Made by a program: the position numbers and the translations under genes. Below the pieces are notes generated by a model. It did no database searches. It had not been told where the DNA came from and saw only the letters and a list, made by a program, of their open reading frames with translations. This document shows, one piece after another, positions 1 to 64,000 of a DNA stretch of 64,000 nt (position 1 is the first letter of the stretch; the number at the start of each line of letters is the position of its first letter). The DNA comes from an uncultured Planctomycetaceae bacterium. Its GTDB lineage: Bacteria > Planctomycetota > Planctomycetia > Planctomycetales > Planctomycetaceae. The DNA lies in NCBI GenBank assembly GCA_963815195.1, contig CAWFGE010000018.1, positions 1 to 64,000 on the forward strand, in the 5' to 3' direction.

Positions 1-21
1 TTCTGTCACCGCTTGACGACC

Positions 22-3000
22 GTATTGCTCGCCTGGCGGCGTCATTGGAATCGGCACAGAAGTCGTGCGATGCGGTCTTGACCCCAACAAGGTGCTCAAC
101 GCCTGGCGGCGTCATTGGAATCGGCACCGGCGCTCCTCGCGGATCCGTCGGCCAACGAGTGCTCAACGCCTGGCGGCGTCATTGGAATCGGCACCGTGCT
201 CGACGCCGATCGTAGGCCGTCGATATACTAGTGCTCAACGCCTGGCGGCGTCATTGGAATCGGCACGCGACAACCGCGACGGCAACAGCGAGCAGACGTG
301 TGCTCAACGCCTGGCGGCGTCATTGGAATCGGCACTCGCGGCAATCGTTCAGCCGCATGCGCGTTGTGAGTGCTCAACGCCTGGCGGCGTCATTGGAATC
401 GGCACGCTGCTCAGTGAGTACCAGCGCACGGCCATCGGCTGTGCTCAACGCCTGGCGGCGTCATTGGAATCGGCACGGATCGCCGGTCTGCAGATTCGTC
501 CCGAGGTATAGTGCTCAACGCCTGGCGGCGTCATTGGAATCGGCACCTCGCACGTCGCTCACCTATCGCTGACGTCTGCCGGTGCTCAACGCCTGGCGGC
601 GTCATTGGAATCGGCACGCTACTGGATTTCCGATGCCGCGTAGCGGTCGTCCATGTGCTCAACGCCTGGCGGCGTCATTGGAATCGGCACATCGACAATT
701 GCCGACACAGTGTCGAACGCCGACAGATGTGCTCAACGCCTGGCGGCGTCATTGGAATCGGCACACGAAGCGGCTCGCGTTGGCCAGCGATGCCGTCAGG
801 TGCTCAACGCCTGGCGGCGTCATTGGAATCGGCACATTGATCACGGCTCTGCTCGGCTGAGCGGTTCAAGCATGTGCTCAACGCCTGGCGGCGTCATTGG
901 AATCGGCACGCAATCGTCGCCGGCGGTTCGTGCCGGATGTGATGTGCTCAACGCCTGGCGGCGTCATTGGAATCGGCACGACGACAATGACACATCGGGC
1001 ACGATCGCCATGAATGTGCTCAACGCCTGGCGGCGTCATTGGAATCGGCACGAAACCGCGGTGATCGAGCACCGCGACTTCGCAATGTGCTCAACGCCTG
1101 GCGGCGTCATTGGAATCGGCACCGAGACCGATCCTCGCGAGGTCGGTCGCGTCGGCCGGTGCTCAACGCCTGGCGGCGTCATTGGAATCGGCACGCGAGC
1201 TGGACACGTTGCTATTGACCAGCCGTGCGCGTGCTCAACGCCTGGCGGCGTCATTGGAATCGGCACGAACCGGATGCCAGCCTGCCAATTCGACAGGAAG
1301 TGCTCAACGCCTGGCGGCGTCATTGGAATCGGCACGCAGCACTGCTCTTTGCATCGCGCACGGATTTGACGTGTGCTCAACGCCTGGCGGCGTCATTGGA
1401 ATCGGCACCCATCCGTCCGGACGCCGTCGACTACCGCGCGTGTGCTCAACGCCTGGCGGCGTCATTGGAATCGGCACCGCGCGGATCGCCGATCGTGCGA
1501 CTCGACTGATCGATGTGCTCAACGCCTGGCGGCGTCATTGGAATCGGCACGCGAGTCGCGTGAATGCCGCGGCTCCGTCGCGTCATGTGCTCAACGCCTG
1601 GCGGCGTCATTGGAATCGGCACCGGAGACTCGATGCGGCCGAATCGGCGATGACATGTGCTCAACGCCTGGCGGCGTCATTGGAATCGGCACCGACGATC
1701 GCCTGCGGCGACCGGAGCCGTCGCATGTGCTCAACGCCTGGCGGCGTCATTGGAATCGGCACATCGCGAATCCATCGCGGCCTTGGCGCAGTGCGTCTGT
1801 GCTCAACGCCTGGCGGCGTCATTGGAATCGGCACTTCGCTCAGATGCCGCGGCGACGACCGATTGCGATGTGCTCAACGCCTGGCGGCGTCATTGGAATC
1901 GGCACCGACATCGCGTGCCGATCGCAGCGGCTCGGTCGACAGTGCTCAACGCCTGGCGGCGTCATTGGAATCGGCACGCATCGCGAACGTGCGGCATCGA
2001 TCGGCCGCACGATGTGCTCAACGCCTGGCGGCGTCATTGGAATCGGCACCGCGAGCGCATCGACGGTGCTCGGACTCTCGGACAGGTGCTCAACGCCTGG
2101 CGGCGTCATTGGAATCGGCACGAGATCGCTGCATCGTCTCGGCAGCGATTCCGCGATAGTGCTCAACGCCTGGCGGCGTCATTGGAATCGGCACGACTAC
2201 GATTCCGTACACCGTGGCAGCGAGCATTCGTGTGCTCAACGCCTGGCGGCGTCATTGGAATCGGCACTCGATCAAGTCGCATCGATCGATCAGTTCCACG
2301 GACAGTGCTCAACGCCTGGCGGCGTCATTGGAATCGGCACGGCAGATTTCGCGCGATCACGCTCGGCAGTCCGCGATGGTGCTCAACGCCTGGCGGCGTC
2401 ATTGGAATCGGCACCCGATTCGATCCGACTGCTCACGCTGCGCCAGTCATGTGCTCAACGCCTGGCGGCGTCATTGGAATCGGCACCTCGTGCTCGTGGC
2501 AGCGTCACGTCCGACTGACCGAGTGCTCAACGCCTGGCGGCGTCATTGGAATCGGCACGCGACGTCGCAGGCAGCGATTGCGGCCTTGATCAAGTGCTCA
2601 ACGCCTGGCGGCGTCATTGGAATCGGCACCTCGACGCTGACGCTCGACGAGCTCCGCGGCGCGATGTGCTCAACGCCTGGCGGCGTCATTGGAATCGGCA
2701 CACGACAGCGCTCGGCATCGCCTGCAGACGCGTCGCATGTGCTCAACGCCTGGCGGCGTCATTGGAATCGGCACCGCGATCGGACTGGCGATGTCGGCCG
2801 CAGCGATGCAGTGCTCAACGCCTGGCGGCGTCATTGGAATCGGCACGCGTTGGCGATCGCTACGAATGCTGCTGGTCGATGTGCTCAACGCCTGGCGGCG
2901 TCATTGGAATCGGCACCTCGTCCAGCGCCGCGGCATGCATCGCAGGCCGGCACGTGCTCAACGCCTGGCGGCGTCATTGGAATCGGCACAATCGGTTCGT

Positions 3001-5495
3001 TGCTCGACATCTCGATGCGGCGTATATGTGCTCAACGCCTGGCGGCGTCATTGGAATCGGCACACCAGACCGGCATCGGCAGCTCTATGCGAGTTGTGCT
3101 CAACGCCTGGCGGCGTCATTGGAATCGGCACGCGAATCAGTGACGTCGTGCCGCCGACATCCCTGCGTGTGCTCAACGCCTGGCGGCGTCATTGGAATCG
3201 GCACGTGCAGGCCGTGATCGCGCCGTCGATGCGCGGACGAGTGCTCAACGCCTGGCGGCGTCATTGGAATCGGCACCGAGGTCGGCGCCGGCTGCATAAC
3301 GCGCGTCACATGGTGCTCAACGCCTGGCGGCGTCATTGGAATCGGCACCGGTCAGCGCCGGATACATCAAGCGAACTGGCGACAGTGCTCAACGCCTGGC
3401 GGCGTCATTGGAATCGGCACGCAATCCGCAGCGGTCCGAGCGCTCGGATTTCGCATGTGCTCAACGCCTGGCGGCGTCATTGGAATCGGCACGCCGCTGT
3501 CGATCGACGCATGCTGACGATCCGAAGTGCTCAACGCCTGGCGGCGTCATTGGAATCGGCACCGTCCGATCGCCGTCGACACCGCGGACCGCGTTGGTGC
3601 TCAACGCCTGGCGGCGTCATTGGAATCGGCACGTGGCGATCGCGACGAGCATCGCGTCCGCTCGGATGGGTGCTCAACGCCTGGCGGCGTCATTGGAATC
3701 GGCACCACGCGATCGCCGAGTCGAGGACCGTCCAGTCGAACGAGTGCTCAACGCCTGGCGGCGTCATTGGAATCGGCACGTCGACGGCGCTCGGCATCGA
3801 CTGACAATCGCACGATGTGCTCAACGCCTGGCGGCGTCATTGGAATCGGCACCGCCGACTCGCGATCGGTCGCGACGATCGCGCGGTGCTCAACGCCTGG
3901 CGGCGTCATTGGAATCGGCACGTCGGCGCAGTCCGCGACGGGATCGGCCACGTACATGTGCTCAACGCCTGGCGGCGTCATTGGAATCGGCACTCCGAAC
4001 TGCCGGCGGCGACTCGCGGCGGCGATCGGTGCTCAACGCCTGGCGGCGTCATTGGAATCGGCACGCGGTCCGACGTCGACCGCTCCAACAGACTACGATG
4101 TGCTCAACGCCTGGCGGCGTCATTGGAATCGGCACCACTGCGCCGGCTACGATCGACGAGCGAGATCCGATGTGCTCAACGCCTGGCGGCGTCATTGGAA
4201 TCGGCACTCGTGCGCCGAAACGCCGTCGCCACCAGCATGACTCGGGTGCTCAACGCCTGGCGGCGTCATTGGAATCGGCACGACGATCGCGGCGGCCACG
4301 ATCACGGCCGCGTCCAGTGCTCAACGCCTGGCGGCGTCATTGGAATCGGCACGACTTCGCCGTCGCAATACCGTGTGCAGCGGTCCAGCTGTGCTCAACG
4401 CCTGGCGGCGTCATTGGAATCGGCACGAGATCAGCCACGTCGTTATGGAAAGTCGCTCATGTGCTCAACGCCTGGCGGCGTCATTGGAATCGGCACGAGG
4501 TCTGAGTCGGCCGCATTTTGTTTTGAGGCATGTGCTCAACGCCTGGCGGCGTCATTGGAATCGGCACTGCCCGCGGCGAGGCGAGCGGCTTGATCCACGA
4601 GTGCTCAACGCCTGGCGGCGTCATTGGAATCGGCACGGCCTGGAGCAGGTGTCGCGCAGGCGACTGATCACGGTGCTCAACGCCTGGCGGCGTCATTGGA
4701 ATCGGCACCTGCGAGCAGGCGGTCGATCGCGGGCTGCCCTGCGCGTGCTCAACGCCTGGCGGCGTCATTGGAATCGGCACCGTCGTCTCGCTCGTCGGCG
4801 TTCGAGGCGTGTCGTGGTGCTCAACGCCTGGCGGCGTCATTGGAATCGGCACTCCGCGACGCGTGTCGCGTCGCGGAACCTCGATCTGTGCTCAACGCCT
4901 GGCGGCGTCATTGGAATCGGCACCCATGTCCGTGGACTCGCGAATCGCGCGATCGCCATGTGCTCAACGCCTGGCGGCGTCATTGGAATCGGCACCCTCC
5001 GTGACGTCGCACCGAGGCCGCGCATCGCGTGTGCTCAACGCCTGGCGGCGTCATTGGAATCGGCACAACAGCCGCGTCGCGATGCTCGAGCGTCATCGAG
5101 CAGTGCTCAACGCCTGGCGGCGTCATTGGAATCGGCACGCGTCGTGCATCGATCGACGCTCGCATCGAGTTCGATGTGCTCAACGCCTGGCGGCGTCATT
5201 GGAATCGGCACGCCGCAGTCGTGGCGATCGGCTCGATCGTGGTGTGCTCAACGCCTGGCGGCGTCATTGGAATCGGCACCTGCTGGATCGCCGATCGTCG
5301 CCAGTCGCGCTCGATGTGCTCAACGCCTGGCGGCGTCATTGGAATCGGCACACGCCGGCGCTCGTCGACGGTAACGTCGTCGACTCAGGTGCTCAACGCC
5401 TGGCGGCGTCATTGGAATCGGCACCGAACGTCCGGCCTAGCTCGACGTCGACTGGCGACGTGCTCAACGCCTGGCGGCGTCATTGGAATCGGCAC
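22..5495 (-). CRISPR. CRISPR array, 36-bp repeat (plus strand GTGCTCAACGCCTGGCGGCGTCATTGGAATCGGCAC), ~77 repeats / 76 spacers
   Basis: 76 identical repeats from 92 to 5495 at ~72-bp period (manual count), plus a degenerate terminal copy at 22-57. Minus-strand transcription is inferred from the degenerate distal repeat, the leader next to cas2, and the ACGCC/GGCGT hairpin followed by the 8-nt handle TTGAGCAC. Confidence 0.99.
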
Positions 5496-5715
5496 CGCAT
5501 GCCTTCCAACCCTTGTAACCGACAATGGTTACGATTGCAAGAATCACGCACCACAACAAACCGTTCAACCGTTCAATTTGTTGGTGTCGTATCAAATCGA
5601 ATTGCCAAAGAGCAATTTTATAAATCTTGGTCATATCGCGGTTTGAGTCCTCTGGCAAGAGCATCATGCAATCAAAAAATGAAGGTTTAGCGCCAACTTC
5701 GCGTGACCTTTGCAC
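5496..5715 (-). promoter_or_regulatory. CRISPR leader with a GTAACC-N6-GGTTAC inverted repeat (5515-5532) and a boxA-like site (5600-5614)
   Basis: AT-richer non-coding stretch between the first repeat and cas2; minus strand reads TGCTCTTTGGCAATT. Confidence 0.8.
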
Positions 5716-5813
5716 TTAAAGAAAGTGTGGCCGATCTTCCAGCGACCACCGGAAAGTGCATGATTCATCGCTCGGCAGCCCAGCCCTCGGCTTCCGCGAT
5801 AACGCTGCGTGAA

Positions 5814-6104
5814 TCAAACGATGCGAAATGATGGCGGGTCGTCGGCCCAATCGCAATGGTCGGGTGTGGAATGAATTGGCACCTTCGACGCACACTGGGC
5901 ACAAAGCGGCATCACCAGCAGATTGTCTTCGTCCGCAATGATTTCGGCAAGCTCCCAACGCAACTTTTCCAACGTAGGACGATCCAACCGGCAACGAAAG
6001 ATGCTGTATTGCACTCGGGTGCCATAGGCTTCCAGCTTTTTGGCCACGCGACGCAACCGCTTGGGATCGCGGATGTCGTAGGCAATGAGATGCCACATCT
6101 TCAT
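5814..6104 (-). CDS. cas2: CRISPR-associated endonuclease Cas2
   Basis: MKMWHLIAYDIRDPKRLRRVAKKLEAYGTRVQYSIFRC is the Cas2 signature; GAGGA RBS upstream of ATG 6104. Confidence 0.96.
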   Translation of the reverse strand: MKMWHLIAYDIRDPKRLRRVAKKLEAYGTRVQYSIFRCRLDRPTLEKLRWELAEIIADEDNLLVMPLCAQCASKVPIHSTPDHCDWADDPPSFRIV

Positions 6105-6151
6105 TTGGCCGTCCTCGTATGCCAGCTTCGAAGCCCGGCGAATGGTGGCTG

Positions 6152-7830
6152 TCACCGAATTCGCATGCGCCGAACAGACCCGGTGCGCCGCTCCATTCCT
6201 TCTCAAGCAGTCGGGCTTCCAATTCGACGAGTCGGGCATAGCTCATCGCCTTGCCAGTGTGGGGGTGCTTGGCGGGTTCCTCAAGTCGCGATTCAAAAAT
6301 GCCGATGGCCTTCTTCCGTCCCGGTCCAGACAACCACACATGAGCGCCAGCCCGCGTGAAATCTTCGACGGGGTTCCATTGCATGCGATTGAGGCTCCCG
6401 ATCAACGGCATATCGACCAGCAACACGCGGAAGATTTCCATCAAATCCAGCACCAACGGTGGCGCGGCCGAACGCGGCTGATGAAAATACCCCAGTGCCG
6501 GCTCCAGTCCCACGGCAAGTAAAGTGCGGTGCACCAGTCCGAAAAGCATCTGATAACAATAACTGAGCACAGCGTTGAATGCATCTTTCGGCGGATGTTT
6601 GCTTCGGCCCGTGGGATGCAGGTCGTTCGGAACGCGATCGGCGAGCATCGCCGGAACGGCGGCAAAGTATGCCTTGGCAGCCATCCCTTCCAGTCCGCGA
6701 AGCGTATCCAACGAGGCGGCCGAATTCAGTTTACGCAAACACTCGCGAATGCGTTCCAACTCCGCAATGACCTTATTGCGGGCGGAGTCATTTCCGCGAG
6801 TCGCCCGCAGCAGATATTTCAACTGGATTTCGACCTTCGCGTGCACGGTGCGGCGGGCCAGTTCGAAGCAAACCGCTTCGTCGGTGAGGGCCTTGTATTG
6901 ACGGATTCGCTGCTGGACTCGGCCGGGAGACGCCGAAGTGCCCGCCACAAACCGGCCGCCGAACGACATCCACTGCACTTGCACGCCGTGGTAGGAACAA
7001 AGCTGCAAAGCCTGGGTCGTGATTTGCCCAGAACCGTGAATGACAACCGCGTCGATTTGAGCGATCGGCACCGTTTGGCGATCGTCTTCAACCTTGACCA
7101 CCAGCGTCTCGCTGCTTTTGGTGATATAGGCTTTGCGGTCGGTGACATAAAGCGTTTGCTTCTGGCGATCGGCGGGAAGCGGGACGACCAAGGGCTTTTT
7201 AGCCGGTGATGGGACGTCGGCTTCTGGTTTTGGCAGGCGTTCTTCTTCGGGCAGACAAACAGGGGCCAACGAGCACGATTTGCAAAGACGTTCATTCTCG
7301 GTGACCGGCGGCCGCTGGGTGGTCTCGCGCAATTCGCGGCCCCGGTGAATCGCCTTTCGGAGGTCTTCGCGAGCCTCGTCATCGATCTCAACAAATGCCG
7401 TGGCATTGTCGGCGTGGTAACGAATGCGGGCCTGGCGGACTGGTTCGCCGAGTTCCTCCTCAGCGAGAACGGCATACGCGATGGCTTGAATGCGGTCGCT
7501 GGGCCAAGGCAGCGGCTGTTTGTCATCACCCCGCCGGCAGCGGCCCTTCTTGTGCTCGTAAGCGACCCAAGCCCCATCGCGCTTGCGAATCGCATCGATC
7601 TTGCCCTTCAGCCCCCACGTTTCGCTGGCGACATCAAGCGAACGCAGTTCCGGAGTTTCATCATCCAACGGCACCCGCTCGACATGCAGCCGCCGACCGG
7701 CAAAGATGAATTCGTTTGGGCATTGAATGTCCTCCACTTCTGTGAGATAAAACAATCTCTCGCAATATAGTAAGTCGCGAATCCCAATGACGCGGAGCGG
7801 CGGCTCCTGGGTTGTGGAAGGCGATGGCAT
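6152..7830 (-). CDS. cas1: Cas4-Cas1 fusion (MYXAN type); 1-nt frameshift near the 3' end
   Basis: N-terminal Cas4 (YCERLFY, GKIDAI, EHKKG, CKSCSLAPVC) followed by Cas1 (GLEGMAAKAYF, NAVLSYCY, GYFHQP, DLMEIFR). Restoring one base at ~6170 gives a C-terminus LFxRMRIR* ending at TGA 6152-6154. Confidence 0.95.
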
Positions 7831-7841
7831 AATCACTCCTA

Positions 7842-8615
7842 TTACTTGGGTTGCGTGCTAGCTGGAATATTGACCCAAGCGCCTGGCGGTGGCTGGGAAG
7901 AAATCGACTTCGTTTGTGGCGCGTATAACGCGGACCGTGTTTTGGAAAGTTCCGCGCGGTCAATTTCCTCGGTTAGCCGCGTGACGCGGTCTTGCATACC
8001 GATTTGCGTTTCAGCAGCCACCCGTTCGTACCAAATCACTGGCTGCGGTTCGGGAAGTAGTTCAGCGCGGTCTAACAGGAAGGCGTTGTCACCAAGAAAA
8101 GGCACACCATAACGATTGGTATTCAGTTCGCCATGAAGTCCCTGTCGAACGCGATCCGACAAACCTTCGTCGCCTTCCCAGGCGATAACCGCGCGGACGT
8201 CCATCAGCAACTCGCGGCGAACCGGGGTGATGTTGTACTTATTGCCTTTACAGCTCTCGGCCCGCAATTTGCCCGACGAGCCAACCGGATAGTTGTGGAG
8301 TTGCTGGTAAAGAGATTGTGGTTTGGGATAAATCTCCGATTCACTGAGAGGTACGATTCGGCCTCCACCCTTGAGCCGAAACATCGGCAATCCCAACGCC
8401 AGCCGAACCGTCGGCAAATCACTTCGGGTGAGCGACGCGGGCGTTTTCCCATCGTGGGCGTCGTCCTCTTCCCGCAGCCGGGTTTCGATGCAGGCAAAAT
8501 TGAGTAGCAGCCCGTAGGCCGCAGACGGCGTCAAGAAAGATGCCGTTGGGCGATACCATCCCGCGGTGAATGTGCGGAACGCGGCAAATGGGGCTTCGAT
8601 GTAGAGAAACTCCAC
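7842..8615 (-). CDS. cas5: Cas5 (DevS/Cmx5 type)
   Basis: LYIEAPFAAFR...TPSAAYGLLLN N-terminal motif, PFLGDN near the C-terminus; lies between cas7 and cas1. Confidence 0.92.
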   Translation of the reverse strand: MEFLYIEAPFAAFRTFTAGWYRPTASFLTPSAAYGLLLNFACIETRLREEDDAHDGKTPASLTRSDLPTVRLALGLPMFRLKGGGRIVPLSESEIYPKPQSLYQQLHNYPVGSSGKLRAESCKGNKYNITPVRRELLMDVRAVIAWEGDEGLSDRVRQGLHGELNTNRYGVPFLGDNAFLLDRAELLPEPQPVIWYERVAAETQIGMQDRVTRLTEEIDRAELSKTRSALYAPQTKSISSQPPPGAWVNIPASTQPK

Positions 8616-8618
8616 GGC

Positions 8619-9593
8619 CTATACCTCCCCACTCTGCTCGGCCAGGGCGCGGTCCGTGATTGTCGCGAGCAATCGGCGCGGGTTGCGGTCCACAGTAACG
8701 CCTTTCTTTTTGAGTGCATCGAGTTCTTCCGGCGTGAGCCCCCGTTTGACGATTTCACCGCCGACGTAAAACTCGCCGGCTTGGTCGTCGAAGTCTCCCG
8801 CGAGAATGTCAAGCAGGATTTCGGGAGTCTTTTCATCCGAACGGAAGCAATAGGTTTGATAACCGGCGACGAGTGAATTCGTCAACCGGGCGAAGATCGA
8901 AGCCGGAGCCATCTCGAAGTAGCTGCGGGCATGATTTCCGGCCACGCCGTTGAGTTCGCCGATCGCTTTCATCAGTTGCCGCGTCCATTCGGAGTGGTGG
9001 CTGCACTCCGCGAAGTTGAGTGCAAATGGATATTGAAACGCCGAAACAACCGTTTCGCGGTGCAGGAGCGCGGAGGACGCCTTCGCATCACCACCGCCCG
9101 GCTTCCACGGATTGCCTTCCGCAAATTGTGGGCTTTGGGTAAATATTGTGTTGTATCGATACGGCTTCAGCGCTTTTGCAAGGTTCATTCGCAAGACGGA
9201 ATCGCGTTTCATCGGGAAATCCGCTCCCTTTTCCTTACGTAGTTTATCAATCTCCTTACCCTTAACCGCCAAAAGGTAACCGAAGAAAAAGTCATCTACG
9301 AAGGCATTCGGATCAGGATATTCCGAATAACGAACAGCCAATTGTTGCTTAGCTTCGTCGCCACCGTCCGACTTGCCCTTTCCGGAAACCGGGTGGATGC
9401 GTATACGGTTTGTCGGCAGGCCATATGCCGCAAGTATTTCGCGGAGAGCGTTGCGCATGCTTTCCGGGGAGAAGATGGGATAATCGAATCGTCCATCCGT
9501 GACCTTTTGAATTACGGTCCGGTTGAGTTCCGATTCGCCGCGGTAATTCGCAGACGGCGCAGGATAGGTGAGAACAGTTGCAAATAAATTCAT
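8619..9593 (-). CDS. cas7: Cas7 (DevR/Cst2 type)
   Basis: MNLFATVLTYPAPSANYRGE, SPESMRNALRE, DDFFFGYL, VAGNHARSYFE. Confidence 0.93.
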   Translation of the reverse strand: MNLFATVLTYPAPSANYRGESELNRTVIQKVTDGRFDYPIFSPESMRNALREILAAYGLPTNRIRIHPVSGKGKSDGGDEAKQQLAVRYSEYPDPNAFVDDFFFGYLLAVKGKEIDKLRKEKGADFPMKRDSVLRMNLAKALKPYRYNTIFTQSPQFAEGNPWKPGGGDAKASSALLHRETVVSAFQYPFALNFAECSHHSEWTRQLMKAIGELNGVAGNHARSYFEMAPASIFARLTNSLVAGYQTYCFRSDEKTPEILLDILAGDFDDQAGEFYVGGEIVKRGLTPEELDALKKKGVTVDRNPRRLLATITDRALAEQSGEV

Positions 9594-9609
9594 GATTGAG
9601 GTCCGTTTA

Positions 9610-11283
9610 TCAAGAGTTAGCGGAGAGAGCCATGAGGGTGAGTGTTTTGACGTCCTCGGTGCGGTGTAAGAGGGCGTGACCGATTGACTTGAACTGCTCG
9701 ACGCTAAGAAACTGCTTCGCCGAAAACAGGGTTTGAGAGAAGTGGTCCACGAACGCTTGGTCGCGCCGCGAGCGAAATTCCAAAAACAGCGTTTCAGCGA
9801 CCGAACGCCGGTCGTCCTTGAATCCTTTTGGAACTCTTTCCCATTTGATCTTGTCACCCTCTTTGAAGTTGTCGATTTCGATTCCTGACTTCTTTTCCGC
9901 CCGTTCGGTGACGTACTGGCGGACCAATCGATGGATGATGTCCATCAACTTCGTGTCCTCGTCGGCGTGTTCGATTTCATCGGGATCGGTCATGGGAAAG
10001 ATCTCCAGCTTGAGGTATTTCCGCACATCTGCCCAAAACCACGGCAGGTTGTTGGGAGAATCGTCGGAGTGGACAAACAGTTCATGAGGCCAATTGCCGA
10101 AGGCATCAGCAAATGGCGCATACCAAGGGGTATCGTTCAACAATCCACGCAGAAGTCCGCTCCGAAATAGAGGGTTGCCAAATGGAGGCTTCTGTCCCGG
10201 TGCGCCCACGATGGCAAGGTAGCGATTGAGCAAACCCGGACGCGGTACAATACGGCCTGTCGAGACCAATTTGATGTTCTTCGCGACCTTCACCATGTGG
10301 AAAAACTCGATGCCACTAACTGTATAGGCGGATTCCAAGTCGCCCGATTTTGCAGCGCTGAGTTGGGCAAGATGCTCAAGGAATGACAGCGCCCCCTCAG
10401 CGGGAACGTCGATCACGGATTCCGCTGGACGGTAACCGCGCATGTCGCCTTTGAGACTGCCCAACACTCGCCTGTAGGCAGCCATGAACTGCGGGAGATT
10501 GGCGACCTCGGGAACGGCCAGCACATAGCCAACAAATTCCGAATTGCCGTCCGGCTCAATGCATTGCGGCACAAATACTAACGAAGTCAACATCCAAAAG
10601 TGCAGCAGAATTATCTGTTCGACGCGTCCTTTGTAGGGGATGTTCTCTGCTGTCGACGCTTGAGCGCCGAGCCAAAGTGAGCCCGCGACGGCACTTGTTT
10701 TGAACTGATTCTTCGCCCCGGCCTTCTCGGCATCCACGAGGTCTTTCCACACAGCAGGCCCCTCCTTGCAGGTTTTTCCGGCGGCGCATTGCTCGAATGG
10801 CTGACGGCTTTGCGGATTGCCGCGGGGGATTTCCCAAAGCATATTTCGCCACAATTTGAGCCATTCCTCTTTTCCATCGACGATGTACTGGCCGAGAAAA
10901 CGGCCAGAAGGTTGAATCACGGAATACACATACTTTTCGACGACCTTTCGCTTTCCTTTGACTTCTTCCGATATTTTGATCGTATCGACGAGTTCCGCAC
11001 CTTTCCACTTCGACTTCACCTGCACATTGACCGGTTCAGCGGCGTAGAGATCATCGAACATCGCATTCACAGTCTTTGGGGTAAACGTAACCCGCACTTT
11101 TGTGTGAGGTTCCAGCTCGTCGAACTCGAAGGTGGGAGTGGTTAAGCCACGGTTCCGCATGGACTCAATCTGCAGCAACAGACCTGCCAAACCCGCTTTG
11201 TGTTGAGCGCTTGGGAGATCGAACAAGTCATAGGTGATCGTCACCGTCGAAGGATCAGATTTCTTTGCTTTCGTTTTAGCCAT
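9610..11283 (-). CDS. cas8: Type I-MYXAN large subunit Cmx8 (Cas8)
   Basis: YDLFDLPSAQHKAGLAGLLL, WLKLWRNMLWEIPRG, SLWLGAQA, LLHFW; helical C-terminal Cas11-like part. Confidence 0.88.
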   Translation of the reverse strand: MAKTKAKKSDPSTVTITYDLFDLPSAQHKAGLAGLLLQIESMRNRGLTTPTFEFDELEPHTKVRVTFTPKTVNAMFDDLYAAEPVNVQVKSKWKGAELVDTIKISEEVKGKRKVVEKYVYSVIQPSGRFLGQYIVDGKEEWLKLWRNMLWEIPRGNPQSRQPFEQCAAGKTCKEGPAVWKDLVDAEKAGAKNQFKTSAVAGSLWLGAQASTAENIPYKGRVEQIILLHFWMLTSLVFVPQCIEPDGNSEFVGYVLAVPEVANLPQFMAAYRRVLGSLKGDMRGYRPAESVIDVPAEGALSFLEHLAQLSAAKSGDLESAYTVSGIEFFHMVKVAKNIKLVSTGRIVPRPGLLNRYLAIVGAPGQKPPFGNPLFRSGLLRGLLNDTPWYAPFADAFGNWPHELFVHSDDSPNNLPWFWADVRKYLKLEIFPMTDPDEIEHADEDTKLMDIIHRLVRQYVTERAEKKSGIEIDNFKEGDKIKWERVPKGFKDDRRSVAETLFLEFRSRRDQAFVDHFSQTLFSAKQFLSVEQFKSIGHALLHRTEDVKTLTLMALSANS

Positions 11284-13717
11284 TCGATTGTCGCCATGTG
11301 TTAAGAGGTTCGTCACAGTATCCAATTGCGGAGTGATAGTGGCCTGGTTCGGCTATACCAAGGTATGCAGGCAACTTCTTGTGCAGCGGGTTGTCTTTGT
11401 CGCGATACCGCGCATGTCGGCGAGGAATTGGAATAATCAGCCCTGGCCGAGTCGTGGCGTCACCGCTGATGTAAGCCCCGATATTGTCATCGTCCGGTAG
11501 CACACACGGTCGATTGTAGTCCGTCCCCTCCCGAAATGCCTCGCCGTCGTCGCCACGGCTTCCGACGGCGAACGCACCACTTATGAGAAATTGAGAATCT
11601 GGATCACCCTCTAGGGCCGGAACCGGTATGGAGGGGGAGTTCATGATTTCGTCCACTCTCGCCTGTGAGAGGTGGTCATATCCCTGCGCTTGCTGAACGA
11701 ACTCGTTTAAGCCGGCGAGGTCGTTGGTGGAATAGGGGCGATTTGCCTCTTCAGCGGAGTTACCGTCCGGTGTGTAAATCAAAACTTCGCCGGACTCAGT
11801 CAATGGCCGTGCACGGCGCTCGCGATTACAGCGACCCATGCGTTGCACGAACGCTGTCACTGGACAATGTTCGGTGACCAGTAAATCGACGTCGATGTCG
11901 AGACTCATCTCACAAACTTGCGTGGTGATTCCCAGTGCCGCTTGCTGGTTTCCCGGAGCCGGCTTCTTGAGGTGGTTCATTGTCTCCGCATGACGATCAA
12001 CGCGGTCGATGAGCCGAAAGCGGCTGTGATAACAAACGAGAGCGTGTCCTTCGCTAGTTGTCAACTGGTTCCCCGTGTCAGCCGCCGGATCGAAATGTGG
12101 CGCAAAGTCCTTCAGGATTTCGTGAGTCCGGCGTACCTGGTTGACAACCCAAAGCACCCGTTTGCCTTGACGAAGCGATTCCCAAACGCGCCCCGTTGCT
12201 TCGGCTCGATTGACGACGCGCGTCACGCGGTATCGAGGTAATTCAGCGATTTTCAGAAGGTCGTCGGGCCAATCGGGCGACGGCGATAGCTTGCATTCGT
12301 CAACGAGTTCTTTGCGGCGATTGGAGGGAAGCGTGGCCGTCATGCACAAGACTGGCACATCGAAGTTCTTAAGGAAACCCTTCAAGGCGGCAAACATATT
12401 GCGGTCGTAGCTGTGCACTTCGTCGATCACCACAATCGAGTCGGCCAGCACCGGCAGCATGCACATTGGGCTATAGGCGTATTGCATGAATGCGAGGAAT
12501 TGATCAACCGTGGCGGAAAATGCACGCCCCGGCCAGTATCCAAGCGAGAACAATCGTTGCTCGACTTCGTAGTTTCGATTGCCTCGGTCGTCGTTGGAGT
12601 CTTCAGGAGGATTCGCGAACATGCCATCGAGGTCAAATGCGCTTGTGCCGTGCATCAGCTTGGCATCGGCTTCGGGAGCCCAACTGACATAGTCTTTAAA
12701 GCCCTCACGTGCGGTGGCTCTCGTCGGATAGAGGAACAACACGTGTCGCGCCGGTCGTCGCACCAACTGAGCCGCAATCCACCGCCATGCCGCTAGCGTC
12801 TTGCCGCTACCGCAAGGTGCGAGGAGCAGTGCTCGAGCCGGTAAATGATCGCAGCCGAGTTGAAAGTCATTCCAGTCTTCCCACTTTCCTGCCGCCTTCA
12901 ATTCGCCGACACGTGGTTTGATGATGTCGTTCGCGATCCTTTCTTTGGTGAGCGGCACCGCCCGCGTCACGTTTTCACGGATCCAATCGATCACCCGGTG
13001 CCCCTGGCGCACCAGTCCCGAACCGGCGGCGTCTGCTGCAATGAGGGAAGCCCGAACGCCTACCAGTAGCCGAGAACGCCTGGAATCCGTCGCCAATTCA
13101 CTTTGGAGTCTCATCAGAGCGCCCCTGATGTTGTCTTGGTGATCATCGACATTGTTGGGATTGTTTCCAAATCTCCAAGTTTCCGGAAACATAGACGTGT
13201 CGAATTGAGGAAGGCCGACCTTAAGGCCGACGTCCGCCACCGCCTGGAAGTGGTCGTTGACAATCAAGCGAAAAATCTTTGCACCATCGGGCAACCTCCG
13301 GGCCAAGTCGGAAGACCGGCTACCCGCTTTCAAATGGTGCGTGAGAACGACGGACAACAAAAGGGGCACATCATAGCCGGCATGTTGCAGGGGTTGCGTG
13401 ACGCTCGGCAAACCAATCAAGAGCGTGCTGAGGTGTTCGTGGCGGATGGCTTGGGAACCCGTGCGGTGAAGCGCCGCTTGGAATGTGTTGTTCGCTTTAC
13501 CCCAATCGTGAAAGGCACACGATGCGAACAAATGGCGGCGGAATATCGGCCAAGTTTCTTCCGGCAATTGGAAGAATCGCAGCCATTGCGTTCCTAGGCG
13601 ACTCGGAGTCTTGTCTCCGAACAATTCCTGAGCAGCTTCAATCACATCGAGAGTGTGACCGAGAAGCGTCACAGGCTTCTGTCCCGCCTTCCGGCTTTTG
13701 GCGAGAATCTCATTCAT
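11276..13717 (-). CDS. cas3: Cas3 HD nuclease-helicase
   Basis: HDWGKAN HD domain, APCGSGKT Walker A, DEVH, MTAT, QRMGRCNR. Confidence 0.97.
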   Translation of the reverse strand: MNEILAKSRKAGQKPVTLLGHTLDVIEAAQELFGDKTPSRLGTQWLRFFQLPEETWPIFRRHLFASCAFHDWGKANNTFQAALHRTGSQAIRHEHLSTLLIGLPSVTQPLQHAGYDVPLLLSVVLTHHLKAGSRSSDLARRLPDGAKIFRLIVNDHFQAVADVGLKVGLPQFDTSMFPETWRFGNNPNNVDDHQDNIRGALMRLQSELATDSRRSRLLVGVRASLIAADAAGSGLVRQGHRVIDWIRENVTRAVPLTKERIANDIIKPRVGELKAAGKWEDWNDFQLGCDHLPARALLLAPCGSGKTLAAWRWIAAQLVRRPARHVLFLYPTRATAREGFKDYVSWAPEADAKLMHGTSAFDLDGMFANPPEDSNDDRGNRNYEVEQRLFSLGYWPGRAFSATVDQFLAFMQYAYSPMCMLPVLADSIVVIDEVHSYDRNMFAALKGFLKNFDVPVLCMTATLPSNRRKELVDECKLSPSPDWPDDLLKIAELPRYRVTRVVNRAEATGRVWESLRQGKRVLWVVNQVRRTHEILKDFAPHFDPAADTGNQLTTSEGHALVCYHSRFRLIDRVDRHAETMNHLKKPAPGNQQAALGITTQVCEMSLDIDVDLLVTEHCPVTAFVQRMGRCNRERRARPLTESGEVLIYTPDGNSAEEANRPYSTNDLAGLNEFVQQAQGYDHLSQARVDEIMNSPSIPVPALEGDPDSQFLISGAFAVGSRGDDGEAFREGTDYNRPCVLPDDDNIGAYISGDATTRPGLIIPIPRRHARYRDKDNPLHKKLPAYLGIAEPGHYHSAIGYCDEPLNTWRQSNG

Positions 13718-14376
13718 AACGTGTTCCTCGATTCGCTTGGATCAAACGGCACAAATACGCCGCAGCCCATGTGTCTTCGGCCGCCTAATCCTTGTTCCTG
13801 CAGGGTCAGCGACTCCTCCGCGGTGAGGGCCTCGATGATGACCTCGTAGCCCACGATGCTCGCGCCTTTGATGTCCATCGCCCGGCGTTGGGGTTCACCC
13901 TGTTTGGGGCCGGTGGGAATCGGCGGGATGCCCAGCACGGTTTCCTCCGAACTCCCCATCTCGCCGAGTTGTTTGCGGGCCGCGGCCAGAAAGATTTCCG
14001 GGGTCAGTTCCTCGGCCTTAACGTCCTTGACCTTGATGCAGACCAATCGGCTTCGCAGCGTCGTCGCCGGCGTGAGGGCAAAAACCTGAGGCACACCCAC
14101 GCGAAGGCTGGTCTCGCCCACGTGCAACGATTGGCCCGCGAGCGGCAAGAGTTCTGCGATGCGATCAGCCGGCGTACGGATCGTGAGTTTCGACCAGGGC
14201 GTGAGCACCATTTGATCTTCGCCGACTTTGCGGCCGCGGACCGGATGAATTGCAAAGCCGTTCTCCTGGTGCACGGCCGGCAACACCCGCGAGACGGCCC
14301 CAAACAAGGCATACCCGTGGTCCGAGGCCATCGGTTTCTGTGCCGTCACCGCGAAGGCTAAATCAACATGGGACAT
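13714..14376 (-). CDS. cas6: Cas6 (MYXAN/Cmx6 type)
   Basis: VDLAF...DHGYALFGAVS and C-terminal Gly-rich loop GLGGRRHMGCGVF. Confidence 0.95.
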   Translation of the reverse strand: MSHVDLAFAVTAQKPMASDHGYALFGAVSRVLPAVHQENGFAIHPVRGRKVGEDQMVLTPWSKLTIRTPADRIAELLPLAGQSLHVGETSLRVGVPQVFALTPATTLRSRLVCIKVKDVKAEELTPEIFLAAARKQLGEMGSSEETVLGIPPIPTGPKQGEPQRRAMDIKGASIVGYEVIIEALTAEESLTLQEQGLGGRRHMGCGVFVPFDPSESRNTL

Positions 14377-14386
14377 TTTTGGATTC

Positions 14387-14914
14387 CTAATTCTCGGCTG
14401 CTCTGGCTTTCAACAAGTGACAAATCGACTGCCAGTCTCGACCGACTGTGCGCTCGCTGACTTTGAGTCGATTGGCGATTTCGCGATTTGTCATCCCCCG
14501 CTTTTTCAAGATGACAACTTTCTTTTGGCGAAGCGGTAGCATGCGGCAGAGCGAGTTTAATCGCCAACGCGCCGAGGTGTTCTTTGAAGGGACAAGATAG
14601 ACCTTTTCAAGCATTTCCTGATTCACGAGTTGTGCTTCACGTCCCTGTTGAACCGAATTTCGACGCGCCATCGAATAGAGTTTTCGCTTGGCAACGAATA
14701 AGATAAAACGGTAGATGTCATCTGTCTTTGCGGATGCAAGAATGCGAGACGCACTTTCGCTGTTGGCAACGTTGAGGTAAATGGAAGCGAGCAATTCATC
14801 AGCATCACCAAGTTGGCACGCGCGCTGCAGATATTGTGCTTTCTTGGTCAAAAGGAATAGCCGAATGGCATTGGCTACGTGGTTCCGAACATTTTCGTTC
14901 CAAGAAGTGGGCAT
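14387..14914 (-). CDS. ECF-sigma-like / sigma-70 region 4 HTH protein (175 aa)
   Basis: AGGAGA RBS and ATG at 14914; C-terminal LPLRQKKVVILKKRGMTNREIANRLKVSERTVGRDW resembles region 4; stop is 10 nt before cas6. Confidence 0.7.
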   Translation of the reverse strand: MPTSWNENVRNHVANAIRLFLLTKKAQYLQRACQLGDADELLASIYLNVANSESASRILASAKTDDIYRFILFVAKRKLYSMARRNSVQQGREAQLVNQEMLEKVYLVPSKNTSARWRLNSLCRMLPLRQKKVVILKKRGMTNREIANRLKVSERTVGRDWQSICHLLKARAAEN

Positions 14915-14955
14915 TTGGAGTCTCCTTCTGCGTTTTTCAGCGGGGTTGCTGATCG

Positions 14956-14978
14956 AAGCACTTGCTGCTACCATAATA
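14956..14978 (-). promoter_or_regulatory. Putative cas operon -10 box (TATTAT) overlapping an ATG PAM and a 16-nt protospacer for the mini-array spacer
   Basis: Minus strand reads TATTATG-GTAGCAGCAAGTGCTT; 15/16 identity to the 5' end of spacer 15077-15110. Confidence 0.75.
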
Positions 14979-15040
14979 CATCGCAGTTGGATCGAGGGAA
15001 GTGACATAGAAATTGACCGAAATTTCTTTCGATCCGCGAT

Positions 15041-15146
15041 GTATTCGCTGTAGAGACGCCTCCGGGCGTTGAGCACGTAGCTGCAAGTGCTTGCTGTAGT
15101 TCGAGTTGCAGCCAAACGTAACCAGACGCCGTTAGGCGAAAAGAGA
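15041..15146 (+). ncRNA. crRNA-like regulatory mini-array (pseudo-repeat, 34-nt spacer, pseudo-repeat); CreR/CreA-like
   Basis: 15041-15076 matches the last 22 nt of the transcribed repeat at 20/22. 15111-15146 keeps GACGCCGnnAGGCG at the same register. Confidence 0.85.
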
Positions 15147-15162
15147 CGAGGCATTTCATTTC

Positions 15163-16164
15163 TCACACATCCGCCTCCAGTTTTTCGTGGTTTTCCAGGA
15201 TGGCCAAGCACTCGTCCCGGAGTTCCGTTCGTAAGTCGTCGGGTTCCAATACGACGGCGTGCTTGCCGAAGGATTGGATAAACGACTTAAGCTCCACGAA
15301 GCTGGCGACTTCCACTTCGAAGAGGATTGAGCCGTCTTTTTGCGGCGTGAGCTTCTGGCTGGGATGCCATTCGTATTCCTGAAGGAACCGAGCGACGGGC
15401 CGGCCGAAGCGGACAACCGCTCTCCGCTTGGGGCCGCCGTCCAGATAAACGCCGAAAGCATCCGCGAAGTATGCATCCAGATCGAAATGCTTGGGTTCGT
15501 TGAAGGGCGGGCCCGAGTTATCGACCTCGCTGATGCGGTTGATCTTGTAGTGCCGGATCTCGCGGTCGTCCGAGGAGAAGGCGACCAGGTACAGCGCCTG
15601 CTTGTGATACGCGATGCCGTACGGATGCACTTCGTGCTCGACCGGTTCCGTGGCCCGGAGGGATTGGTATAGAATGATGGTGATCTTGCGATCTTCGATG
15701 GCGACCATCAGGTCGTCGATGATTTCGGCGTGCTCCGCGTAGTCGGAATGGCCGAATCGCGAGCGGTACATGATGCGCGCCAGTTTCTCCAGGTACTCAA
15801 GTGCCACGTCTCCAAATGATGCGCGGATTTTTTCGAACGCCGATTGCGAGCCCTCCCAGAACACCGTTCCCGCGAGAGGCCCAAGGAATTCTCGACCCAG
15901 ATAAAGGGCAGCCGCTTCTTCCAGCGTAAAATGCCGTGCCGGGATGGAGGTGGCGTTATCGATTCGCCAGCGCTGGCGAAGATGAGCTTCTTTTTCCGGT
16001 TCGGCCAGAAAGCCGACCAATCGCAATTGGTCCAAGTCCCGGCGGATTGTTTTCAGAGACACGCCGAACTCCTCCGCCAGTTCGGTGACTGTGGCACCGT
16101 TCCGCCGCGCGGCCAGCGTGTTCAACAATCGCCATTGCCGGGTAATCTGTTTGGTGTCCGCCAT
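15163..16164 (-). CDS. wHTH-WYL-WCX transcriptional regulator (YafY/PafBC-like)
   Basis: N-terminal HTH (ELAEEFGVSLKTIRRDL), WYL domain (VHPYGIAYHKQALYLVAF...RHYKINRI) and WCX-like C-terminus. Confidence 0.92.
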   Translation of the reverse strand: MADTKQITRQWRLLNTLAARRNGATVTELAEEFGVSLKTIRRDLDQLRLVGFLAEPEKEAHLRQRWRIDNATSIPARHFTLEEAAALYLGREFLGPLAGTVFWEGSQSAFEKIRASFGDVALEYLEKLARIMYRSRFGHSDYAEHAEIIDDLMVAIEDRKITIILYQSLRATEPVEHEVHPYGIAYHKQALYLVAFSSDDREIRHYKINRISEVDNSGPPFNEPKHFDLDAYFADAFGVYLDGGPKRRAVVRFGRPVARFLQEYEWHPSQKLTPQKDGSILFEVEVASFVELKSFIQSFGKHAVVLEPDDLRTELRDECLAILENHEKLEADV

Positions 16165-16386
16165 CGCTCCCCCGTCATTGTGTTCTGGTTGACGGAGGCC
16201 ATATTACCAAATGTCGTGAGCGATTCACGTCCAACGAGACATTTGCCCAGAAACGGCCACTCGCTATCGAGTCACGCCATTATCTCGTCCCGCGTTTGAC
16301 CCGGTCGCATTGAAACTCACCGCCGGTAGTCATGGATCGCGACAATCACATTTTCCCAACCACCGATAAAGGGAACAGCGCGGTCG

Positions 16387-16998
16387 TCAACATAAGCGAA
16401 AGCGGGCGACTTCTTCAACCTCGATGCCGTGGAGTTTCAGCCTCTTTTCGATGGCGGCTCGCCCTTCCGGAGTCCGGCAGCGGCTTGAATGAATCACCAC
16501 GCGAAGCGATTGTCGCAGCCGTTCGATCGCGGCTTTGGTTCCGTGAATCGGCGGGTCGGGGATCACATCGGCACCGCACCATCCCGAGGTATAGGAGTGG
16601 ACGACGCCATCAAAATCCAGGCAGATGGTTCGTTTCGCCGGTTCGATGTCCGGCGGACCGGGGGCCGGTTGGGTTGCCAGAATCCGGTCAATCGCATCGT
16701 GCCCCGTAAGCCAGGTATCCTCCATGTCGGGTTCATCATTCCAGACGCGGGTGGAGTGGTCCCGCGTATGATGCCGACGGAACAATCGAAGCCAATCCCC
16801 ATAATGCTCCCACTGCGGTTGGCCGGGAAAGACTTCGGGGCGTTTGTCCAACCCCAAGGCTTCATGGTCGTCGACGATGCGCTGAGCAAGATTATTGACG
16901 GACCGAGTTTGCTTCGGCCCGTCGAAGATCGCCAGCACGTGAAATCCGCCGATGCCGTTGGAGTCCATCAGCAGCGGGTCAAGGCCCAGAAATCTCAA
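16387..16998 (-). pseudogene. Remnant of an AEP-primase-like / HAD-phosphatase fusion
   Basis: DSNGIGGFH resembles AEP motif II; ICLDFDGVVHSY is HAD motif I; the HAD part lacks its C-terminal motifs. Confidence 0.45.
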
Positions 16999-17877
16999 CC
17001 GATCATAGATTTGGCAAGCCGCATCGAAGGTGAATCTTGATCTGCGTCGGTGTGTCGGACCGACGCAGTTTTCTTCCGCTCAACACTGGGCCGATTGGAC
17101 CTCAAAACTCGCCGTCGTCAAAATGACGACGCAGCTACAGAGGTCTCCCTCACCGCCTGCAGTTGCACGAATCACGAACTTGCGTCGGTTTGTCCAACTT
17201 CGCACAGTTGGGAAACTCTCAAACTCGCGTCGGTGTAGAAGATGTGTAGAAGATCGACGCACCCGATTGTGGTTCTTGCACCTGGCCAGCGTAATGGATG
17301 GGTTGAACTGCCTTTTCAATTCATTGATTTCAGATTGTTATCATCATTCGCGCGATTTAATGGCTTGAAGGAGTCACATCCGGGTAGCAAATCCAAAGGT
17401 AGTGCTTGAGGAATTCCGTGGGGACATGGGCAAAAAAATCACAACTCAATTGTTCGTGGCGTCCCGTCGAATATTCCGACTTGTTGTCATGTCATTACCG
17501 GAAGTCCAGTTCGCCATGACGGTTGGCATTTGCCGCCATCCGCGGAGGGGCGGTGGTTTGGATCGCGGTTTCATTGGCGTTGCCGCTTGGGCATCCTCGA
17601 TCCCTCGCGAAATCTTGGTATTGGCAGGTGGGACCACGTGGATCATGGAAGAAAAGCGATCGCGAAAACATTCGCAGAAATCCGATGCCTTTTGGATGGG
17701 TATCGTTTCTTGGAACATCCCTCCAATACAGCAAAAACTCTTTACCGAGACCAAGCCGGCGAGACGGATCACTTTCGGAAACACGGACGCGAAAACCTGC
17801 TGCCCGGGGGCTTGGCGGTTCATTCAGGATATTTCTCAATCTGCCGAGTGCACAATGAATGGATTCACCGAGCGTCG

Positions 17878-20800
17878 TCAGCGTCGTCGCAACGCACGGC
17901 CAGTTAGGAGAGGTTCCAGTCCCACTTCCGGGAGACGAGAAAATACGACGTCCAGTTGTTCTGTCTCCTTTTGGCTGGCTTTTGTCGACAATTTTGCTGG
18001 GGTCTCGTTTAAAGAGCGAATACTTTTCTTCAGCTTACCTGCCGATTCGATTAAGAGACTCGCGTCATCCGTGGAAATCTGCCCCGTTTTCACAAGGACC
18101 TCGACACGATGGATGAACGCGTTCGTTTGTTTGTCGGCAGCATTTTCCCTCCCGCCAATAATGCTGGTCATTACGGCCCCCAACACTGACTTGAGAGAGA
18201 CGGCATCACCGTTCGTGAAACCACCTTGTGCGGCGAGAAGATTGACATCAGCCACGAGAACTCCAACCTGTTGTTCAGCCGAAAGGACGGTAAGCGTAAA
18301 CGTCTTGGCTGAGGAAGCGGCCCCCCCTTCATCAACTAGGATGACCTGTACGGTCGCCGTTCCGCTGGTGTCGGCCGCGATCTCGTAAGTCAAGGTGCCA
18401 CTGGCGGGATCAATGAATGGCTCCGCGGCAAACGCCAGATTTCCGGTTGTCCCAAGCACGGTGGTTTCGAAGGTGAGCGCCTGGCCTTGTTCATCGGTTG
18501 CGGTCGCGGGGCCGGGGGCGATGTTGGTCGCGAAGTTCGCGACGGTCTGCGGTCCCGCGTCTTCGGAGGAAGCCGGTGGATTGCCGGCAAGGGTGAACTC
18601 CGGGGGATCATTCACGGTGAGAACGGTAATTGTAAAGGTGTGAGTTGTCGATTCGGCCCCTTCTTCATCGCTCAGGATGACCGAAATGGTAGCCGTTCCG
18701 CTGGAGTCGGGCGTCGTGGAATAGGTCAACGTGCCCGACGGATCAATGAACGGAGCCGCGGCGAATGCGAGATTTCCGGTTGTCCCAAGCACGGTGGTTT
18801 CGAAGGTGAGCGTCTGGCCTTGTTCATCGGTTGCGGTTGCGGGGCCGGGGGCAATGTTGGTTGCGAAGTTCGCGACGGTCTGTGGTCCCGAGTCTTCTGT
18901 GGATACGGGTGGGTTGCCGGCAAGGGTGAATTCCGGGGGATCATTCACGGCGAGAACGGTAATTGTAAAGGTGCGGCAGTTGTCGATTCGGCACCTTCTT
19001 CGTCGCGCAGGATCACGGAAACGGTTGCCGTCCCGTTGGAGTTTGGCAACGTGGCATAGGTCAACGCGCCCGTGGACGGGTCAATGAACGGTTCCGCGGC
19101 GAACGCGAGATTTCCGGTTGTCCCAAGCACGGTGGTTACGAAGGTGAGCATCTGGCCTTGTTCATCGGTCGCGGTCGTGGGTCCGGGGGCGATGTTGGTT
19201 GCGAAGTTCGTCACGGTCTGCGGTCCCGAGTCCTCCATGGAATTCGGATCGCTTGCCAAGGTAAAGACAGGCGGATCGTTTACGGGGGTCACGTGGATAT
19301 TCACCGTCGCCGTGTCTCGTAACACGAAATCAACGAAGGTCTCCTTTCCGAAATCGATGTTGCCCTTAGGCAAGAGTCGTGCCCGGTCGAAGCTGAACGA
19401 CAACGGCTCCGTTTCGCCGGGGACCGTCACGATCTGCTGGAGCCTTTCATAATCCAATTCAAAGGAGATGATGTTCGTTCCATCGTCGTCGGTGTCGATC
19501 TCCAGCGAGACCACAACGACATTTTCCAGTATCCATTCCTCCAAAAGTCCGGAGGGCTCCAGTCGGCTGAGGGTCATCTGCGGAAGGATGGTTCCCGTGG
19601 CAACCGCATGGAACAGGCCGGGAGCGGATTTGCTCATCGGGGTGGTCAGGTGGAGACCACCCAGCTTTGGGTTCGACTGTCCGTTCGTGCCGATGATTGC
19701 ATTGCCCTCGATGAACCAGGAGCTCGCCTCGACGGCGATCTCACCGGAGGGCGTGACCAGGATCGTGGGTTCCTGTTCGCGGTCGAAGTCCTCTTCGCCG
19801 AAACCGGGGTCGGGGTCGATTGGCTCATTCTTTGTTTGGTCGTAACCGAACATCAAAACGTCCGCTTCGTCTTCACCGGTTTTGGGGGGAATCGTTACCT
19901 TCTGCTCGAGCGTTTTATAGTGTAATTCGAAGGAGATGAGTTGCGTGCCGTCGATTGCGGTGTCGACCTTCATTGAGACGATTTGCACTTCCATCAGTTG
20001 CCACTCCGTCAGCAGTCCCGAGGGCTCCCGCTGAAATAGAGTCATCTTTGACCCAAAAATTCCGGTGGCAACCGCGTAGAACAGGCCGGGTGAGGCTGCG
20101 CTTATCCGGGTACTCAAACGAAGATTCCCAAACTGCGGTTTCGAAGCACTATCGCCACTACTGCCGATCGTGGTGCTGTTTTGAAGGTCCCAGAAATTCC
20201 CCTCAACGGTGATCGCGCCCGAGTCGGCGACGAGCATCAAGGGAGTCTCGTCGGGGGGAAGATTCTTCACGCCAAAGCTGGGCTTGTCGCCAAACGTCTG
20301 CTCAATATTCCGGTCGTACCCGGTCGATATCGGATCGCCTGGGCCGGGCCGGGTCACGGTCTGCTCGATCGTTTCATAATCCAATTCAAAGGAGATGATA
20401 CTCGTACCGTCGATTTCGGTGTCGATATTCAGCGAGACCACAACGACATGTTCCAGCGTCCATTCCGTCAGTAGTCCAGACGGGTCCTGTTGACTGAGCG
20501 TCATCTGCGGGATGGGGGTTCCCGTGGCGAGAGCATAGAACAGGCCGGGCGAGGATTCCAGCATCCGGGTCGTCAGGTGGAAACGGCCAAACTGTGGGAA
20601 CGAGGGGTTGCCCCCGTCGATGTTTGTGTCCTTCTCGATGAACCAGGAGCTCTCCTCGATGGCGATCTCGCCGGAGGATGTGACCAGGATCGTGGAGACC
20701 TGTTCGTGGTCGAAGTCCTCTCCGCCGAAGCCGGCGTCGGAGCTCATTGGGGCATTCGTTGCTATGTTGTAATCGAACCTGAACTCCGTGCGAGCACCAA

Positions 20801-22514
20801 ACGGATCGAGACGCGTTACCTTCTGCGCAAGTCTTCCAAAGTCTCCAAAGTCCAATTCAAAGGAGACGAGTTGCGTGCCGTCGACTTCGGTTTCGACCTT
20901 CAGCGAGAGCACGAGGACATCATTCAGCGTCCACTCCGTCAGTCGTCCGAAGGATTCCTGCTGGTACAGCATCATATCCTGGCCAGAACTGGTGAGGATC
21001 TGGTAGAGCAGGCCGGGCGAGGTTTCACTCATCCGCGTGCTCAAGCGGAGCTTAAATTCCGGTTTCGAAGCGCCGTTGTCGCCGATGGAGCCGTTGTTTT
21101 GAATGTTCCAGGAGATCTCCTCGATGGCGATCTCGCCGGTGAGAGTGGCGAGAATCAAGGGATGTTCGCCGACTCCGTCTACGTTGCCAAGGGGGGGCTT
21201 TTCGGTGCCGGGCAAATTCTTCTGAATACTCCGGTCGTAACCGGTCGACAGGGAATTCCCGCCGCCCGGGGCGGTTACGGTCTGCAGGACCTTTTGATAT
21301 TCCAATTCAAAGGAGATGATGCTCGTGCCATCGTCTTCGGTTTCGAAATCCAGCGAGGTCACATAGACATTTTCCAGCAGCCATTCCGTCAGTTGTCCAG
21401 AGGGCTCCTGTTGACTGAGGGTCATCTGCGGAATGGGGGTTCCCGTGGCGAGAGCGTAGAACAGACCGGGCGAGGCTTTACTCATTCGGGTGGTCAGATG
21501 GAAACTGTCAAACTGTGGGGCAGGACGATCGACGCCGTTGGCGTCTCTCACAATGTCTCTCTCGACGGACCAGGAACTGTTCTCCACGGCGATCTCGCCG
21601 GAGGGGGTGACCAGGATCAATGGGACCTGTTCGTGGTCGAAGTCCTCTCCACCGAAGCCGGGATCATTGCCGATTGACTGATACTTTGTTTGGTCGTAAC
21701 CGAACGTCAAAACGTCCGCTTCGTCATCACTGGTTTTTCCGGGAATTGTCAGGGTATGCGTCAGCTTGTCATACGACAACTCAAGGGAGATCAGGGTCGT
21801 GCCGTCGTCTTCGCTGGCGAAATTCGCGGAGACCACCTGGACTTTCTCCAAATTCCATTCTGTCAGCCGTCCGGAGGGTTCCAGGTGTCGCAGGGTCATG
21901 TTCTCAATGAGTGAATCTTGGGCCGCCAGTGCGACCGCGGAGGACAAACCAGGGGCGGCTTCGCTCATTCGCGTGGTCAAATGGAGATTCTCCAACGTTG
22001 GTAGTGACACGTTCGGACCGGAGGGAGGGCTGAATGTGAGGCTGGTATGAGTGTTCCAGGAAAATCCGCTAATGGGGATCTCACCCGTCGGTGTCTGGAG
22101 AATCGTCGAGAACGCGGGATTGCGTTCCACGGAGTATGTGAACGAATCCGTCCCACTGAAATCGGCGTTGGGTGAGTAGCGGAACTCTCCAGGGGCGACT
22201 TCAACCAGTGTGCCCTGTCCGGGGTTCGTACGCGAAATCTCCGTAACGCCGACCTCAAGATCATCGTTGGCCAGTAGATCGTTAATCGAAAAGTTGACGC
22301 TTTGATCTTCGTTTGTTGTCAGTGAAACGTCCCGGGCATCGAACGTGGGAATCAGGGAGGAGAGCAAGGCACGATCTTCAAGGAATTCGATTGCCGTCGG
22401 AAACGATAGGTTGAGATTTCGCCTCTGATAACGTCGCGTTGTCCGGGCAAAATCGGCTTGGCCGCGGATTCGAGCGAAAAGAGCAGCGAGTGGATTCCTG
22501 CGCAGATTGGACAT
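17878..22514 (-). CDS. Large secreted protein: planctomycete export motif, Ig-like domain with six inserted Hcp-like domains, three more Ig-like repeats, helical (FIMAH-like) C-terminus; frameshift at ~18972
   Basis: RBS and ATG at 22514; basic N-terminus with EFLEDRALLS (LExRxLL motif); six ~150-aa repeats; VNDPP cadherin-like repeats continue in ORF 17878..18948. Confidence 0.85.
18290..19280 (-). repeat. Three ~330-bp near-identical tandem DNA repeats encoding Ig/cadherin-like domains
   Basis: agatttccggttgtcccaagcacggtggtt and flanking sequence recur at ~18437, ~18770 and ~19108. Confidence 0.9.
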
Positions 22515-22681
22515 AACAAACCTCTTGGAAAATTGATTCACGGGTACGCCTCCGGGAAAAATAGGAACGAAGAGATCATTACCAGTCACCGCGTGGGAAT
22601 GAGTGACCGCCCCGCATCCTGCCGCTTTCACTCATGGCGATCGTGGAACCGTTCGGTGTCTGACCAAGCTCTCCCAAACGT

Positions 22682-22718
22682 AGTGCGACATTTCGCGGGA
22701 CGGCTGTCGAAGAAAATC
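22682..22718 (-). promoter_or_regulatory. Putative ECF-dependent promoter (copy 1) upstream of the 6xHcp gene
   Basis: GATTTTCTTCGACAGCCGTCCCGCGAAATGTCGCACT; 30/37 ungapped identity with 23502-23538. Confidence 0.65.
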
Positions 22719-22939
22719 AAAAAACTTTTGGAAATTCCGCAAATCCATTCATGACAATGCGTGGACCATTCCCCGACCGGGCAATTCACCGGATTCAGAA
22801 CCAACGCCTGTGGTTTAAGCTTCCGATTTCGGACGGGATGGGAGCGAATGGGGCTTCGATCAACAATCCTCCCTCAATCGTTTCATCACTTCGTCGGTAA
22901 GTATTGGATTCAACTGGCGAACGGCGGTATTCTGGTTGT

Positions 22940-23494
22940 ATGTCAGACGTCACCACCATTCTCTATCGTATTGAAGAGGGCGATTCGGCCGCGGCGGATG
23001 AGTTGTTGCCGCTGGTCTACGAGGAATTGCGCCGACTGGCGGCCGTGCGAATCGCTCAAGAAAAGCCAGGGCAGACACTCCAGGGGACGGCCTTGGTTCA
23101 CGAGGCCTATCTGCGGCTCGTGGATGGCAAGCTGGAGGAGGGTTGGAACAGCCGCGGTCACTTTTTTGGGGCGGCTGCCGAAGCGATGCGGCGGATTCTG
23201 GTCGAATCGGCTCGGCGGAAGAAGCGGCTGAAACACGGCGGCGACCGGAAACGTCAGGCACTCGACGAAGTCGCTGCCCCCGAGTCCGACGACCGGTTGC
23301 TGGCCCTTGATGACGCCTTGACGCGTCTCACGGACCAAGACCCCTTGGCGGCTCAGGTGGCCAAGTTGCGGCATTTTTGCGGTTTGGGACACGAGGAGGT
23401 CGCGCAGACGTTGTCGATCACGGTCTATCAGGCCCGGCAAAAATGGAGCTTCGCCCGAGCCTGGCTGCGGACGGAAATTCGGGATACTTTGTAA
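22940..23494 (+). CDS. ECF sigma factor, planctomycete kinase-associated type
   Basis: LLPLVYEELRRLA, LQGTALVHEAYLRL, HFFGAAAEAMRRILV, WSFARAWL. Confidence 0.93.
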   Translation: MSDVTTILYRIEEGDSAAADELLPLVYEELRRLAAVRIAQEKPGQTLQGTALVHEAYLRLVDGKLEEGWNSRGHFFGAAAEAMRRILVESARRKKRLKHGGDRKRQALDEVAAPESDDRLLALDDALTRLTDQDPLAAQVAKLRHFCGLGHEEVAQTLSITVYQARQKWSFARAWLRTEIRDTL

Positions 23495-23501
23495 TTCCCC
23501 C

Positions 23502-23538
23502 GATTTTTTTCGACAGCGGGTTCGCCAAACGTCGCACT
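23502..23538 (+). promoter_or_regulatory. Putative ECF-dependent promoter (copy 2) upstream of the kinase
   Basis: GATTTTTTTCGACAGCGGGTTCGCCAAACGTCGCACT. Confidence 0.65.
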
Positions 23539-23594
23539 GTGCTAAGGAGAGGCGCACGGAGACAATTCGCCCCGGTTTTTGAAAAGAGCACGAC

Positions 23595-26500
23595 ATGTCG
23601 AATGACCCGAAGCGACTACAAGAGCTGTTCTTACGACTGCTGGAGGTTCCATCTGAGGATCGGTCGGACGCCTTGGAGCGGGAATGCGGGTCGGACGCGG
23701 AGCTTCGGCAACAAGTCGAGGCTCTGCTGAAAGCGCACGAGGAACCGGATAGCTATCTCGATCAACCCGGTGATGAGGTCGCGGCGACCATGGTCCCGCC
23801 TGCGGAAGAGCCGGATGCCGAGACATCATCAGGAGAATCAGGCCGTCGCCAGAATTGGGATTTGCCACCCACGCAGGAGTATGAATCGTCCCCGGAGTCG
23901 GAATTGGGAGAATTCATCGCGGGGCGTTACACGCTGAAAGAAAAAATCGGCGAAGGCGGAATGGGGGAGGTCTGGGTCGCGAAACAATCCGAGCCGCTCA
24001 AGCGGAAGGTCGCGCTCAAGTTGATCAAGACGGGGATGGATTCCAAAGCCGTACTGGCCCGCTTCGAACAGGAACGCCAAGCCCTGGCGATGATGGATCA
24101 CCCGAACATCGCCCGCGTTTTGGATGGGGGAATTACGGGAACGGGCCACCCATTTTTCGTGATGGAATTGGTCAATGGTCTGCCCTTGATTCAATTCTGT
24201 GATGAGGCAACGCTATCGGTCAATGAGCGACTGGATCTGTTCGTCTTGATCTGCCAAGCGGTTCAGCACGCGCATCAGAAGGGAATTGTGCATCGCGATT
24301 TAAAGCCTGCCAACATCCTGGTGACGATCATTGACGGCCGACCAGTGCCTAAAGTGATTGATTTTGGCGTGGCGAAGGCGACTAGCGGCAAATTGACCGA
24401 CGAGTCCTTGTCCACTCAGTTCGGGGCCATCGTGGGCACATTGGAATACATGTCGCCAGAGCAGGCGGGTTACACCGGCGATGACGTCGACACCCGGGCG
24501 GACATCTATTCGCTAGGAGTCATTCTTTACGAATTGCTCACCGGATTGCGGCCGATCGATGCGGCCCGTCTCAAGCAAGCAGCCTTCACGGAAATGATTC
24601 GGATCATTCGCGAGGTAGAACCATCGAAGCCCTCGACGCGACTCTCAACGGAGAAGTCGCTGCCCTCGCTGGCCGCCCTCCGCAAGATCGACCCCCGCAA
24701 ACTGACCACACTACTAAGCGGCGAGTTGGACTGGATCGTGATGAAATGTTTGGAGAAGCAGCGGGACCGCCGCTATGAAACGGCTAACGGTCTGCTTCGC
24801 GACATCCAGCGGTATCTGGCCGATGAGCCAGTCGAAGCCCGCCCCCCCAGTCCAGCGTACCGGATGAGAAAGTTCGTCAGTCGAAACAAAGGACCGGTGA
24901 TCACAGCCAGTTTAGTTCTGCTGACTTTGCTGGGAGGCATCATCGGGACGTCGCTGGGCTGGATTGAGGCGAAGCGTCAGGAAGGCTTCGCGCTAGACCG
25001 GGCCGAGGGGCAGCGACTGGCTAGGAACCAAGCCGAAAAGCAACAACTGATCGCGGAGAATGCTCTACAAGCCGAACAAATCGCAAAAAGGAATGCATTC
25101 AATGCCGTACGGGCTGCGGAGGCACAGGCAAAGGCACTTATGCTAGAAAAGGAGCTGGCCAAACGGGATAAACAGATCGGCCAGGCCGTGAAAGATTTCT
25201 TGCTGAACAAGTTGCTCAGGAAGGCGGATGCACCGCTGAACGATGGCATAGAAGAGGTCTCTAACGAGAAACAGAACCTGACGATCGGCGAACTTTTGGA
25301 TCAAGCGGCGACCGTATTCGACGAGAAAAGAATCCAGAAGGAATATCCTGGCCAGCCCTATGTTCAGGCGGAAATTCTGAATCTGATTGGGATCGCCTAC
25401 GCTCGAATCGGAAAGCACGATCGTTCCATCGAGTTCCTAAATTGGGCGCTGGAGTCATTTGAACGCGGCCCAGACAATACGGATACCCTTGCCAAAATTC
25501 TCGACTGCGCAAACGACCTTGTGGAGAGTTGTACTGAAGCGGGACAAACGGACGCCGTCCTTCCACGACTCGAGGAAACGCTCAAGCTGGTCAAGAACAA
25601 ACATTCTTTCCGTTATCTGGATGCGGAGAAGCGAGACTTGGCCCAGCGGCTCCTAAAGACCACATCGAAATTATCCGGGCAAATTCGAGGCCCCAATCAT
25701 CCAAACACGCTCAACAACATGAGCGACCTCGCGGAGACGTATCGAATGGCGGGCCGGTTGGACTTGGCCTTGCCCCTAGAGGACGCATTGTTGTCCGCCG
25801 ACCCCCAATTGTATAAGGAGGAATTGCATTGGTTGGACGGTTTACTGGTGGACGCAATTCCGTGGCATCGGCTTGATCCAGACAAAGTGTCTGCAACAGA
25901 GGGCGGTGCGATATTGAAAGAGCAAAAGGACTTCTCGGTTTTGGCGAGCGGACCACATATCGCTGGAGACATCTACACGATTGAGGGGACTCCCAGTCTT
26001 ACGGAAATTCGGGCGATTCGTTTGGAGGTTCTTCCTCATTCTTCACTGCCAAAATCTGGACCAGGCCGGAATCGCGCAGGCAATTTTCTTTTAGCCAAAT
26101 TTCGCGTTTTCACGGAGTCTGAAATTGGGCAGATCATTGAACTACCGATTGCTAATGCTTGGGCCAGTTATACCTATAACCAACATGGTGGAGGGAGTGT
26201 TTTGGGGACTATCGATGATAAAGATCAGCGATTTTGGCACATCTTCTCCAAACCGGGAGAACGCCACTTTGCGGTCTTCGTACTGAGGAATGTCTTGCGA
26301 CTTTCACCGGGGCAACGCCTGATCGTTAAGTGTGAGCACAAACGCGAAAGTTGTCTTGGCCGATTCCGTCTTTCCATCACTGATGAACCAGACGCTATCG
26401 AACAAATCAAACGTGACATGATCCGCGCGAGGAAGCTAGCTGTTGTGGTTTTGAAAGTTTGGTTGAATCAAGAGAAGGCTGACACAACCATCGTCCAACA

Positions 26501-27023
26501 GGGACTGAATGTTGCCAAAGCTACCGAGAATCTTTTTCTTCAGGAATGGGCTGTTCGAGCATGTTGCCTCAAGCCCATCGAGGGCAAAAGGCAACTGGCA
26601 GCGGTTTTGGAACTGGCTCGCTCAGTCGCATCAAGAGCCAAGAAGAATGGTGAATATGATTCCGGGTTTCAATTGGGATTGGGCATGGCGGAATACCGCA
26701 ACCATGCCTATGCCGCAGCCGAAAACGCTTTGCTGACGGCCGAAAAATTTCCTGAGGAAGAAAATCCTCACCTCGTACTGACTTCGCGATTCTACCGGGC
26801 CATGAGCCTGTATCGGCAAGGCAAATTGAAAAACGCCCGTGAACTATTCCAGTCCACCGCGAAGCAGATGAAGCCCCTCCCCGAAAAGCCAAGGAACCCA
26901 TCGGCCAACCAAGCGAACATCAACGATGTGGTCGTCTGGCTGGCCTACAAAGAGGCGAAGGCCCTGATTCAATTTTCCAAACCCGAAAAGCCAGCCATCG
27001 CACAGAAGTCGCGGACTGATTAG
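23595..27023 (+). CDS. Hanks-type Ser/Thr kinase with TM segment, TPR-like repeats and a beta-sandwich domain
   Basis: GEGGMGEV, VALK, HRDLKPAN, DFG, YMSPE; hydrophobic segment after the kinase domain. Confidence 0.96.
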   Translation: MSNDPKRLQELFLRLLEVPSEDRSDALERECGSDAELRQQVEALLKAHEEPDSYLDQPGDEVAATMVPPAEEPDAETSSGESGRRQNWDLPPTQEYESSPESELGEFIAGRYTLKEKIGEGGMGEVWVAKQSEPLKRKVALKLIKTGMDSKAVLARFEQERQALAMMDHPNIARVLDGGITGTGHPFFVMELVNGLPLIQFCDEATLSVNERLDLFVLICQAVQHAHQKGIVHRDLKPANILVTIIDGRPVPKVIDFGVAKATSGKLTDESLSTQFGAIVGTLEYMSPEQAGYTGDDVDTRADIYSLGVILYELLTGLRPIDAARLKQAAFTEMIRIIREVEPSKPSTRLSTEKSLPSLAALRKIDPRKLTTLLSGELDWIVMKCLEKQRDRRYETANGLLRDIQRYLADEPVEARPPSPAYRMRKFVSRNKGPVITASLVLLTLLGGIIGTSLGWIEAKRQEGFALDRAEGQRLARNQAEKQQLIAENALQAEQIAKRNAFNAVRAAEAQAKALMLEKELAKRDKQIGQAVKDFLLNKLLRKADAPLNDGIEEVSNEKQNLTIGELLDQAATVFDEKRIQKEYPGQPYVQAEILNLIGIAYARIGKHDRSIEFLNWALESFERGPDNTDTLAKILDCANDLVESCTEAGQTDAVLPRLEETLKLVKNKHSFRYLDAEKRDLAQRLLKTTSKLSGQIRGPNHPNTLNNMSDLAETYRMAGRLDLALPLEDALLSADPQLYKEELHWLDGLLVDAIPWHRLDPDKVSATEGGAILKEQKDFSVLASGPHIAGDIYTIEGTPSLTEIRAIRLEVLPHSSLPKSGPGRNRAGNFLLAKFRVFTESEIGQIIELPIANAWASYTYNQHGGGSVLGTIDDKDQRFWHIFSKPGERHFAVFVLRNVLRLSPGQRLIVKCEHKRESCLGRFRLSITDEPDAIEQIKRDMIRARKLAVVVLKVWLNQEKADTTIVQQGLNVAKATENLFLQEWAVRACCLKPIEGKRQLAAVLELARSVASRAKKNGEYDSGFQLGLGMAEYRNHAYAAAENALLTAEKFPEEENPHLVLTSRFYRAMSLYRQGKLKNARELFQSTAKQMKPLPEKPRNPSANQANINDVVVWLAYKEAKALIQFSKPEKPAIAQKSRTD

Positions 27024-28100
27024 AAAAGAGCGACCACCACTGGGCGATATCGACGAGGAGGCAATCGCATCGAAGATTCCTGCAACGTGGTCCAATCGAG
27101 AATCCATCTGTGCGATCGGAGGGTTGGTACTCCACCAAGATGCTCGAACACGGCCGCCTGATCTTCAATCCCGCATAGGGAAAACATCCCCTCCGAGCCC
27201 GAACAGCCAACGGCGGTACACAAAACCGAAATCTCCAAACCAGGCGAAGACCGCTGCAGGTTTCACGATTTGCTTCCTGTTGGCGGATGCATCGCCCGCC
27301 AGCGATAAGAGATTTTTCTAACGCGCAGCGGTCTAATTTTCGGCGCGCGACCGCTGCACTTACGCGAATTCTTGAACTCGCGCAGGCTTGTCCATCTTCA
27401 GCAAGTTGGCGTCGACGCCATTTGGGTGAGGTGTGCACCACCGACGCACGCAAGAAAGAGCGGGGCTCAGTCAGAACCAGTGTCAGACGCACCAGGAACG
27501 GATTCCAATATCTGAATTTGATGAGAATACGGCGATCACAATTCTGTGGTTCAAAGTCGACGCTCGGTCTCGTATCATCTTTAGATCACCCAGGGCAATC
27601 CCTGCGCGTGTCTTAGTTATTGCACCGCTATCGTGTTTCAGTCCGGGAGACCGACTCATGAACCGACATCCCAAATCACTGGCGTTCGGCGTTGCGGCTA
27701 TGGTCCTAATCGTCGGCTAGACCCGACCGACCTCCGCGCACGCCGCCGAGCCGGCCGAACGCGGCGCCGCGAAGAACGATCCGCTGGTCAAAAACATGGA
27801 CCTCAAGGCCGAGCCGCGGAAGGACTTCTAACGCTATGCTGCCGGTGGTTGGCTGGACCGGACGAACGCGCTGGCTAAATCGCGGGTTCCGTCATGGTGA
27901 CTACGAGGCTGCATGAGTTCCCGCGACCTCAAGAAACAGATTGACGCTTAGTGCCCCCGCCGTTCGGATTACTCGACGGAGGATCGAAACGAGATCTATC
28001 GACGAATTCAGTCCGGCAGTGGCGCGGCAAGACGCACCGCTTCTAGCTTGTCTGTGATGAAAGCAAGAACTTCTTGTTCGTTCGGCCGTGCGGTGATTCT

Positions 28101-29474
28101 TGTGGTGGACCCCGAAAACTGGACAGCCCAATAAGGTAGAATTTGCGATGTTCATTTGTCGCATTGGGAGGTTCCGATTATGACCAGGAAGCGTCGAGTT
28201 TTGGGGTCCGCGTTCAAAGCCAAGGTGGCGTTGGCGGCGGTCAAAGGGGATAGGACGACGGCTCAGTTGGCGTCGGAATTTGGCGTCCACACGAGCCAAG
28301 TCACGGCTTGGAAAAAGCAGTTGTTGTCGGGAGCCACTGAGTTGTTCACGGATGGCCGACGTAAGCGATCCGACGATCAATCGGCCAATGAGCAAGAACT
28401 CTATGAACAAATCGGCCGGCTGAAAATGGAAGTCGAGTGGCTCAAAAAAAAGTCGCTGACGCTGGATTAAGCCACGAGGTTTTGCGGGCATGGATCGAAC
28501 CGAAGCATTCCACGTTGAGCGTGTCGCGTCAGTGCGATCTGTTGGGATTGGCGCGGAGCAGTTGGTACTACGAACCTGGCGGCGAGACCGCGGAAAATTT
28601 GGAACTGATGCGGCGAATCGACGAGGAATACACGCGGCATCCGTTTTATGGTTCTCGCAAGATGGCCGAGTTGTTCGGCGTGAATCGCAAGCGAGTGCAG
28701 CGGCTGATGCGACAGATGGGAATCGAAGCGGTTGGACCGAAACGCCGCACGACCAAACCGGGGCGCGGACACAAGATTTACCCTTATTTACTGCGGAATG
28801 TGGAGGTTCTCCGGCCCAACCAGGTGTGGTCGAGCGACATCACTTACATCCCGCTTCGCCACGGGTTTTTGTATCTCGTGGCAGTGATGGACTGGTTCAG
28901 TCGCTACGTGTTGAGTTGGCGATTGTCGAACACGTTGGAGGGGAGTTTTTGCTTGGAGGCGTTGGACGAAGCCTTGTCGATCTCGCGGCCGGAGGTCTTC
29001 AACAGCGACCAGGGCAGCCAATTCACGGCGATCAAGTTCACCGAGCGATTGGAACGATTGAATGTCGCGATCAGTATGGATGGAAAAGGACGGTGCTTGG
29101 ACAACGTATTCATCGAGCGGCTGTGGCGGAGCGTGAAATACGAAGAGGTTTACTTGAAGGATTACACGGATGGTTGGGAGGCCGAGAGAAGCCTGCAGAG
29201 TTACTTTGAGTTCTATTGTGAGGAACGGATTCATCAGTCGCTGGGTTATCAAACGCCGGCGATGATCTACGAAGGAAAAGATTGAAGCCTGCACAAAGTG
29301 ATGGACGAAAAATGAAAACAAGTTTCGCGCAAAACCGGGAGGGAACTGGTGAGGTCTCGTCCCGGGCCCCTTGTCATCGGCGGCAGACGACGAGGCCTAT
29401 GAGGGGCCTCGTCTGCCGCTGACTCACACCACTAAACAACCCCGTTTGCTGTCCAAAGAATGGGGTCCACCTCA
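28101..29474 (+). mobile_element. IS3-family insertion sequence
   Basis: Terminal IRs TGTGGTGGACCCC...TGGACAGC and reverse-complement TGAGGTGGACCCC...TGGACAGC; orfA/orfB overlap at an A-run; no flanking direct repeat seen. Confidence 0.93.
28180..29285 (+). CDS. IS3 transposase OrfAB (programmed -1 frameshift at the A-run, 28444-28451)
   Basis: OrfA HTH (FKAKVAL...WKK...WLKKK); OrfB DDE (WSSDITY, NSDQGSQF, DNVFIERLWRSVKYE). Confidence 0.93.
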
Positions 29475-29963
29475 ATGACCCCGGCGAACTTTCTGTTCAT
29501 AGGCGGCTCGGGCACGTTGCCGCAATAGTCCCAGTTCAAATTCCGCCAAACTGCCCTTGAGCCCCAACAGCAATCGATCATTGAGTTGGCGCGGATCGTA
29601 GACGCCGTCTTCATCGATGATTAACGTCTCCGTGATCGCACAGAGATCAATCAAGTGATGCCAGTCCCGGTTGTTTCGCGCCAAACGCGAAGCCTCCAAA
29701 GCCAGAACGGCCCCCGCTTCGCCTTCGCAGACCGCCGTGAGCAATCTTGCGAATCCCGGGCGGTCTTGAAGTCCGCTGCCCGAGCGGCCGAGATCATCAT
29801 CAATCACCGTAACCTTGCGGAACTTGAGCTGCCTGGCGTAATCCGCCAGAGCATATTGCCGTTTTTGACCTTCGCGGTGCTCCCGCACTTGGTGATCACT
29901 GGATTGCCGGACATAGACAAAAGCGGTTCGCTCTCGGTGTTCAGATCGAATCTTCTCGTTCAT
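29472..29963 (-). pseudogene. Large serine recombinase #2, catalytic domain only, truncated by IS3
   Basis: VYVRQSS, EASRLARN, NDRLLLGLKG; the ORF ends at the IS3 right end. Confidence 0.88.
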
Positions 29964-30129
29964 CGACGTTCTCCTGTTGAGATTGAGAGGGGAAGGATTG
30001 TTTCAACTGCTGTGTGATTAAACGTTGGCACTCATCGCGGACGGCTTGCGGGAGCTTGTCCCACAGATCAAGCCGCGCGAACGCAAACACCTGTTGTTTA
30101 GGAGGAGGGTGGACTTCGTTTCGCGGCAT
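29941..30129 (-). CDS. Small LSR-associated accessory protein
   Basis: GGAG RBS; LWDKLPQAVRDECQRLI; overlaps the LSR start; parallels the ORF starting at 32824. Confidence 0.55.
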   Translation of the reverse strand: MPRNEVHPPPKQQVFAFARLDLWDKLPQAVRDECQRLITQQLKQSFPSQSQQENVDEREDSI

Positions 30130-30450
30130 GAGGATCTCCTTGAGGAATTGAGTTTCCCTCAGTCGTAGAGTCTGCCTCCGCGTGAAACAATGGTTGGTGG
30201 TCCAGAAGTCGACGAAGCTCAAGCAGAGCCGCGATCCCGATTCGCGGATGGTCCGCATCAGGACAATGACCGCAGGCGATGGGATCAAGCATCCAACACG
30301 GAATCGCGAGTTGCACATCGTCTCGCAGTCGTACGAGATGATGAGCCGCATCAAATCGGCGAACGACCTCGACCTCTTCGCCATAGAAAGCGTGATAACG
30401 ATAGCAGATCATTACTCGGGGCGATTCATGAGCAGTGTGTTGATGGATAG
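30098..30450 (-). CDS. LSR-associated accessory ORF (DUF5372/Y4bD-like), frame open to the element boundary
   Basis: HQHTAH...YRYHAFYGEEVEVV...IPCWMLD. Confidence 0.55.
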
Positions 30451-30642
30451 GGGCAATTGTTTCATGCCCATGTCGTCGATGATCAACAGGTCGGGCTTGA
30501 GGTATCGCATCAACGTTTTGTCATCGCCATCGAACGCGGCCTCGTGCAGGAAGTCGCGGACCACGTCGAAGATCGAACGGTAGAGCACCGAAAAGCCCGC
30601 CTTGATCGCGCTGCGGCCCACGGCCTGGCAGCAATGGCTCTT
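30451..30642 (-). pseudogene. istB: istB middle fragment (end of Walker A to Walker B)
   Basis: KSHCCQAVGRSAIKAGFSVLY...LLIIDDMGMKQLP continues the istB N-terminal fragment at 33118-33450. Confidence 0.9.
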
Positions 30643-30645
30643 GAC

Positions 30646-32721
30646 TCAGCCATTGTTGTGCCCCCTTGGGATAGTGATTTGCTCGGTTTCGTGATTTTTG
30701 AGTTTTAGCATGGCGTCTTTAACCTCCTCAGTTTTGGGAAACAGATAGCACCGATAAATTGGATCGACAGAAACCACGATCTGTCTTTGCTCAATTTTAT
30801 GATACATCCAGGATATGTTGCGCCCGATTTCCTGAGCCATTTCCGCGGCGGTCCAGGCATGGGGCAGGTTCTTTGCACGCGGGCTTTTGATCCGGTAGCG
30901 ATGTCTTAACTTGTTCACGATTTGCGAGGTGAATTGTTCGCCACGACAGGGATGATGGCCTTCGCGATTGAGATCCGCCGCGATCATTTCACTCGACCGG
31001 CCTTCGCTGGTTTCTTGCCGGATGCGTTCCACGATGTGCTCTTCCAAGTCCGTGTGTTTCATTGAAAAACGCCGTAGGAGAGCCGACGTTTCGGTCACCG
31101 AACCGCCGGCCCAGACCATGCGAATTTGCACCAGCCCATCCGATTGCCGGTGAAGATTGACTCCCGTAATCATCGTCCGCAACAACGACTTCTTCGCCTC
31201 CCAAGACAACTCGGGCCAGAGTTCGGGAAGCTGCCGCCCGACATCCGCGAAGGCGTCTCGCAAGGACTTTGGTACGCGGATCGGTTGGGGAATTTCTCGG
31301 CGGGCATCCGCCAGGTTTTCTTCGGCTTGCTTTTGTGCCAACAAAGCCGATTCCCATTTCTCTTCCAGACTGGCCGCAATCAAACGGTTCTTGGGATCGA
31401 CACAGTCGTATTGTTGCTCGGCCCGATGGGCGGCGTATTGCAAGCGCCCGACGTCTTGCTCCAAATGCCGAACCACGTCCGCATGCGTGCGAGCCCTTTC
31501 GGCGGAGAGTTTCTCCAACACATCGATCTCGGCAGGCCGCAGCACTTCAAAGAAAGCTTCCGTCACCGCCTCGTCGATCTTGTTGCCGCCCAAGTACTGG
31601 CAGGATCGTTGGGCGTAATGCCGATAGCCAGAATTGCATGAGTATTGAAAGCGGTTCTCCTTGTAATTCACTCCCATCGTTCGACCGCATTTTCCGCAGC
31701 GCAATAAGCCCGTTAACAACGCGCAGCCGTTGCGGATGGCTTGCTTGGCGGCGAGTCGTTGTTGGATGCGGAGGTTGTTTTGAGCGATTCGGCGTTGGTT
31801 GTCTTCGTACTGCTCCCAACTGATATAGGCCGGGTAGATGCCGGGAATTAAGACCGACCATTCCGCTTGGGGCCGGCGCGTGCGACCCGTGGCAGGACGA
31901 CCGGGAATTCGTAGCGTGGGATCGACTTGCCGACGCCCATGAGCAAACGCGCCTGCATAAGCCGGGTTATGCAGGATCGAGCCCAACGAAGCGGCCGTGG
32001 CTTCTCTCCAAAACACTTCGCCCGCATAAAGGCCCGAAACTTGGCGCCGGGGAATCTTCAAATTTTTCTTGGCCAGGAACGTCAAGACTTTTTGAATCGT
32101 GCCCAACTCCACGAACTTGTCGAACACCAAATGCAATCGCTTTTGAATGCTCAGATCGGGATCGAGCATCACCGTCTTGTCCAGATTGCGGACCAAGCCC
32201 GTCGGCAAGTTTTGCACCAACTCGCCCCGCGCGGCCTTCGACAATCGACCCGCGTCCAATCGCAATCGGAGGCTATGGAGCTCTGCCGAAGACATCGTGC
32301 CCTTCAAGCCTAAGAGGAGCCTGTCGTTGAAATCCCGTGGATGATACAACCCATCCACATCACCGATGAGTGTGTCAAAGATCGCACACAATTCCAACAG
32401 TCGATGCCAATCCACATCGTTGCGGGAAAGCCGTGAAACTTCATAGCCCAGAATGATGCCAACCTTACCCAAGCCGACGTCGGCGACCATCTGTTGAAAG
32501 GCCCCGCGTCCCGCCGTTTGCGTGGCCGATTGCCCTTGATCATCCTCCAGGATGCTGACTTGTTCCGGCTTCCACCCCAACTCCAACAACCGGGTTTTCA
32601 AGGCTCGCTGGTTGTGGGCACTCTCTTGGTTTTTCTCGACCTGCTTCGTCGTGCTCTGACGAAGATATACGATCCCGCGGCGATTCAAATGGCTGGTGCT
32701 GACTTTCATCGATCCGTTCAT
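30646..32721 (-). CDS. Large serine recombinase (catalytic, recombinase and Zn-ribbon domains), 691 aa
   Basis: VYLRQST, EVSRLSRN, ILHNPAYAG, LTGLLRCGKCG...YSC...C, coiled coil. Confidence 0.95.
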   Translation of the reverse strand: MNGSMKVSTSHLNRRGIVYLRQSTTKQVEKNQESAHNQRALKTRLLELGWKPEQVSILEDDQGQSATQTAGRGAFQQMVADVGLGKVGIILGYEVSRLSRNDVDWHRLLELCAIFDTLIGDVDGLYHPRDFNDRLLLGLKGTMSSAELHSLRLRLDAGRLSKAARGELVQNLPTGLVRNLDKTVMLDPDLSIQKRLHLVFDKFVELGTIQKVLTFLAKKNLKIPRRQVSGLYAGEVFWREATAASLGSILHNPAYAGAFAHGRRQVDPTLRIPGRPATGRTRRPQAEWSVLIPGIYPAYISWEQYEDNQRRIAQNNLRIQQRLAAKQAIRNGCALLTGLLRCGKCGRTMGVNYKENRFQYSCNSGYRHYAQRSCQYLGGNKIDEAVTEAFFEVLRPAEIDVLEKLSAERARTHADVVRHLEQDVGRLQYAAHRAEQQYDCVDPKNRLIAASLEEKWESALLAQKQAEENLADARREIPQPIRVPKSLRDAFADVGRQLPELWPELSWEAKKSLLRTMITGVNLHRQSDGLVQIRMVWAGGSVTETSALLRRFSMKHTDLEEHIVERIRQETSEGRSSEMIAADLNREGHHPCRGEQFTSQIVNKLRHRYRIKSPRAKNLPHAWTAAEMAQEIGRNISWMYHKIEQRQIVVSVDPIYRCYLFPKTEEVKDAMLKLKNHETEQITIPRGHNNG

Positions 32722-32824
32722 GCTCCAGTTCCTCCGTTAGAATGACGACGATTTGCTGGATGATCCGCTGCTGCTCTGGAAGAGTCAGACGGTTCCACAC
32801 CTGGTCCGTGGCAATGGGTGACAT
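32540..32824 (-). CDS. Small LSR-associated accessory protein
   Basis: GGAGG RBS; VWNRLTLPEQQRIIQQI; the 3' end overlaps the LSR, so its extent is uncertain. Confidence 0.5.
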   Translation of the reverse strand: MSPIATDQVWNRLTLPEQQRIIQQIVVILTEELEHERIDESQHQPFESPRDRISSSEHDEAGREKPRECPQPASLENPVVGVGVEAGTSQHPGG

Positions 32825-33119
32825 CGGCTTCCCTCCGAGAAAGAATATCCCGAAAGGTAGTCACCAAATCCTGGAGCGCGTCCAGGGTCAGACAGGAAGT
32901 TTTTTGGGGAGGAGCGGTGGAAAGGTTCGTGCTGCTGACGTCGATGTAGGTCATCTCGTCAGGAAAAATCTCGACTTGATAATACTGACGATAACCTGGC
33001 AGGCGGGCTAAGCCGAACAAATCAAATGTTCGGCCATAAAGCGGATGGGCCGGATCGGTGACGGTGATCTCACCGCGCGATAACTGAGTGACCAGAGGGG
33101 TCTTGTGATGGTCGGACCT
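32718..33119 (-). CDS. DUF5372/Y4bD-like accessory ORF lacking its start in the integrated state
   Basis: EITVTDPAHPLYGRTF motif; frame open to the att core with no ATG before the motif. Confidence 0.6.
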   Translation of the reverse strand, partial: RSDHHKTPLVTQLSRGEITVTDPAHPLYGRTFDLFGLARLPGYRQYYQVEIFPDEMTYIDVSSTNLSTAPPQKTSCLTLDALQDLVTTFRDILSRREADVTHCHGPGVEPSDSSRAAADHPANRRHSNGGTGA

Positions 33120-33450
33120 TCCCAGTTCCGGGCGGACCGAGCAGCAAAATGTCGGCGGCTTCGCGAATAAACTTCCCCGTCGCCAGGTCCATGATTCGGC
33201 GTTTGGGGAGAGTGGGGTTGAAGGAAAAATCGAGTTGGTCGAGGGTCTTCATCTCGCGGAACTGGGCCAGCTTCAATCGCCGATCGATCGCCCGTTGGCG
33301 ACGGATTGCCAACTCATCGCTTAACACCAGTTCCAAGAACTCGGCATGCGACAAGCCGTTGCCGATGGCTTCTTGCAGCCTGACTTCCAAGGATTCGATC
33401 AGGCCGCTCAAGCGGAGTTGCTTCAGCATCTGCATTAAATTTCCATTCAT
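33118..33450 (-). pseudogene. istB: istB N-terminal fragment
   Basis: LKQLRLSG...KTLDQLDFSFNP...LLLGPPGTGK; overlaps the istA stop. Confidence 0.92.
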
Positions 33451-35030
33451 CGGTTTTGCTCCTTTCGAAGAGCGGCTTTGACAAACTCGGAATAACTCAC
33501 CAGCGGCCGAATGACCGGGTGTTCGTCTAAAAACTCAAACTGGGCTTGCACGGGGGCGTTGCGGTCGATCAGCTTGCGAACGGTCCTCAGTCGGTAGGCT
33601 CCATACGAGTGGGCGGTGCGGCACGCGCGTTCGATGTCCTCGCGCGAATGCTTGTCGGCCAGTTGCTTGAGGCCCATCAACACCCGCACGCCCTCAATGC
33701 CGCGTGCTCCCAGCATGGCCGCGGACCAATCCCTGGTTTCCGGGCCGATTTCGCTGACTTTCGCCAGCCACCAGGTGGCTCCGCGTTCCACGCCGGAGAT
33801 TTTCCTCGCGTGCAAATGGGTGTTCTGCGTGCTGAACTTTCCCGGTTCTTGACGGGCATGCAAGGCGATCTGTTCCAGCTTGGCATTGAAGATGCGCACC
33901 AGCCGCGCATCCCAGCGCACCCAGACTTTCCTTCCCAGAAATTCCGGCGGCACGGAGTAATACGCCTTGTCCACGGAAATGTGCCCATCGCGATGCACGC
34001 TCCGCAGGGCTTCATGGAAAAACGGAAATCGTTCCAACGGCAACGGCAACGGAAACAGTGCTGACCGTTCCCGTTCGCGAAACGCCTTGCCCACTTGCTC
34101 TCTGGTCGTTCCATGAATCCGCGTATCGGCCACGGTGGATTCCCAGGCCCACAAGTGTTCGTTCTGTTCGCGCAGGCTTCGGAACGTCCGCCCTTTGAGT
34201 GCGTTTTCTTGGGCGTAGTCCACGCCGCGTTCGACCTTGCCTTTGTGTCGGGGCGTGCGAACCCGCGTGGGCAAAAACACCGTGCCGTAGTGCGCGGCGA
34301 ACGATTGAATCTTGGGGTTCAGTTCCGGGTCGAACCAATCCGCCTTGCTCACGGCGGCGCGCAAGTTATCGATGATCAGAGTCTTGGGCACACCTCCAAA
34401 ATGCCAGAACGCACTCTCCAGACACCGAATGAAGTTGTCGGTGGTCTGGCGATCGATCGCTTCCGTGTAGCCTTTACGGCTGTGGCTCAGCACGACCCGC
34501 AACACGTGTGGCCGGCGACGACGGCCGTTCTCATCCACGACGGCCGCGGCTTGGCCAAAGTCCACTTGAGCTTCCGCGCCGGGTGCGCATTCCAATCGAC
34601 GAAACGGCAACTCCTTCGAAGACCGCAACTGCCGCACGAAGCGTTTCACGCTGTCGTCACCATGGGGAAAATCATGGTCATTCGACAGGTCCTGGAAAAT
34701 TCGCTGCGCGGAAAGTCCCTGGCCGAGCTTTTCTAAAATGACATCCCGCCAAGGCTCGCAGCGGCTCCGCGAAAGTTCCGACTCGTCCTTCTCAGAATCG
34801 TCTTCAAGGGCCTCACGAAGGTCCTCCGACCCGGCGGGCAGTTGGCCCTCGGACCCGGTGGGCACTTTGGCCTCGGACCCGGTGGGCACTTTGGCCGGTT
34901 TTGAAGCGAGATGGGCGGCCACCGTTGAACGGTGAATGCCCAATTCGCGGGCAATCTTGCGCAAAGACCAGCCTTGAGCGCGCAAAGTGTGAATGGCTTG
35001 AACCGTGTCCATCGAGAGCTGATTCGACAT
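33447..35030 (-). CDS. istA: IS21 transposase IstA
   Basis: HTH, PGAEAQVDFG, FGGVPKTLIIDN, KGKVERGV, YSVP. Confidence 0.95.
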   Translation of the reverse strand: MSNQLSMDTVQAIHTLRAQGWSLRKIARELGIHRSTVAAHLASKPAKVPTGSEAKVPTGSEGQLPAGSEDLREALEDDSEKDESELSRSRCEPWRDVILEKLGQGLSAQRIFQDLSNDHDFPHGDDSVKRFVRQLRSSKELPFRRLECAPGAEAQVDFGQAAAVVDENGRRRRPHVLRVVLSHSRKGYTEAIDRQTTDNFIRCLESAFWHFGGVPKTLIIDNLRAAVSKADWFDPELNPKIQSFAAHYGTVFLPTRVRTPRHKGKVERGVDYAQENALKGRTFRSLREQNEHLWAWESTVADTRIHGTTREQVGKAFRERERSALFPLPLPLERFPFFHEALRSVHRDGHISVDKAYYSVPPEFLGRKVWVRWDARLVRIFNAKLEQIALHARQEPGKFSTQNTHLHARKISGVERGATWWLAKVSEIGPETRDWSAAMLGARGIEGVRVLMGLKQLADKHSREDIERACRTAHSYGAYRLRTVRKLIDRNAPVQAQFEFLDEHPVIRPLVSYSEFVKAALRKEQNR

Positions 35031-35144
35031 CGCTTGTTTTCCTCTGAGAAAACTCAAAGGAGAACAAAATGTCGAATCCCTTTCCTCTCAAAATGGCCGG
35101 TTTTGAACTGCCCACAAGTGGCCGGTTTTCACTGCCCGGTGACA

Positions 35145-35903
35145 GCGGCGATCGTCGACTATTTTGACCAGCATCCCTTGGAAGGCTATCGCCGGCTGAC
35201 GTTCATGATGCTCGATGATGACATCGTCGCCACAAGCCCGGCGACGGTGTATCGCGTGCTCAAAGCGAACCGGCGATTGGACCGCAGGAAGTTCTCGCCG
35301 TCCAAGAAAGGCACAGGCTTCGTGCAGCCCTTAAAACCCCACGAACACTGGCACATCGACGTGTCTTACATCAACGTGGAAGGCACGTTTTACTACCTGA
35401 CCAGCGTCTTGGATGGCTGCAGCCGGGCCATTTTGCACTGGGACCTCAAGGAGTCGATGACCGAACAGGACGTGGAAGTTATTCTGCAAAAAGCGATCGA
35501 GACCTACCCCGGCGAATCGCCGCGGATCATCTCGGACAACGGGCCGCAGTTCATCGCGCGGGACTTCAAAGAGTTCATCCGCCTCGTGGGCGCCACACAC
35601 GTGCGGACCAGTCCGTACTATCCCCAATCGAACGGCAAGATCGAACGTTGGCACGGAAGTTTGAAGTCCGAATGTATCCGGCCGAGTTGTCCGGCCAACG
35701 TCGAGGAAGCCCGGCGAAAGATTCAAAGCTATGTGGATCATTACAATAATGTGCGGCTGCATTCGGCCATCGGCTATGTGACGCCCGCCGATAAACTGGC
35801 GGGCATCGAACAGGAGATCTTCACCGAACGCGACCGCAAGTTGGAAACCGCCCGAACGCGCCGTCAGGCCGCCCGGCAATTCGCGCGACAGGAGGTTGCT
35901 TGA
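35145..35903 (+). pseudogene. IS3/IS481-like DDE transposase, 5'-truncated by IS21; element end probably near 36167
   Basis: GYRRLT, HWHIDVSY, ISDNGPQF, PQSNGKIERWH, RLHSAIGY; begins exactly at the IS21 end. Confidence 0.85.
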
Positions 35904-36223
35904 TGACAAGCCGCATGGCACAATCGAATGCGACCTGGGCGGAGGATACGGCTCTGCTGAGGAGCACCCGGAGCGCCGCCCCAGGGGCCAAGACCGGAGG
36001 CGGGATCAAGCCCCTTCCCTTGATCCCGCCCGTTTCGAAAACCCTCCGGGATTGGCACCAAAGCGAAAAACCTTCGCGGCAGGATGCCGCGAAATCCGCG
36101 ACAGGAGGTCACCTTCCACTGACTAACACCAACACGCCCAAATTCCACTTACCGCTGAACCAGGACAGAATGATCGCGCTCTCTGGTACTGCGTAAAACC
36201 AAAAACGTGTGGTTGAACAAATC

Positions 36224-36376
36224 AGTCGCAGAGCGCTAGCCCCGGTTTTTCTGGCTGATCCAGCTTCTGGGCATTTACAATGCACTCGTGGATTGTCAAT
36301 CCTAAAAAGTGGGCTCGGGTGCAACGTGCTAACATCCACTTCGCCCACGAAAACCGGGGCTAGCGCCCTGCGGCTA
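36224..36376. repeat. Inverted pair of REP-like sequences (REPIN/MITE-like)
   Basis: agtcgcagagcgctagccccggtttt ... aaaaccggggctagcgccctgcggct. Confidence 0.75.
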
Positions 36377-36509
36377 ATTTTTGGGTCTGCGAAACCGTTC
36401 ACGAAAAAAAACCGCAAAGGAAGCTCTTGCCGGACCGGGCGGGGGCCGATAGGATTTTGGAGGCCCGGCGCCGCGTTGATGGGCTTTGAATATCGGCGCA
36501 CCACTCTCT

Positions 36510-37613
36510 ATGGCGAATGAAAAACTTCGGCGGCAGATCGTGTTCGAAGCCGCCCGCTTGATGTACCATCGCTACGAAACCGAGTATTACCGGGCCAAGA
36601 TGAAGGCGGCCCGCAAAGTCTGCCAAGGTTGGGTCAAGCCGTCCGACCTCCCCAGCAACCGGGAAATCCGCGCGGAGATTCAGCGGTTCGCCTACCTGCA
36701 CGAAGGCGACTCCCGCCACGACAATCTGCAGGACATGCGGATCGAAGCCCTGCGGATGCTCCGGCTGCTCCAATCGTTCAAGCCCCGGCTCATCGGCAGC
36801 ACGCTCACCGGGCACATCCGGCAGGGGTCGGACATCGACATCCACGTGTTCTCCAGCAGCGTGGAAGCCGTCACCGGCGTGCTCGATTACGAGGGTATGG
36901 TTTACGATGTCGAGCACAAGCGCGTGCGAAAGCACGGCGAAGAGCGGCTCTTCACGCACATCCACATCCAAGACCGTTTTCCCATCGAACTCACGCTCTA
37001 CCCTCCCGATAAAGCCCATTACGTTTTCAAAAGTTCGATCACCGGCAAAGGCATCGAGCGGGCGTCCCTCGCCGAGTTCGAAAGCCTGTTGCAGCAGGAA
37101 TATCCCGCCCTGTCGCTCGATGAGGCCTTGATCGAAGCCGAGAGCAAGATCGACCGGTTTCAAGTCTATCGTTCGCTGCTGCTGCCTTTGGAGGGGGTGA
37201 AACAGCCTCGGAAATATCACCCCGAAGGCGATGCGCTCTATCACAGTCTGCAAGTGTTCGATCTCGCCCGCGATGAGCTGCCTTATGACGAGGAGTTTCT
37301 GCTCGCGGCGCTCCTCCATGATGTAGGCAAGGCAATTGATCCCGCCGACCATGTCAAGGCCGCGCTCGAATCGCTTGAAGGCTTTTGCACCGAGCGGACA
37401 CTGTGGCTGATCGAGCATCACATGGAGGCCCACGCGATTAACGAGGGCACCATCGGAGCCCGCGCCCGCCGGCGGCTCCATCAGAACGAGAACTTTGAGG
37501 AACTGCTCCTGCTCGGCGAGTGCGATCGCGCCGGGCGCGTGGCCGGGGTGGACGTGCCCGACGTGGACGAAGCCCTCGACGATCTCCGCGAGTTGTCGCG
37601 GTTGTGCGGCTGA
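36510..37613 (+). CDS. Nucleotidyltransferase + HD-domain protein
   Basis: GSTLTGHIRQGSDIDIH (Pol-beta-like GS..DxD); HPEGD...H, LLHDVGK HD domain. Confidence 0.85.
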   Translation: MANEKLRRQIVFEAARLMYHRYETEYYRAKMKAARKVCQGWVKPSDLPSNREIRAEIQRFAYLHEGDSRHDNLQDMRIEALRMLRLLQSFKPRLIGSTLTGHIRQGSDIDIHVFSSSVEAVTGVLDYEGMVYDVEHKRVRKHGEERLFTHIHIQDRFPIELTLYPPDKAHYVFKSSITGKGIERASLAEFESLLQQEYPALSLDEALIEAESKIDRFQVYRSLLLPLEGVKQPRKYHPEGDALYHSLQVFDLARDELPYDEEFLLAALLHDVGKAIDPADHVKAALESLEGFCTERTLWLIEHHMEAHAINEGTIGARARRRLHQNENFEELLLLGECDRAGRVAGVDVPDVDEALDDLRELSRLCG

Positions 37614-37794
37614 AAACGGTTCTGCCCATCGAATCGTTTGCGCAATCGCCGTCGGATGCTGGCAGTGAAGGGGCGCGCGGCCGCGGGAGTTTCTGAGTTT
37701 TTCGATCGAATCTGTCGGCCCGTCCGCGCTCCTGCCCATGTACGTGTTAGGTTTGATTGAGAGACTTCCGCACGTTCCATGAAGGAATTCTAAG

Positions 37795-38565
37795 ATGATT
37801 CGAATCAGCGGCCTGGTGGCGGGATTGGTTTTGCTTGTGGTGATGTCGCAATGCGTCTCGCCCGCCTCGGCTTGGGACCACGATGACGACGACGGCTTTT
37901 CCCGGGGAGGCTTCAAACACAATCGTCATTCAGGGTTTTTCGGTGTCGGCGGCCGGCGGTCCGGATTTGGTCCGGGGATCCTGCTTCCCGGCGCATTGGG
38001 CGGGCGGAATTATTATTCCCGAGGATTTGCCGGCCCGCAGCCAGTGCTCATTCAGCAACAGCCAGTGCTGATTCAGCAACAGCCGGCTCAGTTCCCGCAG
38101 CAGCCGATTGTTCCTCCGCCGTTGCCTCCCTCGGCCTTTCAGCAAAACACTCAAGCGTATCCGCCCGCACCGGCGTATCCGTCCAATCCCACTTATCCGC
38201 CCGCTCCGTCGTATCCGCCCCAATCCAATCTACTGACCCCGCCCCAACCGAGCCCGCCGCCGGCGCCGGTTCCTCAAGGACAGCCGGGCCAATTCGTGCC
38301 CGAGGCCGTGCCTTTGTATCCGTACGTGCAAGTCAAAGATGCGAACAAGGTGCCGGCGTTTGCAGTTCAGAGGATTCTCGCCGTCGCGAGTCCCGACCCG
38401 TTGCGGTTTCCGGGGTGCGTCTACGTGCCAGTTTCCGTGCCGCCGACGCCCTGCCAAGGCGTCAAAGTCAAAGACGGCGGCGCGAAGACCGTGCTGAACT
38501 ACGGCGAGTTCGAGGTCGAAGTCACGTCCAACCGGGGCGTGGTGACTGTTGACTACGACGATTGA
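37795..38565 (+). CDS. Secreted proline-rich hypothetical protein
   Basis: Signal peptide ending ASA-W, YPP repeats, short beta-rich C-terminal domain. Confidence 0.7.
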   Translation: MIRISGLVAGLVLLVVMSQCVSPASAWDHDDDDGFSRGGFKHNRHSGFFGVGGRRSGFGPGILLPGALGGRNYYSRGFAGPQPVLIQQQPVLIQQQPAQFPQQPIVPPPLPPSAFQQNTQAYPPAPAYPSNPTYPPAPSYPPQSNLLTPPQPSPPPAPVPQGQPGQFVPEAVPLYPYVQVKDANKVPAFAVQRILAVASPDPLRFPGCVYVPVSVPPTPCQGVKVKDGGAKTVLNYGEFEVEVTSNRGVVTVDYDD

Positions 38566-38602
38566 GAGACTTCGCAAATAGGAGCGGCAGGGCGCGCACT
38601 TT

Positions 38603-41431
38603 CTACTCACGGCCCTTGGCGGCCGGTTTGCGGAGAAATCTTGCCTCGGCGAGGCGGAATTCGCGCATCACGTGTTCGGGGTCGGCGGTGCCCGCCGCGA
38701 AAGTGACCTTGGTGAGTTTGGTGTTGGGATAGATCTCCAGCTTGCGAAGATCGATCCAATACCCGCGAAGCTCCTCGGTCGGCAGCAGCGGGAGGATGGT
38801 CTCCTTGATGTGATCCTCGCCGTCGATGTCGCAATGGAACGTCACCGAGATATTGTGGAAGTCGCGGTCCGGCCGGGTTAACGCGCACTTCACGTAGAAG
38901 TGGGAATAATCCCGCGCCCAAATCTCGAAGGGTTTGTGGTAATCGATCCAGGAAACGCCCGAAGTCACGCTCCAGCCCAAGGGGTCGGTTCCGCTGCGTT
39001 TAACATGCTCCTCGGGAAACCACCAGAGGTCGTGGCTCATTTCGAGCACGTGATCGCGGTCGCTGAAAGCCGGATGGTTTTCGGCCAACGTATTGGACGG
39101 GGCGATCGCAGCGGCCGACGGCGGCGGGGCTTTCTTGAGGTGCATCTGAATCTGCGGTGCCCGCCACACCGCGGTTTGATTCGTCTCGCCTTCGCAGCTC
39201 AATGTCAGCCGGACCGTTTGACTGGCGTATTGCTCCAGGGAAACCTCGCAGGTTTGCCACCCGCTGCTCCGGTTTTCGTCGCCGCTGGTCCACACGACTT
39301 CTGGAGGGTTGGGACCGGCCGCAATGCTCACCCGGCACGTCGCAAGCCGATCTGATTTGCGGACCATGGCCACGGCGGTGTGGAACACGGCTTTCGTGGT
39401 TTCCGCGGGAACGGCCACGTCCCAGGTGATGGCATTCGGGGCGGCCAACCGCAAGTTCAGCCGGCGGTACGTGGTGAAATCGACGGCTTCGGGACTTTGG
39501 TCCTCGATCCAAATGGTCGGGGAAGCCTGCGGGTCTTCCTGGAGGGCGACATTGTCCAATCCGAAGTCGCCTTGCAGAAGGTAAAGCCGGTTTCTGCCGA
39601 ACACAGACCAGCCGTGCTTCTCCAAAAGGGCGGCATACTTGATGTAGAACGGATGGTTCACCCGCCAGATGCGGTAAGGATAAAACGCGTAGCCGGTCGG
39701 CGCGGTCCGAAATTCGCGGAGAGCCGACATCGCCACGGGCGCGCGGGACGTGAGGAACACATCTTTCCCATCGGCGGTGCGGTTTCCCGGAGCCAGCAGT
39801 CCCGCCGTGAGCATAACCGCCGCGAGCGACATCCACTCGAACCCCTTAGGCCGATAAAAACAGGAAGGGGCGAGCCGGCCGTACCGCGCCGAGCGGCCGA
39901 GCAAGAACGCAAAGCCGAGAAACCCCATCCACACGAAGGCGTCATGCACGCTGTACCATGCCGCGATCTGGTCGCCGCCGTAACTGATCAGCCAGAACGT
40001 CCACAGCGGAAACACCAGCACCATCGTCGCCGGGGCCAGTTCTTTTCGCTCCGTCTTCCAATAGCGAACGTAGGCGAACGTCACAAACACCGCCCCGAAC
40101 ACCAGGCCGGCGAAGCCCGTCATGGTCCATAAGCGGATGGTTTTCGTCATCTCGGCCATGGTGAAGAACGGCAGCGTCAAGCTCTGGACCCACAAATGAA
40201 AGGGGAACAGGTTATGCGACATCTCCCGCTTGAGACCCACGTCCAAAACGCGGTAGAGCACGTAAGGCGAGGCCGAGAGGCCCGCCGTCAGAAACCAGCC
40301 CAAATACGTCCGCCAGCCCCGCACGCCGAGGAGCAACATGCCCACGAGATAAGTCGGCCAGCCGAACAGCCCGCTGCCGTAGGAGAACGAAGAGCACAGC
40401 CCGCACAGCAGCATCCCCGCCGTCCAGCCCCGGGGTTGCCGAACCAGAAACCAGCAGCCCGCGAGGAAGAAGGCGTCGGCGAGTTGCTGGTTCATCGCCG
40501 CGGGACCGAATTGAAAACTTTCAAAATGTCCCAGCGTGAATGTCAGGCCGGAGACGATCGCGAACAGCCAGGCTTTGCCGAAGAGGTTCCAGCCTCTCCC
40601 CAACAGGCTCACCAGAAGCAGCACCTTGACGGCTGCAAACAGAACGCCCAGCGCGATTTCGTAGTTTTGGTTCCAGTCGGTGTAGACAATGATCGGCACC
40701 CTGAGGAGCCGGGGGATGATCAGACAATGCGAGCCGCCGGTGACGAACGAATCGAACGGCAGGTCCAGCCAGTTGTAATTTCCGCTGAACATCTTGTCGA
40801 AATGCTCGATGTAATAGATGAAGTCGTATCCCAGCGTGTTCTCGCCAACTCGGGAAAGTTCAAACCCCATCCGCACGGGAAACAGGATCCCGAGGGCGAT
40901 GGCGGCGAAGATCATCGCCCCCGCGAACCAGCGCTCTGGGCGCGTCGGATGCGCGGCCAGAGGCTCGGCATCGATCGCCAACGTGGCGGCGGACAGCCAT
41001 TGCCACAACCGCGGCAGCCCGAACAGCCCCGCCGTCAACACGCCGTCCACAACAACCACCGTGCGGGGAATTGCGTGAAGGAAACTGGCGAAGACCGTTC
41101 TGTTCGCCACATAAACCAAGACGCTCGCGATCGCGCTTGCCACGGCAATCCTTCGCAGGTCGGCCGCGGATTGTTCTCCGCTCGCAAACAGGCTCGCGCC
41201 GGCGAGCGGGAAGACCAGCGATTTGATCGCGACGACAATCGGCAGCGTCATCCAGATCCAGCGTTGAACTTCGGGGGACGGATAGAAATGCGTCCGGAGC
41301 AGAAACGCCAGTCCATAACAGATGGCAAACCCCGCCGCGTGCAGGGCGAAATGCATCAAACCCGAAAGCCCCCGCGCGTCCGAAGCGGACTCGACAGGAT
41401 GAAGGATTTGGCTCGAATCGAAACTTCCCAT
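38603..41431 (-). CDS. Multi-pass membrane protein: CapD-like N-terminal TM region, GT-C-like core, extracytoplasmic C-terminal domains
   Basis: YGLAFLLR...DLRRI...IPRTVVVVD N-terminus; many hydrophobic segments; polar C-terminus. Confidence 0.6.
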   Translation of the reverse strand: MGSFDSSQILHPVESASDARGLSGLMHFALHAAGFAICYGLAFLLRTHFYPSPEVQRWIWMTLPIVVAIKSLVFPLAGASLFASGEQSAADLRRIAVASAIASVLVYVANRTVFASFLHAIPRTVVVVDGVLTAGLFGLPRLWQWLSAATLAIDAEPLAAHPTRPERWFAGAMIFAAIALGILFPVRMGFELSRVGENTLGYDFIYYIEHFDKMFSGNYNWLDLPFDSFVTGGSHCLIIPRLLRVPIIVYTDWNQNYEIALGVLFAAVKVLLLVSLLGRGWNLFGKAWLFAIVSGLTFTLGHFESFQFGPAAMNQQLADAFFLAGCWFLVRQPRGWTAGMLLCGLCSSFSYGSGLFGWPTYLVGMLLLGVRGWRTYLGWFLTAGLSASPYVLYRVLDVGLKREMSHNLFPFHLWVQSLTLPFFTMAEMTKTIRLWTMTGFAGLVFGAVFVTFAYVRYWKTERKELAPATMVLVFPLWTFWLISYGGDQIAAWYSVHDAFVWMGFLGFAFLLGRSARYGRLAPSCFYRPKGFEWMSLAAVMLTAGLLAPGNRTADGKDVFLTSRAPVAMSALREFRTAPTGYAFYPYRIWRVNHPFYIKYAALLEKHGWSVFGRNRLYLLQGDFGLDNVALQEDPQASPTIWIEDQSPEAVDFTTYRRLNLRLAAPNAITWDVAVPAETTKAVFHTAVAMVRKSDRLATCRVSIAAGPNPPEVVWTSGDENRSSGWQTCEVSLEQYASQTVRLTLSCEGETNQTAVWRAPQIQMHLKKAPPPSAAAIAPSNTLAENHPAFSDRDHVLEMSHDLWWFPEEHVKRSGTDPLGWSVTSGVSWIDYHKPFEIWARDYSHFYVKCALTRPDRDFHNISVTFHCDIDGEDHIKETILPLLPTEELRGYWIDLRKLEIYPNTKLTKVTFAAGTADPEHVMREFRLAEARFLRKPAAKGRE

Positions 41432-41954
41432 CTTTATTACCTGCTAATCCCTCGAGATTGCCGCCATCCGTGGGATTTCCGCCGATGGGCGGGCGCGGCA
41501 TCAGAATTCGAGGGGGCAAGCTACTGAATCTCCCTGCATAGGTCCAGACGGCTTTTTAGGGAGGCGGGTTTCACATTTTAATGGATTTTTGTACAGAAAT
41601 TCGTGCCCCATCGGACGGCGCAAATCCGCCGCCTGACGGAATTTCTCCGTTCCCCTTCTTGAAAAAAAATCCCCCCGCGCGCAAAAATGGAGGTCTGACA
41701 TGCCCGGATTTGTTCCTGGGCCTGGTTCACCTCTCGATTTCTCTCTTTCCAGCGCGGGCGATTCTCTTCACCTTTCCTTACATTCATGTATTGGCCTGTG
41801 CGGAATCACGGTTTCTTGTTCACTCTTTCAATCCCTTCGGGCCAGGGGCCGGTTTGCTTGCCGGGTCCCGGGGCCGACGTTTAGAAATCCATCTCCGCGC
41901 TGGCGGCGGGGCATGGACCGCACGATTGACTTTTAATCTTCTGGAGCACAACTC

Positions 41955-43651
41955 ATGGCTGGCGATTGGCTGCAAAAACTTGTCGACGACGGGGTGATTA
42001 GCCAGGAACAACTCGAGGAAGCCGAATCGATGGCGGGCCGCCACGGCACCACCGTGGACGAGATCCTCGTCAAGATGGGCTACGTCGATCAGGAAGTCGT
42101 CGCCGCGGCGAAGGCGTCCGGCTTCGGATACTCCTCCATCAATCTCGACGAACTGGAGATTCCGGCCAACGTCATCAGCATGGTCCCGGAATCCATGGCG
42201 CGTGAGAACACCGTCATCCCCCTGGAGTTCGAAGGGGGCGTGCTGAAAGTCGCCTTTCACGACCCGATGGCCTTCGATGTTCTGGACAAAGTTCGCTTTA
42301 TGGTGGACAAGGAAATAGAAATGGTCGTCGCTCCCAAACCGTCCATTCAGCGCTGCATCGATCGGCACTACGGGCAATCGGAAACCGAATCGGTGGACTC
42401 GATGATCGCCGAGTTTACGGACACCCAGATCGACGTGACGGAAATCGAGGTCTCCGGCAGCGGGGTGGTGGAGGAAAATGAGAATGCGCCCGTCATCAAA
42501 CTGGTCAACCTGGTGATCGAAGAAGCCGTCAAGATGCGGGCCAGCGACATCCACATCGAGCCCTTCGAGGACCGGATTCGCATCCGCTACCGGATCGACG
42601 GCGGCCTGGTCGAACGCGACACCCCCCCCCGGCGGTTGCTCGGCAGCGATCGTATCAGCGCATCAAAATTATGGTGCGCATCGATATTGCGGAGAAACGC
42701 CGACCCCAGGACGGCCGGATCAAAACCCGCGTGGGCACGTCGGACTATGACCTTCGGATTAGTATTCTTCCGACCAATCATGGACAGGCGATAGTGATGC
42801 GGATTCTGGATCGCGAGAACATCAAGATCGGGATTCGGAACTTAGGTTTCAGTGAAGAAAAGTACAGAACATTCCAAAACATCATCCGCCGGCCGAACGG
42901 GATTTTCCTGGTGACGGGCCCGACCGGGAGCGGGAAAACGACAACTCTGTACAGTGCGCTCGGTGAACTGAACCGTCCCGACCGGAAGATCATCACTGCG
43001 GAAGACCCGGTGGAGTATTATCTGCCGGGGATCAACCAGGTGGAAGTGCGTTCAGAAATCGGGTTCAAATTCGCGCGGATTATTCGCGCGATGTTGCGGC
43101 AGGCCCCCAATGTGATTCTGGTGGGGGAGATTCGCGATTTGGAGACAGCAGACATGGCTATCCAGGCGAGTTTAACAGGACACTTGGTTTTCAGTACGCT
43201 TCACACGAACGATGCGCCCGGTTCTATTACACGCCTGATCGATATGGATGTCCAGCCATTTCTCGTCGCCAGCTCGGTGATGGCCGTCATGGCCCAGCGG
43301 TTGGTGCGGACGATTTGCCCCAAATGCAGAGAATCATACAAGCCCGATGCGAGCGAATTGCAACACTTTAACATAACGCCTGAACAGGCAGCGGCCGCAA
43401 CGTTCGCGCGGGGCCGGGGCTGCAATCATTGCCAGCACACAGGCTATCGCGGCCGCAAAGCCGTGTTCGAATTGATGACCATGAACTCCACCCTCCGGGA
43501 AATGACCTTCAAGAGCGAGCCGACGCAGGCCATTCGCCGGCAAGCCCGGCTGTTCGGCATGAAAACGCTGGTCGATGATGCGAAAGACAAGGCGATGCAA
43601 GGAGTTACAACGCTCGCTGAGGTTTACAAACTCGAATCGAGCCGGGATTGA
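41955..43651 (+). CDS. pilB: PilB/GspE-family ATPase #1 (frameshift at ~42650)
   Basis: [47 protein letters not shown] in two overlapping ORFs. Confidence 0.9.
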
Positions 43652-44002
43652 GATTCCCAAGCCCAAACCGGATGGCCCGACGACCGCTTCGGCTTTCTGG
43701 CGGGAGAACTTGGCGGTTCCACCCACTCCTTGAGCGAAAGTCCGCTCACCCCTGCGGTGGAACCTTCAATGACCGCAACCACAAAATAACACCAAAAGCC
43801 GTCGCGAGGTGTTGCATTTTGCAACAGACCAACAGGGTCAAAGAAGGTCAGGGGTTTTCACAGGTTCTTCACGTCTTTTCCGCCACGCTTGGCTGTAACT
43901 CGGCGGAATCCCAGTTGTTAGGATTTCGTGCCGATTTGAGATTTTTTTGATATTTGTTTCCGGTCACTCCATAATTCCCCAACTTTCGAGGACCATCATC
44001 AC

Positions 44003-45137
44003 ATGCCCAACATTCAAATTGACAAGTTGCTGGAAACCGTTGTCCGGGAGAAAGTCAGCGATTTGCATATTTCCTGCTACCAGCCGCCGGTGGTGCGGTC
44101 GGGTGGCCGGATGGTGAAATTGGAGACGAAATCTCTGGAGCCCGACGATATGTGTCTCGCTGATGAAGAGCATCACGCCGGAACGCAATCAGCAGGAACT
44201 CCAGGAAGTGGGCGGGACCGACTTCGGTTTCGCGTTTGGAGATAAAGCCCGGTTTCGCGTGGCGGTGTTCAAGCAGCGCGGGCATGATCGGCATGGTGCT
44301 GCGGCGGATTCCGAACGAGTTTCTCACGTTCGAGCAACTCGGCCTGCCTCCGGTGATCGAGGAATTGATCCAGCGCCCGCGGGGCCTGTTTCTGGTGACC
44401 GGGCCGACGGGGAGCGGCAAGACCACCAGTCTGGCGAGCATGATCAACTGGATGAATCACAACATGGACCACCACATCATCACGCTGGAAGACCCGATCG
44501 AGTATTACCACAAGCACAAGAAGTCGCACGATCAATCAGCGGGAAATCGGCGTGGACGTGCCCGAGCTTCCCCGAAGCCCTTCGCCGGGCTTTGCGGATG
44601 GATCCCGACGTGATTCTCGTGGGGGAAATGCGGGACCTGGAAACGATTTCCGCGGCCATCACCGCGGCGGAAACGGGGCACGTCGTGTTCGGCACCCTGC
44701 ACACCACCGGGGCCCAGGGCACGGTCGACCGGATCATCGACGTGTTCCCCACCAACCAGCAGGAGCAGATCCGCACGCAGTTGTCCGTGGCCATCATCGG
44801 GATTCTCAGCCAGGCCCTCTTGCCGAGAAAGCCCAAAGGCCTCGTCGCGGCTTACGAAATGCTGGTCGTGACGCCCGCGATCGCCAACCTGATTCGCGAA
44901 GCCAAGACCTACCGCATCAACTCGTCGATTCAAACCGGGCGGAAATACGGCATGCAACTGCTCGACGATGCCCTGTTCAACCTCTGGAAAGACGGGCTCT
45001 GCGAAGAGAAAGACGTGATTTTCAAATCCAATCGCCCCGGCGAACTCAAAGTCCGCATCGAACGGGCCAAGCGCGGCTTGTTCGAGGAAGAAATGGGCGG
45101 CGAGGACGACGACGACGAAGAGTGGGACGATGAATAA
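44003..45137 (+). CDS. pilT: PilT retraction ATPase (frameshifts at ~44155, ~44285 and ~44530)
   Basis: [50 protein letters not shown]. Confidence 0.92.
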
Positions 45138-45143
45138 GCCGAG

Positions 45144-45192
45144 CCCAAGCCGACGCTTTCGCGCCGGTCCGCCGGCAAGCCGGCGGCTTGGG
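45144..45192. repeat. 49-bp palindromic REP-like element (copy A)
   Basis: Exact reverse complement of 48584-48632. Confidence 0.85.
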
Positions 45193-45350
45193 TTTTCGAT
45201 GCGACGATACAGACGACGCAAGACAATTCAAAAAAGCGGGCCGGGTTCTGACGGTTCGATTCGCTAGTCAGCGGTTTAACAATTCATTCGGGGACCTCGC
45301 TTTTTCGCGTGTTGCGGGAGATGCTTCCCAATAAACCGGAATTCAATTCG

Positions 45351-47058
45351 ATGCCACAACGCAAACTGGGCCAGATTCTGGTCGATCTGGGGTATCTCAC
45401 CGAAGATCAGCTTTGGGACGTGCTGGAAGAGCAGAAGCAGAGTCCCGGCGAGATCATCGGGCAGGTGGCGATCCGCATGGGCCTGGTGACGGACGACCAG
45501 GTCACGGAAGCCCTCGCCGAGCAGTGGGGCATGCCGGTCGTCAATCTCGCCGAGACCAACATTCCGCCCAAGGTGCTGGAACTCGTCCCGCAGACGATGG
45601 CCGAGATCTACAAGATCATGCCCATCTCGGTGAAAGACGACGTGCTCACGGTGGCGATGGCCGACCCGCAGAACGTCGGAGCCTTGGACGATCTGCGGAA
45701 CTTTCTGGGCTACGACGTGCGGGGCGCGGTGTCGAATCCGCAGGACGTCGAAAACGCGATCCAGGCCAACTATGCCGACAAGCAGGACAGCATCGAGGAC
45801 GTCATCAGCGGCCTGGAAGAGGAACTCGAAGAGGACGCAGGCGGCAAAGGCTACAGCCTGGACGAGGAGATGGAATCGGGCAACACCGCGCCGATTCGCA
45901 AGCTGCTCAACATGGTGCTGCTGCTCGCGATCAAAGACCAGGCGCGCGACATTCACTTCGAGCCGTTCGAGGACGAGTTCAAGATCCGCGTGCGGGCGGA
46001 CGGCGTGCTTTACGAAATGGTCCCGCCGCCGCGGCACCTGGCGAACGCGATCGTCTCCCGGATCAAGGTCATGGCCGACCTGGACATCGCCGAGCGCCGG
46101 CTGCCGCAGGACGGGCGGATCGAACTCAACGTGGGCGGGAATCCGGTGGACCTGCGGGTGAGCGTTCTGCCCACCATGTTCGGCGAAGCCGTCGTCATGC
46201 GGGTGCTGGACCGCACCGTGGTGCAACTCGACCTCAACAAGATCGGCATGGACGCGGGCACGCTGGGCAAGTTCCGGCAGATCATCAAGGCCCCCAACGG
46301 CATCGTGCTCGTGACGGGTCCGACGGGCAGCGGCAAGACGACCACGCTCTATTCCGCCCTCAACGAACTGAACGACATCGAAACCAAAATCATCACCACG
46401 GAAGACCCGATCGAATACGACATCGACGGCATCGTCCAGGTGCCCGTCAACCCGGACATCGACGTGACCTTCGCCAACGTGCTGCGGGCGATTCTGCGGC
46501 ACGATCCGGACGACATCCTCGTCGGGGAAATCCGCGACTACGAAACGGCGGAAATCGCCATCCAAAGTCGCCCTGACGGGGCACCTCGTGTTCAGCACGC
46601 TGCACACGAACGACGCCCCGAGTTCCATCACCCGCTTGTTGGACATGGGCGTGCCGCCGTTTCTGATCACGGCGACGGTCGAGGCGATTCTGGCGCAGCG
46701 GCTGGTCCGCCGGATTTGCAGCGAATGCCGGACCGAGTTCGAGCCGAGCGACGATCTGCTGATGGAACTGCAACTGCCCATCGAGCAGGCCCGCAGATAC
46801 AAGTTTTACTACGGCAAAGGCTGCGCCCGCTGCAACAACGGGGGCTACAAAGGCCGCAGCGGGATTTACGAGTTGCTCATCATGACCGACGAGATTCGCG
46901 ACATGATTTCCAGCAACGCGAACGTGGACGAAATCCGCAACTACGCCCGCACGCAGGGCATGACCACCCTCCGCGAAGCCGGGCTGAAACTGATCTTCGA
47001 CGGCGTCACGACCATCGATGAAGTCGTCCGCGAAACCATCTCGGAAGACGTGGAATGA
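45351..47058 (+). CDS. pilB: PilB/GspE-family ATPase #2 with MshEN domain (frameshift at ~46566)
   Basis: [54 protein letters not shown]; two CxxC motifs. Confidence 0.92.
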
Positions 47059-47087
47059 CAACCGAAAGTGACGACCGAGTTTTTGAC

Positions 47088-47254
47088 AAATCCGAATCTC
47101 GAAATCCGAAACAAATCCCAATGTTCCAATTTTCAAATTCCAAACCGGCAACATCGGCAGCCTGTCGAGGCGACGGAGACTCGGCCGGGTTTGGAACATT
47201 CGGATTTGGGATTTTGAATTTGTTTCGGATTTCGAGATTCGTGCTTCGGATTTC
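47088..47254. repeat. Long imperfect inverted repeat built from heptamer-like units
   Basis: aaatccgaatctcgaaatccgaaacaaatcccaa... versus ...tttgaatttgtttcggatttcgagattcgtgcttcggattt. Confidence 0.8.
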
Positions 47255-47322
47255 CAGTAGATAACATACGGATCGAGAATTAACTTCAGGGGTTTCCCTT
47301 CCTTTACTGGCGGAGAGAGTCG

Positions 47323-48570
47323 ATGCCTGTTTTCCAATATGAGGCCATGGACAACACGGGCCTAGAGATCAAAGAAACGATCGAAGCCGCGAACGAAGCG
47401 GAAGCCCAGCAGAAGATCCGCGACAAAGGCTTTTTCGTCACGAAGATTCAAGAACGCGCGAAGGCCAAGAAAAAGAAAAAAGCCGCGGAGAAAAAGCCCG
47501 GCGGCAAGAAGAAAAAGGGCGGGTTCTCCTTCGGGAGGGTCAAGGCGAAAAAGCTGTGCACCTTCACCCGGCAGCTTTCCACGCTCCAGGATGCGGGCCT
47601 GCCCATTTTGCGGTCGCTCCGGATTCTCGAAGGCCAATCCAAGCCCGGCCCGCTCAAAAATTCGCTGATCGACGTCATCGAAGACATCGAAGGCGGGAGC
47701 ACGCTCTCCGAAGCGATGGCCAAGCAGCCCAAGGCCTTCGACAACCTCTACGTCAACATGGTCAAAGCCGGGGAAGCCGGCGGGGCCTTGGAAGTCATTC
47801 TGCAGCGGCTCGCGGAGTTCAAAGAGCGTTCCCAGAGCCTGAAGCGCAAAGTCCAGGGGGCCATGATTTATCCGTGCGCGGTGATCTTCGTCGCCACGTC
47901 CATCGTGGGCTTCATCATGTACTACATCATTCCGAAGTTCAAAAAGATCTTCGAGGACTTCGGGACCGAGCTGCCGGGCATCACCATGCTGCTCATCAGC
48001 ATTAGCGACATGGTCGTGAGCTACTTCTACCTGGGGCCGGCGATCCCGATCGGGTTCTATCTGATGATCAAGCTTATCAAAAAGAACAAGCACGGCGAGT
48101 ACGCGGTGGACTGGCTGGCGCTGCGGATCCCGTTACTGGGGAAGATTCTGCAGAAGTCGATCACGGCCCGCGTGGCCCGGACGCTGGGAACGCTGATTGC
48201 CTCCGGGGTGCCGATTTTGGAGGCGTTGATTATCGCCCGGGACACGGCGGGCAACGCGGTGTTCCGGAAGGCGTTCGACCAGATCTACGCGGCGATCCGC
48301 GAAGGGGAATCGATGGCCGTGCCCCTCAAGGAGACCCGCATCGTGGACGACATGGTGGTCAACATGGTGGACGTGGGCGAAGAGACCGGAGCCTTGGACG
48401 AGATGCTCTACAAAGTCGCCGACGTGTACGACGAAGAAGTCGCCGTCTTGGTGGAAGGGCTGATCAGCATGCTGGAACCGTTGATGGTGGTGGTCCTCGG
48501 CTTGATCGTGGGCTTCATCGTCATCGCCTTGTTCATGCCGCTGATTAAACTGCTGAACGATTTGTCATAG
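47323..48570 (+). CDS. pilC: PilC/GspF platform protein
   Basis: FTRQLSTLQDAGLP, MVKAGEAGG, AMIYP, VGEETG, LEP. Confidence 0.95.
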   Translation: MPVFQYEAMDNTGLEIKETIEAANEAEAQQKIRDKGFFVTKIQERAKAKKKKKAAEKKPGGKKKKGGFSFGRVKAKKLCTFTRQLSTLQDAGLPILRSLRILEGQSKPGPLKNSLIDVIEDIEGGSTLSEAMAKQPKAFDNLYVNMVKAGEAGGALEVILQRLAEFKERSQSLKRKVQGAMIYPCAVIFVATSIVGFIMYYIIPKFKKIFEDFGTELPGITMLLISISDMVVSYFYLGPAIPIGFYLMIKLIKKNKHGEYAVDWLALRIPLLGKILQKSITARVARTLGTLIASGVPILEALIIARDTAGNAVFRKAFDQIYAAIREGESMAVPLKETRIVDDMVVNMVDVGEETGALDEMLYKVADVYDEEVAVLVEGLISMLEPLMVVVLGLIVGFIVIALFMPLIKLLNDLS

Positions 48571-48583
48571 TGATTCTCCACGT

Positions 48584-48632
48584 CCCAAGCCGCCGGCTTG
48601 CCGGCGGACCGGCGCGAAAGCGTCGGCTTGGG
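48584..48632. repeat. 49-bp palindromic REP-like element (copy B)
   Basis: Exact reverse complement of 45144-45192. Confidence 0.85.
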
Positions 48633-48694
48633 CAAAACCCATCCGAGTTTCACTCACTTGGAAACAAAGTCCCTCGAGAAGGAGAGACAGCGAG

Positions 48695-49570
48695 ATGCGT
48701 CCTTCCCCGAATCCAAATCCGACCCCCACCCAGAATAGGTTTCGCCGGGCGGGTTTTACGCTCGTCGAATTGATGATCGTGATGTCGATCATCGCCCTGT
48801 TGATCGGTTTGCTGGTGCCGGTGCTCGCGCACGTCAGGCAGAACGCGACGATCGTCCAGGTCAGAACGGAAATCGACGGCTTTACGGGGTCGATCACGCA
48901 GTTCAAGTCGAAGTTCGGCATCGAGCCGCCCAGCCGGATCACGATTTACAACAACGCCGCCGGCTGGAAAAGCGATCCGCGGAGCACACAATTGATCCGC
49001 AAGATCTTTCCGCAGTTTAATTTCGCCGGGTCCGGCGGGTTGCCGGCGGGGCTCAGTTACCCCGTGACGCTGGACGGCCCGGAATGCCTGGTGTTCTTCT
49101 TAGGCGGCGTGCAGGATTCGAGCGGCGCGCTCATCGGCTTCTCGAACAACCCGGCCTTGCCCTTTCTCACCAGCGGCAAATCGCGGATCGGGCCGTATTT
49201 TTCGTTCGATCTCGGCCGGCTTCAAGACGCGGACGGCGACAAGTTCGTGGAATACCGCGATCCCATCTCGGGACAATCCGAGCCCTTCATCTACCTGAGC
49301 AGCTATGACGGGGCCGGCTACAACACGGCGGACCTCGGCACCCTGTCCGGCGGAACGAGCCCGGCCCGGATGGCGAACATCTATGTCCAAAGCTCCGGCG
49401 GCGCCGCTTGGAAGCCGAAGTCCTTCCAAATCATCTCGCCGGGCTTTGACTTCGCTTACGGTCCGGGAGGCGTGTATTCCACATCGACGGCCGACACGGC
49501 TCTCGCCGGACCCCGCGAAGCCGAGCGCGACAACATCACCAACTTCTCGAGCGGCCTGCTCGCCCCGTAA
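48695..49570 (+). CDS. Prepilin-type (pseudo)pilin
   Basis: AG/FTLVELMIVMSII cleavage-methylation motif. Confidence 0.9.
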   Translation: MRPSPNPNPTPTQNRFRRAGFTLVELMIVMSIIALLIGLLVPVLAHVRQNATIVQVRTEIDGFTGSITQFKSKFGIEPPSRITIYNNAAGWKSDPRSTQLIRKIFPQFNFAGSGGLPAGLSYPVTLDGPECLVFFLGGVQDSSGALIGFSNNPALPFLTSGKSRIGPYFSFDLGRLQDADGDKFVEYRDPISGQSEPFIYLSSYDGAGYNTADLGTLSGGTSPARMANIYVQSSGGAAWKPKSFQIISPGFDFAYGPGGVYSTSTADTALAGPREAERDNITNFSSGLLAP

Positions 49571-49580
49571 GTTGGAAAAA

Positions 49581-49619
49581 CCCCCTCACCCTAACCCTCT
49601 CCCCCAAGGGGAGAGGGGA
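49581..49619. repeat. CCCTCACCC..CCCTCTCCC-loop-GGGAGAGGG hairpin repeat
   Basis: Widespread intergenic REP-like stem-loop seen directly. Confidence 0.75.
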
Positions 49620-49652
49620 CAAAACCGATGGCCCGAACCGGGAAGAATCGAC

Positions 49653-50745
49653 ATGAGACGCAATCCAGTCCAGAACCAATCCGCAGCCAGGCCCCGGCCG
49701 GTTTCGACGGGCTTTACGCTGCTCGAACTCTTGGTGGTGATGGGGATCATTGTGTTCCTGGTGTCGTTATCGGCCGTGGTGATGCGGAATTTCATCACCA
49801 CGTCCCGCGAAGCCAAGACCAAAACCATGCTCACCAAGCTCAACGGGATGATCACCAAGCGGGTGAACGATGTGAACATGGCCATCCAGGCCCAGGACCG
49901 CTCCGGCTCGAAGTATTTGTACGATCCATCCTTGTACAACGGGGTGTCGCCGCTGGTGCTCGCGGGCAATTACGCGCCGCGGGCCAAAGTTTTGGGACAG
50001 AAGGCCCTCTTCCGCAACGCGTTTCCGCAGACGCTCGCCGAGGCGAAAAACGCGGGGATCACCTTACCCTCGAACTACATACCGGCGAATGACAATCCCG
50101 TGACGCAGAGTTCGGAAGCGCTGTATCTGACCTTGACGCAGGGGGCGTCCTTCGGCCCGCCGCCGGTGGATTTGGATGCCTTCAAATCGGACGAGATCGA
50201 CGATACCGACGGCGATAAGTTGATGGAGTTCGTGGACGGCTGGGGCCAGCCGATCCGGTTTTACCGCTGGCCGACCCGCCTGGTCCGCCCGGCTCCCCAA
50301 GGCAGCGAAACGACCGCCCAAAGTCTGGACAAGAACGGGAACTATGTTTACGGCGTCAACATCAAGGACTATTCGGCCGGTAATCCCGGCTCCGGATACA
50401 GCCCAGTTGTTCTTCGGTCCGAGCATTCCCACCACGGAACTGAATAAGGATCCCGACGACAAGCTGGGGATGACGAACCGGGCCAGTTGGATGTTCGTCA
50501 CCAACTCCGGCAAGATGCAGATGACGCCCGCCTTGTTCGAGACGACGTATCCCAAGACGACCCCCGACACGTGGTCGCTGCCCCTGGTGATCTCGGCCGG
50601 CTTGGACGGTGAAATGGGGATTTACGAACCTTACGACACGGCCCACTTCGGCCATTTGGCGCAGCCGCAATACGTGGACGCCAGCGGCAACGCCGTCTTG
50701 GAAGCGATGCTGGACAACTTTTCGAATCGAATCGTAAAGCCATGA
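49653..50745 (+). CDS. Prepilin-type (pseudo)pilin (frameshift at ~50405)
   Basis: TG/FTLLELLVVMGII; DGWGQPI; ISAGLDG in the second frame. Confidence 0.85.
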
Positions 50746-51730
50746 TGAGATCGGCAATGGTGACCTGTCGGCGAAAGCCTCAAAACAATCCGGATCCGCC
50801 CCGGCCGGGTTTCACGCTTGTGGAACTTCTGGTGGTGATCGGCATATTGATTGTGCTGACCACGCTGACGGTCAGCATGGTCAACATCACGCAGGACGAG
50901 GACCGCGTCCGCGCCGGGGCCGCCCAGGTGCAATCGTACCTGGAAGGCGCCGCGACCGCGCGATCCATGCCAAGGAACCCCGCGGCGTGCGGCTTCTGAT
51001 GGATCCCAACATCCCCAACACCGTCAGCAGCCTGATCTACATCGGCCCGCCGGAACGGTATAAATTGGGCACGATCGCGATCAACAAACAGAACGGGCAG
51101 GTCTTCCCCGCGGGGAACGCCGGCTGGAACAACCTGCTCGCCCGCGGGCTGATCTCCAGCGGGGCGGTGCTCCGCATCGGCGAGAACGAAGCGTTCTACA
51201 CGATCCGCGTGAATTATCGCGACAATAACCCGAACAACTTCAGCCCCAACAACGTGCAGTTCTTCCTGACGAAGCAATACAACGGCCAGCAATACAGCGG
51301 GCTCGAATACGTGCTGCAACTCAATCCCACCGTGCTCCCCAACCAGGAGCCCCGCCAGTTTCCGCGGGACGTGGTCATCGATTTGAACAACAGCCGGCTG
51401 CCCGTGTCCTGGGGCACGTCGGGGGCTTACGCTCCCAACATGGACGTGCTGTTTTCGCCGCAGGGCACGGTGACGGGACTGGTGGCCTCGACCGGGGTGT
51501 TGAATTTCGTCCTGGCCGATGCCGCGGATGTCGCCCAGGGGCTCCCGGTCGGTTCGCCGAACAAGGAAGGCCAAGAGCGGGTGGTGGCGCTCCGCACGCA
51601 GACCGGGAACATCTCGGTGCATTTCGTGGATCCCACGGACAACGTCAACAACTCCAACGGGAACGCCGGCGCGGACGGGAACGCCGACGATCCCTTCCAT
51701 TTTGCCGCGATCGGAGAGGTGGCCCAATGA
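50742..51730 (+). CDS. Prepilin-type FimT/GspH-like protein (frameshift at ~50950)
   Basis: PG/FTLVELLVVIGIL; continues in ORF 50987..51730 (VLFSPQG). Confidence 0.82.
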
Positions 51731-52917
51731 AACGACGACAGCCTCGCCCGAACACTCCCTTGCCCCGCCGGGGCGGGACGACGCTCACCGAAGTGCTGAT
51801 GGCCTTATTGTGCATGGGCATCGGCGTGGTCGCGGTGGCCTCGCTGTTTCCGATCGCGCTGTTGCGGTCGGTGCAGGCCACCCAACTCACCCAGGGCACC
51901 GTCCTCCGCTACAACGCGGAAACGCTGATCGACGTGTACGACGCGATTCCCGGTCCGGGGGATACGTATCCCGCGAATGCCGCGAAATTCCGCAACCTCG
52001 TGTTGAATCCCAACTACGACGGGAATTTCTCCGAGCACTTCATCAATCCGACCGTCACAGGCAATCCGAACGTCAATCCTTACCTCGTCGATCCGTTGGG
52101 GTGGAGCATCATCAATTCGGACGGGGTCGGCACGCCCGGTTACGTCGGCAACCTCGCGCGGTACAATTTCACCATCACCACCGAAGCGGCGGCGACCAGT
52201 TTTGTCACGCTGCCCGATAGTTGGAACACGATGTACGACGCCACGTCCAATATCGCCGCTCCCTTCGCCAACACCGCGACGTCGATCACGATCCCGCCGA
52301 GTGCGGGGGTGGATCTCGCGGATGTGACCAACATCGTCGGCAGCGGCGGCTCGGTGCGGATTGTGCTGTTCAATCAGAACTTCCGGATGAGCGAAGTCCG
52401 GCCCTTGGCGCTCGCGTCCCAGATCAGCGGCAACACGATCAGTTGGACCAATCCGCTGCCGAATAACGGGCTGTATTACAACGGCACGAACGGCAACGGC
52501 CAGGTCACGCGGATTCGGATCGAGCTACAAGAGCGGCGGTATACCTGGCTGCTCACCGTGCGAAACTTTACGCCGAGCAGCGCCAGCGACGCCGCCCAAG
52601 CCCAGGCGAGCGTGGACGTGGTGATTTTTTTCAACCGGGCCCCCTCGGCTTTGGAAGAGACCGTTTTTGGTTTGAGCAAGACCGATGCCGGCGGCAATCC
52701 GCTGCCGGTCCGCGTGTACCGCGTCATCGGCACCAATCCATTTCTGAAGAAGGGCGGGTATCTGTTGGACACGGTCAACGGGACCTGGCATCGCCTGCAA
52801 AGCGTGGATGACATGAACCAGCTCATCACGCTGGAGAAGAACGCGGCGAACCCGCTGACGAAGGGCGTGTTTATGAAGGGCGTCATCGAAGTTTATCACC
52901 TGGGGACCAAGCCATGA
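51727..52917 (+). CDS. PilV-like minor pilin
   Basis: GG/TTLTEVLMALLCMGIGVVAVASLFP. Confidence 0.82.
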   Translation: MKRRQPRPNTPLPRRGGTTLTEVLMALLCMGIGVVAVASLFPIALLRSVQATQLTQGTVLRYNAETLIDVYDAIPGPGDTYPANAAKFRNLVLNPNYDGNFSEHFINPTVTGNPNVNPYLVDPLGWSIINSDGVGTPGYVGNLARYNFTITTEAAATSFVTLPDSWNTMYDATSNIAAPFANTATSITIPPSAGVDLADVTNIVGSGGSVRIVLFNQNFRMSEVRPLALASQISGNTISWTNPLPNNGLYYNGTNGNGQVTRIRIELQERRYTWLLTVRNFTPSSASDAAQAQASVDVVIFFNRAPSALEETVFGLSKTDAGGNPLPVRVYRVIGTNPFLKKGGYLLDTVNGTWHRLQSVDDMNQLITLEKNAANPLTKGVFMKGVIEVYHLGTKP

Positions 52918-54563
52918 ATCGGGTTTCGCGACGCCATCTGAAAACCCGCCGGCCCGAGCCTCTGGGCTTTACGCTGGTCGAGATGCTGGTCGCCACCGCG
53001 CTGGTGGTGGTGATGATGCTCCTGTTCGCGCAGGTGTTCCAGACGGCGAGCGGGCTGATCTCGAACCAGAAAGGCATGGCGGAGCTCGATCAGAACGTCC
53101 GCACGATGACCACGCTGCTCCGCGGCGACATCGGCCAGCGGACGTTCCGCGACATCGTCCCGTTTCCGTCCGGGCCCGGGGTCGACACCAACACGCATCC
53201 CGAGCTTATGCCTCTCCGCCGGGGATTTTTCTACATCGCCGAGAACGACTTCGACAACCCCGCCGACGATGTGCTGCACTTGACGATCAAAGTCGACGAA
53301 GGCGAAGTCCACCAGGGGGCGGCGCAATTGCCGTTCTCCGGCAAAGCGGTTCTGCTCAGACGGCCTCAGAACGCGACGCCGCCCGGCCCGCTGAATTCCG
53401 CCATCGACACCCTCGTCGAACGGAACAACTACCTTTACGGCACCAATACCCAGCCTTCGAGCCTCAACCAGCCCGAGTTCGACGATGGGCAGCTTACGAT
53501 CAACGGCACGGGGAGTTCGCGGTATGCGGAGGTCTGCTGGTTCTTGCGGAACGGCACGCTGTACCGCCGGATGATGTTGATCCGCGAACCCTACGTCACC
53601 AATCCGGGCGGCACCGAGCAACCCGAAGACGCGAACAAGAACCGCATGATCGCCGCCGATGCGACCTTCTTAGGGAGTTATACCGCGGCGAATCTCCCGC
53701 CGATCCCCGACAGCAACGGAAGCTATTGGCAAGATGCGGTCGGCCGATTCTGGTACGACTTTGATTATTCGGCCTTTCACGACCCCGTCGCGTTTGGCGG
53801 GAACGGACTGACATTTCACACCGTGACGGATGCCTTGGACAATTCCACCTCGTCGAAGAGCCTGGGCGCGTTTCCGGGCATTCCGCCGAGCTTGGGCATT
53901 CCCTGCCTGCGGTTTGGCAATTCGATCCGCCGGGCCAAGCCCACGAACAACGCCGCCGTCCCGCCGCGGGAGTTTCTCGTGGGGACGAGTCCCGGCAATT
54001 ACAACCCCGCGACCTTCATCGGCCGGTTCACGCTCCAGGAAACCGCCCATTCGAACTTCACCTATCCGAGCATCGATCCCGGCGCGACGGGCGGGCCGTT
54101 CCAAGATAGCACCGTGCTGACGCTGGGGGCGAACGGGCTCGTTTCTCAGTATTCCAACCAAGCCGGCCGGCGGGGGGAAGACATTGTGATGACCAATGTG
54201 CATTCCTTCGACATCCAAGTCTGGGACGATGGGCTTTCCATACCGGCTTGGGTGAACCTGGGCAACAACAGCGGTGCCGGATATTACAGCGCCAGCGCGA
54301 ATAAGAACCGCGCCACGTACGGCAACCGCTACGACACGTGGAACCCGAACCTGGACTTCAATCTGTCGGGCAATCCACCGTATCGGCCGGTTCCGGTAAA
54401 TCCGGTGGATGTTAACGGAGACGGTACGATTACGAACGCCGATCTGGACTTCGGTTCTGTGAACGAAGTTCCCCTCAAGGCAATTCGGATTCACATTCGG
54501 TTTTACGACCAGGGCAGCGATCAGATGCGGGATATGACGTTTACGTTTCCGCTCGCGGACTGA
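52914..54563 (+). CDS. PilW/GspJ-like minor pilin
   Basis: LG/FTLVEMLVATAL; LYRR; NVHSFDIQVWD. Confidence 0.85.
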   Translation: MNRVSRRHLKTRRPEPLGFTLVEMLVATALVVVMMLLFAQVFQTASGLISNQKGMAELDQNVRTMTTLLRGDIGQRTFRDIVPFPSGPGVDTNTHPELMPLRRGFFYIAENDFDNPADDVLHLTIKVDEGEVHQGAAQLPFSGKAVLLRRPQNATPPGPLNSAIDTLVERNNYLYGTNTQPSSLNQPEFDDGQLTINGTGSSRYAEVCWFLRNGTLYRRMMLIREPYVTNPGGTEQPEDANKNRMIAADATFLGSYTAANLPPIPDSNGSYWQDAVGRFWYDFDYSAFHDPVAFGGNGLTFHTVTDALDNSTSSKSLGAFPGIPPSLGIPCLRFGNSIRRAKPTNNAAVPPREFLVGTSPGNYNPATFIGRFTLQETAHSNFTYPSIDPGATGGPFQDSTVLTLGANGLVSQYSNQAGRRGEDIVMTNVHSFDIQVWDDGLSIPAWVNLGNNSGAGYYSASANKNRATYGNRYDTWNPNLDFNLSGNPPYRPVPVNPVDVNGDGTITNADLDFGSVNEVPLKAIRIHIRFYDQGSDQMRDMTFTFPLAD

Positions 54564-54701
54564 TTTGAAGCAAGAGGGCGGTTGATATTTCCGCCGGTTT
54601 GCGTTTGCTCGGATAAACACACAAACAACAAACAAAAAATTTCCTTTTTCCTGTGCCGGGTCGGGCCACGGCCAAAGGCAACGAAGCAGGAGCAACTCAC
54701 C

Positions 54702-57700
54702 ATGAAACGTTTTTGTTGGAACCCGCTCGCCAGGCAGACCGCGTCCGGGCCGAGGCCCAAGCACCGCGGGCGGCACGACCGCAACGGCTCGACGATTGTG
54801 GTGGTGATCGCGCTCCTGTTGGCCCTCACGTTTTTGGGGATCGTGGGTTACACCATCGGCACCCAGGAGCAGGGCAACGCCGAGTATTTCTCCGACGCCT
54901 CCCAAGCGTCGGACTTCGGCAAGTTCGGACCCGATCCCGAGGTGCTGTTCAACTGGGGCCTCCGGCAGTTCCTCACGGGCACCCGGCAGGAAGAGCGGCA
55001 AAGCGTGTTTCACGGCGGGCACTTGTCGCTCTTGGCCACGATGTACGGCCGGGACCTTGCGCCGTTTTCCGGCGAAGGCGTGCATCTGTGGACGACGCCC
55101 ACGAATGGGATCGTGGTCGATCAAAGCCATAACAACAACGGCAACTCGTCGGGGAACCCGGCGCTCATCAACATCAACCGCTCGCCCGCCGCCCAAGGGG
55201 CCGGGGGCGTCGCGCTCGATCAGTCCAACTATCCCGCCCCCGACGTGGGCTACAACTATTGGGACGTCAACAGCCCCTATCTCGCCCACGTCAACAATCC
55301 CGACCCGGCCCATTCCGCCGAATGGCGGGTGGTGGGCAACGTGGGCCAGACCGCGCCGGTCAACCTGCCTTCGTTCCACCGGCCGCAGTATCTCCGCTCC
55401 ACCGGCGTCTCGCCCGATCAGTGGTACATCGATCCGAGCACGCAGACGCGGACACTCCGGCCGCACGTCGAGCACCGCGTCGTTGCGCCCAACGGCGTGG
55501 TCACGAACATTCGCCGCTTCGTGAGCCCTCAATACCCGCAGCCCGGGACTGAACCCGTTCCCGTTCAACGCCAACACCGGCCCGCAATTGAACACCGACA
55601 ACAACCCTCTGAACGACGGCGTCTGGGACGGGGTCTGGGCGGACCCGATGAGCGTGCAGAACGTCAGCTACGATGCCGACCCCGACGGCGACGGCTTCAA
55701 CGAAGCCATCTGGCTCGATTTGGGCTTCCCGGTGCAAATCCGCGAGAACCCCGACGGCACGGTCACCAAGTTCGTGCCCATGTTCGCCATGACGATCACA
55801 GACGCCGACGCCCTGTTGAACCTCAACGCCCACGGCAACGTGTACGGCGTGACGGCGTTCAACAACGCCTTCGGGACGTTCGGCCCGCTCGGACCGGGAC
55901 CGGACGGCCAATACGGCACGCCGGACGACGACCTGCGGTACGCGTCGCAGTCGAACCAGGGCGTGGCCGCTTCCGAAGTCAACCCGCAATGGGGGATGAC
56001 GGCGAACACCGGCGAAGGTCCCACGGCTCAGCACCAGAGGTTCTATGGGAATGCTCCGCAGAGTACCATCGAACTGGCCAACATGGAGTGGTGGTGGCTC
56101 ACGGCGGGCCGGGCCGACTTGGACGCGACGAACAACATCCAAAACCTCTACGAAGGTCGGTTTGGCGAAGTCGATCAGTTGAACGCTTCCATCGGGTCGG
56201 CCAATCCCTTCCAATTTCCCTCGGCCGGAAGTTCCTTCGGATTGTACCCCAGCCCGGGCAACTTCAACGTGTCGAATCCGAATCATCTGCTGACGGACGA
56301 CAACCTCACGGCCCAAACGGGCGGGACCTACAACGGGCTGGGGATTCTCTTCCCGGCCGCGTTGACGTTCCCCAGTTGGCAGCAGCCCTTGGACCTGCAC
56401 GGCAGCGGCCGCTTCACCGCGACCATGAACCGCAACAACCCCAGCCAGGCGGTTCTCTTGGGAAAGAAACGCCTGACCAGCAACGCCGGCCAGCACATCT
56501 GGCCCGCGTATGGGAATTATCAAGACACCCACGAAGTCGGGTTGTACGCGAACGCGAGCACGCGGTTTCTGCTGCCGAACTACACGCTCCGCTACGATGT
56601 GGACGAACCGGAAGAAACGATTCTCGAGCCGGAGTATGCCCGCAGCGATTACGATTCGATTTACGGGGCCGGCGAATTCGCGACGCTGCATCTCGCGCAG
56701 CCCGATCAGGACATCCTGGGGCTGAGCGGCCGGTTGCGGGACCTGGCTCCGCTCAACTTCGACGGGGCCAACGTGACCCAGACGGAAGAACGCCGCCGCC
56801 GCTTCACCCCGGCCAGTTGGGACCTCAAAGCCTTCGGGATGACGAGTTACAACACCGGGTTCGCTCCCAATGCGGCCCGGACTTGGGAGTTCCCGACAAA
56901 TGGAACTTTCCCGCCCGCGTCCGCCCTCGGATTGTTTCGTGGCCCCGTGCAACAATTGCTAAGGGGCGAAGCGCCTACGAATCCGAATAACTTACATAAC
57001 CTGAACATGCGGAAGCTGAGCATCAATCATCTTTGCGACTTCGATTATCCCGCCTCGGCCCAGCCGAACGTGATCTTCCGCCCGCTCACCCCGCATCCGG
57101 CCGGATTGGGGCCTGCCCCGGTCAACAACCAGACCGGCATGACGATCAATTCCCGGCCCATCAATATCAGCACGCCCTACGATCAGGAATGGTTCGCCCG
57201 CCGGGATCGGCAGCAACTCGCCCGGGACATTTACACGCTCCTGTATCTCTTCGGCGGCGGCAACGATGCCATGAATTATGCGAACACGCCGAATCCCTAC
57301 AGCACGGCTCCGGATCTCAACGGCGACAACATCCCGGACATCCTCAAAGACATGGCCCAGTTCGCCGTCAACGCCGTGGACCGCATGGATCAGGACAACG
57401 TGGTGACGATGTTCGAATTCGACATCAACCTCGCCAACGGTTGGAACCTGGACGATGATCCCTACACGAACTCCACCACCAGCCCGACGCCCGGCTATCC
57501 CTCGACCGATGCCCCGAACGCCGGGATAGCCAGCGGACAGCGGGGCGTGGTTTACGGCGTGGAAGAGCAGGAAATGGCGCTCAACGAAGCGCAAATCATC
57601 TTTGCCAAGCGGGTGCTCGAAGCCGGCAATCCCAAAAACCACGACGCTACGGAATGGGACGACTCGCAAAACCGCGATTTCACCTACATCGAATTGGAAA

Positions 57701-59718
57701 ACACCTCGCGGCAGAACGTCAACTTCAACAACGAAAGCTGGCAGATCGTCGTCCGCCCGCCCGCGACCGCCACGACGAACAGCGGCTCGGCGATCACGGG
57801 CGAAGAACGCCGATTGACCTTCACGGCGAATCATCCCGGCATTCCCTGGGGTGTGAACGCGAACTACCTCGTGGGCACCGCGGGCGACAACCAGAACATG
57901 GGCAGCCCGCCCGGGATGTCGGTGGTGGAAAGCGAATTCCGCGTCAACCGGAACTATAAGACCGGGATCTCGGATCCGATGGACCCCGAATACGACTCGA
58001 ACCCGCAGGCGTCCACCACGGTTCGCCACCAGCGAATCTCGCCCCGCGACGGGATCGACATGGACCTGATTCTGACGAACCAAAGCTTCTACCGCATCAA
58101 TCAGCCGGGCGGGGCCAACAACTACGGCGAAGGCCCAAAGATCACGTCGACGCCCGCCGGCAGCGACTTGTTCCATCTGAACGAGCCCCCGAATGGGGAC
58201 GATCTTTCCGAGTTGGACGACCGCGCGCAGACGCTCAACGTGGAGATCGAACTCCGCCGCCGGTTGAATCCCTTAAGGCAGCCGGTGACGACCTACACCT
58301 CGAACGCGATGACCCACGAGCAGGAAACGCGGGACAACCCGTGGATCATCGTGGACAAGGTCACCGTGCCGCTGGACGTGTTCACGCTGAACTCGACGGA
58401 TCAATACATGAAAATCCGCGCCCAATTGGACACGATGCGGACCATCGAACGCCAAGAGCCGTTGATCCGCCAGAACAGCACCGGCCTCGTATCTAAGACG
58501 CCGATCCCGTTCATCCAGACGATTCCCTCACCACTGACCGGGCATTGGGTTAACAACAGCCTGGGCTATCCGAACATCCTCGGGAAGCCGGCTTACATTC
58601 CGCCGGGGGCGACTTATCAACAGTTTACGCAGTACCAGCCGCTGTTCAACCGGGAATACGGCTCGGCGATGGAGCTGCTTTCCCTGCCTCTCTATGGGCC
58701 GGACGACACCACGCAGTACCTGGCCCAAAGCGAATACGGACCGGGCGGCATCGGACCGGCGGCGCGGCCGGTGATCGCGGCGAATCTGTTTACTAATCCC
58801 CAGTTCCCCAACACCGGCCAAGTGGAAACCGGGAACCGCTGGTATCGGTTGTTCGAGTTTGTGGAAGTGCCGGACCGCTCGCATCGGCATCCGGAATTGA
58901 ACGCGGCCGGGAACCTGATCCGCGAGCCGTTCGTCCAGAGCGTGGGGAATCGGTTCACCAATCCCGAACGCTTCTACCGCCGGCCGGGGCGGATCAATTT
59001 GAACACGCTCCGCCATGCCGAAGTCCTGGGCGGCCTGCTCGACGATCCGGAAGTCGTGCAACTGAACCTCGGGAACCCCAACCAGTTTCTCCCGGACCAG
59101 AGCGCGGGCACCGGCAGCGGATCGGCCCGCGACTGGTGGGTGCAGTTTGTACAGGCCCGCGATGGGGTCGATCCGGTCTCGGGCATGATCCTGCCGGGAC
59201 TTCCCGCGTCTTCGAATCCCCAATTTGGATCCCGGCCGTTCCTCCCGTTCAGCTATTCCGCCGACGGCGTGACCAGCGTCCAAAACACGATCTTCCGCAC
59301 GCTGCCCTTGGACAACGGCCAGCCCAATCCCCGCACGCTGTTCGAGCTGGGCAACCAAACCCAACAGGTGGACCACTCGGTGAAGTACCGCATGCTGGAA
59401 AAGGTGGCGAACAACTCGACCATCCGCAGCAACGTGTTCATCATGTTCATCCAGGTGGACTTCTTCCAGGCGGTGGAAGTCCTGGATCCGAACACGGGGT
59501 TCAACGTGGCCCGCGTGGGGGCGAAGCTCACGGACTCTCCGGGCTATCGGGGCTTCTACGTGATCGACCGCTCCAAGGCGAGAAACGTGATGTCCTCGCA
59601 GGATTTCCAATACCAGAGTTTCACCGACCCGGTGGACGGGAACAACAAAACCAACTTCAGTTTCGATCCCAACTTCGATTTCAACTCGCTGATCCTGCAT
59701 CGGCAGACGATCAACTGA
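54702..59718 (+). CDS. Very large PilX/GspK-like protein (~1670 aa; frameshift at ~55545)
   Basis: NG/STIVVVIALLLAL (no Glu5); DADALLNLN, GRINLNT, TIRSNVF motifs. Confidence 0.78.
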
Positions 59719-60055
59719 CCGGGGGAACCCTGAAAAAAATCCCCAAAACTGGCGTGCAAATTGCGAATTTTTGTTAAGATGAAAGGAGAGAACCTTGAAA
59801 TATGCCGCTCACTTTTAGAACATGAAATCCCCATCCTAAGAGAAATTCAACCGACGTGGGTGGTCCAGCCCGGACCGCCTTCCCCAAGTCGCAATCAAAT
59901 CCAGGGCCAGCGTTGAAGGGCGATTGCGGACGTCACCTGTTTTCCCAGGGCCGTTGTTTCGTCTCCCGTGTTGAGAGCGAAACAGTTCCACCTTCGAACC
60001 AACACGAAAGACGCATCGAACTCACCCCGCATTTCCTAGCTGAACGAGGATCATC

Positions 60056-61089
60056 ATGAAGGCTTGTCGCAAATCCATTCGTCCCCAACGCCAATCCTCC
60101 CGCCGGGGATTCACGCTGATCGAACTCTTGGTGGTGATTTCGATCATCGCCGTCATCATGTCGCTGATTCTGCCGAGCATCCAGGCGGCCCGCGAAAACG
60201 CCCGCCGGCTGCAATGCATGAACAACATGAAAAATATGGGGATCGCCTTCGAGGGCTTCGCCACCAGCCACGACGGGCAATTCCCGTTTATGAATGACGC
60301 CGTGACCACTCCCCCGGTCAGTGCCACAAATACGACGCAATTGGCGACCGGTTGGCCCGTGCAGATCTTGAATGCCCTGGATGAAACGGCCTTAGACCGG
60401 CAAACCAACACCAATGCCCAAAACGGAGTGAATCCGCCGGTCCCCTTGGTCCAGCTACCCGTTTACCAATGCCCGGACGACCAGAACAACTTCTCGGTAC
60501 CGGGCGGCTTGAGCTATCAGGTCAACGGCGGGCTGTTCAGCAGCAACAGCGCCGCGCGCCGGGCAATCCCGCGGCCGCGTCCACGGCGATTGGCGCCGCA
60601 TCCCCTTCCGCCGCGCTCGGGTATAAACTCGGCGTAATGTTTCAACGAATTAGTGCGGGCAAAAATTTAGTTACATTGGACCGTCTCCACAATGGCGACG
60701 GCGTGGGCGCGACGATTCTTATGGCGGAAAACTCTGGGAATACTCCTGCCCGGTTGTTTAACTCGACCTCTGCTTCGCAACTTGCATTTGGCGTGGACGT
60801 CACACAAGTCACGCCGTCATTCTCGGGCGGCAACTTGAGCAATGTCAGTACGATCAGCACCCTGGGGGCGTCCAAACCCAACGTCAACAGTGTCTCGGGC
60901 ACGGCGATTACAACAGCTCAGCAGAGCAATCGCCCGTCATCGAATCACCCGGACCTGATCGTCGTCGTCATGTGCGACGGCACGGCGCGCACGGTCAATG
61001 AGTCCATTAATTCCTCGGTTTGGGTCCGGTTGCTGACCTCCGACGGTGGTCGGCTGGGTGAAGGCATTCTCGACAAGGGCAGCTTCTAA
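60056..61089 (+). CDS. DUF1559-family prepilin-like protein (frameshift at ~60560)
   Basis: [14 protein letters not shown]...[27 protein letters not shown]...MCDG. Confidence 0.9.
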
Positions 61090-61117
61090 GAGTTTGATCG
61101 CGGTCTTTCGTGAACAA

Positions 61118-61154
61118 AAACCCCCGGCTTGCGGTTTCGCAACGCCGGGGGTTT
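61118..61154. terminator. Probable bidirectional intrinsic terminator
   Basis: aaacccccggc...gccgggggttt hairpin between convergent genes. Confidence 0.65.
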
Positions 61155-61289
61155 GGTTTTGCGCGGAAACAGTCGAGCGAATTATTCGAAAGCGATGAGC
61201 ATGGCACCCATCAAAAAAGATCAATCCACTTTCGTTTCGGTTTAATAACTCCCTCGCTTGCGCTGCGGGCGAATCCGGCGAATCCTTGC

Positions 61290-64000
61290 TTAGGATTTGG
61301 CCAGGTCGCGGAGGACTTTGTGCAGGATGCCGCCGTTTCTGTAGTATTCGATCTCGATGGGGGTGTCGATGCGGCACTTCGTGGTGAAGCGGGTTTCGCT
61401 GCCGTCGGCTTTGGTGGCGGTGACTTCGACCGCCTGGCCGGGCTTCAAGTCGTCGGAAAGGGCGATGTCGAAGGTTTCGGTGCCGTCGAGTTCCAGCACC
61501 TCGCGGTTCTCGCCTTCGCGGAACTGCAGCGGCAACACGCCCATGCCCACCAGGTTCGAGCGGTGGATGCGTTCGTAAGACGCCGCGAGCACGGCTTTGA
61601 TCCCCAGGAGATAAGTGCCCTTGGCGGCCCAATCGCGCGAGGAGCCGGTGCCATATTCGGCCCCCGCCAAAACGACCAGCGGCGTGCCGGCCTGTTGGTA
61701 TTTCATCGCGGCATCGTAGATCGAAGTCTGCTCGCTGGTGGGAAGATATTGCGTCACGCTGCCTTCGGTGCCGGGGCAGAGCTGGTTCTTGAGGCGGATG
61801 TTGGCGAAAGTGCCGCGGGTCATCACGCGGTCGTTGCCCCGCCGGCTGCCGTAACTGTTGAAGTCCACCGGCTCGACGCCCCGCTCCTGGAGATATTTCC
61901 CGGCCGGCGAATCGGGCTTGATCGCTCCCGCGGGGCTGATGTGGTCCGTGGTCACCGAATCCCCCACCATCACCAACACGCGGGCCTCCGAGATGGACGA
62001 AATCGGCTGAGGCTCCGCCGGCATGTCGACGAAGAACGGCGGCTCTTGCACGTAGGTGCTCGATTCCTGCCAGTCGTAGAGGTCGCCCGTGCTGCTTTGG
62101 ATGCTCTGCCATTCCGGCGGGCCCTCGGTGGCTTTGGAGTATTCCGTGTGGAACATCTCCGGCGACATCGAGGAGGCGACCGTCTCGGCGATTTCCTTCT
62201 GTGACGGCCAGATGTCGGACAGGTACACGTCGTTCCCGGCGGCGTCCTGGCCCAGCGGCTCGTGCGTCAGGTCGATGTCCGTGGTGCCCGCGAGCGCATA
62301 GGCGACGACCAAGGGCGGGCTGGCGAGATAGTTCGCTTTGACCTGCTGGTTGATCCGGCCTTCAAAGTTCCGGTTCCCCGAGAGCACCGCCGAGACGACG
62401 AGATCGTGCTCGGCGACGGCTTGGGAGACGGGATCGGGCAAGGGGCCGCTGTTGCCGATGCAGGTCGTGCAGCCGTAGCCGACGGTTTGAAACCCCAGCG
62501 CGTCGAGCGACTTGTCGAGCCCCGACCGCTTGAGGTAATCGGTGACAACCCGGCTGCCGGGGGCCAGGCTGGATTTGACCCAGGGCTTCCGCTTTAGGCC
62601 TTTGGCGACGGCATTCCGCGCGACGAGACCCGCACCGATCATCACGGAAGGATTGCTGGTGTTCGTGCAGCTGGTGATGGCCGCGATCACGACCGCCCCG
62701 TGCTTGAGCAAGCCTTGTTCGCCGTCGATTTCGATCGGCACGCCTTCCAAGCCGGGGTCATCGGCCACAGCAACGGTTTCGCCGTTGGGCAACCCGCCCT
62801 CGGCCGTCATCGACTCCGTGGTGGAATCTTTCGCGGGCGTGCTCTTGCCGAACAGGTTCCTGAGGTCCTGCTCCCATTGGCTCTTCATGGCGGAGAGCAC
62901 GATCCGGTCCTGCGGGCGTTTGGGGCCGGCCATTGAAGGCTCGACGGTGGACATGTCCAATCCCAAGCGGCTCGAGAACCGCGGCTCGGGAGAATCGGCC
63001 GTGCGGAACAGCCCCTGCTCTTTGTAATACCGCTCGACCAGATCGACCTGCTCGGGCTTGCGTCCGGTCTTGCGGAGGTAGGTCAGCGTTTCCTCATCGA
63101 CGGGGAAGAAGCCCATCGTCGCCCCGTATTCGGGAGCCATGTTCGCGAGCGTCGCCCGGTCGGCAAGGGTCATGTGACCGAGGCCGGGGCCGAAGAATTC
63201 CACGAACTTCCCGACGACGCCGTGGGCCCGGAGCATTTGCGTCACGGTGAGGACGAGGTCCGTCGCGGTCGCGCCTTCGGGCAGTTCGCCGGTGAGTTTG
63301 AAGCCCACGACTTCGGGCGTGAGCATGTAAATCGGCTGGCCGAGCATCACCGCCTCGGCTTCGATCCCGCCCACGCCCCAGCCGACCACGCCGAGGCCGT
63401 TGATCATCGTGGTATGGCTGTCGGTGCCGACGAGGCTGTCGGGATACGCGACGCCGTCGGTCGTGAGCACGACCTGGGCGAGGTATTCGAGGTTTACCTG
63501 GTGCACGATCCCCGTCGCCGGCGGCACGACGCGGAAGTTGTCGAACGCCTGCTGCCCCCACCGCAGGAATTGATACCGCTCCTGGTTCCGCTCGAATTCT
63601 TTTTGCACGTTGAACCCGAGGGCTTCGAGCGAAGCGAATTGATCGACCTGCACCGAGTGGTCGATCACCAGGTCGCAGGGGACGAGGGGATTGATCTTTT
63701 TGGGATCGCCGCCCATCCGCACCATCGCGCTTCTGAGCGCCGCGAGGTCGACCACCGCGGGGACGCCGGTGAAATCCTGCAAAACGACCCGGCCCGGCTT
63801 GAAGGGCACTTCGACTTGTTTTGGAGCCTTGGCGTTCCACTCGGCGAGGTTGACGACGTCTTCCTCGTTCACCACAAACCCGTCCACGTTCCGCAGGCAG
63901 GCTTCCAAGAGCACGCGGATGGAATAAGGCAGCGTGGGAATGTCGCCGACGTTCTGATCGATCAGGGACTTCAGCCGGTAAATCGTCACGTCGCCTTGGG
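61290..64000 (-). CDS. acnA: Aconitate hydratase A (5' end outside the window)
   Basis: [59 protein letters not shown]. Confidence 0.98.

Follow-up and report, generated by a model that had tools for sequence, protein, structure and literature searches.

The two degenerate repeats and the spacer-like sequence that lie upstream of the cas operon in the window (the whole 64,000-nucleotide stretch of planctomycete DNA analysed here) very probably constitute a CreR-type regulatory mini-CRISPR of a type I-B (Myxan/Cmx8) system, which is predicted to guide Cascade in autorepression of the operon. Cascade-guided autorepression of the CreR/CreA type had been proposed in an earlier reading of the window from its letters (the sequence-only reading), and this proposal is supported by the comparison of related loci described below, with repression as the predicted outcome.

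The mini-array and its target

The cas operon carries the signature proteins of the type I-B Myxan (Cmx8) group (Cmx8, Cmx6, Cmx5 and a Myxan-type Cas1). For cas1, cas5, cmx8 and cas6 the NCBIfam type I-MYXAN models exceed their cut-offs (TIGR04413, 446 bits against a cut-off of 150; TIGR02807, 180.7 against 98.85; TIGR02586, 148.9 against 111.5; TIGR03983, 412.7 against 358.05). The features of the locus are as follows.

92-5497, minus strand: main CRISPR array of 76 exact 36-nt repeats, transcribed on the minus strand
5498-5715: array leader, between the coordinates of the main array and of the cas operon (5716-14376)
5716-7836, minus strand: cas4-cas1 fusion, cas operon
7842-8615, minus strand: cas5/cmx5, cas operon
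8619-9857, minus strand: cas7, cas operon
9610-11325, minus strand: cmx8 (cas8b), cas operon
11276-13717, minus strand: cas3, with HD and helicase domains both present
13714-14376, minus strand: cas6/cmx6, cas operon
14387-14914, minus strand: orphan ECF-sigma-like protein of 175 aa (ribosome-binding site AAGGAG, ATG at 14914)
14956-14971, minus strand: target (protospacer-like site) on the coding strand of the operon, a 16-nt match with one mismatch
14972-14974, minus strand: PAM 5'-ATG-3', read from the sequence
14973-14978, minus strand: TATTAT, a -10-like hexamer that overlaps the PAM, read from the sequence, role putative
15015-15034, minus strand: terminator-like hairpin between mini-array and target, weak (1 site against 0.7 expected by chance)
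15041-15076, plus strand: psiR1, first pseudo-repeat, 5' half degenerate and 3' half retained
15077-15110, plus strand: psiS, spacer-like guide of 34 nt, nt 1-16 complementary to the target except nt 6
15111-15146, plus strand: psiR2, second pseudo-repeat, with the Cas6 hairpin only and a degenerate handle part
15163-16164, minus strand: HTH-WYL-WCX transcription regulator, its 3' end 17 nt from psiR2

Contigs C1 and C3 carry additional array pieces at their ends, which brings the total to 122 exact repeats. Compared with the CRISPR repeat in the crRNA sense, psiR1 is identical at 24 of 36 positions; its 3' 22 nt (15055-15076, plus strand) are identical at 20 of 22, both differences lying in the hairpin loop. 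The hairpin ACGCC-TCCG-GGCGT and the handle-producing end GTTGAGCAC are both retained in this half. Searching with the 22-mer at up to three mismatches returned 77 matches, namely the 76 exact array repeats on the minus strand and psiR1 on the plus strand, which is the only repeat-like match outside the 76-repeat array (0.00 matches expected by chance from 100 shuffles). The length of psiS falls within the range of the real spacers here (31-38 nt, with 34 nt in 9 of 75). psiR2 is identical to the repeat at only 16 of 36 positions, with GACGCC-GTTA-GGCG exact and in register.

The mini-array lies upstream of the operon, 127 nt from its first gene. Two degenerate repeats thus flank a single spacer-like sequence beside the cas genes, psiR1 providing the 5'-handle bases and psiR2 the 3'-handle hairpin, which is the layout of CreR in the available text of Liu et al. 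(bioRxiv 10.1101/2023.03.10.532045). The minimum-energy fold of the mini-array RNA lacks the two local hairpins and pairs the arms of psiR1 with those of psiR2; it is no better than the folds of shuffled sequences (z = -1.06), and the single-strand fold is uninformative. No relevant match was returned by an Rfam search of 14700-15400, and the array leader and the intergenic region have no common k-mer of at least 9. Four DNA runs were assembled to short contigs, one of which is identical to the window over 14996-15199; no variation in the mini-array or the target was seen among them.

Nucleotides 1-16 of psiS correspond to minus-strand positions 14971-14956 save for nt 6 (inverted repeat I1). 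This is a partial, PAM-proximal match to a site with the PAM of the system, as in CreR. With nt 6 left free, the 11-nt seed occurs four times on the two strands of the genome (8,865,410 bases): in the guide itself, in the ATG-flanked target and at two sites flanked by CAT and GCG. The target is therefore unique in the 8.87-Mb genome as a seed match with an ATG flank. For shuffled guides, an ATG-flanked seed match within 400 nt arises at a rate of 4.5e-5 per locus. The guide also holds a palindrome, though an imperfect one, and repeats part of the target in direct orientation (D1), and a second inverted repeat (I2, 14975-14991 and 15029-15045) is present without explanation.

A search of the 115 spacers of the system against its own genome gave no convincing protospacer, and the PAM assignment therefore rests on the targets and on the Myxan/Cmx8 Cascade of Synechocystis 6714. 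For that complex the available text reports a preferred PAM of 5'-AYG, with ATG used in cryo-EM, and every sixth base flipped out (PMC11096372). The sequence-only reading had named ATG as the PAM and position 6 as the flipped-out base in type I systems, in agreement with this source, and its assumption that short matches suffice for binding without Cas3 cleavage agrees with the 11-15-nt partial matches of CreR guides at cas promoters, as given in the accessible part of 10.1101/2023.03.10.532045. On re-reading of the sequence its coordinates and letters were all correct, and so were the particulars that it had drawn from them: a first pseudo-repeat that keeps hairpin and handle, borne out by the 20/22 identity, then a 34-nt spacer and a pseudo-repeat reduced to an in-register hairpin, and a match over nt 1-16 with a single mismatch at nt 6. 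It had called the mini-array hidden, and aptly: the public gene call for the sigma-like gene (P0001, 259 aa) spans both target and mini-array, whereas the only ortholog (P0002, 172 aa) begins at the downstream ATG.

The start codon at 14914 lies 60 nt from the first base of the PAM and 41 nt beyond the end of the target, which adjoins TATTAT. This hexamer had been taken in the sequence-only reading for a -10 box about 60 nt upstream of the operon; hexamer and position are confirmed, but its role as a working promoter box is not. A sigma-70 consensus scan of 14700-15400 on either strand, which does not cover other promoter types, gave no promoter. In other loci the -10-like hexamers TAATAA, TAATAG and TATAGT lie inside the seed target. 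The promoter of the mini-array itself has no convincing candidate. Manual placement of -35 and -10 boxes for either transcript was dropped, the boxes being inconsistent between loci. The hairpin at 15015-15034 could stop read-through from the WYL gene. This regulator has WYL (4.4e-15) and WCX (1.3e-15) matches in Pfam together with HTH domains, and 13 of the 38 related loci have a homolog of it immediately ahead of cas6.

Covariation of guide and target

The same design was found in 10 of 38 related cas6 loci (L012, L018, L019, L020, L021, L024, L029, L040, L044 and L045). In each, a repeat-like handle precedes a guide, and the seed of this guide matches an ATG-flanked site close by, just before the first gene. 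Guide and target sequences differ between these type I-B/Myxan loci yet match within each locus, and none of 108 control pairings of non-cognate guides and loci gave a match. Covariation in related loci, which the sequence-only reading had put forward as a check, is thus observed. All 12 of the target sites found in 11 loci are flanked by ATG. The start of the PAM lies 25-108 nt from the start codon across the 11 loci, and the site therefore falls right where the transcription unit begins.

The ten loci and the window, with L019 and L024 taken as one, represent ten lineages. Guide nt 1-5 match in all ten, and nt 7-11 match in 10, 10, 9, 9 and 10 of 10; a match over nt 1-11 was the selection rule for most loci, and the unbiased positions are only nt 6 and those from nt 12 onwards. 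At these, matches are at about the chance level for nt 6 (3/10), nt 12 (1/10) and nt 18 (2/10), while nt 13-17 match in 23 of 50 cells (10 lineages). Judged from the sequences, mismatches at nt 6, 12 and 18 together with matches at nt 13-17 are the 5+1 register of Cascade. Between the close relatives L019 and L024, the block of PAM plus seed and the first 27 nt of the guide are invariant and the adjacent sequence has changed.

The repeat-like parts are constrained as well. Among 11 planctomycete mini-arrays the 3' part of psiR1 is conserved, as is GA[CT]GCCGnnAGGCG in psiR2, in which the bases that follow are not. Of the hairpin cells, 85.7% are paired, compared with at most 50.7% when the partners are slid, and compensatory changes are seen in two pairs, in L021 and L040. 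Two further loci with clear mini-arrays, L037 and L039, yielded no ATG-flanked target. A generic search of the 38 loci for ATG-flanked 11-mers with any hairpin-preceded copy returned 13 pairs; the six with a repeat-like handle are known cases, and the other seven look like chance. Taken together, the conservation and covariation of guide and target show selection for pairing, whatever the sign of the regulation.

These comparisons bear on two readings in which no guide RNA acts. A decayed array remnant with a chance match and no function would account for the degeneracy of the repeats (24/36 and 16/36 identical to the array repeat), but it can practically be discounted in view of the chance rate of 4.5e-5 per locus for seed plus PAM, the selective decay that kept the handle in psiR1 and the hairpin in psiR2, and the recurrence of the design in 10 of 38 loci with covarying pairs. 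It is also very hard to credit that 14956-14971 and 15077-15092 are a pair of operators for the WYL or the sigma-like protein, flanked by repeat-like array debris. Two regulators do flank the region, and operators could make sense of the palindrome and the D1 copy in the guide and of the otherwise unaccounted-for I2. Protein operators do not, however, predict that the match always begins immediately behind a Cas6-type handle, that the ATG flank is constant and nt 6, 12 and 18 are free, or that the sequence changes completely between loci with the match kept within each locus. Moreover, the 13 loci in which a WYL gene abuts cas6 yield no repeat-like handle before cas6.

A sigma-like gene behind the target

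The gene that directly follows the target, ending 10 nt upstream of cas6, gives Pfam matches to Sigma70_ECF (PF07638, 2e-9, 38 bits against a cut-off of 21.1) and Sigma70_r4_2 (PF08281, 7.7e-6, 25.9 bits against 25.7); NCBIfam ECF models also match its 175-aa product, but below their cut-offs. The upstream position that the sequence-only reading had assigned to the target relative to the first operon gene stands, with the correction that this gene is sigma-like and not a cas gene by Pfam. The first gene under the predicted control of the guide is thus ECF-sigma-like, not cas, which is the new aspect here.

The protein is an orphan. A search of 1.84 billion representatives turned up a single full-length homolog, and outside the C-terminal HTH this is the only homolog of the protein; a word-index search of 5.8 billion proteins also gave one. 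The protein was found in none of the genomes of 150 relatives (0/150), and closer relatives of the lineage were found neither by a protein scan of metagenome contigs nor by a scan for the handle-plus-seed DNA pattern. The AF2 model has a pLDDT of 76. Its top Foldseek rows are full-length ECF sigma factors, all weak (E 0.04-0.1), and no match reaches E <= 0.001.

Genes in this position recur. Between target and cas6, a gene of 130-175 aa or two ORFs (84-96 aa) are present in 10 of the 11 planctomycete mini-array loci, the window included, with L021 as the only exception. Sigma-70 region 4 or ECF signals are given by Pfam for four of the ten, and pairwise identity is just 14-21%. Mini-array and first gene stand together, and what precedes them is the WYL gene in the window and L024 and cas3 in L040, L029, L018 and L037. 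The 13 loci with a WYL gene abutting cas6 have neither a mini-array nor a gene in the sigma-like position, and the small ORFs before cas6 in loci without a mini-array give no sigma or HTH match. In L021 and two cyanobacterial loci the target lies directly before cas6, without a sigma-like gene. Plain cas autorepression does not account for the constant sigma-like gene after the target.

CreTA pairs a Cascade-repressed toxin with the CreA antitoxin RNA in type I-B and I-F systems, CreT being a small toxic RNA or protein. The design of the RNA, the logic of repression and the position of a non-cas gene directly under the guide are alike here; the difference is that the controlled gene encodes a predicted sigma-like HTH protein in one operon with the cas genes. 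By analogy, the mini-array might mainly serve to silence the sigma-like gene for as long as Cascade is intact. Were Cascade lost or inhibited, the sigma-like protein would be made and RNA polymerase redirected, with a boost to cas genes and array, a second response or growth arrest as the outcome, and repression of the cas genes would be a side effect of the common operon. We regard this as a possibility of low likelihood. The filled slot in 10 of 11 loci with sigma signals in four of ten, the movement of mini-array and first gene as a unit (after the WYL gene or after cas3) and the absence of both parts from the 13 loci with an abutting WYL gene speak for it, and protein toxins under Cascade control are described in the accessible part of 10.1101/2024.01.05.574328. 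Toxicity and RNA polymerase binding of the protein are, on the other hand, purely hypothetical; it is an orphan with one full-length homolog in 1.84 billion, in a slot whose genes are 14-21% identical, and the guide works or evolved independently of such a gene in L021 and the two cyanobacterial loci. The idea is also compatible with cas autorepression. Mini-array and sigma-like gene may, with equal tentativeness, be seen as one mobile two-part module, a Cascade-repressed sigma factor that would be released once Cascade is titrated or disabled, for instance by anti-CRISPRs, and would then act as a CRISPR amplifier or as a second-line alarm or arrest.

The opposite sign of regulation has a precedent in dCas12f-sigmaE, in which an ECF-type sigma gene likewise has a CRISPR-derived guide linked to it, directed at the region upstream of that gene's operon. 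That nuclease-dead single effector activates transcription with a start site 46 bp beyond the TAM, and expression of rpoE-dCas12f itself is also subject to its guides, according to the available text of PMC13472631. Cascade loaded with the mini-array RNA could in the same way recruit the sigma-like protein and RNA polymerase, with transcription starting downstream of the R-loop. The guide does target just upstream of the sigma-like gene linked to it, and the sigma chain of the dCas12f-sigmaE complex (9n9q_C) is among the weak fold matches (rank 35, E = 0.44). Activation of this kind is nevertheless highly improbable here. The distance from PAM start to start codon is 25, 30, 33 and 37 nt in L020, L044, L045 and L029, respectively, which is too short in these four loci to fit both a ribosome-binding site and a start site about 46 bp downstream. 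Rather than a nuclease-dead protein, the effector is a complete type I interference machinery, in which Cas3 is intact (HD and helicase domains) and the array is large and looks active; three loci have no sigma-like gene. On the grounds of Cas3, array and spacing, assignment to the dCas12f-sigmaE-like class was rejected.

Predicted mode of action and related systems

For the favoured CreR-type autorepression, the following course of events is proposed. Transcription of the mini-array would proceed along the plus strand, leading away from the cas operon, and Cas6 would cut at both conserved hairpins to release one crRNA-like RNA, made up of a normal 5' handle from psiR1, the 34-nt guide and, at the 3' end, the hairpin of psiR2. 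Cascade (Cmx8-Cas7-Cas5-Cas6) would load this RNA and read the ATG at 14974-14972, whereupon guide nt 1-5 and 7-16 would pair with the template strand; the PAM and the potential for pairing are evident in the sequence. By analogy with published CreA/CreR systems, the R-loop is expected to be too short to license Cas3, so that Cascade would remain bound without cutting. The site is probably at or beside the -10/start-site region, 41 nt before the start codon, and Cascade placed there at the start of the operon would therefore block initiation or early elongation of sigma-like-cas6-cas3-cmx8-cas7-cas5-cas4/1. Negative feedback would be the outcome, and the brake would be released when free Cascade is scarce, owing to competing crRNAs or an anti-CRISPR.

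CreR mini-CRISPRs are known in type I-B, I-E and V-A systems, and the PAM-proximal partial match at a cas promoter, 15 nt in S. enterica, compares with 16 nt and one mismatch here (10.1101/2023.03.10.532045, as far as its available text goes). In CreR, too, autorepression occurs without cleavage, as proposed here from sequence. The present case differs in its subtype (I-B Myxan/Cmx8), in its host (Planctomycetota) and in the sigma-like gene that directly follows the target and heads the cas operon. A close parallel is found in the survey by Shmakov et al. of 24,757 complete genomes, where cr-like RNAs have partial matches of at least 10 bp from the seed and type I-B mini-arrays upstream of cas6 target a PAM-flanked site between mini-array and cas6; location, PAM-flanked target and seed-anchored match are all alike in the parts of that paper available (PMC10120712). 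Its available text describes no link of mini-arrays to a sigma-like gene, and its text supplements, to the same extent, hold no planctomycete or Myxococcus entries.

The dev operon of Myxococcus xanthus (DevTRS) is of the same CRISPR-Cas subtype and likewise begins with a small non-cas gene, devI. Its Cascade subunits (homologs of Cmx8, Cas7 and Cas5) autorepress the promoter about tenfold, according to the available portions of PMC6061681 and 10.1101/2023.07.26.550624. Unlike the window, DevTRS autoregulation has no guide RNA named for it, and the term 'crRNA' is absent from the accessible text of 10.1101/2023.07.26.550624.

With the mini-array, self-regulation of the CreR type would reach the Planctomycetota and, within type I-B, the Myxan/Cmx8 branch. 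Ten independent natural guide and target pairs display the PAM and the 5+1 reading rule of Cascade without experiment, and the recurring link between such guides and small sigma-like genes appears previously undescribed. Public gene calls can bury mini-arrays of this kind within over-extended ORFs. The finding also provides a lead for the M. xanthus dev promoter, which Cascade subunits repress by an unexplained route. If a Cascade-repressed sigma module does exist, it would be the protein-sigma counterpart of CreTA and would suggest a guide-RNA mechanism for autorepression of the dev operon, in which devI occupies the same first-gene slot.

The cas locus and its mini-array

The genome, which by its related loci belongs to Planctomycetota, amounts to 8.87 Mb in 25 contigs, with the window at C18:1–64000. 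The cas genes lie on the minus strand and run toward the main CRISPR array in the order ECF-sigma-like gene, cas6/cmx6, cas3, cmx8, cas7, cas5/cmx5 and a cas4–cas1 fusion. The scores of cmx8, cmx6, cmx5 and cas1 exceed the curated cut-offs of the NCBIfam type I-MYXAN models, and both the HD and helicase parts of Cas3 are present.

Features of the locus (window coordinates)
92–5497: main CRISPR array, 76 exact 36-nt repeats
5498–5715: AT-rich array leader
14387–14914, minus strand: ECF-sigma-like gene
15041–15076, plus strand: pseudo-repeat 1 (psiR1), 24/36 identical to the repeat, 20/22 in the 3′ part
15163–16164, minus strand: HTH-WYL-WCX regulator, upstream of the sigma-like gene

Counting the array pieces at the ends of contigs C1 (15 repeats) and C3 (31 repeats), the genome holds 122 exact repeats and 115 spacers. 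These pieces have the same repeat as the main array, so the breaks in the assembly probably fall within one or several very long arrays. The main array reaches the contig edge (window 1–57), where a variant repeat at 22–57 differs at its handle end. A tandem repeat at 18318–19232 (period 333 nt, 2.7 copies, 86% matches) is overlapped by long ORFs on both strands.

The mini-array and its target sit in the 248-nt gap between the WYL regulator and the sigma-like gene. The array repeat, in the crRNA sense, is GTGCCGATTCCAATGACGCCGCCAGGCGTTGAGCAC; in its 3′ part both differences from psiR1 fall in the hairpin loop. With up to three mismatches allowed, this part has 77 matches, 76 of them in the array and psiR1 the only one outside it, where none is expected by chance. 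The guide that follows psiR1 (psiS) is 34 nt long, the real spacers of this array being 31–38 nt, and pseudo-repeat 2 (psiR2) keeps only GACGCC-GTTA-GGCG, in exact register. Guide nt 1–16 correspond to minus-strand 14971–14956 with a single mismatch at nt 6 and a 5′ flanking ATG. The 11-nt seed with nt 6 free occurs four times genome-wide, and only the target site has the ATG flank. The sequence-only reading had described this unit as a hidden mini-array aimed at the putative promoter of the cas operon, and all of its sequence details proved correct when checked.

Guide–target pairing in related loci

Since the sigma-like protein was found in 0/150 relatives' genomes, Cas6 was used as the query, and 38 related loci (37–60% identity; mostly planctomycete MAGs plus two Oscillatoria) were collected from species-representative genomes. 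Many of them yielded single repeat-like sites close to cas6 when searched for the hairpin–handle end GGCGTTGAGCAC with at most two substitutions. Ten of the 38 (L012, L018, L019, L020, L021, L024, L029, L040, L044 and L045) have a nearby match to the sequence that follows the handle, a lower bound because the search was tuned to the repeat family of the window. Eight of the ten agree at nt 1–5 and 7–11; L012 and L018 were admitted under a relaxed rule (17/20 matching). All 12 target sites are flanked by ATG, and the guides are wholly different between lineages, except that L019 and L024 have the same guide.

Covariation of spacer and target, a check suggested by the sequence-only reading, was borne out: of 11 candidate guides, 8 find an ATG-flanked seed match no more than 400 nt away in the locus they come from, compared with 0/108 non-cognate guide/locus pairs. 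For 22,000 shuffled guides the rate was 4.5e-5 per locus. A chance match or a dead remnant is excluded by these two controls.

Other loci are less complete. Clear psiR1–spacer–psiR2 units with no target found occur in L037 and L039, a single repeat-like site only in L013, L041 and L042, and no mini-array was seen in the 13 of 38 loci in which homologs of the WYL regulator (tblastn, 35–47% identity) abut cas6. A gene for an HTH-WYL-WCX protein is the usual immediate upstream neighbour of cas6 in the Myxan-type clade, and the protein probably regulates the CRISPR-Cas system by sensing a ligand. L039 looks rearranged, as its mini-array is present and its target was not found; at 3874–5663 the cas6 N-terminus has a truncated duplicate upstream, the mini-array falls within that ORF region, and a small HTH ORF runs in frame into cas6. 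In the cyanobacterial locus L044 the guide's 11-nt seed is matched exactly at two ATG-flanked sites (4594–4604 and 4974–4984) separated by 380 nt; one is 27 nt from cas6, on its upstream side, and the other is upstream of the mini-array. In this locus cas6 and the mini-array share a strand.

Alignment of the mini-arrays (A2) shows a variable psiR1 5′ half, a conserved psiR1 hairpin followed by GTTGAGCAC, a variable spacer and a conserved psiR2 motif GA[CT]GCCGnnAGGCG after which the bases are free. The same asymmetry is described for CreA/CreR, the known mini-CRISPR RNAs, in which psiR1 keeps the 5′ handle and psiR2 the 3′ handle (10.1101/2023.03.10.532045). Pairing is found in 85.7% of hairpin cells and in no more than 50.7% once the partners are slid, and in L021 and L040 the psiR1 stem is preserved through changes on both sides. 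The close pair L019 and L024 (87% identical in the region) share an unchanged PAM-plus-seed block and the same 27 bases at the start of the guide; immediately beyond the seed target their sequences have diverged and differ by an indel.

Matches by guide position in ten lineages (L024 and the second L044 site left out); most loci were selected on nt 1–11, which are no proof alone, while nt 6 and nt 12 onward were unselected
nt 1–5: 10/10 each
nt 6: 3/10
nt 7–11: 10, 10, 9, 9 and 10 of 10
nt 12: 1/10
nt 13–17: 4, 5, 4, 6 and 4 of 10 (23/50 cells)
nt 18: 2/10

At the unselected positions, every sixth base matches at about the chance level and the next five-base block is enriched. This register is the 5+1 pattern seen by cryo-EM of a Myxan-type I-B Cascade, for which the best PAM measured is 5′-AYG, ATG having been used for the structure (PMC11096372). 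Three facts cited in the sequence-only reading therefore stand: the flipped-out sixth base, the ATG PAM of Cmx8-type I-B systems, and binding of short matches without Cas3 cleavage. A protein–operator pair would also give an inverted repeat, but it predicts neither the handle, the PAM, the sixth-base rule nor the covariation, and we regard it as highly improbable.

Target geometry and proposed mechanism

What the sequences show is a mini-array that looks processable, a partial target with a PAM flank, and selection for the two to pair. The mini-array would be transcribed on the plus strand, cut by Cas6 at both hairpins and loaded into Cascade. Its short R-loop (15 paired bases in the window, 10–17 in relatives) would not license Cas3, and bound Cascade would block the start of the operon.

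The distance from PAM start to the next gene's start codon is 60 nt in the window and 25–108 nt in other loci, so short that the target should fall at the putative –10/TSS or among the first transcribed bases. The TATTAT –10 box proposed earlier is a –10-like hexamer overlapping the PAM, and –10-like hexamers lie inside the seed elsewhere (TAATAA, TAATAG, TATAGT); a consensus scan found no full sigma-70 promoter, and the mini-array's own promoter could not be placed. RNA-guided activation, modelled on dCas12f–sigmaE (PMC13472631), is disfavoured by the intact Cas3 and by a start codon merely 25–37 nt from the PAM start in four loci.

A second inverted repeat of 17 nt (14975–14991/15029–15045), 82% complementary and with the core ATACATCGC / GCGATGTAT, frames the target–psiR1 interval, so that GCGATGTATT lies a short way upstream of each of the divergent units. 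This repeat is possibly a promoter element or the site of a regulator. CGATG is found immediately 5′ of the target also in L019, L020, L024, L040 and L045.

The comparative evidence supports the original interpretation of Cascade-guided autorepression, and the element is very probably a CreR-type RNA that guides Cascade to repress the operon. In the Myxan-type dev operon of M. xanthus, whose first gene is the small devI, the operon's promoter is repressed ~10-fold by its own Cmx8, Cas7 and Cas5 homologs through an unnamed route (PMC6061681; 10.1101/2023.07.26.550624).

The sigma-like first gene

The gene that would be the first under control is a non-cas gene for a 175-aa protein, with Pfam matches to Sigma70_ECF (2e-9) and Sigma70_r4_2 (7.7e-6); several NCBIfam ECF models match most of its length with scores below their cut-offs. 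The only full-length match among 1.84 billion representatives is the ortholog P0002 (172 aa, 57–58% identical), the other 33 matches covering the C-terminal HTH only, and the protein is nearly an orphan. Its AF2 model (pLDDT 76.4) has nine helices. Foldseek returned no match at E ≤ 0.001; the best, weak rows are full-length ECF sigma factors (e.g. sigmaE, AlgU, SigL and CnrH), and the C-terminal domain fits sigma-4 chains well. The public gene call P0001 (259 aa, 14387–15166, minus strand) starts 84 codons upstream of 14914, the likely true start, and spans the target, the inter-promoter region and the mini-array. P0001 is probably an over-extension that hides the mini-array, since P0002 begins at the downstream ATG, which also has an AAGGAG ribosome-binding site.

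In 10/11 planctomycete mini-array loci, the window included, the target–cas6 interval holds a gene of 130–175 aa or two 84–96-aa ORFs. A Pfam sigma-70 region 4 or ECF signal is found in 4 of these 10 loci, and the positional genes align at no more than 14–21% identity. The target is directly before cas6 in L021 and the two cyanobacterial loci. The two 84–96-aa ORFs are adjacent or overlapping (L020, 4407–4998; L029, 8179–8720, with a region-4-like HTH on the second ORF; L018, 8262–8770). The split may be natural, giving a two-part form, or may reflect a frameshift.

Mini-array and sigma-like gene travel together: in the window and L024 they follow the WYL gene, and in L040, L029, L018 and L037 they follow cas3, with a second cas6 after the module in the last three. 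These two-cas6 loci (L029, 5001–9903; L018, 5001–10621; L037, 2386–8009) have the order cas6, cas3, mini-array (opposite strand), target, small sigma-like ORF(s), second cas6 and cmx8. Such co-travel fits a guard or payload reading, in which the sigma-like gene would be the actual cargo on the pattern of CreTA, the toxin–antitoxin form of these RNAs; we consider this rather unlikely, and it is compatible with autorepression.

The mini-array of the window is of the known CreR/CreA kind. Published tests of such mini-CRISPRs cover types I-B, I-E and V-A, with creA-like elements noted for I-C, I-D, I-F and I-U (10.1101/2023.03.10.532045); mini-arrays upstream of cas6 are reported for type I-B (PMC10120712), and phage mimics of these RNAs have been described (10.1101/2024.10.29.618823). 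In the passages searched of the mini-array/CreR literature, neither Myxan/Cmx8 nor Planctomycetes nor a sigma gene is mentioned.

Follow-up and report, generated by a model that had tools for sequence, protein, structure and literature searches.

A gene in the 64,000-nucleotide stretch of DNA analyzed here (the window; contig CAWFGE010000018.1 of an uncultured Planctomycetaceae bacterium) probably encodes a surface-located or secreted, adhesin-like protein in which six Hcp domains of a single chain form a closed pseudo-hexameric ring that functions independently of any type VI secretion system (T6SS).

Results

Six Hcp-like repeats in one gene

The gene occupies the minus strand within an ORF (18945..22631) with a stop-free translation. 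Its start codon is likely the ATG at 22514, just before which stands the sequence aagagg. The product is identical to database protein P0003 (1189 aa), and a word-based search for homologs at near lengths returned the window protein alone. The features of the locus are as follows.

18945..22514, minus strand: gene for the putative six-Hcp surface protein; ATG 22514 gives 1189 aa, frame open up to GTG 22631
22356..22388, minus strand: N-terminal motif EFLEDRALLSS behind an Arg-rich stretch; fits the export consensus RRLxxExLExRxLLA
22119..22349, minus strand: Ig-like tandem-95/Big_9/cadherin-like domain, first part (strands to ...GTDSFTYSV); NF012211, Big_9
21633..22118, minus strand: Hcp-like repeat 1, type A; PF05638, identity pattern, repeat profile
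21171..21632, minus strand: Hcp-like repeat 2, type B; PF05638, identity pattern, repeat profile
20706..21170, minus strand: Hcp-like repeat 3, type A; PF05638, identity pattern, repeat profile
20253..20705, minus strand: Hcp-like repeat 4, type B; PF05638, identity pattern, repeat profile
19779..20252, minus strand: Hcp-like repeat 5, type A; PF05638, identity pattern, repeat profile
19332..19778, minus strand: Hcp-like repeat 6, type B, with the inter-repeat linker pattern kept in its tail; PF05638, partial TIGR03344 match at aa 991-1045
19263..19331, minus strand: final strand of the Ig-like domain that the Hcp block interrupts (DTATVNIHVTPVNDPP); NF012211 positions 76-93 of 98, Cadherin_4 positions 1-16
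18948..19262, minus strand: next tandem-95 repeat after the interrupted Ig-like domain, cut short by a frame change; NF012211
18970..18977, minus strand: approximate site of the frameshift, where one tandem-95 repeat carries on in another frame
17878..18948, minus strand: downstream ORF continuing the protein, 356 aa; two further tandem-95 repeats and a FIMAH domain

With the six copies of each of four motifs as anchors, the array was confirmed to consist of exactly six repeats of ~155 aa each, and the new boundaries (22118, 21632, 21170, 20705, 20252 and 19778, with the array ending at 19332) agree within ~10 nt with the repeat starts given in the initial annotation. Its assignment of the repeats to Hcp was borne out by Pfam T6SS_HCP (PF05638), which matched in six stretches at E 1.3e-46 and 158.5 bits (cut-off 23.5). 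When the genome, translated in all six frames, was scanned with a profile built from the six repeats themselves, every copy was recovered, with E values of 1e-64 to 3e-73, far above chance. The subfamily threshold of TIGR03344 (TssD) was not reached (30.1 bits versus a cut-off of 58.9). Identity is 54-63% among repeats 2, 4 and 6 and 39-49% among repeats 1, 3 and 5, an odd/even pattern by which the array reads as (A-B)x3. This pattern goes beyond what had been described for the locus.

A split Ig-like domain and a candidate export motif

The proposal that the Hcp block interrupts an Ig-like repeat is confirmed by the profile matches: aa 95-171 correspond to positions 1-69 of the 98 positions of NF012211 (tand_rpt_95; E 5.7e-13), and the other half of the split domain follows in the 35 aa past the block, which correspond to positions 76-93 (E 0.003). 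Pfam Big_9 (PF17963) reaches 46 bits, above its cut-off of 23.6, and matches at positions 7-75 of 89, ending at the insertion point; the whole-protein NF012211 score of 58.5 is under the cut-off of 90. Inspection by eye placed the insertion in the last Ig hairpin not just of the window protein but of five cadherin-like homologs and at least six homologs with a different Ig type. Because the block is inserted into an Ig hairpin, its two ends must meet.

The candidate planctomycete LExRxLL-type export motif that had been recognized in the protein reads EFLEDRALLSS, and by eye RRYQRRNLNLSFPTAIEFLEDRALLSS fits RRLxxExLExRxLLA, which the text of PMC8567305 quotes as the N-terminal consensus of planctomycete cell-surface proteins. 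According to the same text, eight of the 20 motif proteins detected in Tuwongella immobilis were found solely in the SDS (envelope) fraction. The PF07595 HMM gave no match at E<=10 to aa 38-94 of the window protein and matched two of 36 homologs, and a loose regular expression picked out an export-type motif preceding the array in 41 of the 66 six-domain proteins. The motif and the fused domains of the family suggest that the protein is located at the surface.

A predicted single-chain ring

AlphaFold2 modeled the window protein (1134 aa) with a pTM of 0.73, ~21% of the residues lying in low-confidence flanks and the Hcp block mostly at pLDDT >85, and homolog P0011 (1048 aa) with a pTM of 0.83. 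In both models the six domains behave as a single rigid unit, not as the loose beads that the initial annotation had set against its ring. In the Ig parts of the window model, pLDDT stays below 60 (30-59), so the re-formed Ig domain is proposed from the profile matches.

The Hcp fold of the repeats was corroborated by structural comparison. Hcp1 chains matched the window model at Z 10-12.7 (rmsd 1.5-2.9 Å, 113-144 residues aligned), among them 4w64_B (Z 12.7, rmsd 1.9 Å, 135 aligned) and 1y12_B (Z 12.3), and matched the P0011 model at Z up to 17.1; Foldseek aligned Hcp chains to the window model with a probability of 1.00 and TMt of 0.73-0.77. The top Foldseek rows of the whole 1134-aa model (DDB1, Rhs and cullin; TM 0.04-0.09) were rejected as spurious long beta-rich alignments. 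Six two-domain tail-tube entries aligned to the range 79..975-982 of the window model, that is, to repeat 1 plus repeat 6:

8xan_A: Z 8.4, rmsd 3.7, 227 aligned
9ioz_A: Z 7.6
7qg9_G: Z 7.5
8hqz_L: Z 7.4
8ed0_A (P74-26): Z 7.2, 243 aligned
9iny_A (T5): Z 6.7

In the P0011 model, 8ed0_A (Z 8.3, 258 aligned) and 8xan_A lie over the adjacent repeats 5-6, and VgrG-like hubs lie over repeats 2-3, 3-4 and 5-6 of the window model. Two-domain tube proteins that fall on repeats 1 and 6 or on neighbors make the pattern expected of a closed ring. Closure was deduced from the pTM values together with the aligned ranges, in which just the first and last aligned residues are stated, and on this reading the six Hcp domains of one chain are predicted to close into a single ring. 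The closed ring is a structure prediction, and AlphaFold, having been trained on Hcp hexamers, may have imposed it.

A family in which six is the commonest and highest copy number

When 1.84 billion proteins were searched with a profile, 374 hits were obtained and a family emerged. The repeat numbers of these homologs are not arbitrary, which had been named as a point on which the ring would turn: six is both mode and maximum, being found in 66 of 151 proteins (re-counted), and none has more. Where the array is flanked on both sides (46 proteins), six domains are present in 31 and one to five in 15. Homologs with two, three or four copies and intact-looking flanks do occur, and when the flanking regions of ten homologs that have two to five domains were searched with hhalign, no further, hidden Hcp copy was detected (positive control, 99% probability). 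A second, unrelated giant protein of the window genome, P0002 (3189 aa), likewise has six domains. When repeats were matched across proteins, the best counterpart had the same array position in 153 of 396 cases, versus 66 by chance, and such position-matched repeats indicate that the array is passed on as one unit. Odd/even alternation of the repeats as a family-wide rule was set aside, as it holds only weakly (38 of the 66 proteins).

The domains fused to the array (Ig, cadherin, PKD, Calx-beta, MBG, RTX, dockerin, FIMAH, LamG and beta-helix) are all adhesin-like, and a scan of 64 members turned up neither enzyme nor toxin domains. In phylum samples of 201 and 401 genomes, the multi-domain array was seen in genome G000 alone; because one of these surveys scored two candidates per genome, this describes arrays as rare in the sample and does not imply their absence. 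A related-locus search with homolog P0008 returned zero loci, and one with P0156 returned a single Gemmataceae locus.

T6SS genes and genomic context

The lack of a link to T6SS genes, at first stated for the window, holds across the 94.6%-complete genome, where VipB, TssF, VgrG and free Hcp are all missing: PF05943 (TssC/VipB), PF05947 (TssF) and PF05954 (Phage_GPD, VgrG-type) had zero matches, no free-standing single-domain Hcp of ~160 aa was found, and all 10 PF05638 matches fall in two frames (1228 and 3197 aa), which are the two array genes. A Gemmataceae genome that carries a homolog (G401) has six PF05638 matches, all in one frame, and neither VipB nor free Hcp was found in it. Of 200 further genomes sampled from the phylum, 44 have single-domain Hcp genes. 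The neighbors of the window gene are CRISPR-Cas genes, regulators and a kinase; no phage tail genes are near.

The frameshift falls inside a DNA tandem repeat (18318-19232; 333-nt unit, units 86% identical). Because it splits the gene in the assembly, the source organism may not produce the protein at full length. The C-terminal FIMAH domain of the downstream ORF is also present in homologs P0092 and P0018. Among public reads, one soil-metagenome run contains 54% of the sampled words, as contigs, with zero cover in bins 18784-19111, the region of the frameshift; no RNA runs with the locus are listed.

Discussion

We favor the explanation that the gene product would be an adhesin-like protein that a planctomycete-type bacterium secretes or displays on its cell surface, and that the six single-chain Hcp domains of this protein would close into one pseudo-hexameric ring of three A-B pairs. 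The ring would emerge as a loop from the last hairpin of an Ig-like domain, which would serve as a clasp linking repeat 6 to repeat 1. Rigid and shaped like a doughnut, the ring would lie close to the N-terminal end of a stalk made of Ig-like repeats. We infer that its likeliest job would be that of a binding or assembly head, with a partner held in the lumen or on the faces, or with rings that stack. A wider proposal, which we offer tentatively, is that planctomycetes and their relatives may have domesticated the tube protein of contractile tails, turning it into an extracellular ring that is free-standing and made of a single chain, either a cargo-holding cage or a stackable unit of an unrecognized extracellular tube or fiber, independent of sheath, baseplate and spike.

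Hcp hexamers stack in the T6SS tube, and single-chain rings of many molecules might similarly pile head-to-tail to form the core of an extracellular tube or fiber with Ig, RTX and dockerin arms pointing sideways. Such stacking would suit the retention of the Hcp fold and of ring-neighbor geometry, and the ring as the sole module common to otherwise varied surface proteins, but we consider it unlikely, since a tube needs neither position-specific divergence of the six repeats nor arms that leave from one side. A protein with no ring at all, a fibrillar adhesin in which each Hcp domain serves by itself as a spacer or adhesive unit, seems less probable still. Fused domains are typical of fibrillar adhesins, and the homologs with two, three or four copies between intact-looking flanks would be expected of it; however, the number of spacer repeats normally varies freely, while here six is the mode and none of the 151 proteins exceeds it, independent domains would not give pTM values as high as 0.73 and 0.83, and insertion into an Ig hairpin demands that the ends meet.

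The frame change at ~18970-18977, within a repeat unit, could mean that the protein is truncated in a decaying gene and that the ring module is a relic with no present function in the source organism. We regard this as very unlikely, given that the 1189-aa part has all six repeats intact, that homologs are intact, and that the break lies within the tandem repeat of 333-nt units (86% identical), a kind of sequence that metagenome assemblies frequently get wrong. Hardly to be expected is a role within a T6SS, encoded elsewhere or acquired from neighbors, in which the protein would be an evolved Hcp serving to cap or load a tube of the conventional kind. Homologs are named 'type VI secretion system tube protein Hcp' in databases, and single-domain Hcp genes do occur in the phylum (44 of the 200 other genomes); yet the window genome is without VipB, TssF, VgrG-type Phage_GPD and free Hcp, G401 is without VipB, the TIGR03344 score is 30.1 against 58.9, and a surface-export motif on adhesin-like architectures of 1000-3000 aa is unsuited to passage through a sheath-driven tube.

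Measured against known systems, the proposed extracellular ring shares its domain (by profile) and fold (Z 10-17) with Hcp/TssD (PF05638; PDB 1Y12, 4W64, 5XHH), and its predicted geometry matches that of neighboring subunits in the Hcp/TssD ring. Hcp/TssD, however, consists of six separate ~160-aa subunits, whereas the window protein has six copies in one chain, a candidate N-terminal surface-export motif, an adhesin-like stalk, a genome without T6SS genes and a score below the TIGR03344 cut-off. Two-domain tail-tube and hub chains form trimers that make pseudo-six-fold rings. The tube-fold fusions of siphophage tail tubes (T5, 9INY; P74-26, 8ED0; 8XAN) and of VgrG/gp27-type hubs superpose on repeat pairs, and their 3x2 design is mirrored by the (A-B)x3 array. 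They nevertheless work as three chains in a tail or spike, in contrast to a 1x6 chain outside an injection device, and the likeness to T5- and P74-26-type tubes is one of fold and geometry only, the window chain having six domains and no tail genes nearby. The N-terminal motif of the window protein appears to be of the type found in planctomycete motif proteins (PF07595; Tuwongella, PMC8567305), which have the same kind of giant Ig/cadherin-rich architectures; Hcp has zero occurrences in the main text of that article, although its supplements may list such proteins. HCP1-toxin fusions are mentioned in PMC3482391, and such 'evolved Hcp' effectors (Hcp-ET) likewise join Hcp to other domains, but with one Hcp, a C-terminal toxin and dependence on a T6SS, where the window protein has six Hcp domains and no toxin domain was seen in 64 scanned members of its family.

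Our literature search found no description of multi-Hcp chains, whether tandem, fused, or in planctomycetes or Gemmata, and a single-chain six-Hcp ring looks like a way of reusing a component of phage tails that has not been described before. If true, it would complete a fusion series from 6x1 (Hcp) through 3x2 (T5, the P74-26 tube, VgrG) to 1x6. Hcp and phage tail-tube proteins are usually regarded as parts of injection machines that need oligomerization. A whole ring in one natural chain, borne by an exported adhesin-like protein in T6SS-free genomes, would mean a second life of the fold outside injection. It would also provide an asymmetric ring of six different, individually addressable subunits, of use for work on Hcp cargo binding, on ring stacking and as a nanoscaffold, and a ring of ~930 residues inside a single Ig hairpin would be an extreme case of domain insertion. 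At a practical level, the database naming of the homologs as T6SS tube protein Hcp would be a mistaken annotation and could prompt the inference of a T6SS where none exists.

Six Hcp-like repeats in one chain

The best-supported reading of the product of the minus-strand gene at 18945-22514 (the window protein) is a T6SS-independent single-chain Hcp ring that adhesin-like, exported proteins use as a module; the architecture is well supported, and the ring is predicted from structural models. Our literature search on multi-Hcp chains found no paper describing them. The minus-strand open frame (18945..22631, 1228 aa) is translated without stops, and the start codon is probably ATG 22514, with aagagg upstream, from which the protein has 1189 aa and is identical to its database copy, P0003. 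All six repeats match the Pfam model T6SS_HCP (PF05638; E 1.3e-46, 158.5 bits, six stretches), and four motif anchors occur in six copies each at a spacing of 151-162 aa, in agreement with the six Hcp-like repeats claimed in the initial annotation. The T6SS-specific NCBIfam model TIGR03344 scored 30.1 bits, below its cut-off of 58.9. Aligned to one another, the repeats show 28 invariant columns and a mean column identity of 60%. Their boundaries differ by about 10 nt at most from the starts first proposed:

22118, 21632, 21170, 20705, 20252, 19778 and 19332, minus strand: repeat boundaries

Odd repeats resemble odd ones (1, 3 and 5, type A; 39-49% mutual identity) and even repeats resemble even ones (2, 4 and 6, type B; 54-63%), and the A-to-B linkers are of one conserved type and the B-to-A linkers of another, so the block looks like a triplicated two-domain unit, (A-B)x3.

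An Ig-like domain split at its last hairpin

The 77 aa preceding the Hcp block match positions 1-69 of the 98 in NF012211, a tandem-95 Ig-like repeat model (E 5.7e-13), and the 35 aa following it match positions 76-93 (E 0.003), so that ~930 residues stand in place of about six profile positions; the Pfam Big_9 match ends at 75/89, exactly where the block is inserted. The earlier proposal of an Ig-like repeat interrupted before its last strand is thus borne out on both flanks, and the insertion site is the hairpin joining the last two strands. Because the tail of repeat 6 retains the inter-repeat linker pattern, the Ig domain takes the place of a seventh linker, from repeat 6 to repeat 1. Reading by eye the flanks of 66 six-domain proteins revealed five more cadherin-like cases (P0024, P0025, P0034, P0045, P0147), with the block between '...GxDxFxYxx' and a 'xxVxVxV'-like strand, and at least six proteins with a different Ig type (P0026, P0046, P0057, P0067, P0078, P0107), with the block between '...GTGYTLVA...' and '...SxPFxV'. 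That two unrelated Ig types both receive the block at their last hairpin fits an insert whose ends meet.

The frame stops at 18945, and the same tandem-95 repeat unit goes on in another frame:

~18970-18977, minus strand: apparent frameshift (genuine or introduced by assembly), within a 333-nt tandem repeat of 86% identity
17878-18948, minus strand: downstream ORF carrying a FIMAH domain besides two more tandem-95 repeats

Because the repeat unit continues out of frame, and because homologs P0092 and P0018 share the C-terminal FIMAH domain, the original unbroken protein probably had ~1530 aa.

Predicted ring closure

An AlphaFold2 model of window-protein aa 95-1228, built on an alignment of 36 rows of six-domain homologs, had a mean pLDDT of 77.9 and a pTM of 0.73. 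The Hcp block lies mostly above pLDDT 85 and the Ig flanks below 60; as this pTM was reached despite a low-confidence share of about one fifth of the chain, the prediction fixes all six domains relative to one another as a rigid unit. Homolog P0011, which consists only of the export motif and six domains, gave pLDDT 82.8 and pTM 0.83. Single Hcp chains match each domain structurally (highest Z 12.7 for the window model, 17.1 for the P0011 model). Six tail-tube entries of ~300-375 residues (8xan, 9ioz, 7qg9, 8hqz, 8ed0, 9iny) aligned to the window model over 220-243 residues at 3.1-3.9 Å rmsd and with middling Z values of 7-8, covering a range, defined by first and last aligned residue only, of 79 to 975-982; that is, they start in repeat 1 and end in repeat 6. 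On the P0011 model the same proteins fell on adjacent repeats 5-6 (8ed0_A, Z 8.3, 258 aligned), and VgrG-type hubs fell on repeats 2-3, 3-4 and 5-6 of the window model. Targets of both kinds have chains of two tube domains, which lie next to each other in pseudo-six-fold rings. Neighbouring repeats are thus placed like ring neighbours, with repeat 6 beside repeat 1, which argues for the closed single-chain ring proposed initially, as predicted by a program that has seen Hcp hexamers.

The number six in the family

With a profile built from the six repeats, HMMER gave 374 matches at E<=0.001 among 1.84 billion representative proteins, and domains were re-counted by iterated profile in the best 150 of these plus P0002, a paralog from the same genome.

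Hcp domains per protein among the 151 proteins, and in the flanked set (46 proteins whose array has >=30 aa on either side)
1 domain: 32/151; flanked 2/46
2 domains: 19/151; flanked 4/46
3 domains: 16/151; flanked 6/46
4 domains: 10/151; flanked 2/46
5 domains: 9/151 (8 after a further profile round); flanked 1/46
6 domains: 65/151 (66 after a further profile round); flanked 31/46
More than 6 domains: 0/151; flanked 0/46

Many of the proteins with two to five domains are fragments, since their first or last residue falls inside a domain. Shorter arrays nevertheless exist as called, because an hhalign search of the flanks of ten of them found no hidden Hcp copies. In the 66 six-domain proteins, the best cross-protein match had the same ordinal position for 153 of 396 repeats (~66 expected by chance), so in part of the family the array has been passed on with all six units together; odd/even alternation is only weakly general (38 of the 66). 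The paralog is a very different protein of 3189 aa that ends in six Hcp domains; these resemble canonical Hcp more closely (Pfam E 3e-68) and the window protein's repeats only distantly:

Contig C21, 258769-268359 (locus L009:2767-12336), minus strand: P0002; PD40 propeller, LamG and right-handed beta-helix regions precede the array

Putative export motif, partner domains and lack of T6SS genes

The N-terminus has an Arg-rich stretch followed by EFLEDRALLSS, and the planctomycete LExRxLL-type export motif first suggested thus appears to be present; the Pfam model PF07595 gave no match to the protein. Extracts of PMC8567305 quote RRLxxExLExRxLLA (Studholme et al. 2004) as the presumed planctomycete cell-surface export signal and report 52 Tuwongella proteins with the consensus, of which 20 were detected, 8 in the SDS envelope fraction only. 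Upstream of the array, a relaxed version of the motif occurs in 41/66 six-domain proteins versus 2/32 single-domain ones. Ring-fused domains in 64 scanned members comprise Ig-like, cadherin, PKD, Calx-beta, MBG, YDG, FIMAH, RTX, dockerin, PPC, GEVED, FG-GAP and beta-helix types; enzyme or toxin domains were not found in these members. The ring could serve to bind or cage a partner, to stack with other rings or to anchor the protein. In one subgroup (P0035, P0043, P0051, P0060, P0061, P0103, P0129) a conserved segment, …FxTPPxxxGIG…FFTDEQE…, directly follows the ring, with GEVED or PPC domains after it.

The lack of a T6SS link, noted at first for the window, extends genome-wide: all PF05638 matches in this genome (8.87 Mb, 94.6% complete) lie within two array genes, and VipB/TssC, TssF and Phage_GPD (VgrG) had no match there. 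In the Gemmataceae genome carrying homolog P0156, the six Hcp matches all fall in a single 1523-aa frame; VipB was not found in that genome, nor T6SS genes within 10 kb either side of the locus. Ordinary single-domain Hcp genes occur in 44 of 200 other sampled genomes of the phylum, and the window's genome was the only array-bearing one in phylum samples of 201 and 401 (two candidates scored per genome in the latter). Homologs P0153 and P0156, of the 1000-1500-aa class, are automatically named 'type VI secretion system tube protein Hcp' or 'Hcp family effector'; such naming could mislead T6SS censuses.

Neighbouring genes

88-5497: CRISPR array, ~75 repeat-spacer units with a period of ~72 nt, adjoining the cas operon
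5716-14376, minus strand: type I-B CRISPR-Cas genes: Cas4-Cas1 (fused, 706 aa), two ORFs lacking a Pfam match, Cas8b, Cas3 (HD + helicase) and Cas6
14387-16164, minus strand: ECF-type sigma factor and WYL/WCX/HTH regulator, separating the cas operon from the Hcp-array gene
23595-27023, plus strand: Ser/Thr protein kinase of 1142 aa that contains TPR repeats, divergent from the Hcp-array gene
36399-37922 (507 aa) and 38603-41431 (942 aa), minus strand: ORFs for which Pfam gives no hit at E<=0.001
29472-35057: two serine recombinases, of 163 aa and 691 aa, plus a Mu-type transposase/integrase of 536 aa

WYL regulators are frequent controllers of defence loci. The gene content of 29472-35057 suggests a mobile-element region.

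Follow-up and report, generated by a model that had tools for sequence, protein, structure and literature searches.

How serine recombinases choose their direction is an open question that limits their use as genome-editing tools, and to our knowledge the answers known so far rely on a directionality factor (RDF) that is regulated separately. In the transposons Tn4451 and Tn4453, which are moved by the large resolvase TnpX, the joint of the circular intermediate reportedly forms a promoter for the recombinase gene, a finding attributed to Lyras and Rood in 2000. In mycobacteriophage BPs, integration is said to remove the 3' end of the repressor gene so that a shorter, active form is produced from the prophage.

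The integration-dependent immunity of phage BPs is described in PMC4557955. The IS110/IS621 bridge-RNA elements excise without a scar into a circle, in which the joined RE-LE ends rebuild a promoter that leads to the guide RNA (PMC11208160). The SSV-type 'suicidal' integrases, carried by archaeal viruses and plasmids, have attP inside their own tyrosine recombinase gene, and according to a review this arrangement occurs only in archaea (PMC8371274). Far-end promoters, Pcirc in ICEclc and P3'end in ICEKp1, drive the attP-adjacent tyrosine integrase gene only in the circularised form (PMC13023037). The known RDFs of large serine integrases are described as being made from the integrated prophage, where they trigger excision (PMC12286644).

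The window analysed here is a stretch of 64,000 nucleotides from an uncultured Planctomycetaceae bacterium. Its positions 30641..33120, read on the minus strand, form a mobile element of about 2.48 kb that consists of orfA, orfB and the gene for a large serine recombinase (LSR) of 691 aa. The element and its surroundings contain the following features:

30451..30640, minus strand: middle part of istB (SHCCQAVG...DDMGMKQLP), matching PF01695 profile positions 112-170
30641..33120, minus strand: mobile element, with one copy of the AA core per end (33120..33119 and 30642..30641)
30643..30669, minus strand: left attP arm at the far end, with the SD-like AAGGGGG, the orfA ATG and the LSR stop TGA; family geometry GGGCA-N5-ATG-N8-core
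30646..32721, minus strand: LSR, 691 aa (PF00239, PF07508, PF13408), whose ATG overlaps the orfA stop (ATGA)
32543..32824, minus strand: orfB, with its ATG at 32824 behind GGAGG, in another frame and overlapping the orfA tail and the LSR start
32718..33119, minus strand: orfA body, 133 codons plus stop, with no canonical start when integrated
33092..33118, minus strand: right attP arm, equal to the first nine codons of orfA, core-N16-GACCC, read ..K-T-P
33121..33450, minus strand: N-terminal part of istB (IS21 helper ATPase) up to GPPGTG-K, matching PF01695 profile positions 2-106
33447..35057, minus strand: istA transposase of the host IS21-family element (rve, Mu-transpos_C_2, HTH)

The anatomy and boundaries of the element are established by comparison of its copies. 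Eight occur in the genome at 99.6-100% identity, and their flanks diverge exactly at the end bases given above. Contigs from other metagenome runs have loose ends at 30639/30641 and 33120, and the empty site rebuilt in silico aligns without a gap to an intact paralogous istB (C23:241632-241751, GPPGTGKSHCCQAVG). The sequence of the low-coordinate end on the minus strand is AAGGGGG (30667..30661), 7 nt, ATG (30653..30651), GC, TGA (30648..30646), GTC, AA (30642..30641) and G, and the high-coordinate end reads ...GGG, AA (33120..33119) and GGTCCGACCATCAC. The dinucleotide AA is common to attL, attR and the rebuilt attB, which is consistent with a 2-bp core and no target duplication beyond it, and it supplies positions one and two of the Lys codon at the target. 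An earlier reading of the locus from its letters (the sequence-only reading) had placed the joint at a shared AAG; the AA of this core stands and the G drops out, as copies inserted in AAA-Lys targets have just AA in common. The element has no non-coding ends. The LSR gene is broken in five of the eight copies, C18, C12 and C15 being the intact ones, and orfA is intact in all eight. The best explanation of these observations would be an IS-like element that is moved by its large serine recombinase and integrates at the AA core.

The target is established in the same manner. The insertion point in the window is the Walker A lysine codon of an IS21-family istB, and the encoded IstB_IS21 ATPase is interrupted at its GxGK motif with PF01695 matching on both sides of the element. 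All eight genomic copies occupy this Lys codon, spread over three different istB genes, and the relatives L013, L022, L023, L034 and L036 target the same codon. In the window, the istB frame continues for 16 codons inside the element before it stops, and a second element interrupts the gene again roughly 190 bp further on. A fusion of orfA to the host gene was rejected as a candidate, given the offset of one in the istB frame and its end after those 16 codons; DDE_Tnp_1_6 flanks are likewise out of frame with orfA. Across the family, at least six kinds of target are found, among them IstB, group II intron RT, DDE_Tnp_1_6, rve-type transposases and LSR genes. The host gene lies on the opposite strand in the RT- and rve-targeting subfamilies, and in the rve-targeting relatives the core placed by att geometry (TG/TT) restores ERFIQTL(K/Q)xEC.

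Within the integrated element, the first ATG, GTG or TTG after the stop upstream of orfA is TTG 33020, which lies downstream of the invariant VTDPxHPLxG motif, in agreement with the claim that the integrated ORF has no ATG upstream of its conserved motif. In-silico joining of the two ends at their common AA brings the SD-like run and the ATG (30653..30651) into frame with the orfA body, and the resulting ORF has 137 codons, of which integration separates four, plus the SD, from the body. The sequence-only reading had described this assembly as an RBS-like AAGGGGG followed by an in-frame ATG and a product of about 137 aa, and it holds as described. The same is true of the placement of the ATG 5 nt before the recombinase stop codon (TGA 30648..30646) and of the symmetry of the joined site about AA, each arm having ATGG/CCAT 8-11 and GGGG/CCCC 19-22 positions away from the core. 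Translation from TTG 33020 in the integrated state had been named as an outcome that would speak against the proposal. This start would drop the invariant DPxHPL motif along with the first beta strand of the predicted fold, and it is further disfavoured by the codons upstream of it, which are under purifying selection (pN/pS 0.26).

Alignment-based searches are needed to find relatives of orfA, as a single-sequence search returns one protein, one reference-genome locus and three weak matches in 400 other genomes of the phylum. The family is large: of 600 pattern matches in metagenome contigs, 525 are relatives, and the protein search finds 802 proteins at E<=1e-5. An att geometry of GGGCA-N5-ATG-N8-core-N16-TACCC was derived for the family, and the core is predicted separately from attL and from attR. 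Using this geometry alone, the two predicted cores are identical in 36 of 45 complete homologous elements. The pre-set test of whether homologous circles restore a start comes out in favour of the proposal, with an open, in-frame junction ORF in all 36 core-matched elements (starting with ATG in 32, TTG in 2, GTG in 1 and CTG in 1). A motif-only search without the TG requirement gives matching cores in 29 of 42 cases, and all 29 have an NTG (27 ATG) with the junction ORF open and in frame. The in-frame relation follows from the fixed att geometry, so that the matches represent one inherited trait and not 36 independent events.

The conservation of the split layout is established across LSRs that are just 37% identical and across differing targets, and the window element has the layout in full, with a start in the left arm, a frame that runs over the core and no start at the left end. 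In 53 of 77 integrated copies, the stretch from the upstream stop to the conserved T-P codon contains no start. In the remaining 24 a start is supplied by chance in the host flank (23 copies) or, solely in L022, lies inside the element, where an extra ATG built from a core A plus TG could serve as a start when integrated. The far-end triplet of L023 is CTG, and in the LSR-gene-targeting subfamily the flank codons GAT GGC ATC TAC, read at +1, give an in-frame ATG. Given these exceptions, strict gating does not extend to all lineages. In 60 of 78 loci, the orfA stop is placed at +1 (ATGA) or -6 relative to the LSR ATG. No description of the element family or its layout is found in the literature searched (bioRxiv supplements and subscription journals lie outside this scope), and a literature search for DUF5372 returns no papers.

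The joined arms are mirror-symmetric at GGGCA/TGCCC and NTG/CAN. The far-end ATG is present in 28 of 31 distinct left arms. Its TG has a mirror image in the right arm (81-90%), which means that the triplet belongs in part to the att site. At the first position of the triplet, A occurs in 28 of 31 left arms (90%), whereas the mirrored right-arm base makes an ATG in just 8 of 31 (26%); conservation of this A in the left arm alone argues against a pure att-site motif. The ATG is also retained in cases in which it follows the LSR stop by 13-16 nt, so its presence is not accounted for by LSR coding. The SD-like run lies 7-8 nt upstream of the ATG. Codons 1-5 of orfA are under DNA-level and not protein-level constraint (pN/pS 1.1, pS 0.23). 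Codons 9-21, which form the predicted barrel strand 11-20, have a pN/pS of 0.26 at pS 0.59 in 25 distinct sequences, and values for the N-terminus and motif together range from 0.16 to 0.26, which indicates purifying selection. Judged by these substitution ratios, the N-terminal extension behind the junction is coding.

OrfA appears to be a distant DUF5372-like protein with an SH3-like barrel, a long helix and a basic tail. Eight columns are invariant in an alignment of 56 sequences. The AF2 model has a pLDDT of 74.8 and contains strands at residues 11-20, 31-40, 44-52 and 55-60 and a helix at 79-102. The window's OrfA has no match to PF17342 (DUF5372) at E<=1, and weak matches occur in 15 of the 56 relatives (best E 8e-4); in the nearest Atlas clusters (score 0.93), PF17342 is assigned to 12-33% of members. 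Searching the fold against the PDB with Foldseek gives nothing at E<=0.001, and a wide VIA-align search gives generic SH3-like, KOW and Tudor barrels alone (Z<=6.0). OrfB is a conserved helix protein, M..(V/I)W..L....I..IL.E, with 43 distinct homologues, and its comparison with Pfam finds no family. The LSR has a catalytic domain (PF00239, E 6e-17, residues 17-167) in which R21, Q22 and S23 are invariant in 35 sequences (R-x-S motif), followed by DBD1 and then DBD2 with an inserted coiled coil, as indicated by the PF07508 and PF13408 matches and the AF2 model. The modelled strands at 340-378, helices at 396-440 and 446-475 and strands at 518-548 correspond to a zinc ribbon (340-378), a coiled coil (396-475) and the second half of DBD2 (485-548).

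A complex of the LSR, OrfB 1-60 and OrfA 1-105 as the partner was predicted along with three controls. Its median score, which expresses the model's own confidence, is 0.69 against 0.38 for the best control; that control is OrfA with OrfB in the absence of the LSR, so part of the signal is independent of the LSR. As a rough guide (own alignments, three chains), 116 of 157 solved complexes and 2 of 215 mismatched pairs reach 0.69. At least 27% of contacts agree between runs, and the partner pLDDT is at least 61. The predicted interface joins OrfA 23-28 (the invariant DPxHPL), 51-57 and 73-92 to LSR 341-346, 393-408 and 481-543, and the LSR surface contacted in the model is the zinc ribbon and the base of the coiled coil. 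The prediction thus puts OrfA at the zinc-ribbon/coiled-coil junction of the LSR, a site used by directionality factors; verified RDFs are reported to bind this surface (PMC12286644).

It is likely that the locus is an LSR element with an attP-overlapping operon, in which orfA is split by integration and rejoined on excision and OrfA acts as a state signal. The attP would overlap both ends of the operon, its left arm holding the LSR stop, the SD-like run and the orfA ATG and its right arm holding orfA codons. With the start in the left arm and the first nine codons in the right, integration would part orfA from its start. Excision and circularisation would rejoin them, and the full 137-aa OrfA would be translatable solely from the joined ends, while OrfB and the LSR would retain their own SD and ATG in both states. 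The interpretation offered in the sequence-only reading, a recombination-gated switch in which the joined ends would complete orfA, is supported, and OrfA would be made only from the circle. Through the split gene, the element can probably tell its integrated state from its free state. The most likely role of OrfA would be that of a state signal to the recombinase, which in the free element may bias it towards integration or may counter an excision factor such as OrfB. Since the orfA stop overlaps the LSR start, translation of OrfA may also raise LSR synthesis from the circle.

Several searches bear on the circular form and its expression. No RNA run is listed as containing window positions 30400-33400. 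Logan contigs of four metagenome runs (X1, X2, X3, X6) covering 30300-33500 contain no circle joint or empty site, a result that is uninformative as contigs drop rare forms. The assembly lacks every 30-mer of the joint made in silico, the left-arm motif lies directly upstream of the attL core in 0 of 83 loci, and a degenerate joint-plus-orfA motif has 0 matches in viral contigs. The best 120 database homologues of OrfA have N-termini that are flank-derived or come from internal starts. The N-terminus of one of these proteins (P0025) resembles the circle type, as judged from the protein. A sigma-70 consensus scan of the gene strand over 30300-33600 finds no promoter, although the promoters of this host may differ from the consensus. 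The same scan of the in-silico joint finds nothing that spans it and a single weak match (8/12), located 140 nt ahead of the ATG; with this consensus, no circle-junction promoter of the Tn4451, IS110 and IS911 type, with -35 and -10 joined across the joint, is found.

The far-end ATG might instead be a mere part of the recombinase binding site, with OrfA also made from the integrated element through a non-canonical or flank start or by ribosomes arriving from the host gene. The mirrored TG fits this account, as do the 24 integrated copies with an in-frame start upstream, L022 with its start at the core and L023 with its CTG, and the truncated istB frame of the window, which stops at a TGA 1 nt before an in-frame ATC. 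It is nevertheless unlikely, as the left arm preserves the A of the triplet and the mirrored position does not, and the flank starts vary in position and codon and are missing from the 53 other copies. In L022 and L013 the stop of the host frame does not occupy a conserved position, the opposite strand of the host gene in the RT- and rve-targeting subfamilies also speaks against it, and no conserved internal start precedes the invariant motif.

A similarly improbable account treats the split as a by-product of compaction, with OrfA needed only at some step later than excision and the loss of its start being without regulatory meaning. It would suit an element without non-coding ends whose first five orfA codons behind the core evolve like att DNA, and a related element in the same window has the start of its orfA2 (ATG 30412) inside the element. 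The physical outcome would be identical, with no start when integrated, and the split is kept over the divergent LSRs and the six or more target classes, together with the SD-like run ahead of the ATG, a conservation hard to separate from selection for state-dependent expression. That orfA is a decaying or non-functional frame, with the junction ORF arising by chance, is very improbable and already contradicted by the selection analysis: the missing Pfam match of the window's OrfA and the broken LSR copies point that way, but the frame has low pN/pS, invariant columns and a confident predicted fold, is intact in every copy and has relatives in the hundreds.

The preferred reading, an orfA split by integration with OrfA as a state signal, has consequences at several levels. 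The layout, which has persisted through deep divergence and over many target specificities, would hard-wire the availability of a cofactor to the topology of the element. If OrfA alters LSR directionality, the element would be a compact self-resetting switch of three genes in 2.5 kb. The attP and attB sites of the family can be read straight from genomes, and the family offers a collection of natural LSRs whose targets are short, conserved coding motifs. A broader reading is put forward tentatively, namely that these are widespread, undescribed LSR mini-elements that act as hyperparasites and carry a circle-assembled RDF-like sensor, either an inverse RDF or an anti-RDF against OrfB. If so, they would home into the catalytic-motif codons of IstB, group II intron RTs, DDE/rve transposases and LSR genes, and precise insertion in catalytic codons with exact restoration on excision would amount to reversible silencing of parasite by parasite. 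In an inverse-RDF or anti-RDF role, the cofactor would set the LSR to 'integrate' in the free element and would be silenced automatically by integration; if true, this would be a new directionality-control logic in serine recombination.

Compared with Tn4451 and Tn4453, the element is likewise an LSR-moved transposon with a putative circular intermediate, in which joining of the ends would switch on an element gene. Unlike in those transposons, the joint completes an ORF, with the SD and ATG at one end and the body at the other, the gene is an accessory one, and no junction promoter is found. As in phage BPs, attP lies within a regulatory gene and integration would alter the protein made; BPs loses a 3' end, whereas orfA loses its 5' end, so that no product is expected when integrated. 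As in IS110/IS621, the joined ends would rebuild an expression signal and a recombination cofactor would come from the circular form, but those elements have a DEDD/serine recombinase, a promoter and a guide RNA, and here these are an LSR, a start codon and a protein cofactor. The SSV-type integrases share an attP inside an element gene that is whole in the circle and split by integration, while the present element is bacterial, its recombinase gene stays whole, and just four codons and the SD are parted from an accessory gene. In ICEclc and ICEKp1, too, a far-end signal acts on the attP-adjacent gene after circularisation, as it would here, though through a promoter in a large ICE and not through a split reading frame. 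OrfA resembles the RDFs in being small, family-specific, encoded beside the LSR and predicted to sit at the DBD2/coiled-coil junction; unlike the known RDFs, it would apparently be available after excision only, the reverse of the phage logic.

The element (minus strand, 30641..33120) carries orfA, orfB and a large serine recombinase (LSR) gene and lies inside an IS21 istB gene.

Features of the element and its flanks
33119 to 32718, minus strand: orfA
Start ATG at 32824 with GGAGG ahead, minus strand: orfB, in a different frame, overlapping the end of orfA and the beginning of the LSR gene
32721 to 30646, minus strand: LSR, 691 aa, with Resolvase, Recombinase and Zn_ribbon_recom domains
Upstream of the element, minus strand: N-terminal part of istB, ending ...GPPGTG-K (PF01695 profile 2-106)
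Downstream of the element, minus strand: continuation of the same istB, SHCCQAVG... (PF01695 profile 112-170)
33447..35057, upstream, beyond the istB N-terminal part: istA

Because the istB halves GPPGTG-K and SHCCQAVG flank the element, the insertion site is the Walker A lysine codon. The LSR frame runs on into the downstream istB frame, its stop (30646..30648) being followed by one codon and then the Lys codon (together 30640..30645). The genome (25 contigs) contains eight copies of 99.6-100% identity and one 681-bp fragment. All eight copies are inserted at the Lys codon of GxGK(S/T), across three different istB genes, and their comparison leaves AA as the sole bases common to both junctions. 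When reconstructed, the empty site matches an intact paralogous istB (C23:241632-241751) in a gap-free alignment, and contigs from other metagenome runs part from the window at precisely 30639/30641 and 33120. Both orfA and orfB are intact in every copy and LSR in three. The remaining five (two on C7, one each on C8, C16 and C23) have LSR frames truncated to 183-577 codons by 1-2-nt length differences, and could be decaying copies that are mobilised in trans, or could reflect assembly indels. Three copies (C12:1838-4317, C15:137081-139561 and C16:84395-86873) have left and right flanks from different istB types, which points to LSR-mediated or homologous recombination between copies and thus to genome rearrangements. 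Several contigs terminate within these istB genes.

In the integrated orfA frame, the first ATG, GTG or TTG is TTG 33020, past the invariant motif. The sequence-only reading proposed that excision supplies the missing start, and its elements are confirmed in the sequence: an ATG (30653..30651) lies 5 nt ahead of the LSR stop with AAGGGGG upstream, joining the ends at the core brings it into frame with orfA, which is open over 133 codons, and the joined site is symmetric about that core. Read into the flank, this ATG opens merely a 47-codon, out-of-frame ORF (30510..30653).

Single-sequence searches recover few relatives. An alignment-based search finds them in eight additional genomes from the same family; metagenome contigs yield 525 relatives out of 600 pattern matches, from which 80 loci were retained, and 802 database proteins are related to OrfA at E<=1e-5. 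In all of these, orfA lies immediately 5' of an LSR gene. A common attP geometry derived from the ends, GGGCA-N5-ATG-N8-core-N16-TACCC, in which TACCC encodes the conserved (N/D)-T-P of OrfA, was applied independently to attL and attR, each predicting a core dinucleotide. The two predictions are identical in 36 of 45 complete elements, and the nine misses are contig edges, misdetected motifs and one-base differences (L028 TT/TG, L085 CA/TA, L107 AA/CA). As the same reading required of homologous circles, in silico joining restores a start in all 36 core-matched elements (32 ATG, one GTG, two TTG from the same element and one CTG), every junction ORF being open and in frame. A stricter search that drops the TG requirement gives matching cores in 29 of 42 elements and NTG in all 29 (27 ATG). 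Cores among the relatives are AA, TA, TG, TT and CG.

The TG is mirrored in both arms and therefore belongs to the att site. With TG required and the first base left free in the left-arm search, 28 of 31 distinct left arms have A at that base; on the right arm, the mirrored triplet reads ATG in just 8/31. In subfamilies with the ATG 13-16 nt past the LSR stop the triplet is still ATG without exception, so it is not accounted for by LSR coding. At 7-8 nt upstream of the ATG, the G-rich outer att motif resembles a ribosome-binding site (SD).

Translation of the OrfA N-terminus was assessed by pN/pS in 25 distinct IstB-targeting relatives. The ratio is 0.26 (pS 0.59) over codons 9-21, from the att motif to VTDP, 0.16 over codons 6-8 and 1.1 (pS 0.23) over the first five codons after the core, which by this measure evolve as att DNA does. 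AlphaFold2 (56-sequence alignment) models residues 11-20 as strand 1 of an SH3-like barrel, with pLDDT 84-92. Constraint on codons 9-21 together with this predicted strand implies that translation must start at or before the core. A start inside the element ahead of the conserved stretch occurs at one of 84 loci (L022); of 77 integrated copies, 53 have no start back to the upstream stop and 23 have one in the host flank at a variable position. At L022 (G761:C5, 6432 region) the base after the core forms ATG as A+TG in the integrated state too, and joining its ends in silico gives a circle where a second in-frame ATG lies four codons from the first; gating may no longer hold in this lineage.

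We infer that the circle forms and that OrfA is translated from the circle only. The circle joint was absent from four metagenome contig sets (such contigs drop rare forms), the assembly, 83 loci and viral contigs, and the 120 best database homologues begin in the flank or at internal codons, with one, P0025, resembling the circle type. A search for RNA runs covering 30400-33400 returned none. No promoter was recognised on the gene strand of 30300-33600 or in the in silico joint using the sigma-70 consensus, from which the host's may differ.

OrfA appears to be a distant DUF5372-like protein, predicted to comprise a barrel followed by a long helix (79-102) and a tail that is basic. Complex prediction of LSR with OrfB (1-60) and OrfA (1-105) as partner gives a median score of 0.69, against 0.38 for the best of three controls and 0.00 and 0.00 for unrelated partners. 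Among 157 solved complexes 116 reach the score mark, as do 2 among 215 mismatched pairs; these counts are approximate for our own alignments and three chains. Run-to-run contact agreement is at least 27% and partner pLDDT at least 61. The predicted interface sets the invariant DPxHPL and helix of OrfA against LSR 341-346, 393-408 and 481-543, the zinc ribbon and coiled-coil base of the LSR model, and this modelling supports binding of OrfA to LSR. Verified recombination directionality factors (RDFs) are reported to bind at the zinc ribbon/coiled-coil base (PMC12286644).

An RDF-like factor present only after excision would reverse phage logic, and the favoured role is therefore to direct the free element towards integration; OrfA could plausibly do so either as an inverse RDF or by antagonising OrfB, an assignment we hold tentatively. 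That OrfA is instead a classical RDF working in trans, on the element's other copies, seems unlikely. The orfA stop lies at +1, overlapping the LSR ATG, or 6 nt ahead of it at 60 of 78 loci, which suggests translational coupling; it is similarly improbable that such coupling is all there is to it, or that the split is just a by-product of compaction.

Target sites were surveyed in related loci L013, L022-L026 and L030-L109 and the element at 30641..33120. By Pfam, the interrupted genes encode IstB, group II intron reverse transcriptase, DDE_Tnp_1_6, rve and other LSRs.

Target sites by interrupted gene
IstB: Walker A Lys
Group II intron reverse transcriptase: RVT_1 split at profile 78/79 (two loci), just before F-D of motif A
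DDE_Tnp_1_6: profile 105
rve (weak Pfam matches on fragments): ERFxxTL(K/Q)xEC
LSR genes: DG(I/V)YDP motif

The whole orfA-orfB-LSR family targets conserved catalytic-motif codons in genes that belong to other mobile elements. Its members are parasites of parasites, and excision would give back the host gene exactly. The LSR-gene-targeting subfamily (L055, L059, L062, L064, L081, L084) has a palindromic core TA within GGATCGTACGATCC and lies in either orientation with respect to the gene it targets. Where GAT encodes the target Asp, reading the flank at +1 supplies an in-frame ATG (M-A-S-T...), and database gene calls such as P0059 begin at such a flank ATG.

The istB that hosts the first element carries a second, different LSR element roughly 190 bp downstream.

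Features of the second element
29470..30450, minus strand: the element, after ...DDMGMKQLP
ATG 30412, minus strand: orfA2
ATG 30129 with AAGGAG ahead, minus strand: orfB2
From 29963, cut at ~29470, minus strand: LSR2

The OrfA homologue here does without the N-terminal extension and starts from an ATG of its own that lies 38 nt within the element; in other copies (C14, C19, C21) codon 233 is a premature TAG. Two overlapping plus-strand ORFs at 28156..29285 (104 and 282 aa) adjoin the LSR2 truncation point and, judged by eye, look like an IS3-family transposase pair, in which case at least four mobile elements would be nested within 7 kb.

Tn4451 reportedly has a junction promoter and circle-dependent expression. 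The same is described for IS110/IS621 (PMC11208160) and ICEclc/ICEKp1 (PMC13023037), and the BPs repressor (PMC4557955) is another known case of circle- or integration-dependent expression. SSV-type integrase genes are split by integration, an arrangement said to be exclusive to archaea (PMC8371274). A search of openly accessible papers found no description of such a family or layout. In contrast to the known systems, this bacterial LSR element has the SD and start codon of an accessory gene across attP from the gene body, which would be a new form of circle-dependent expression.
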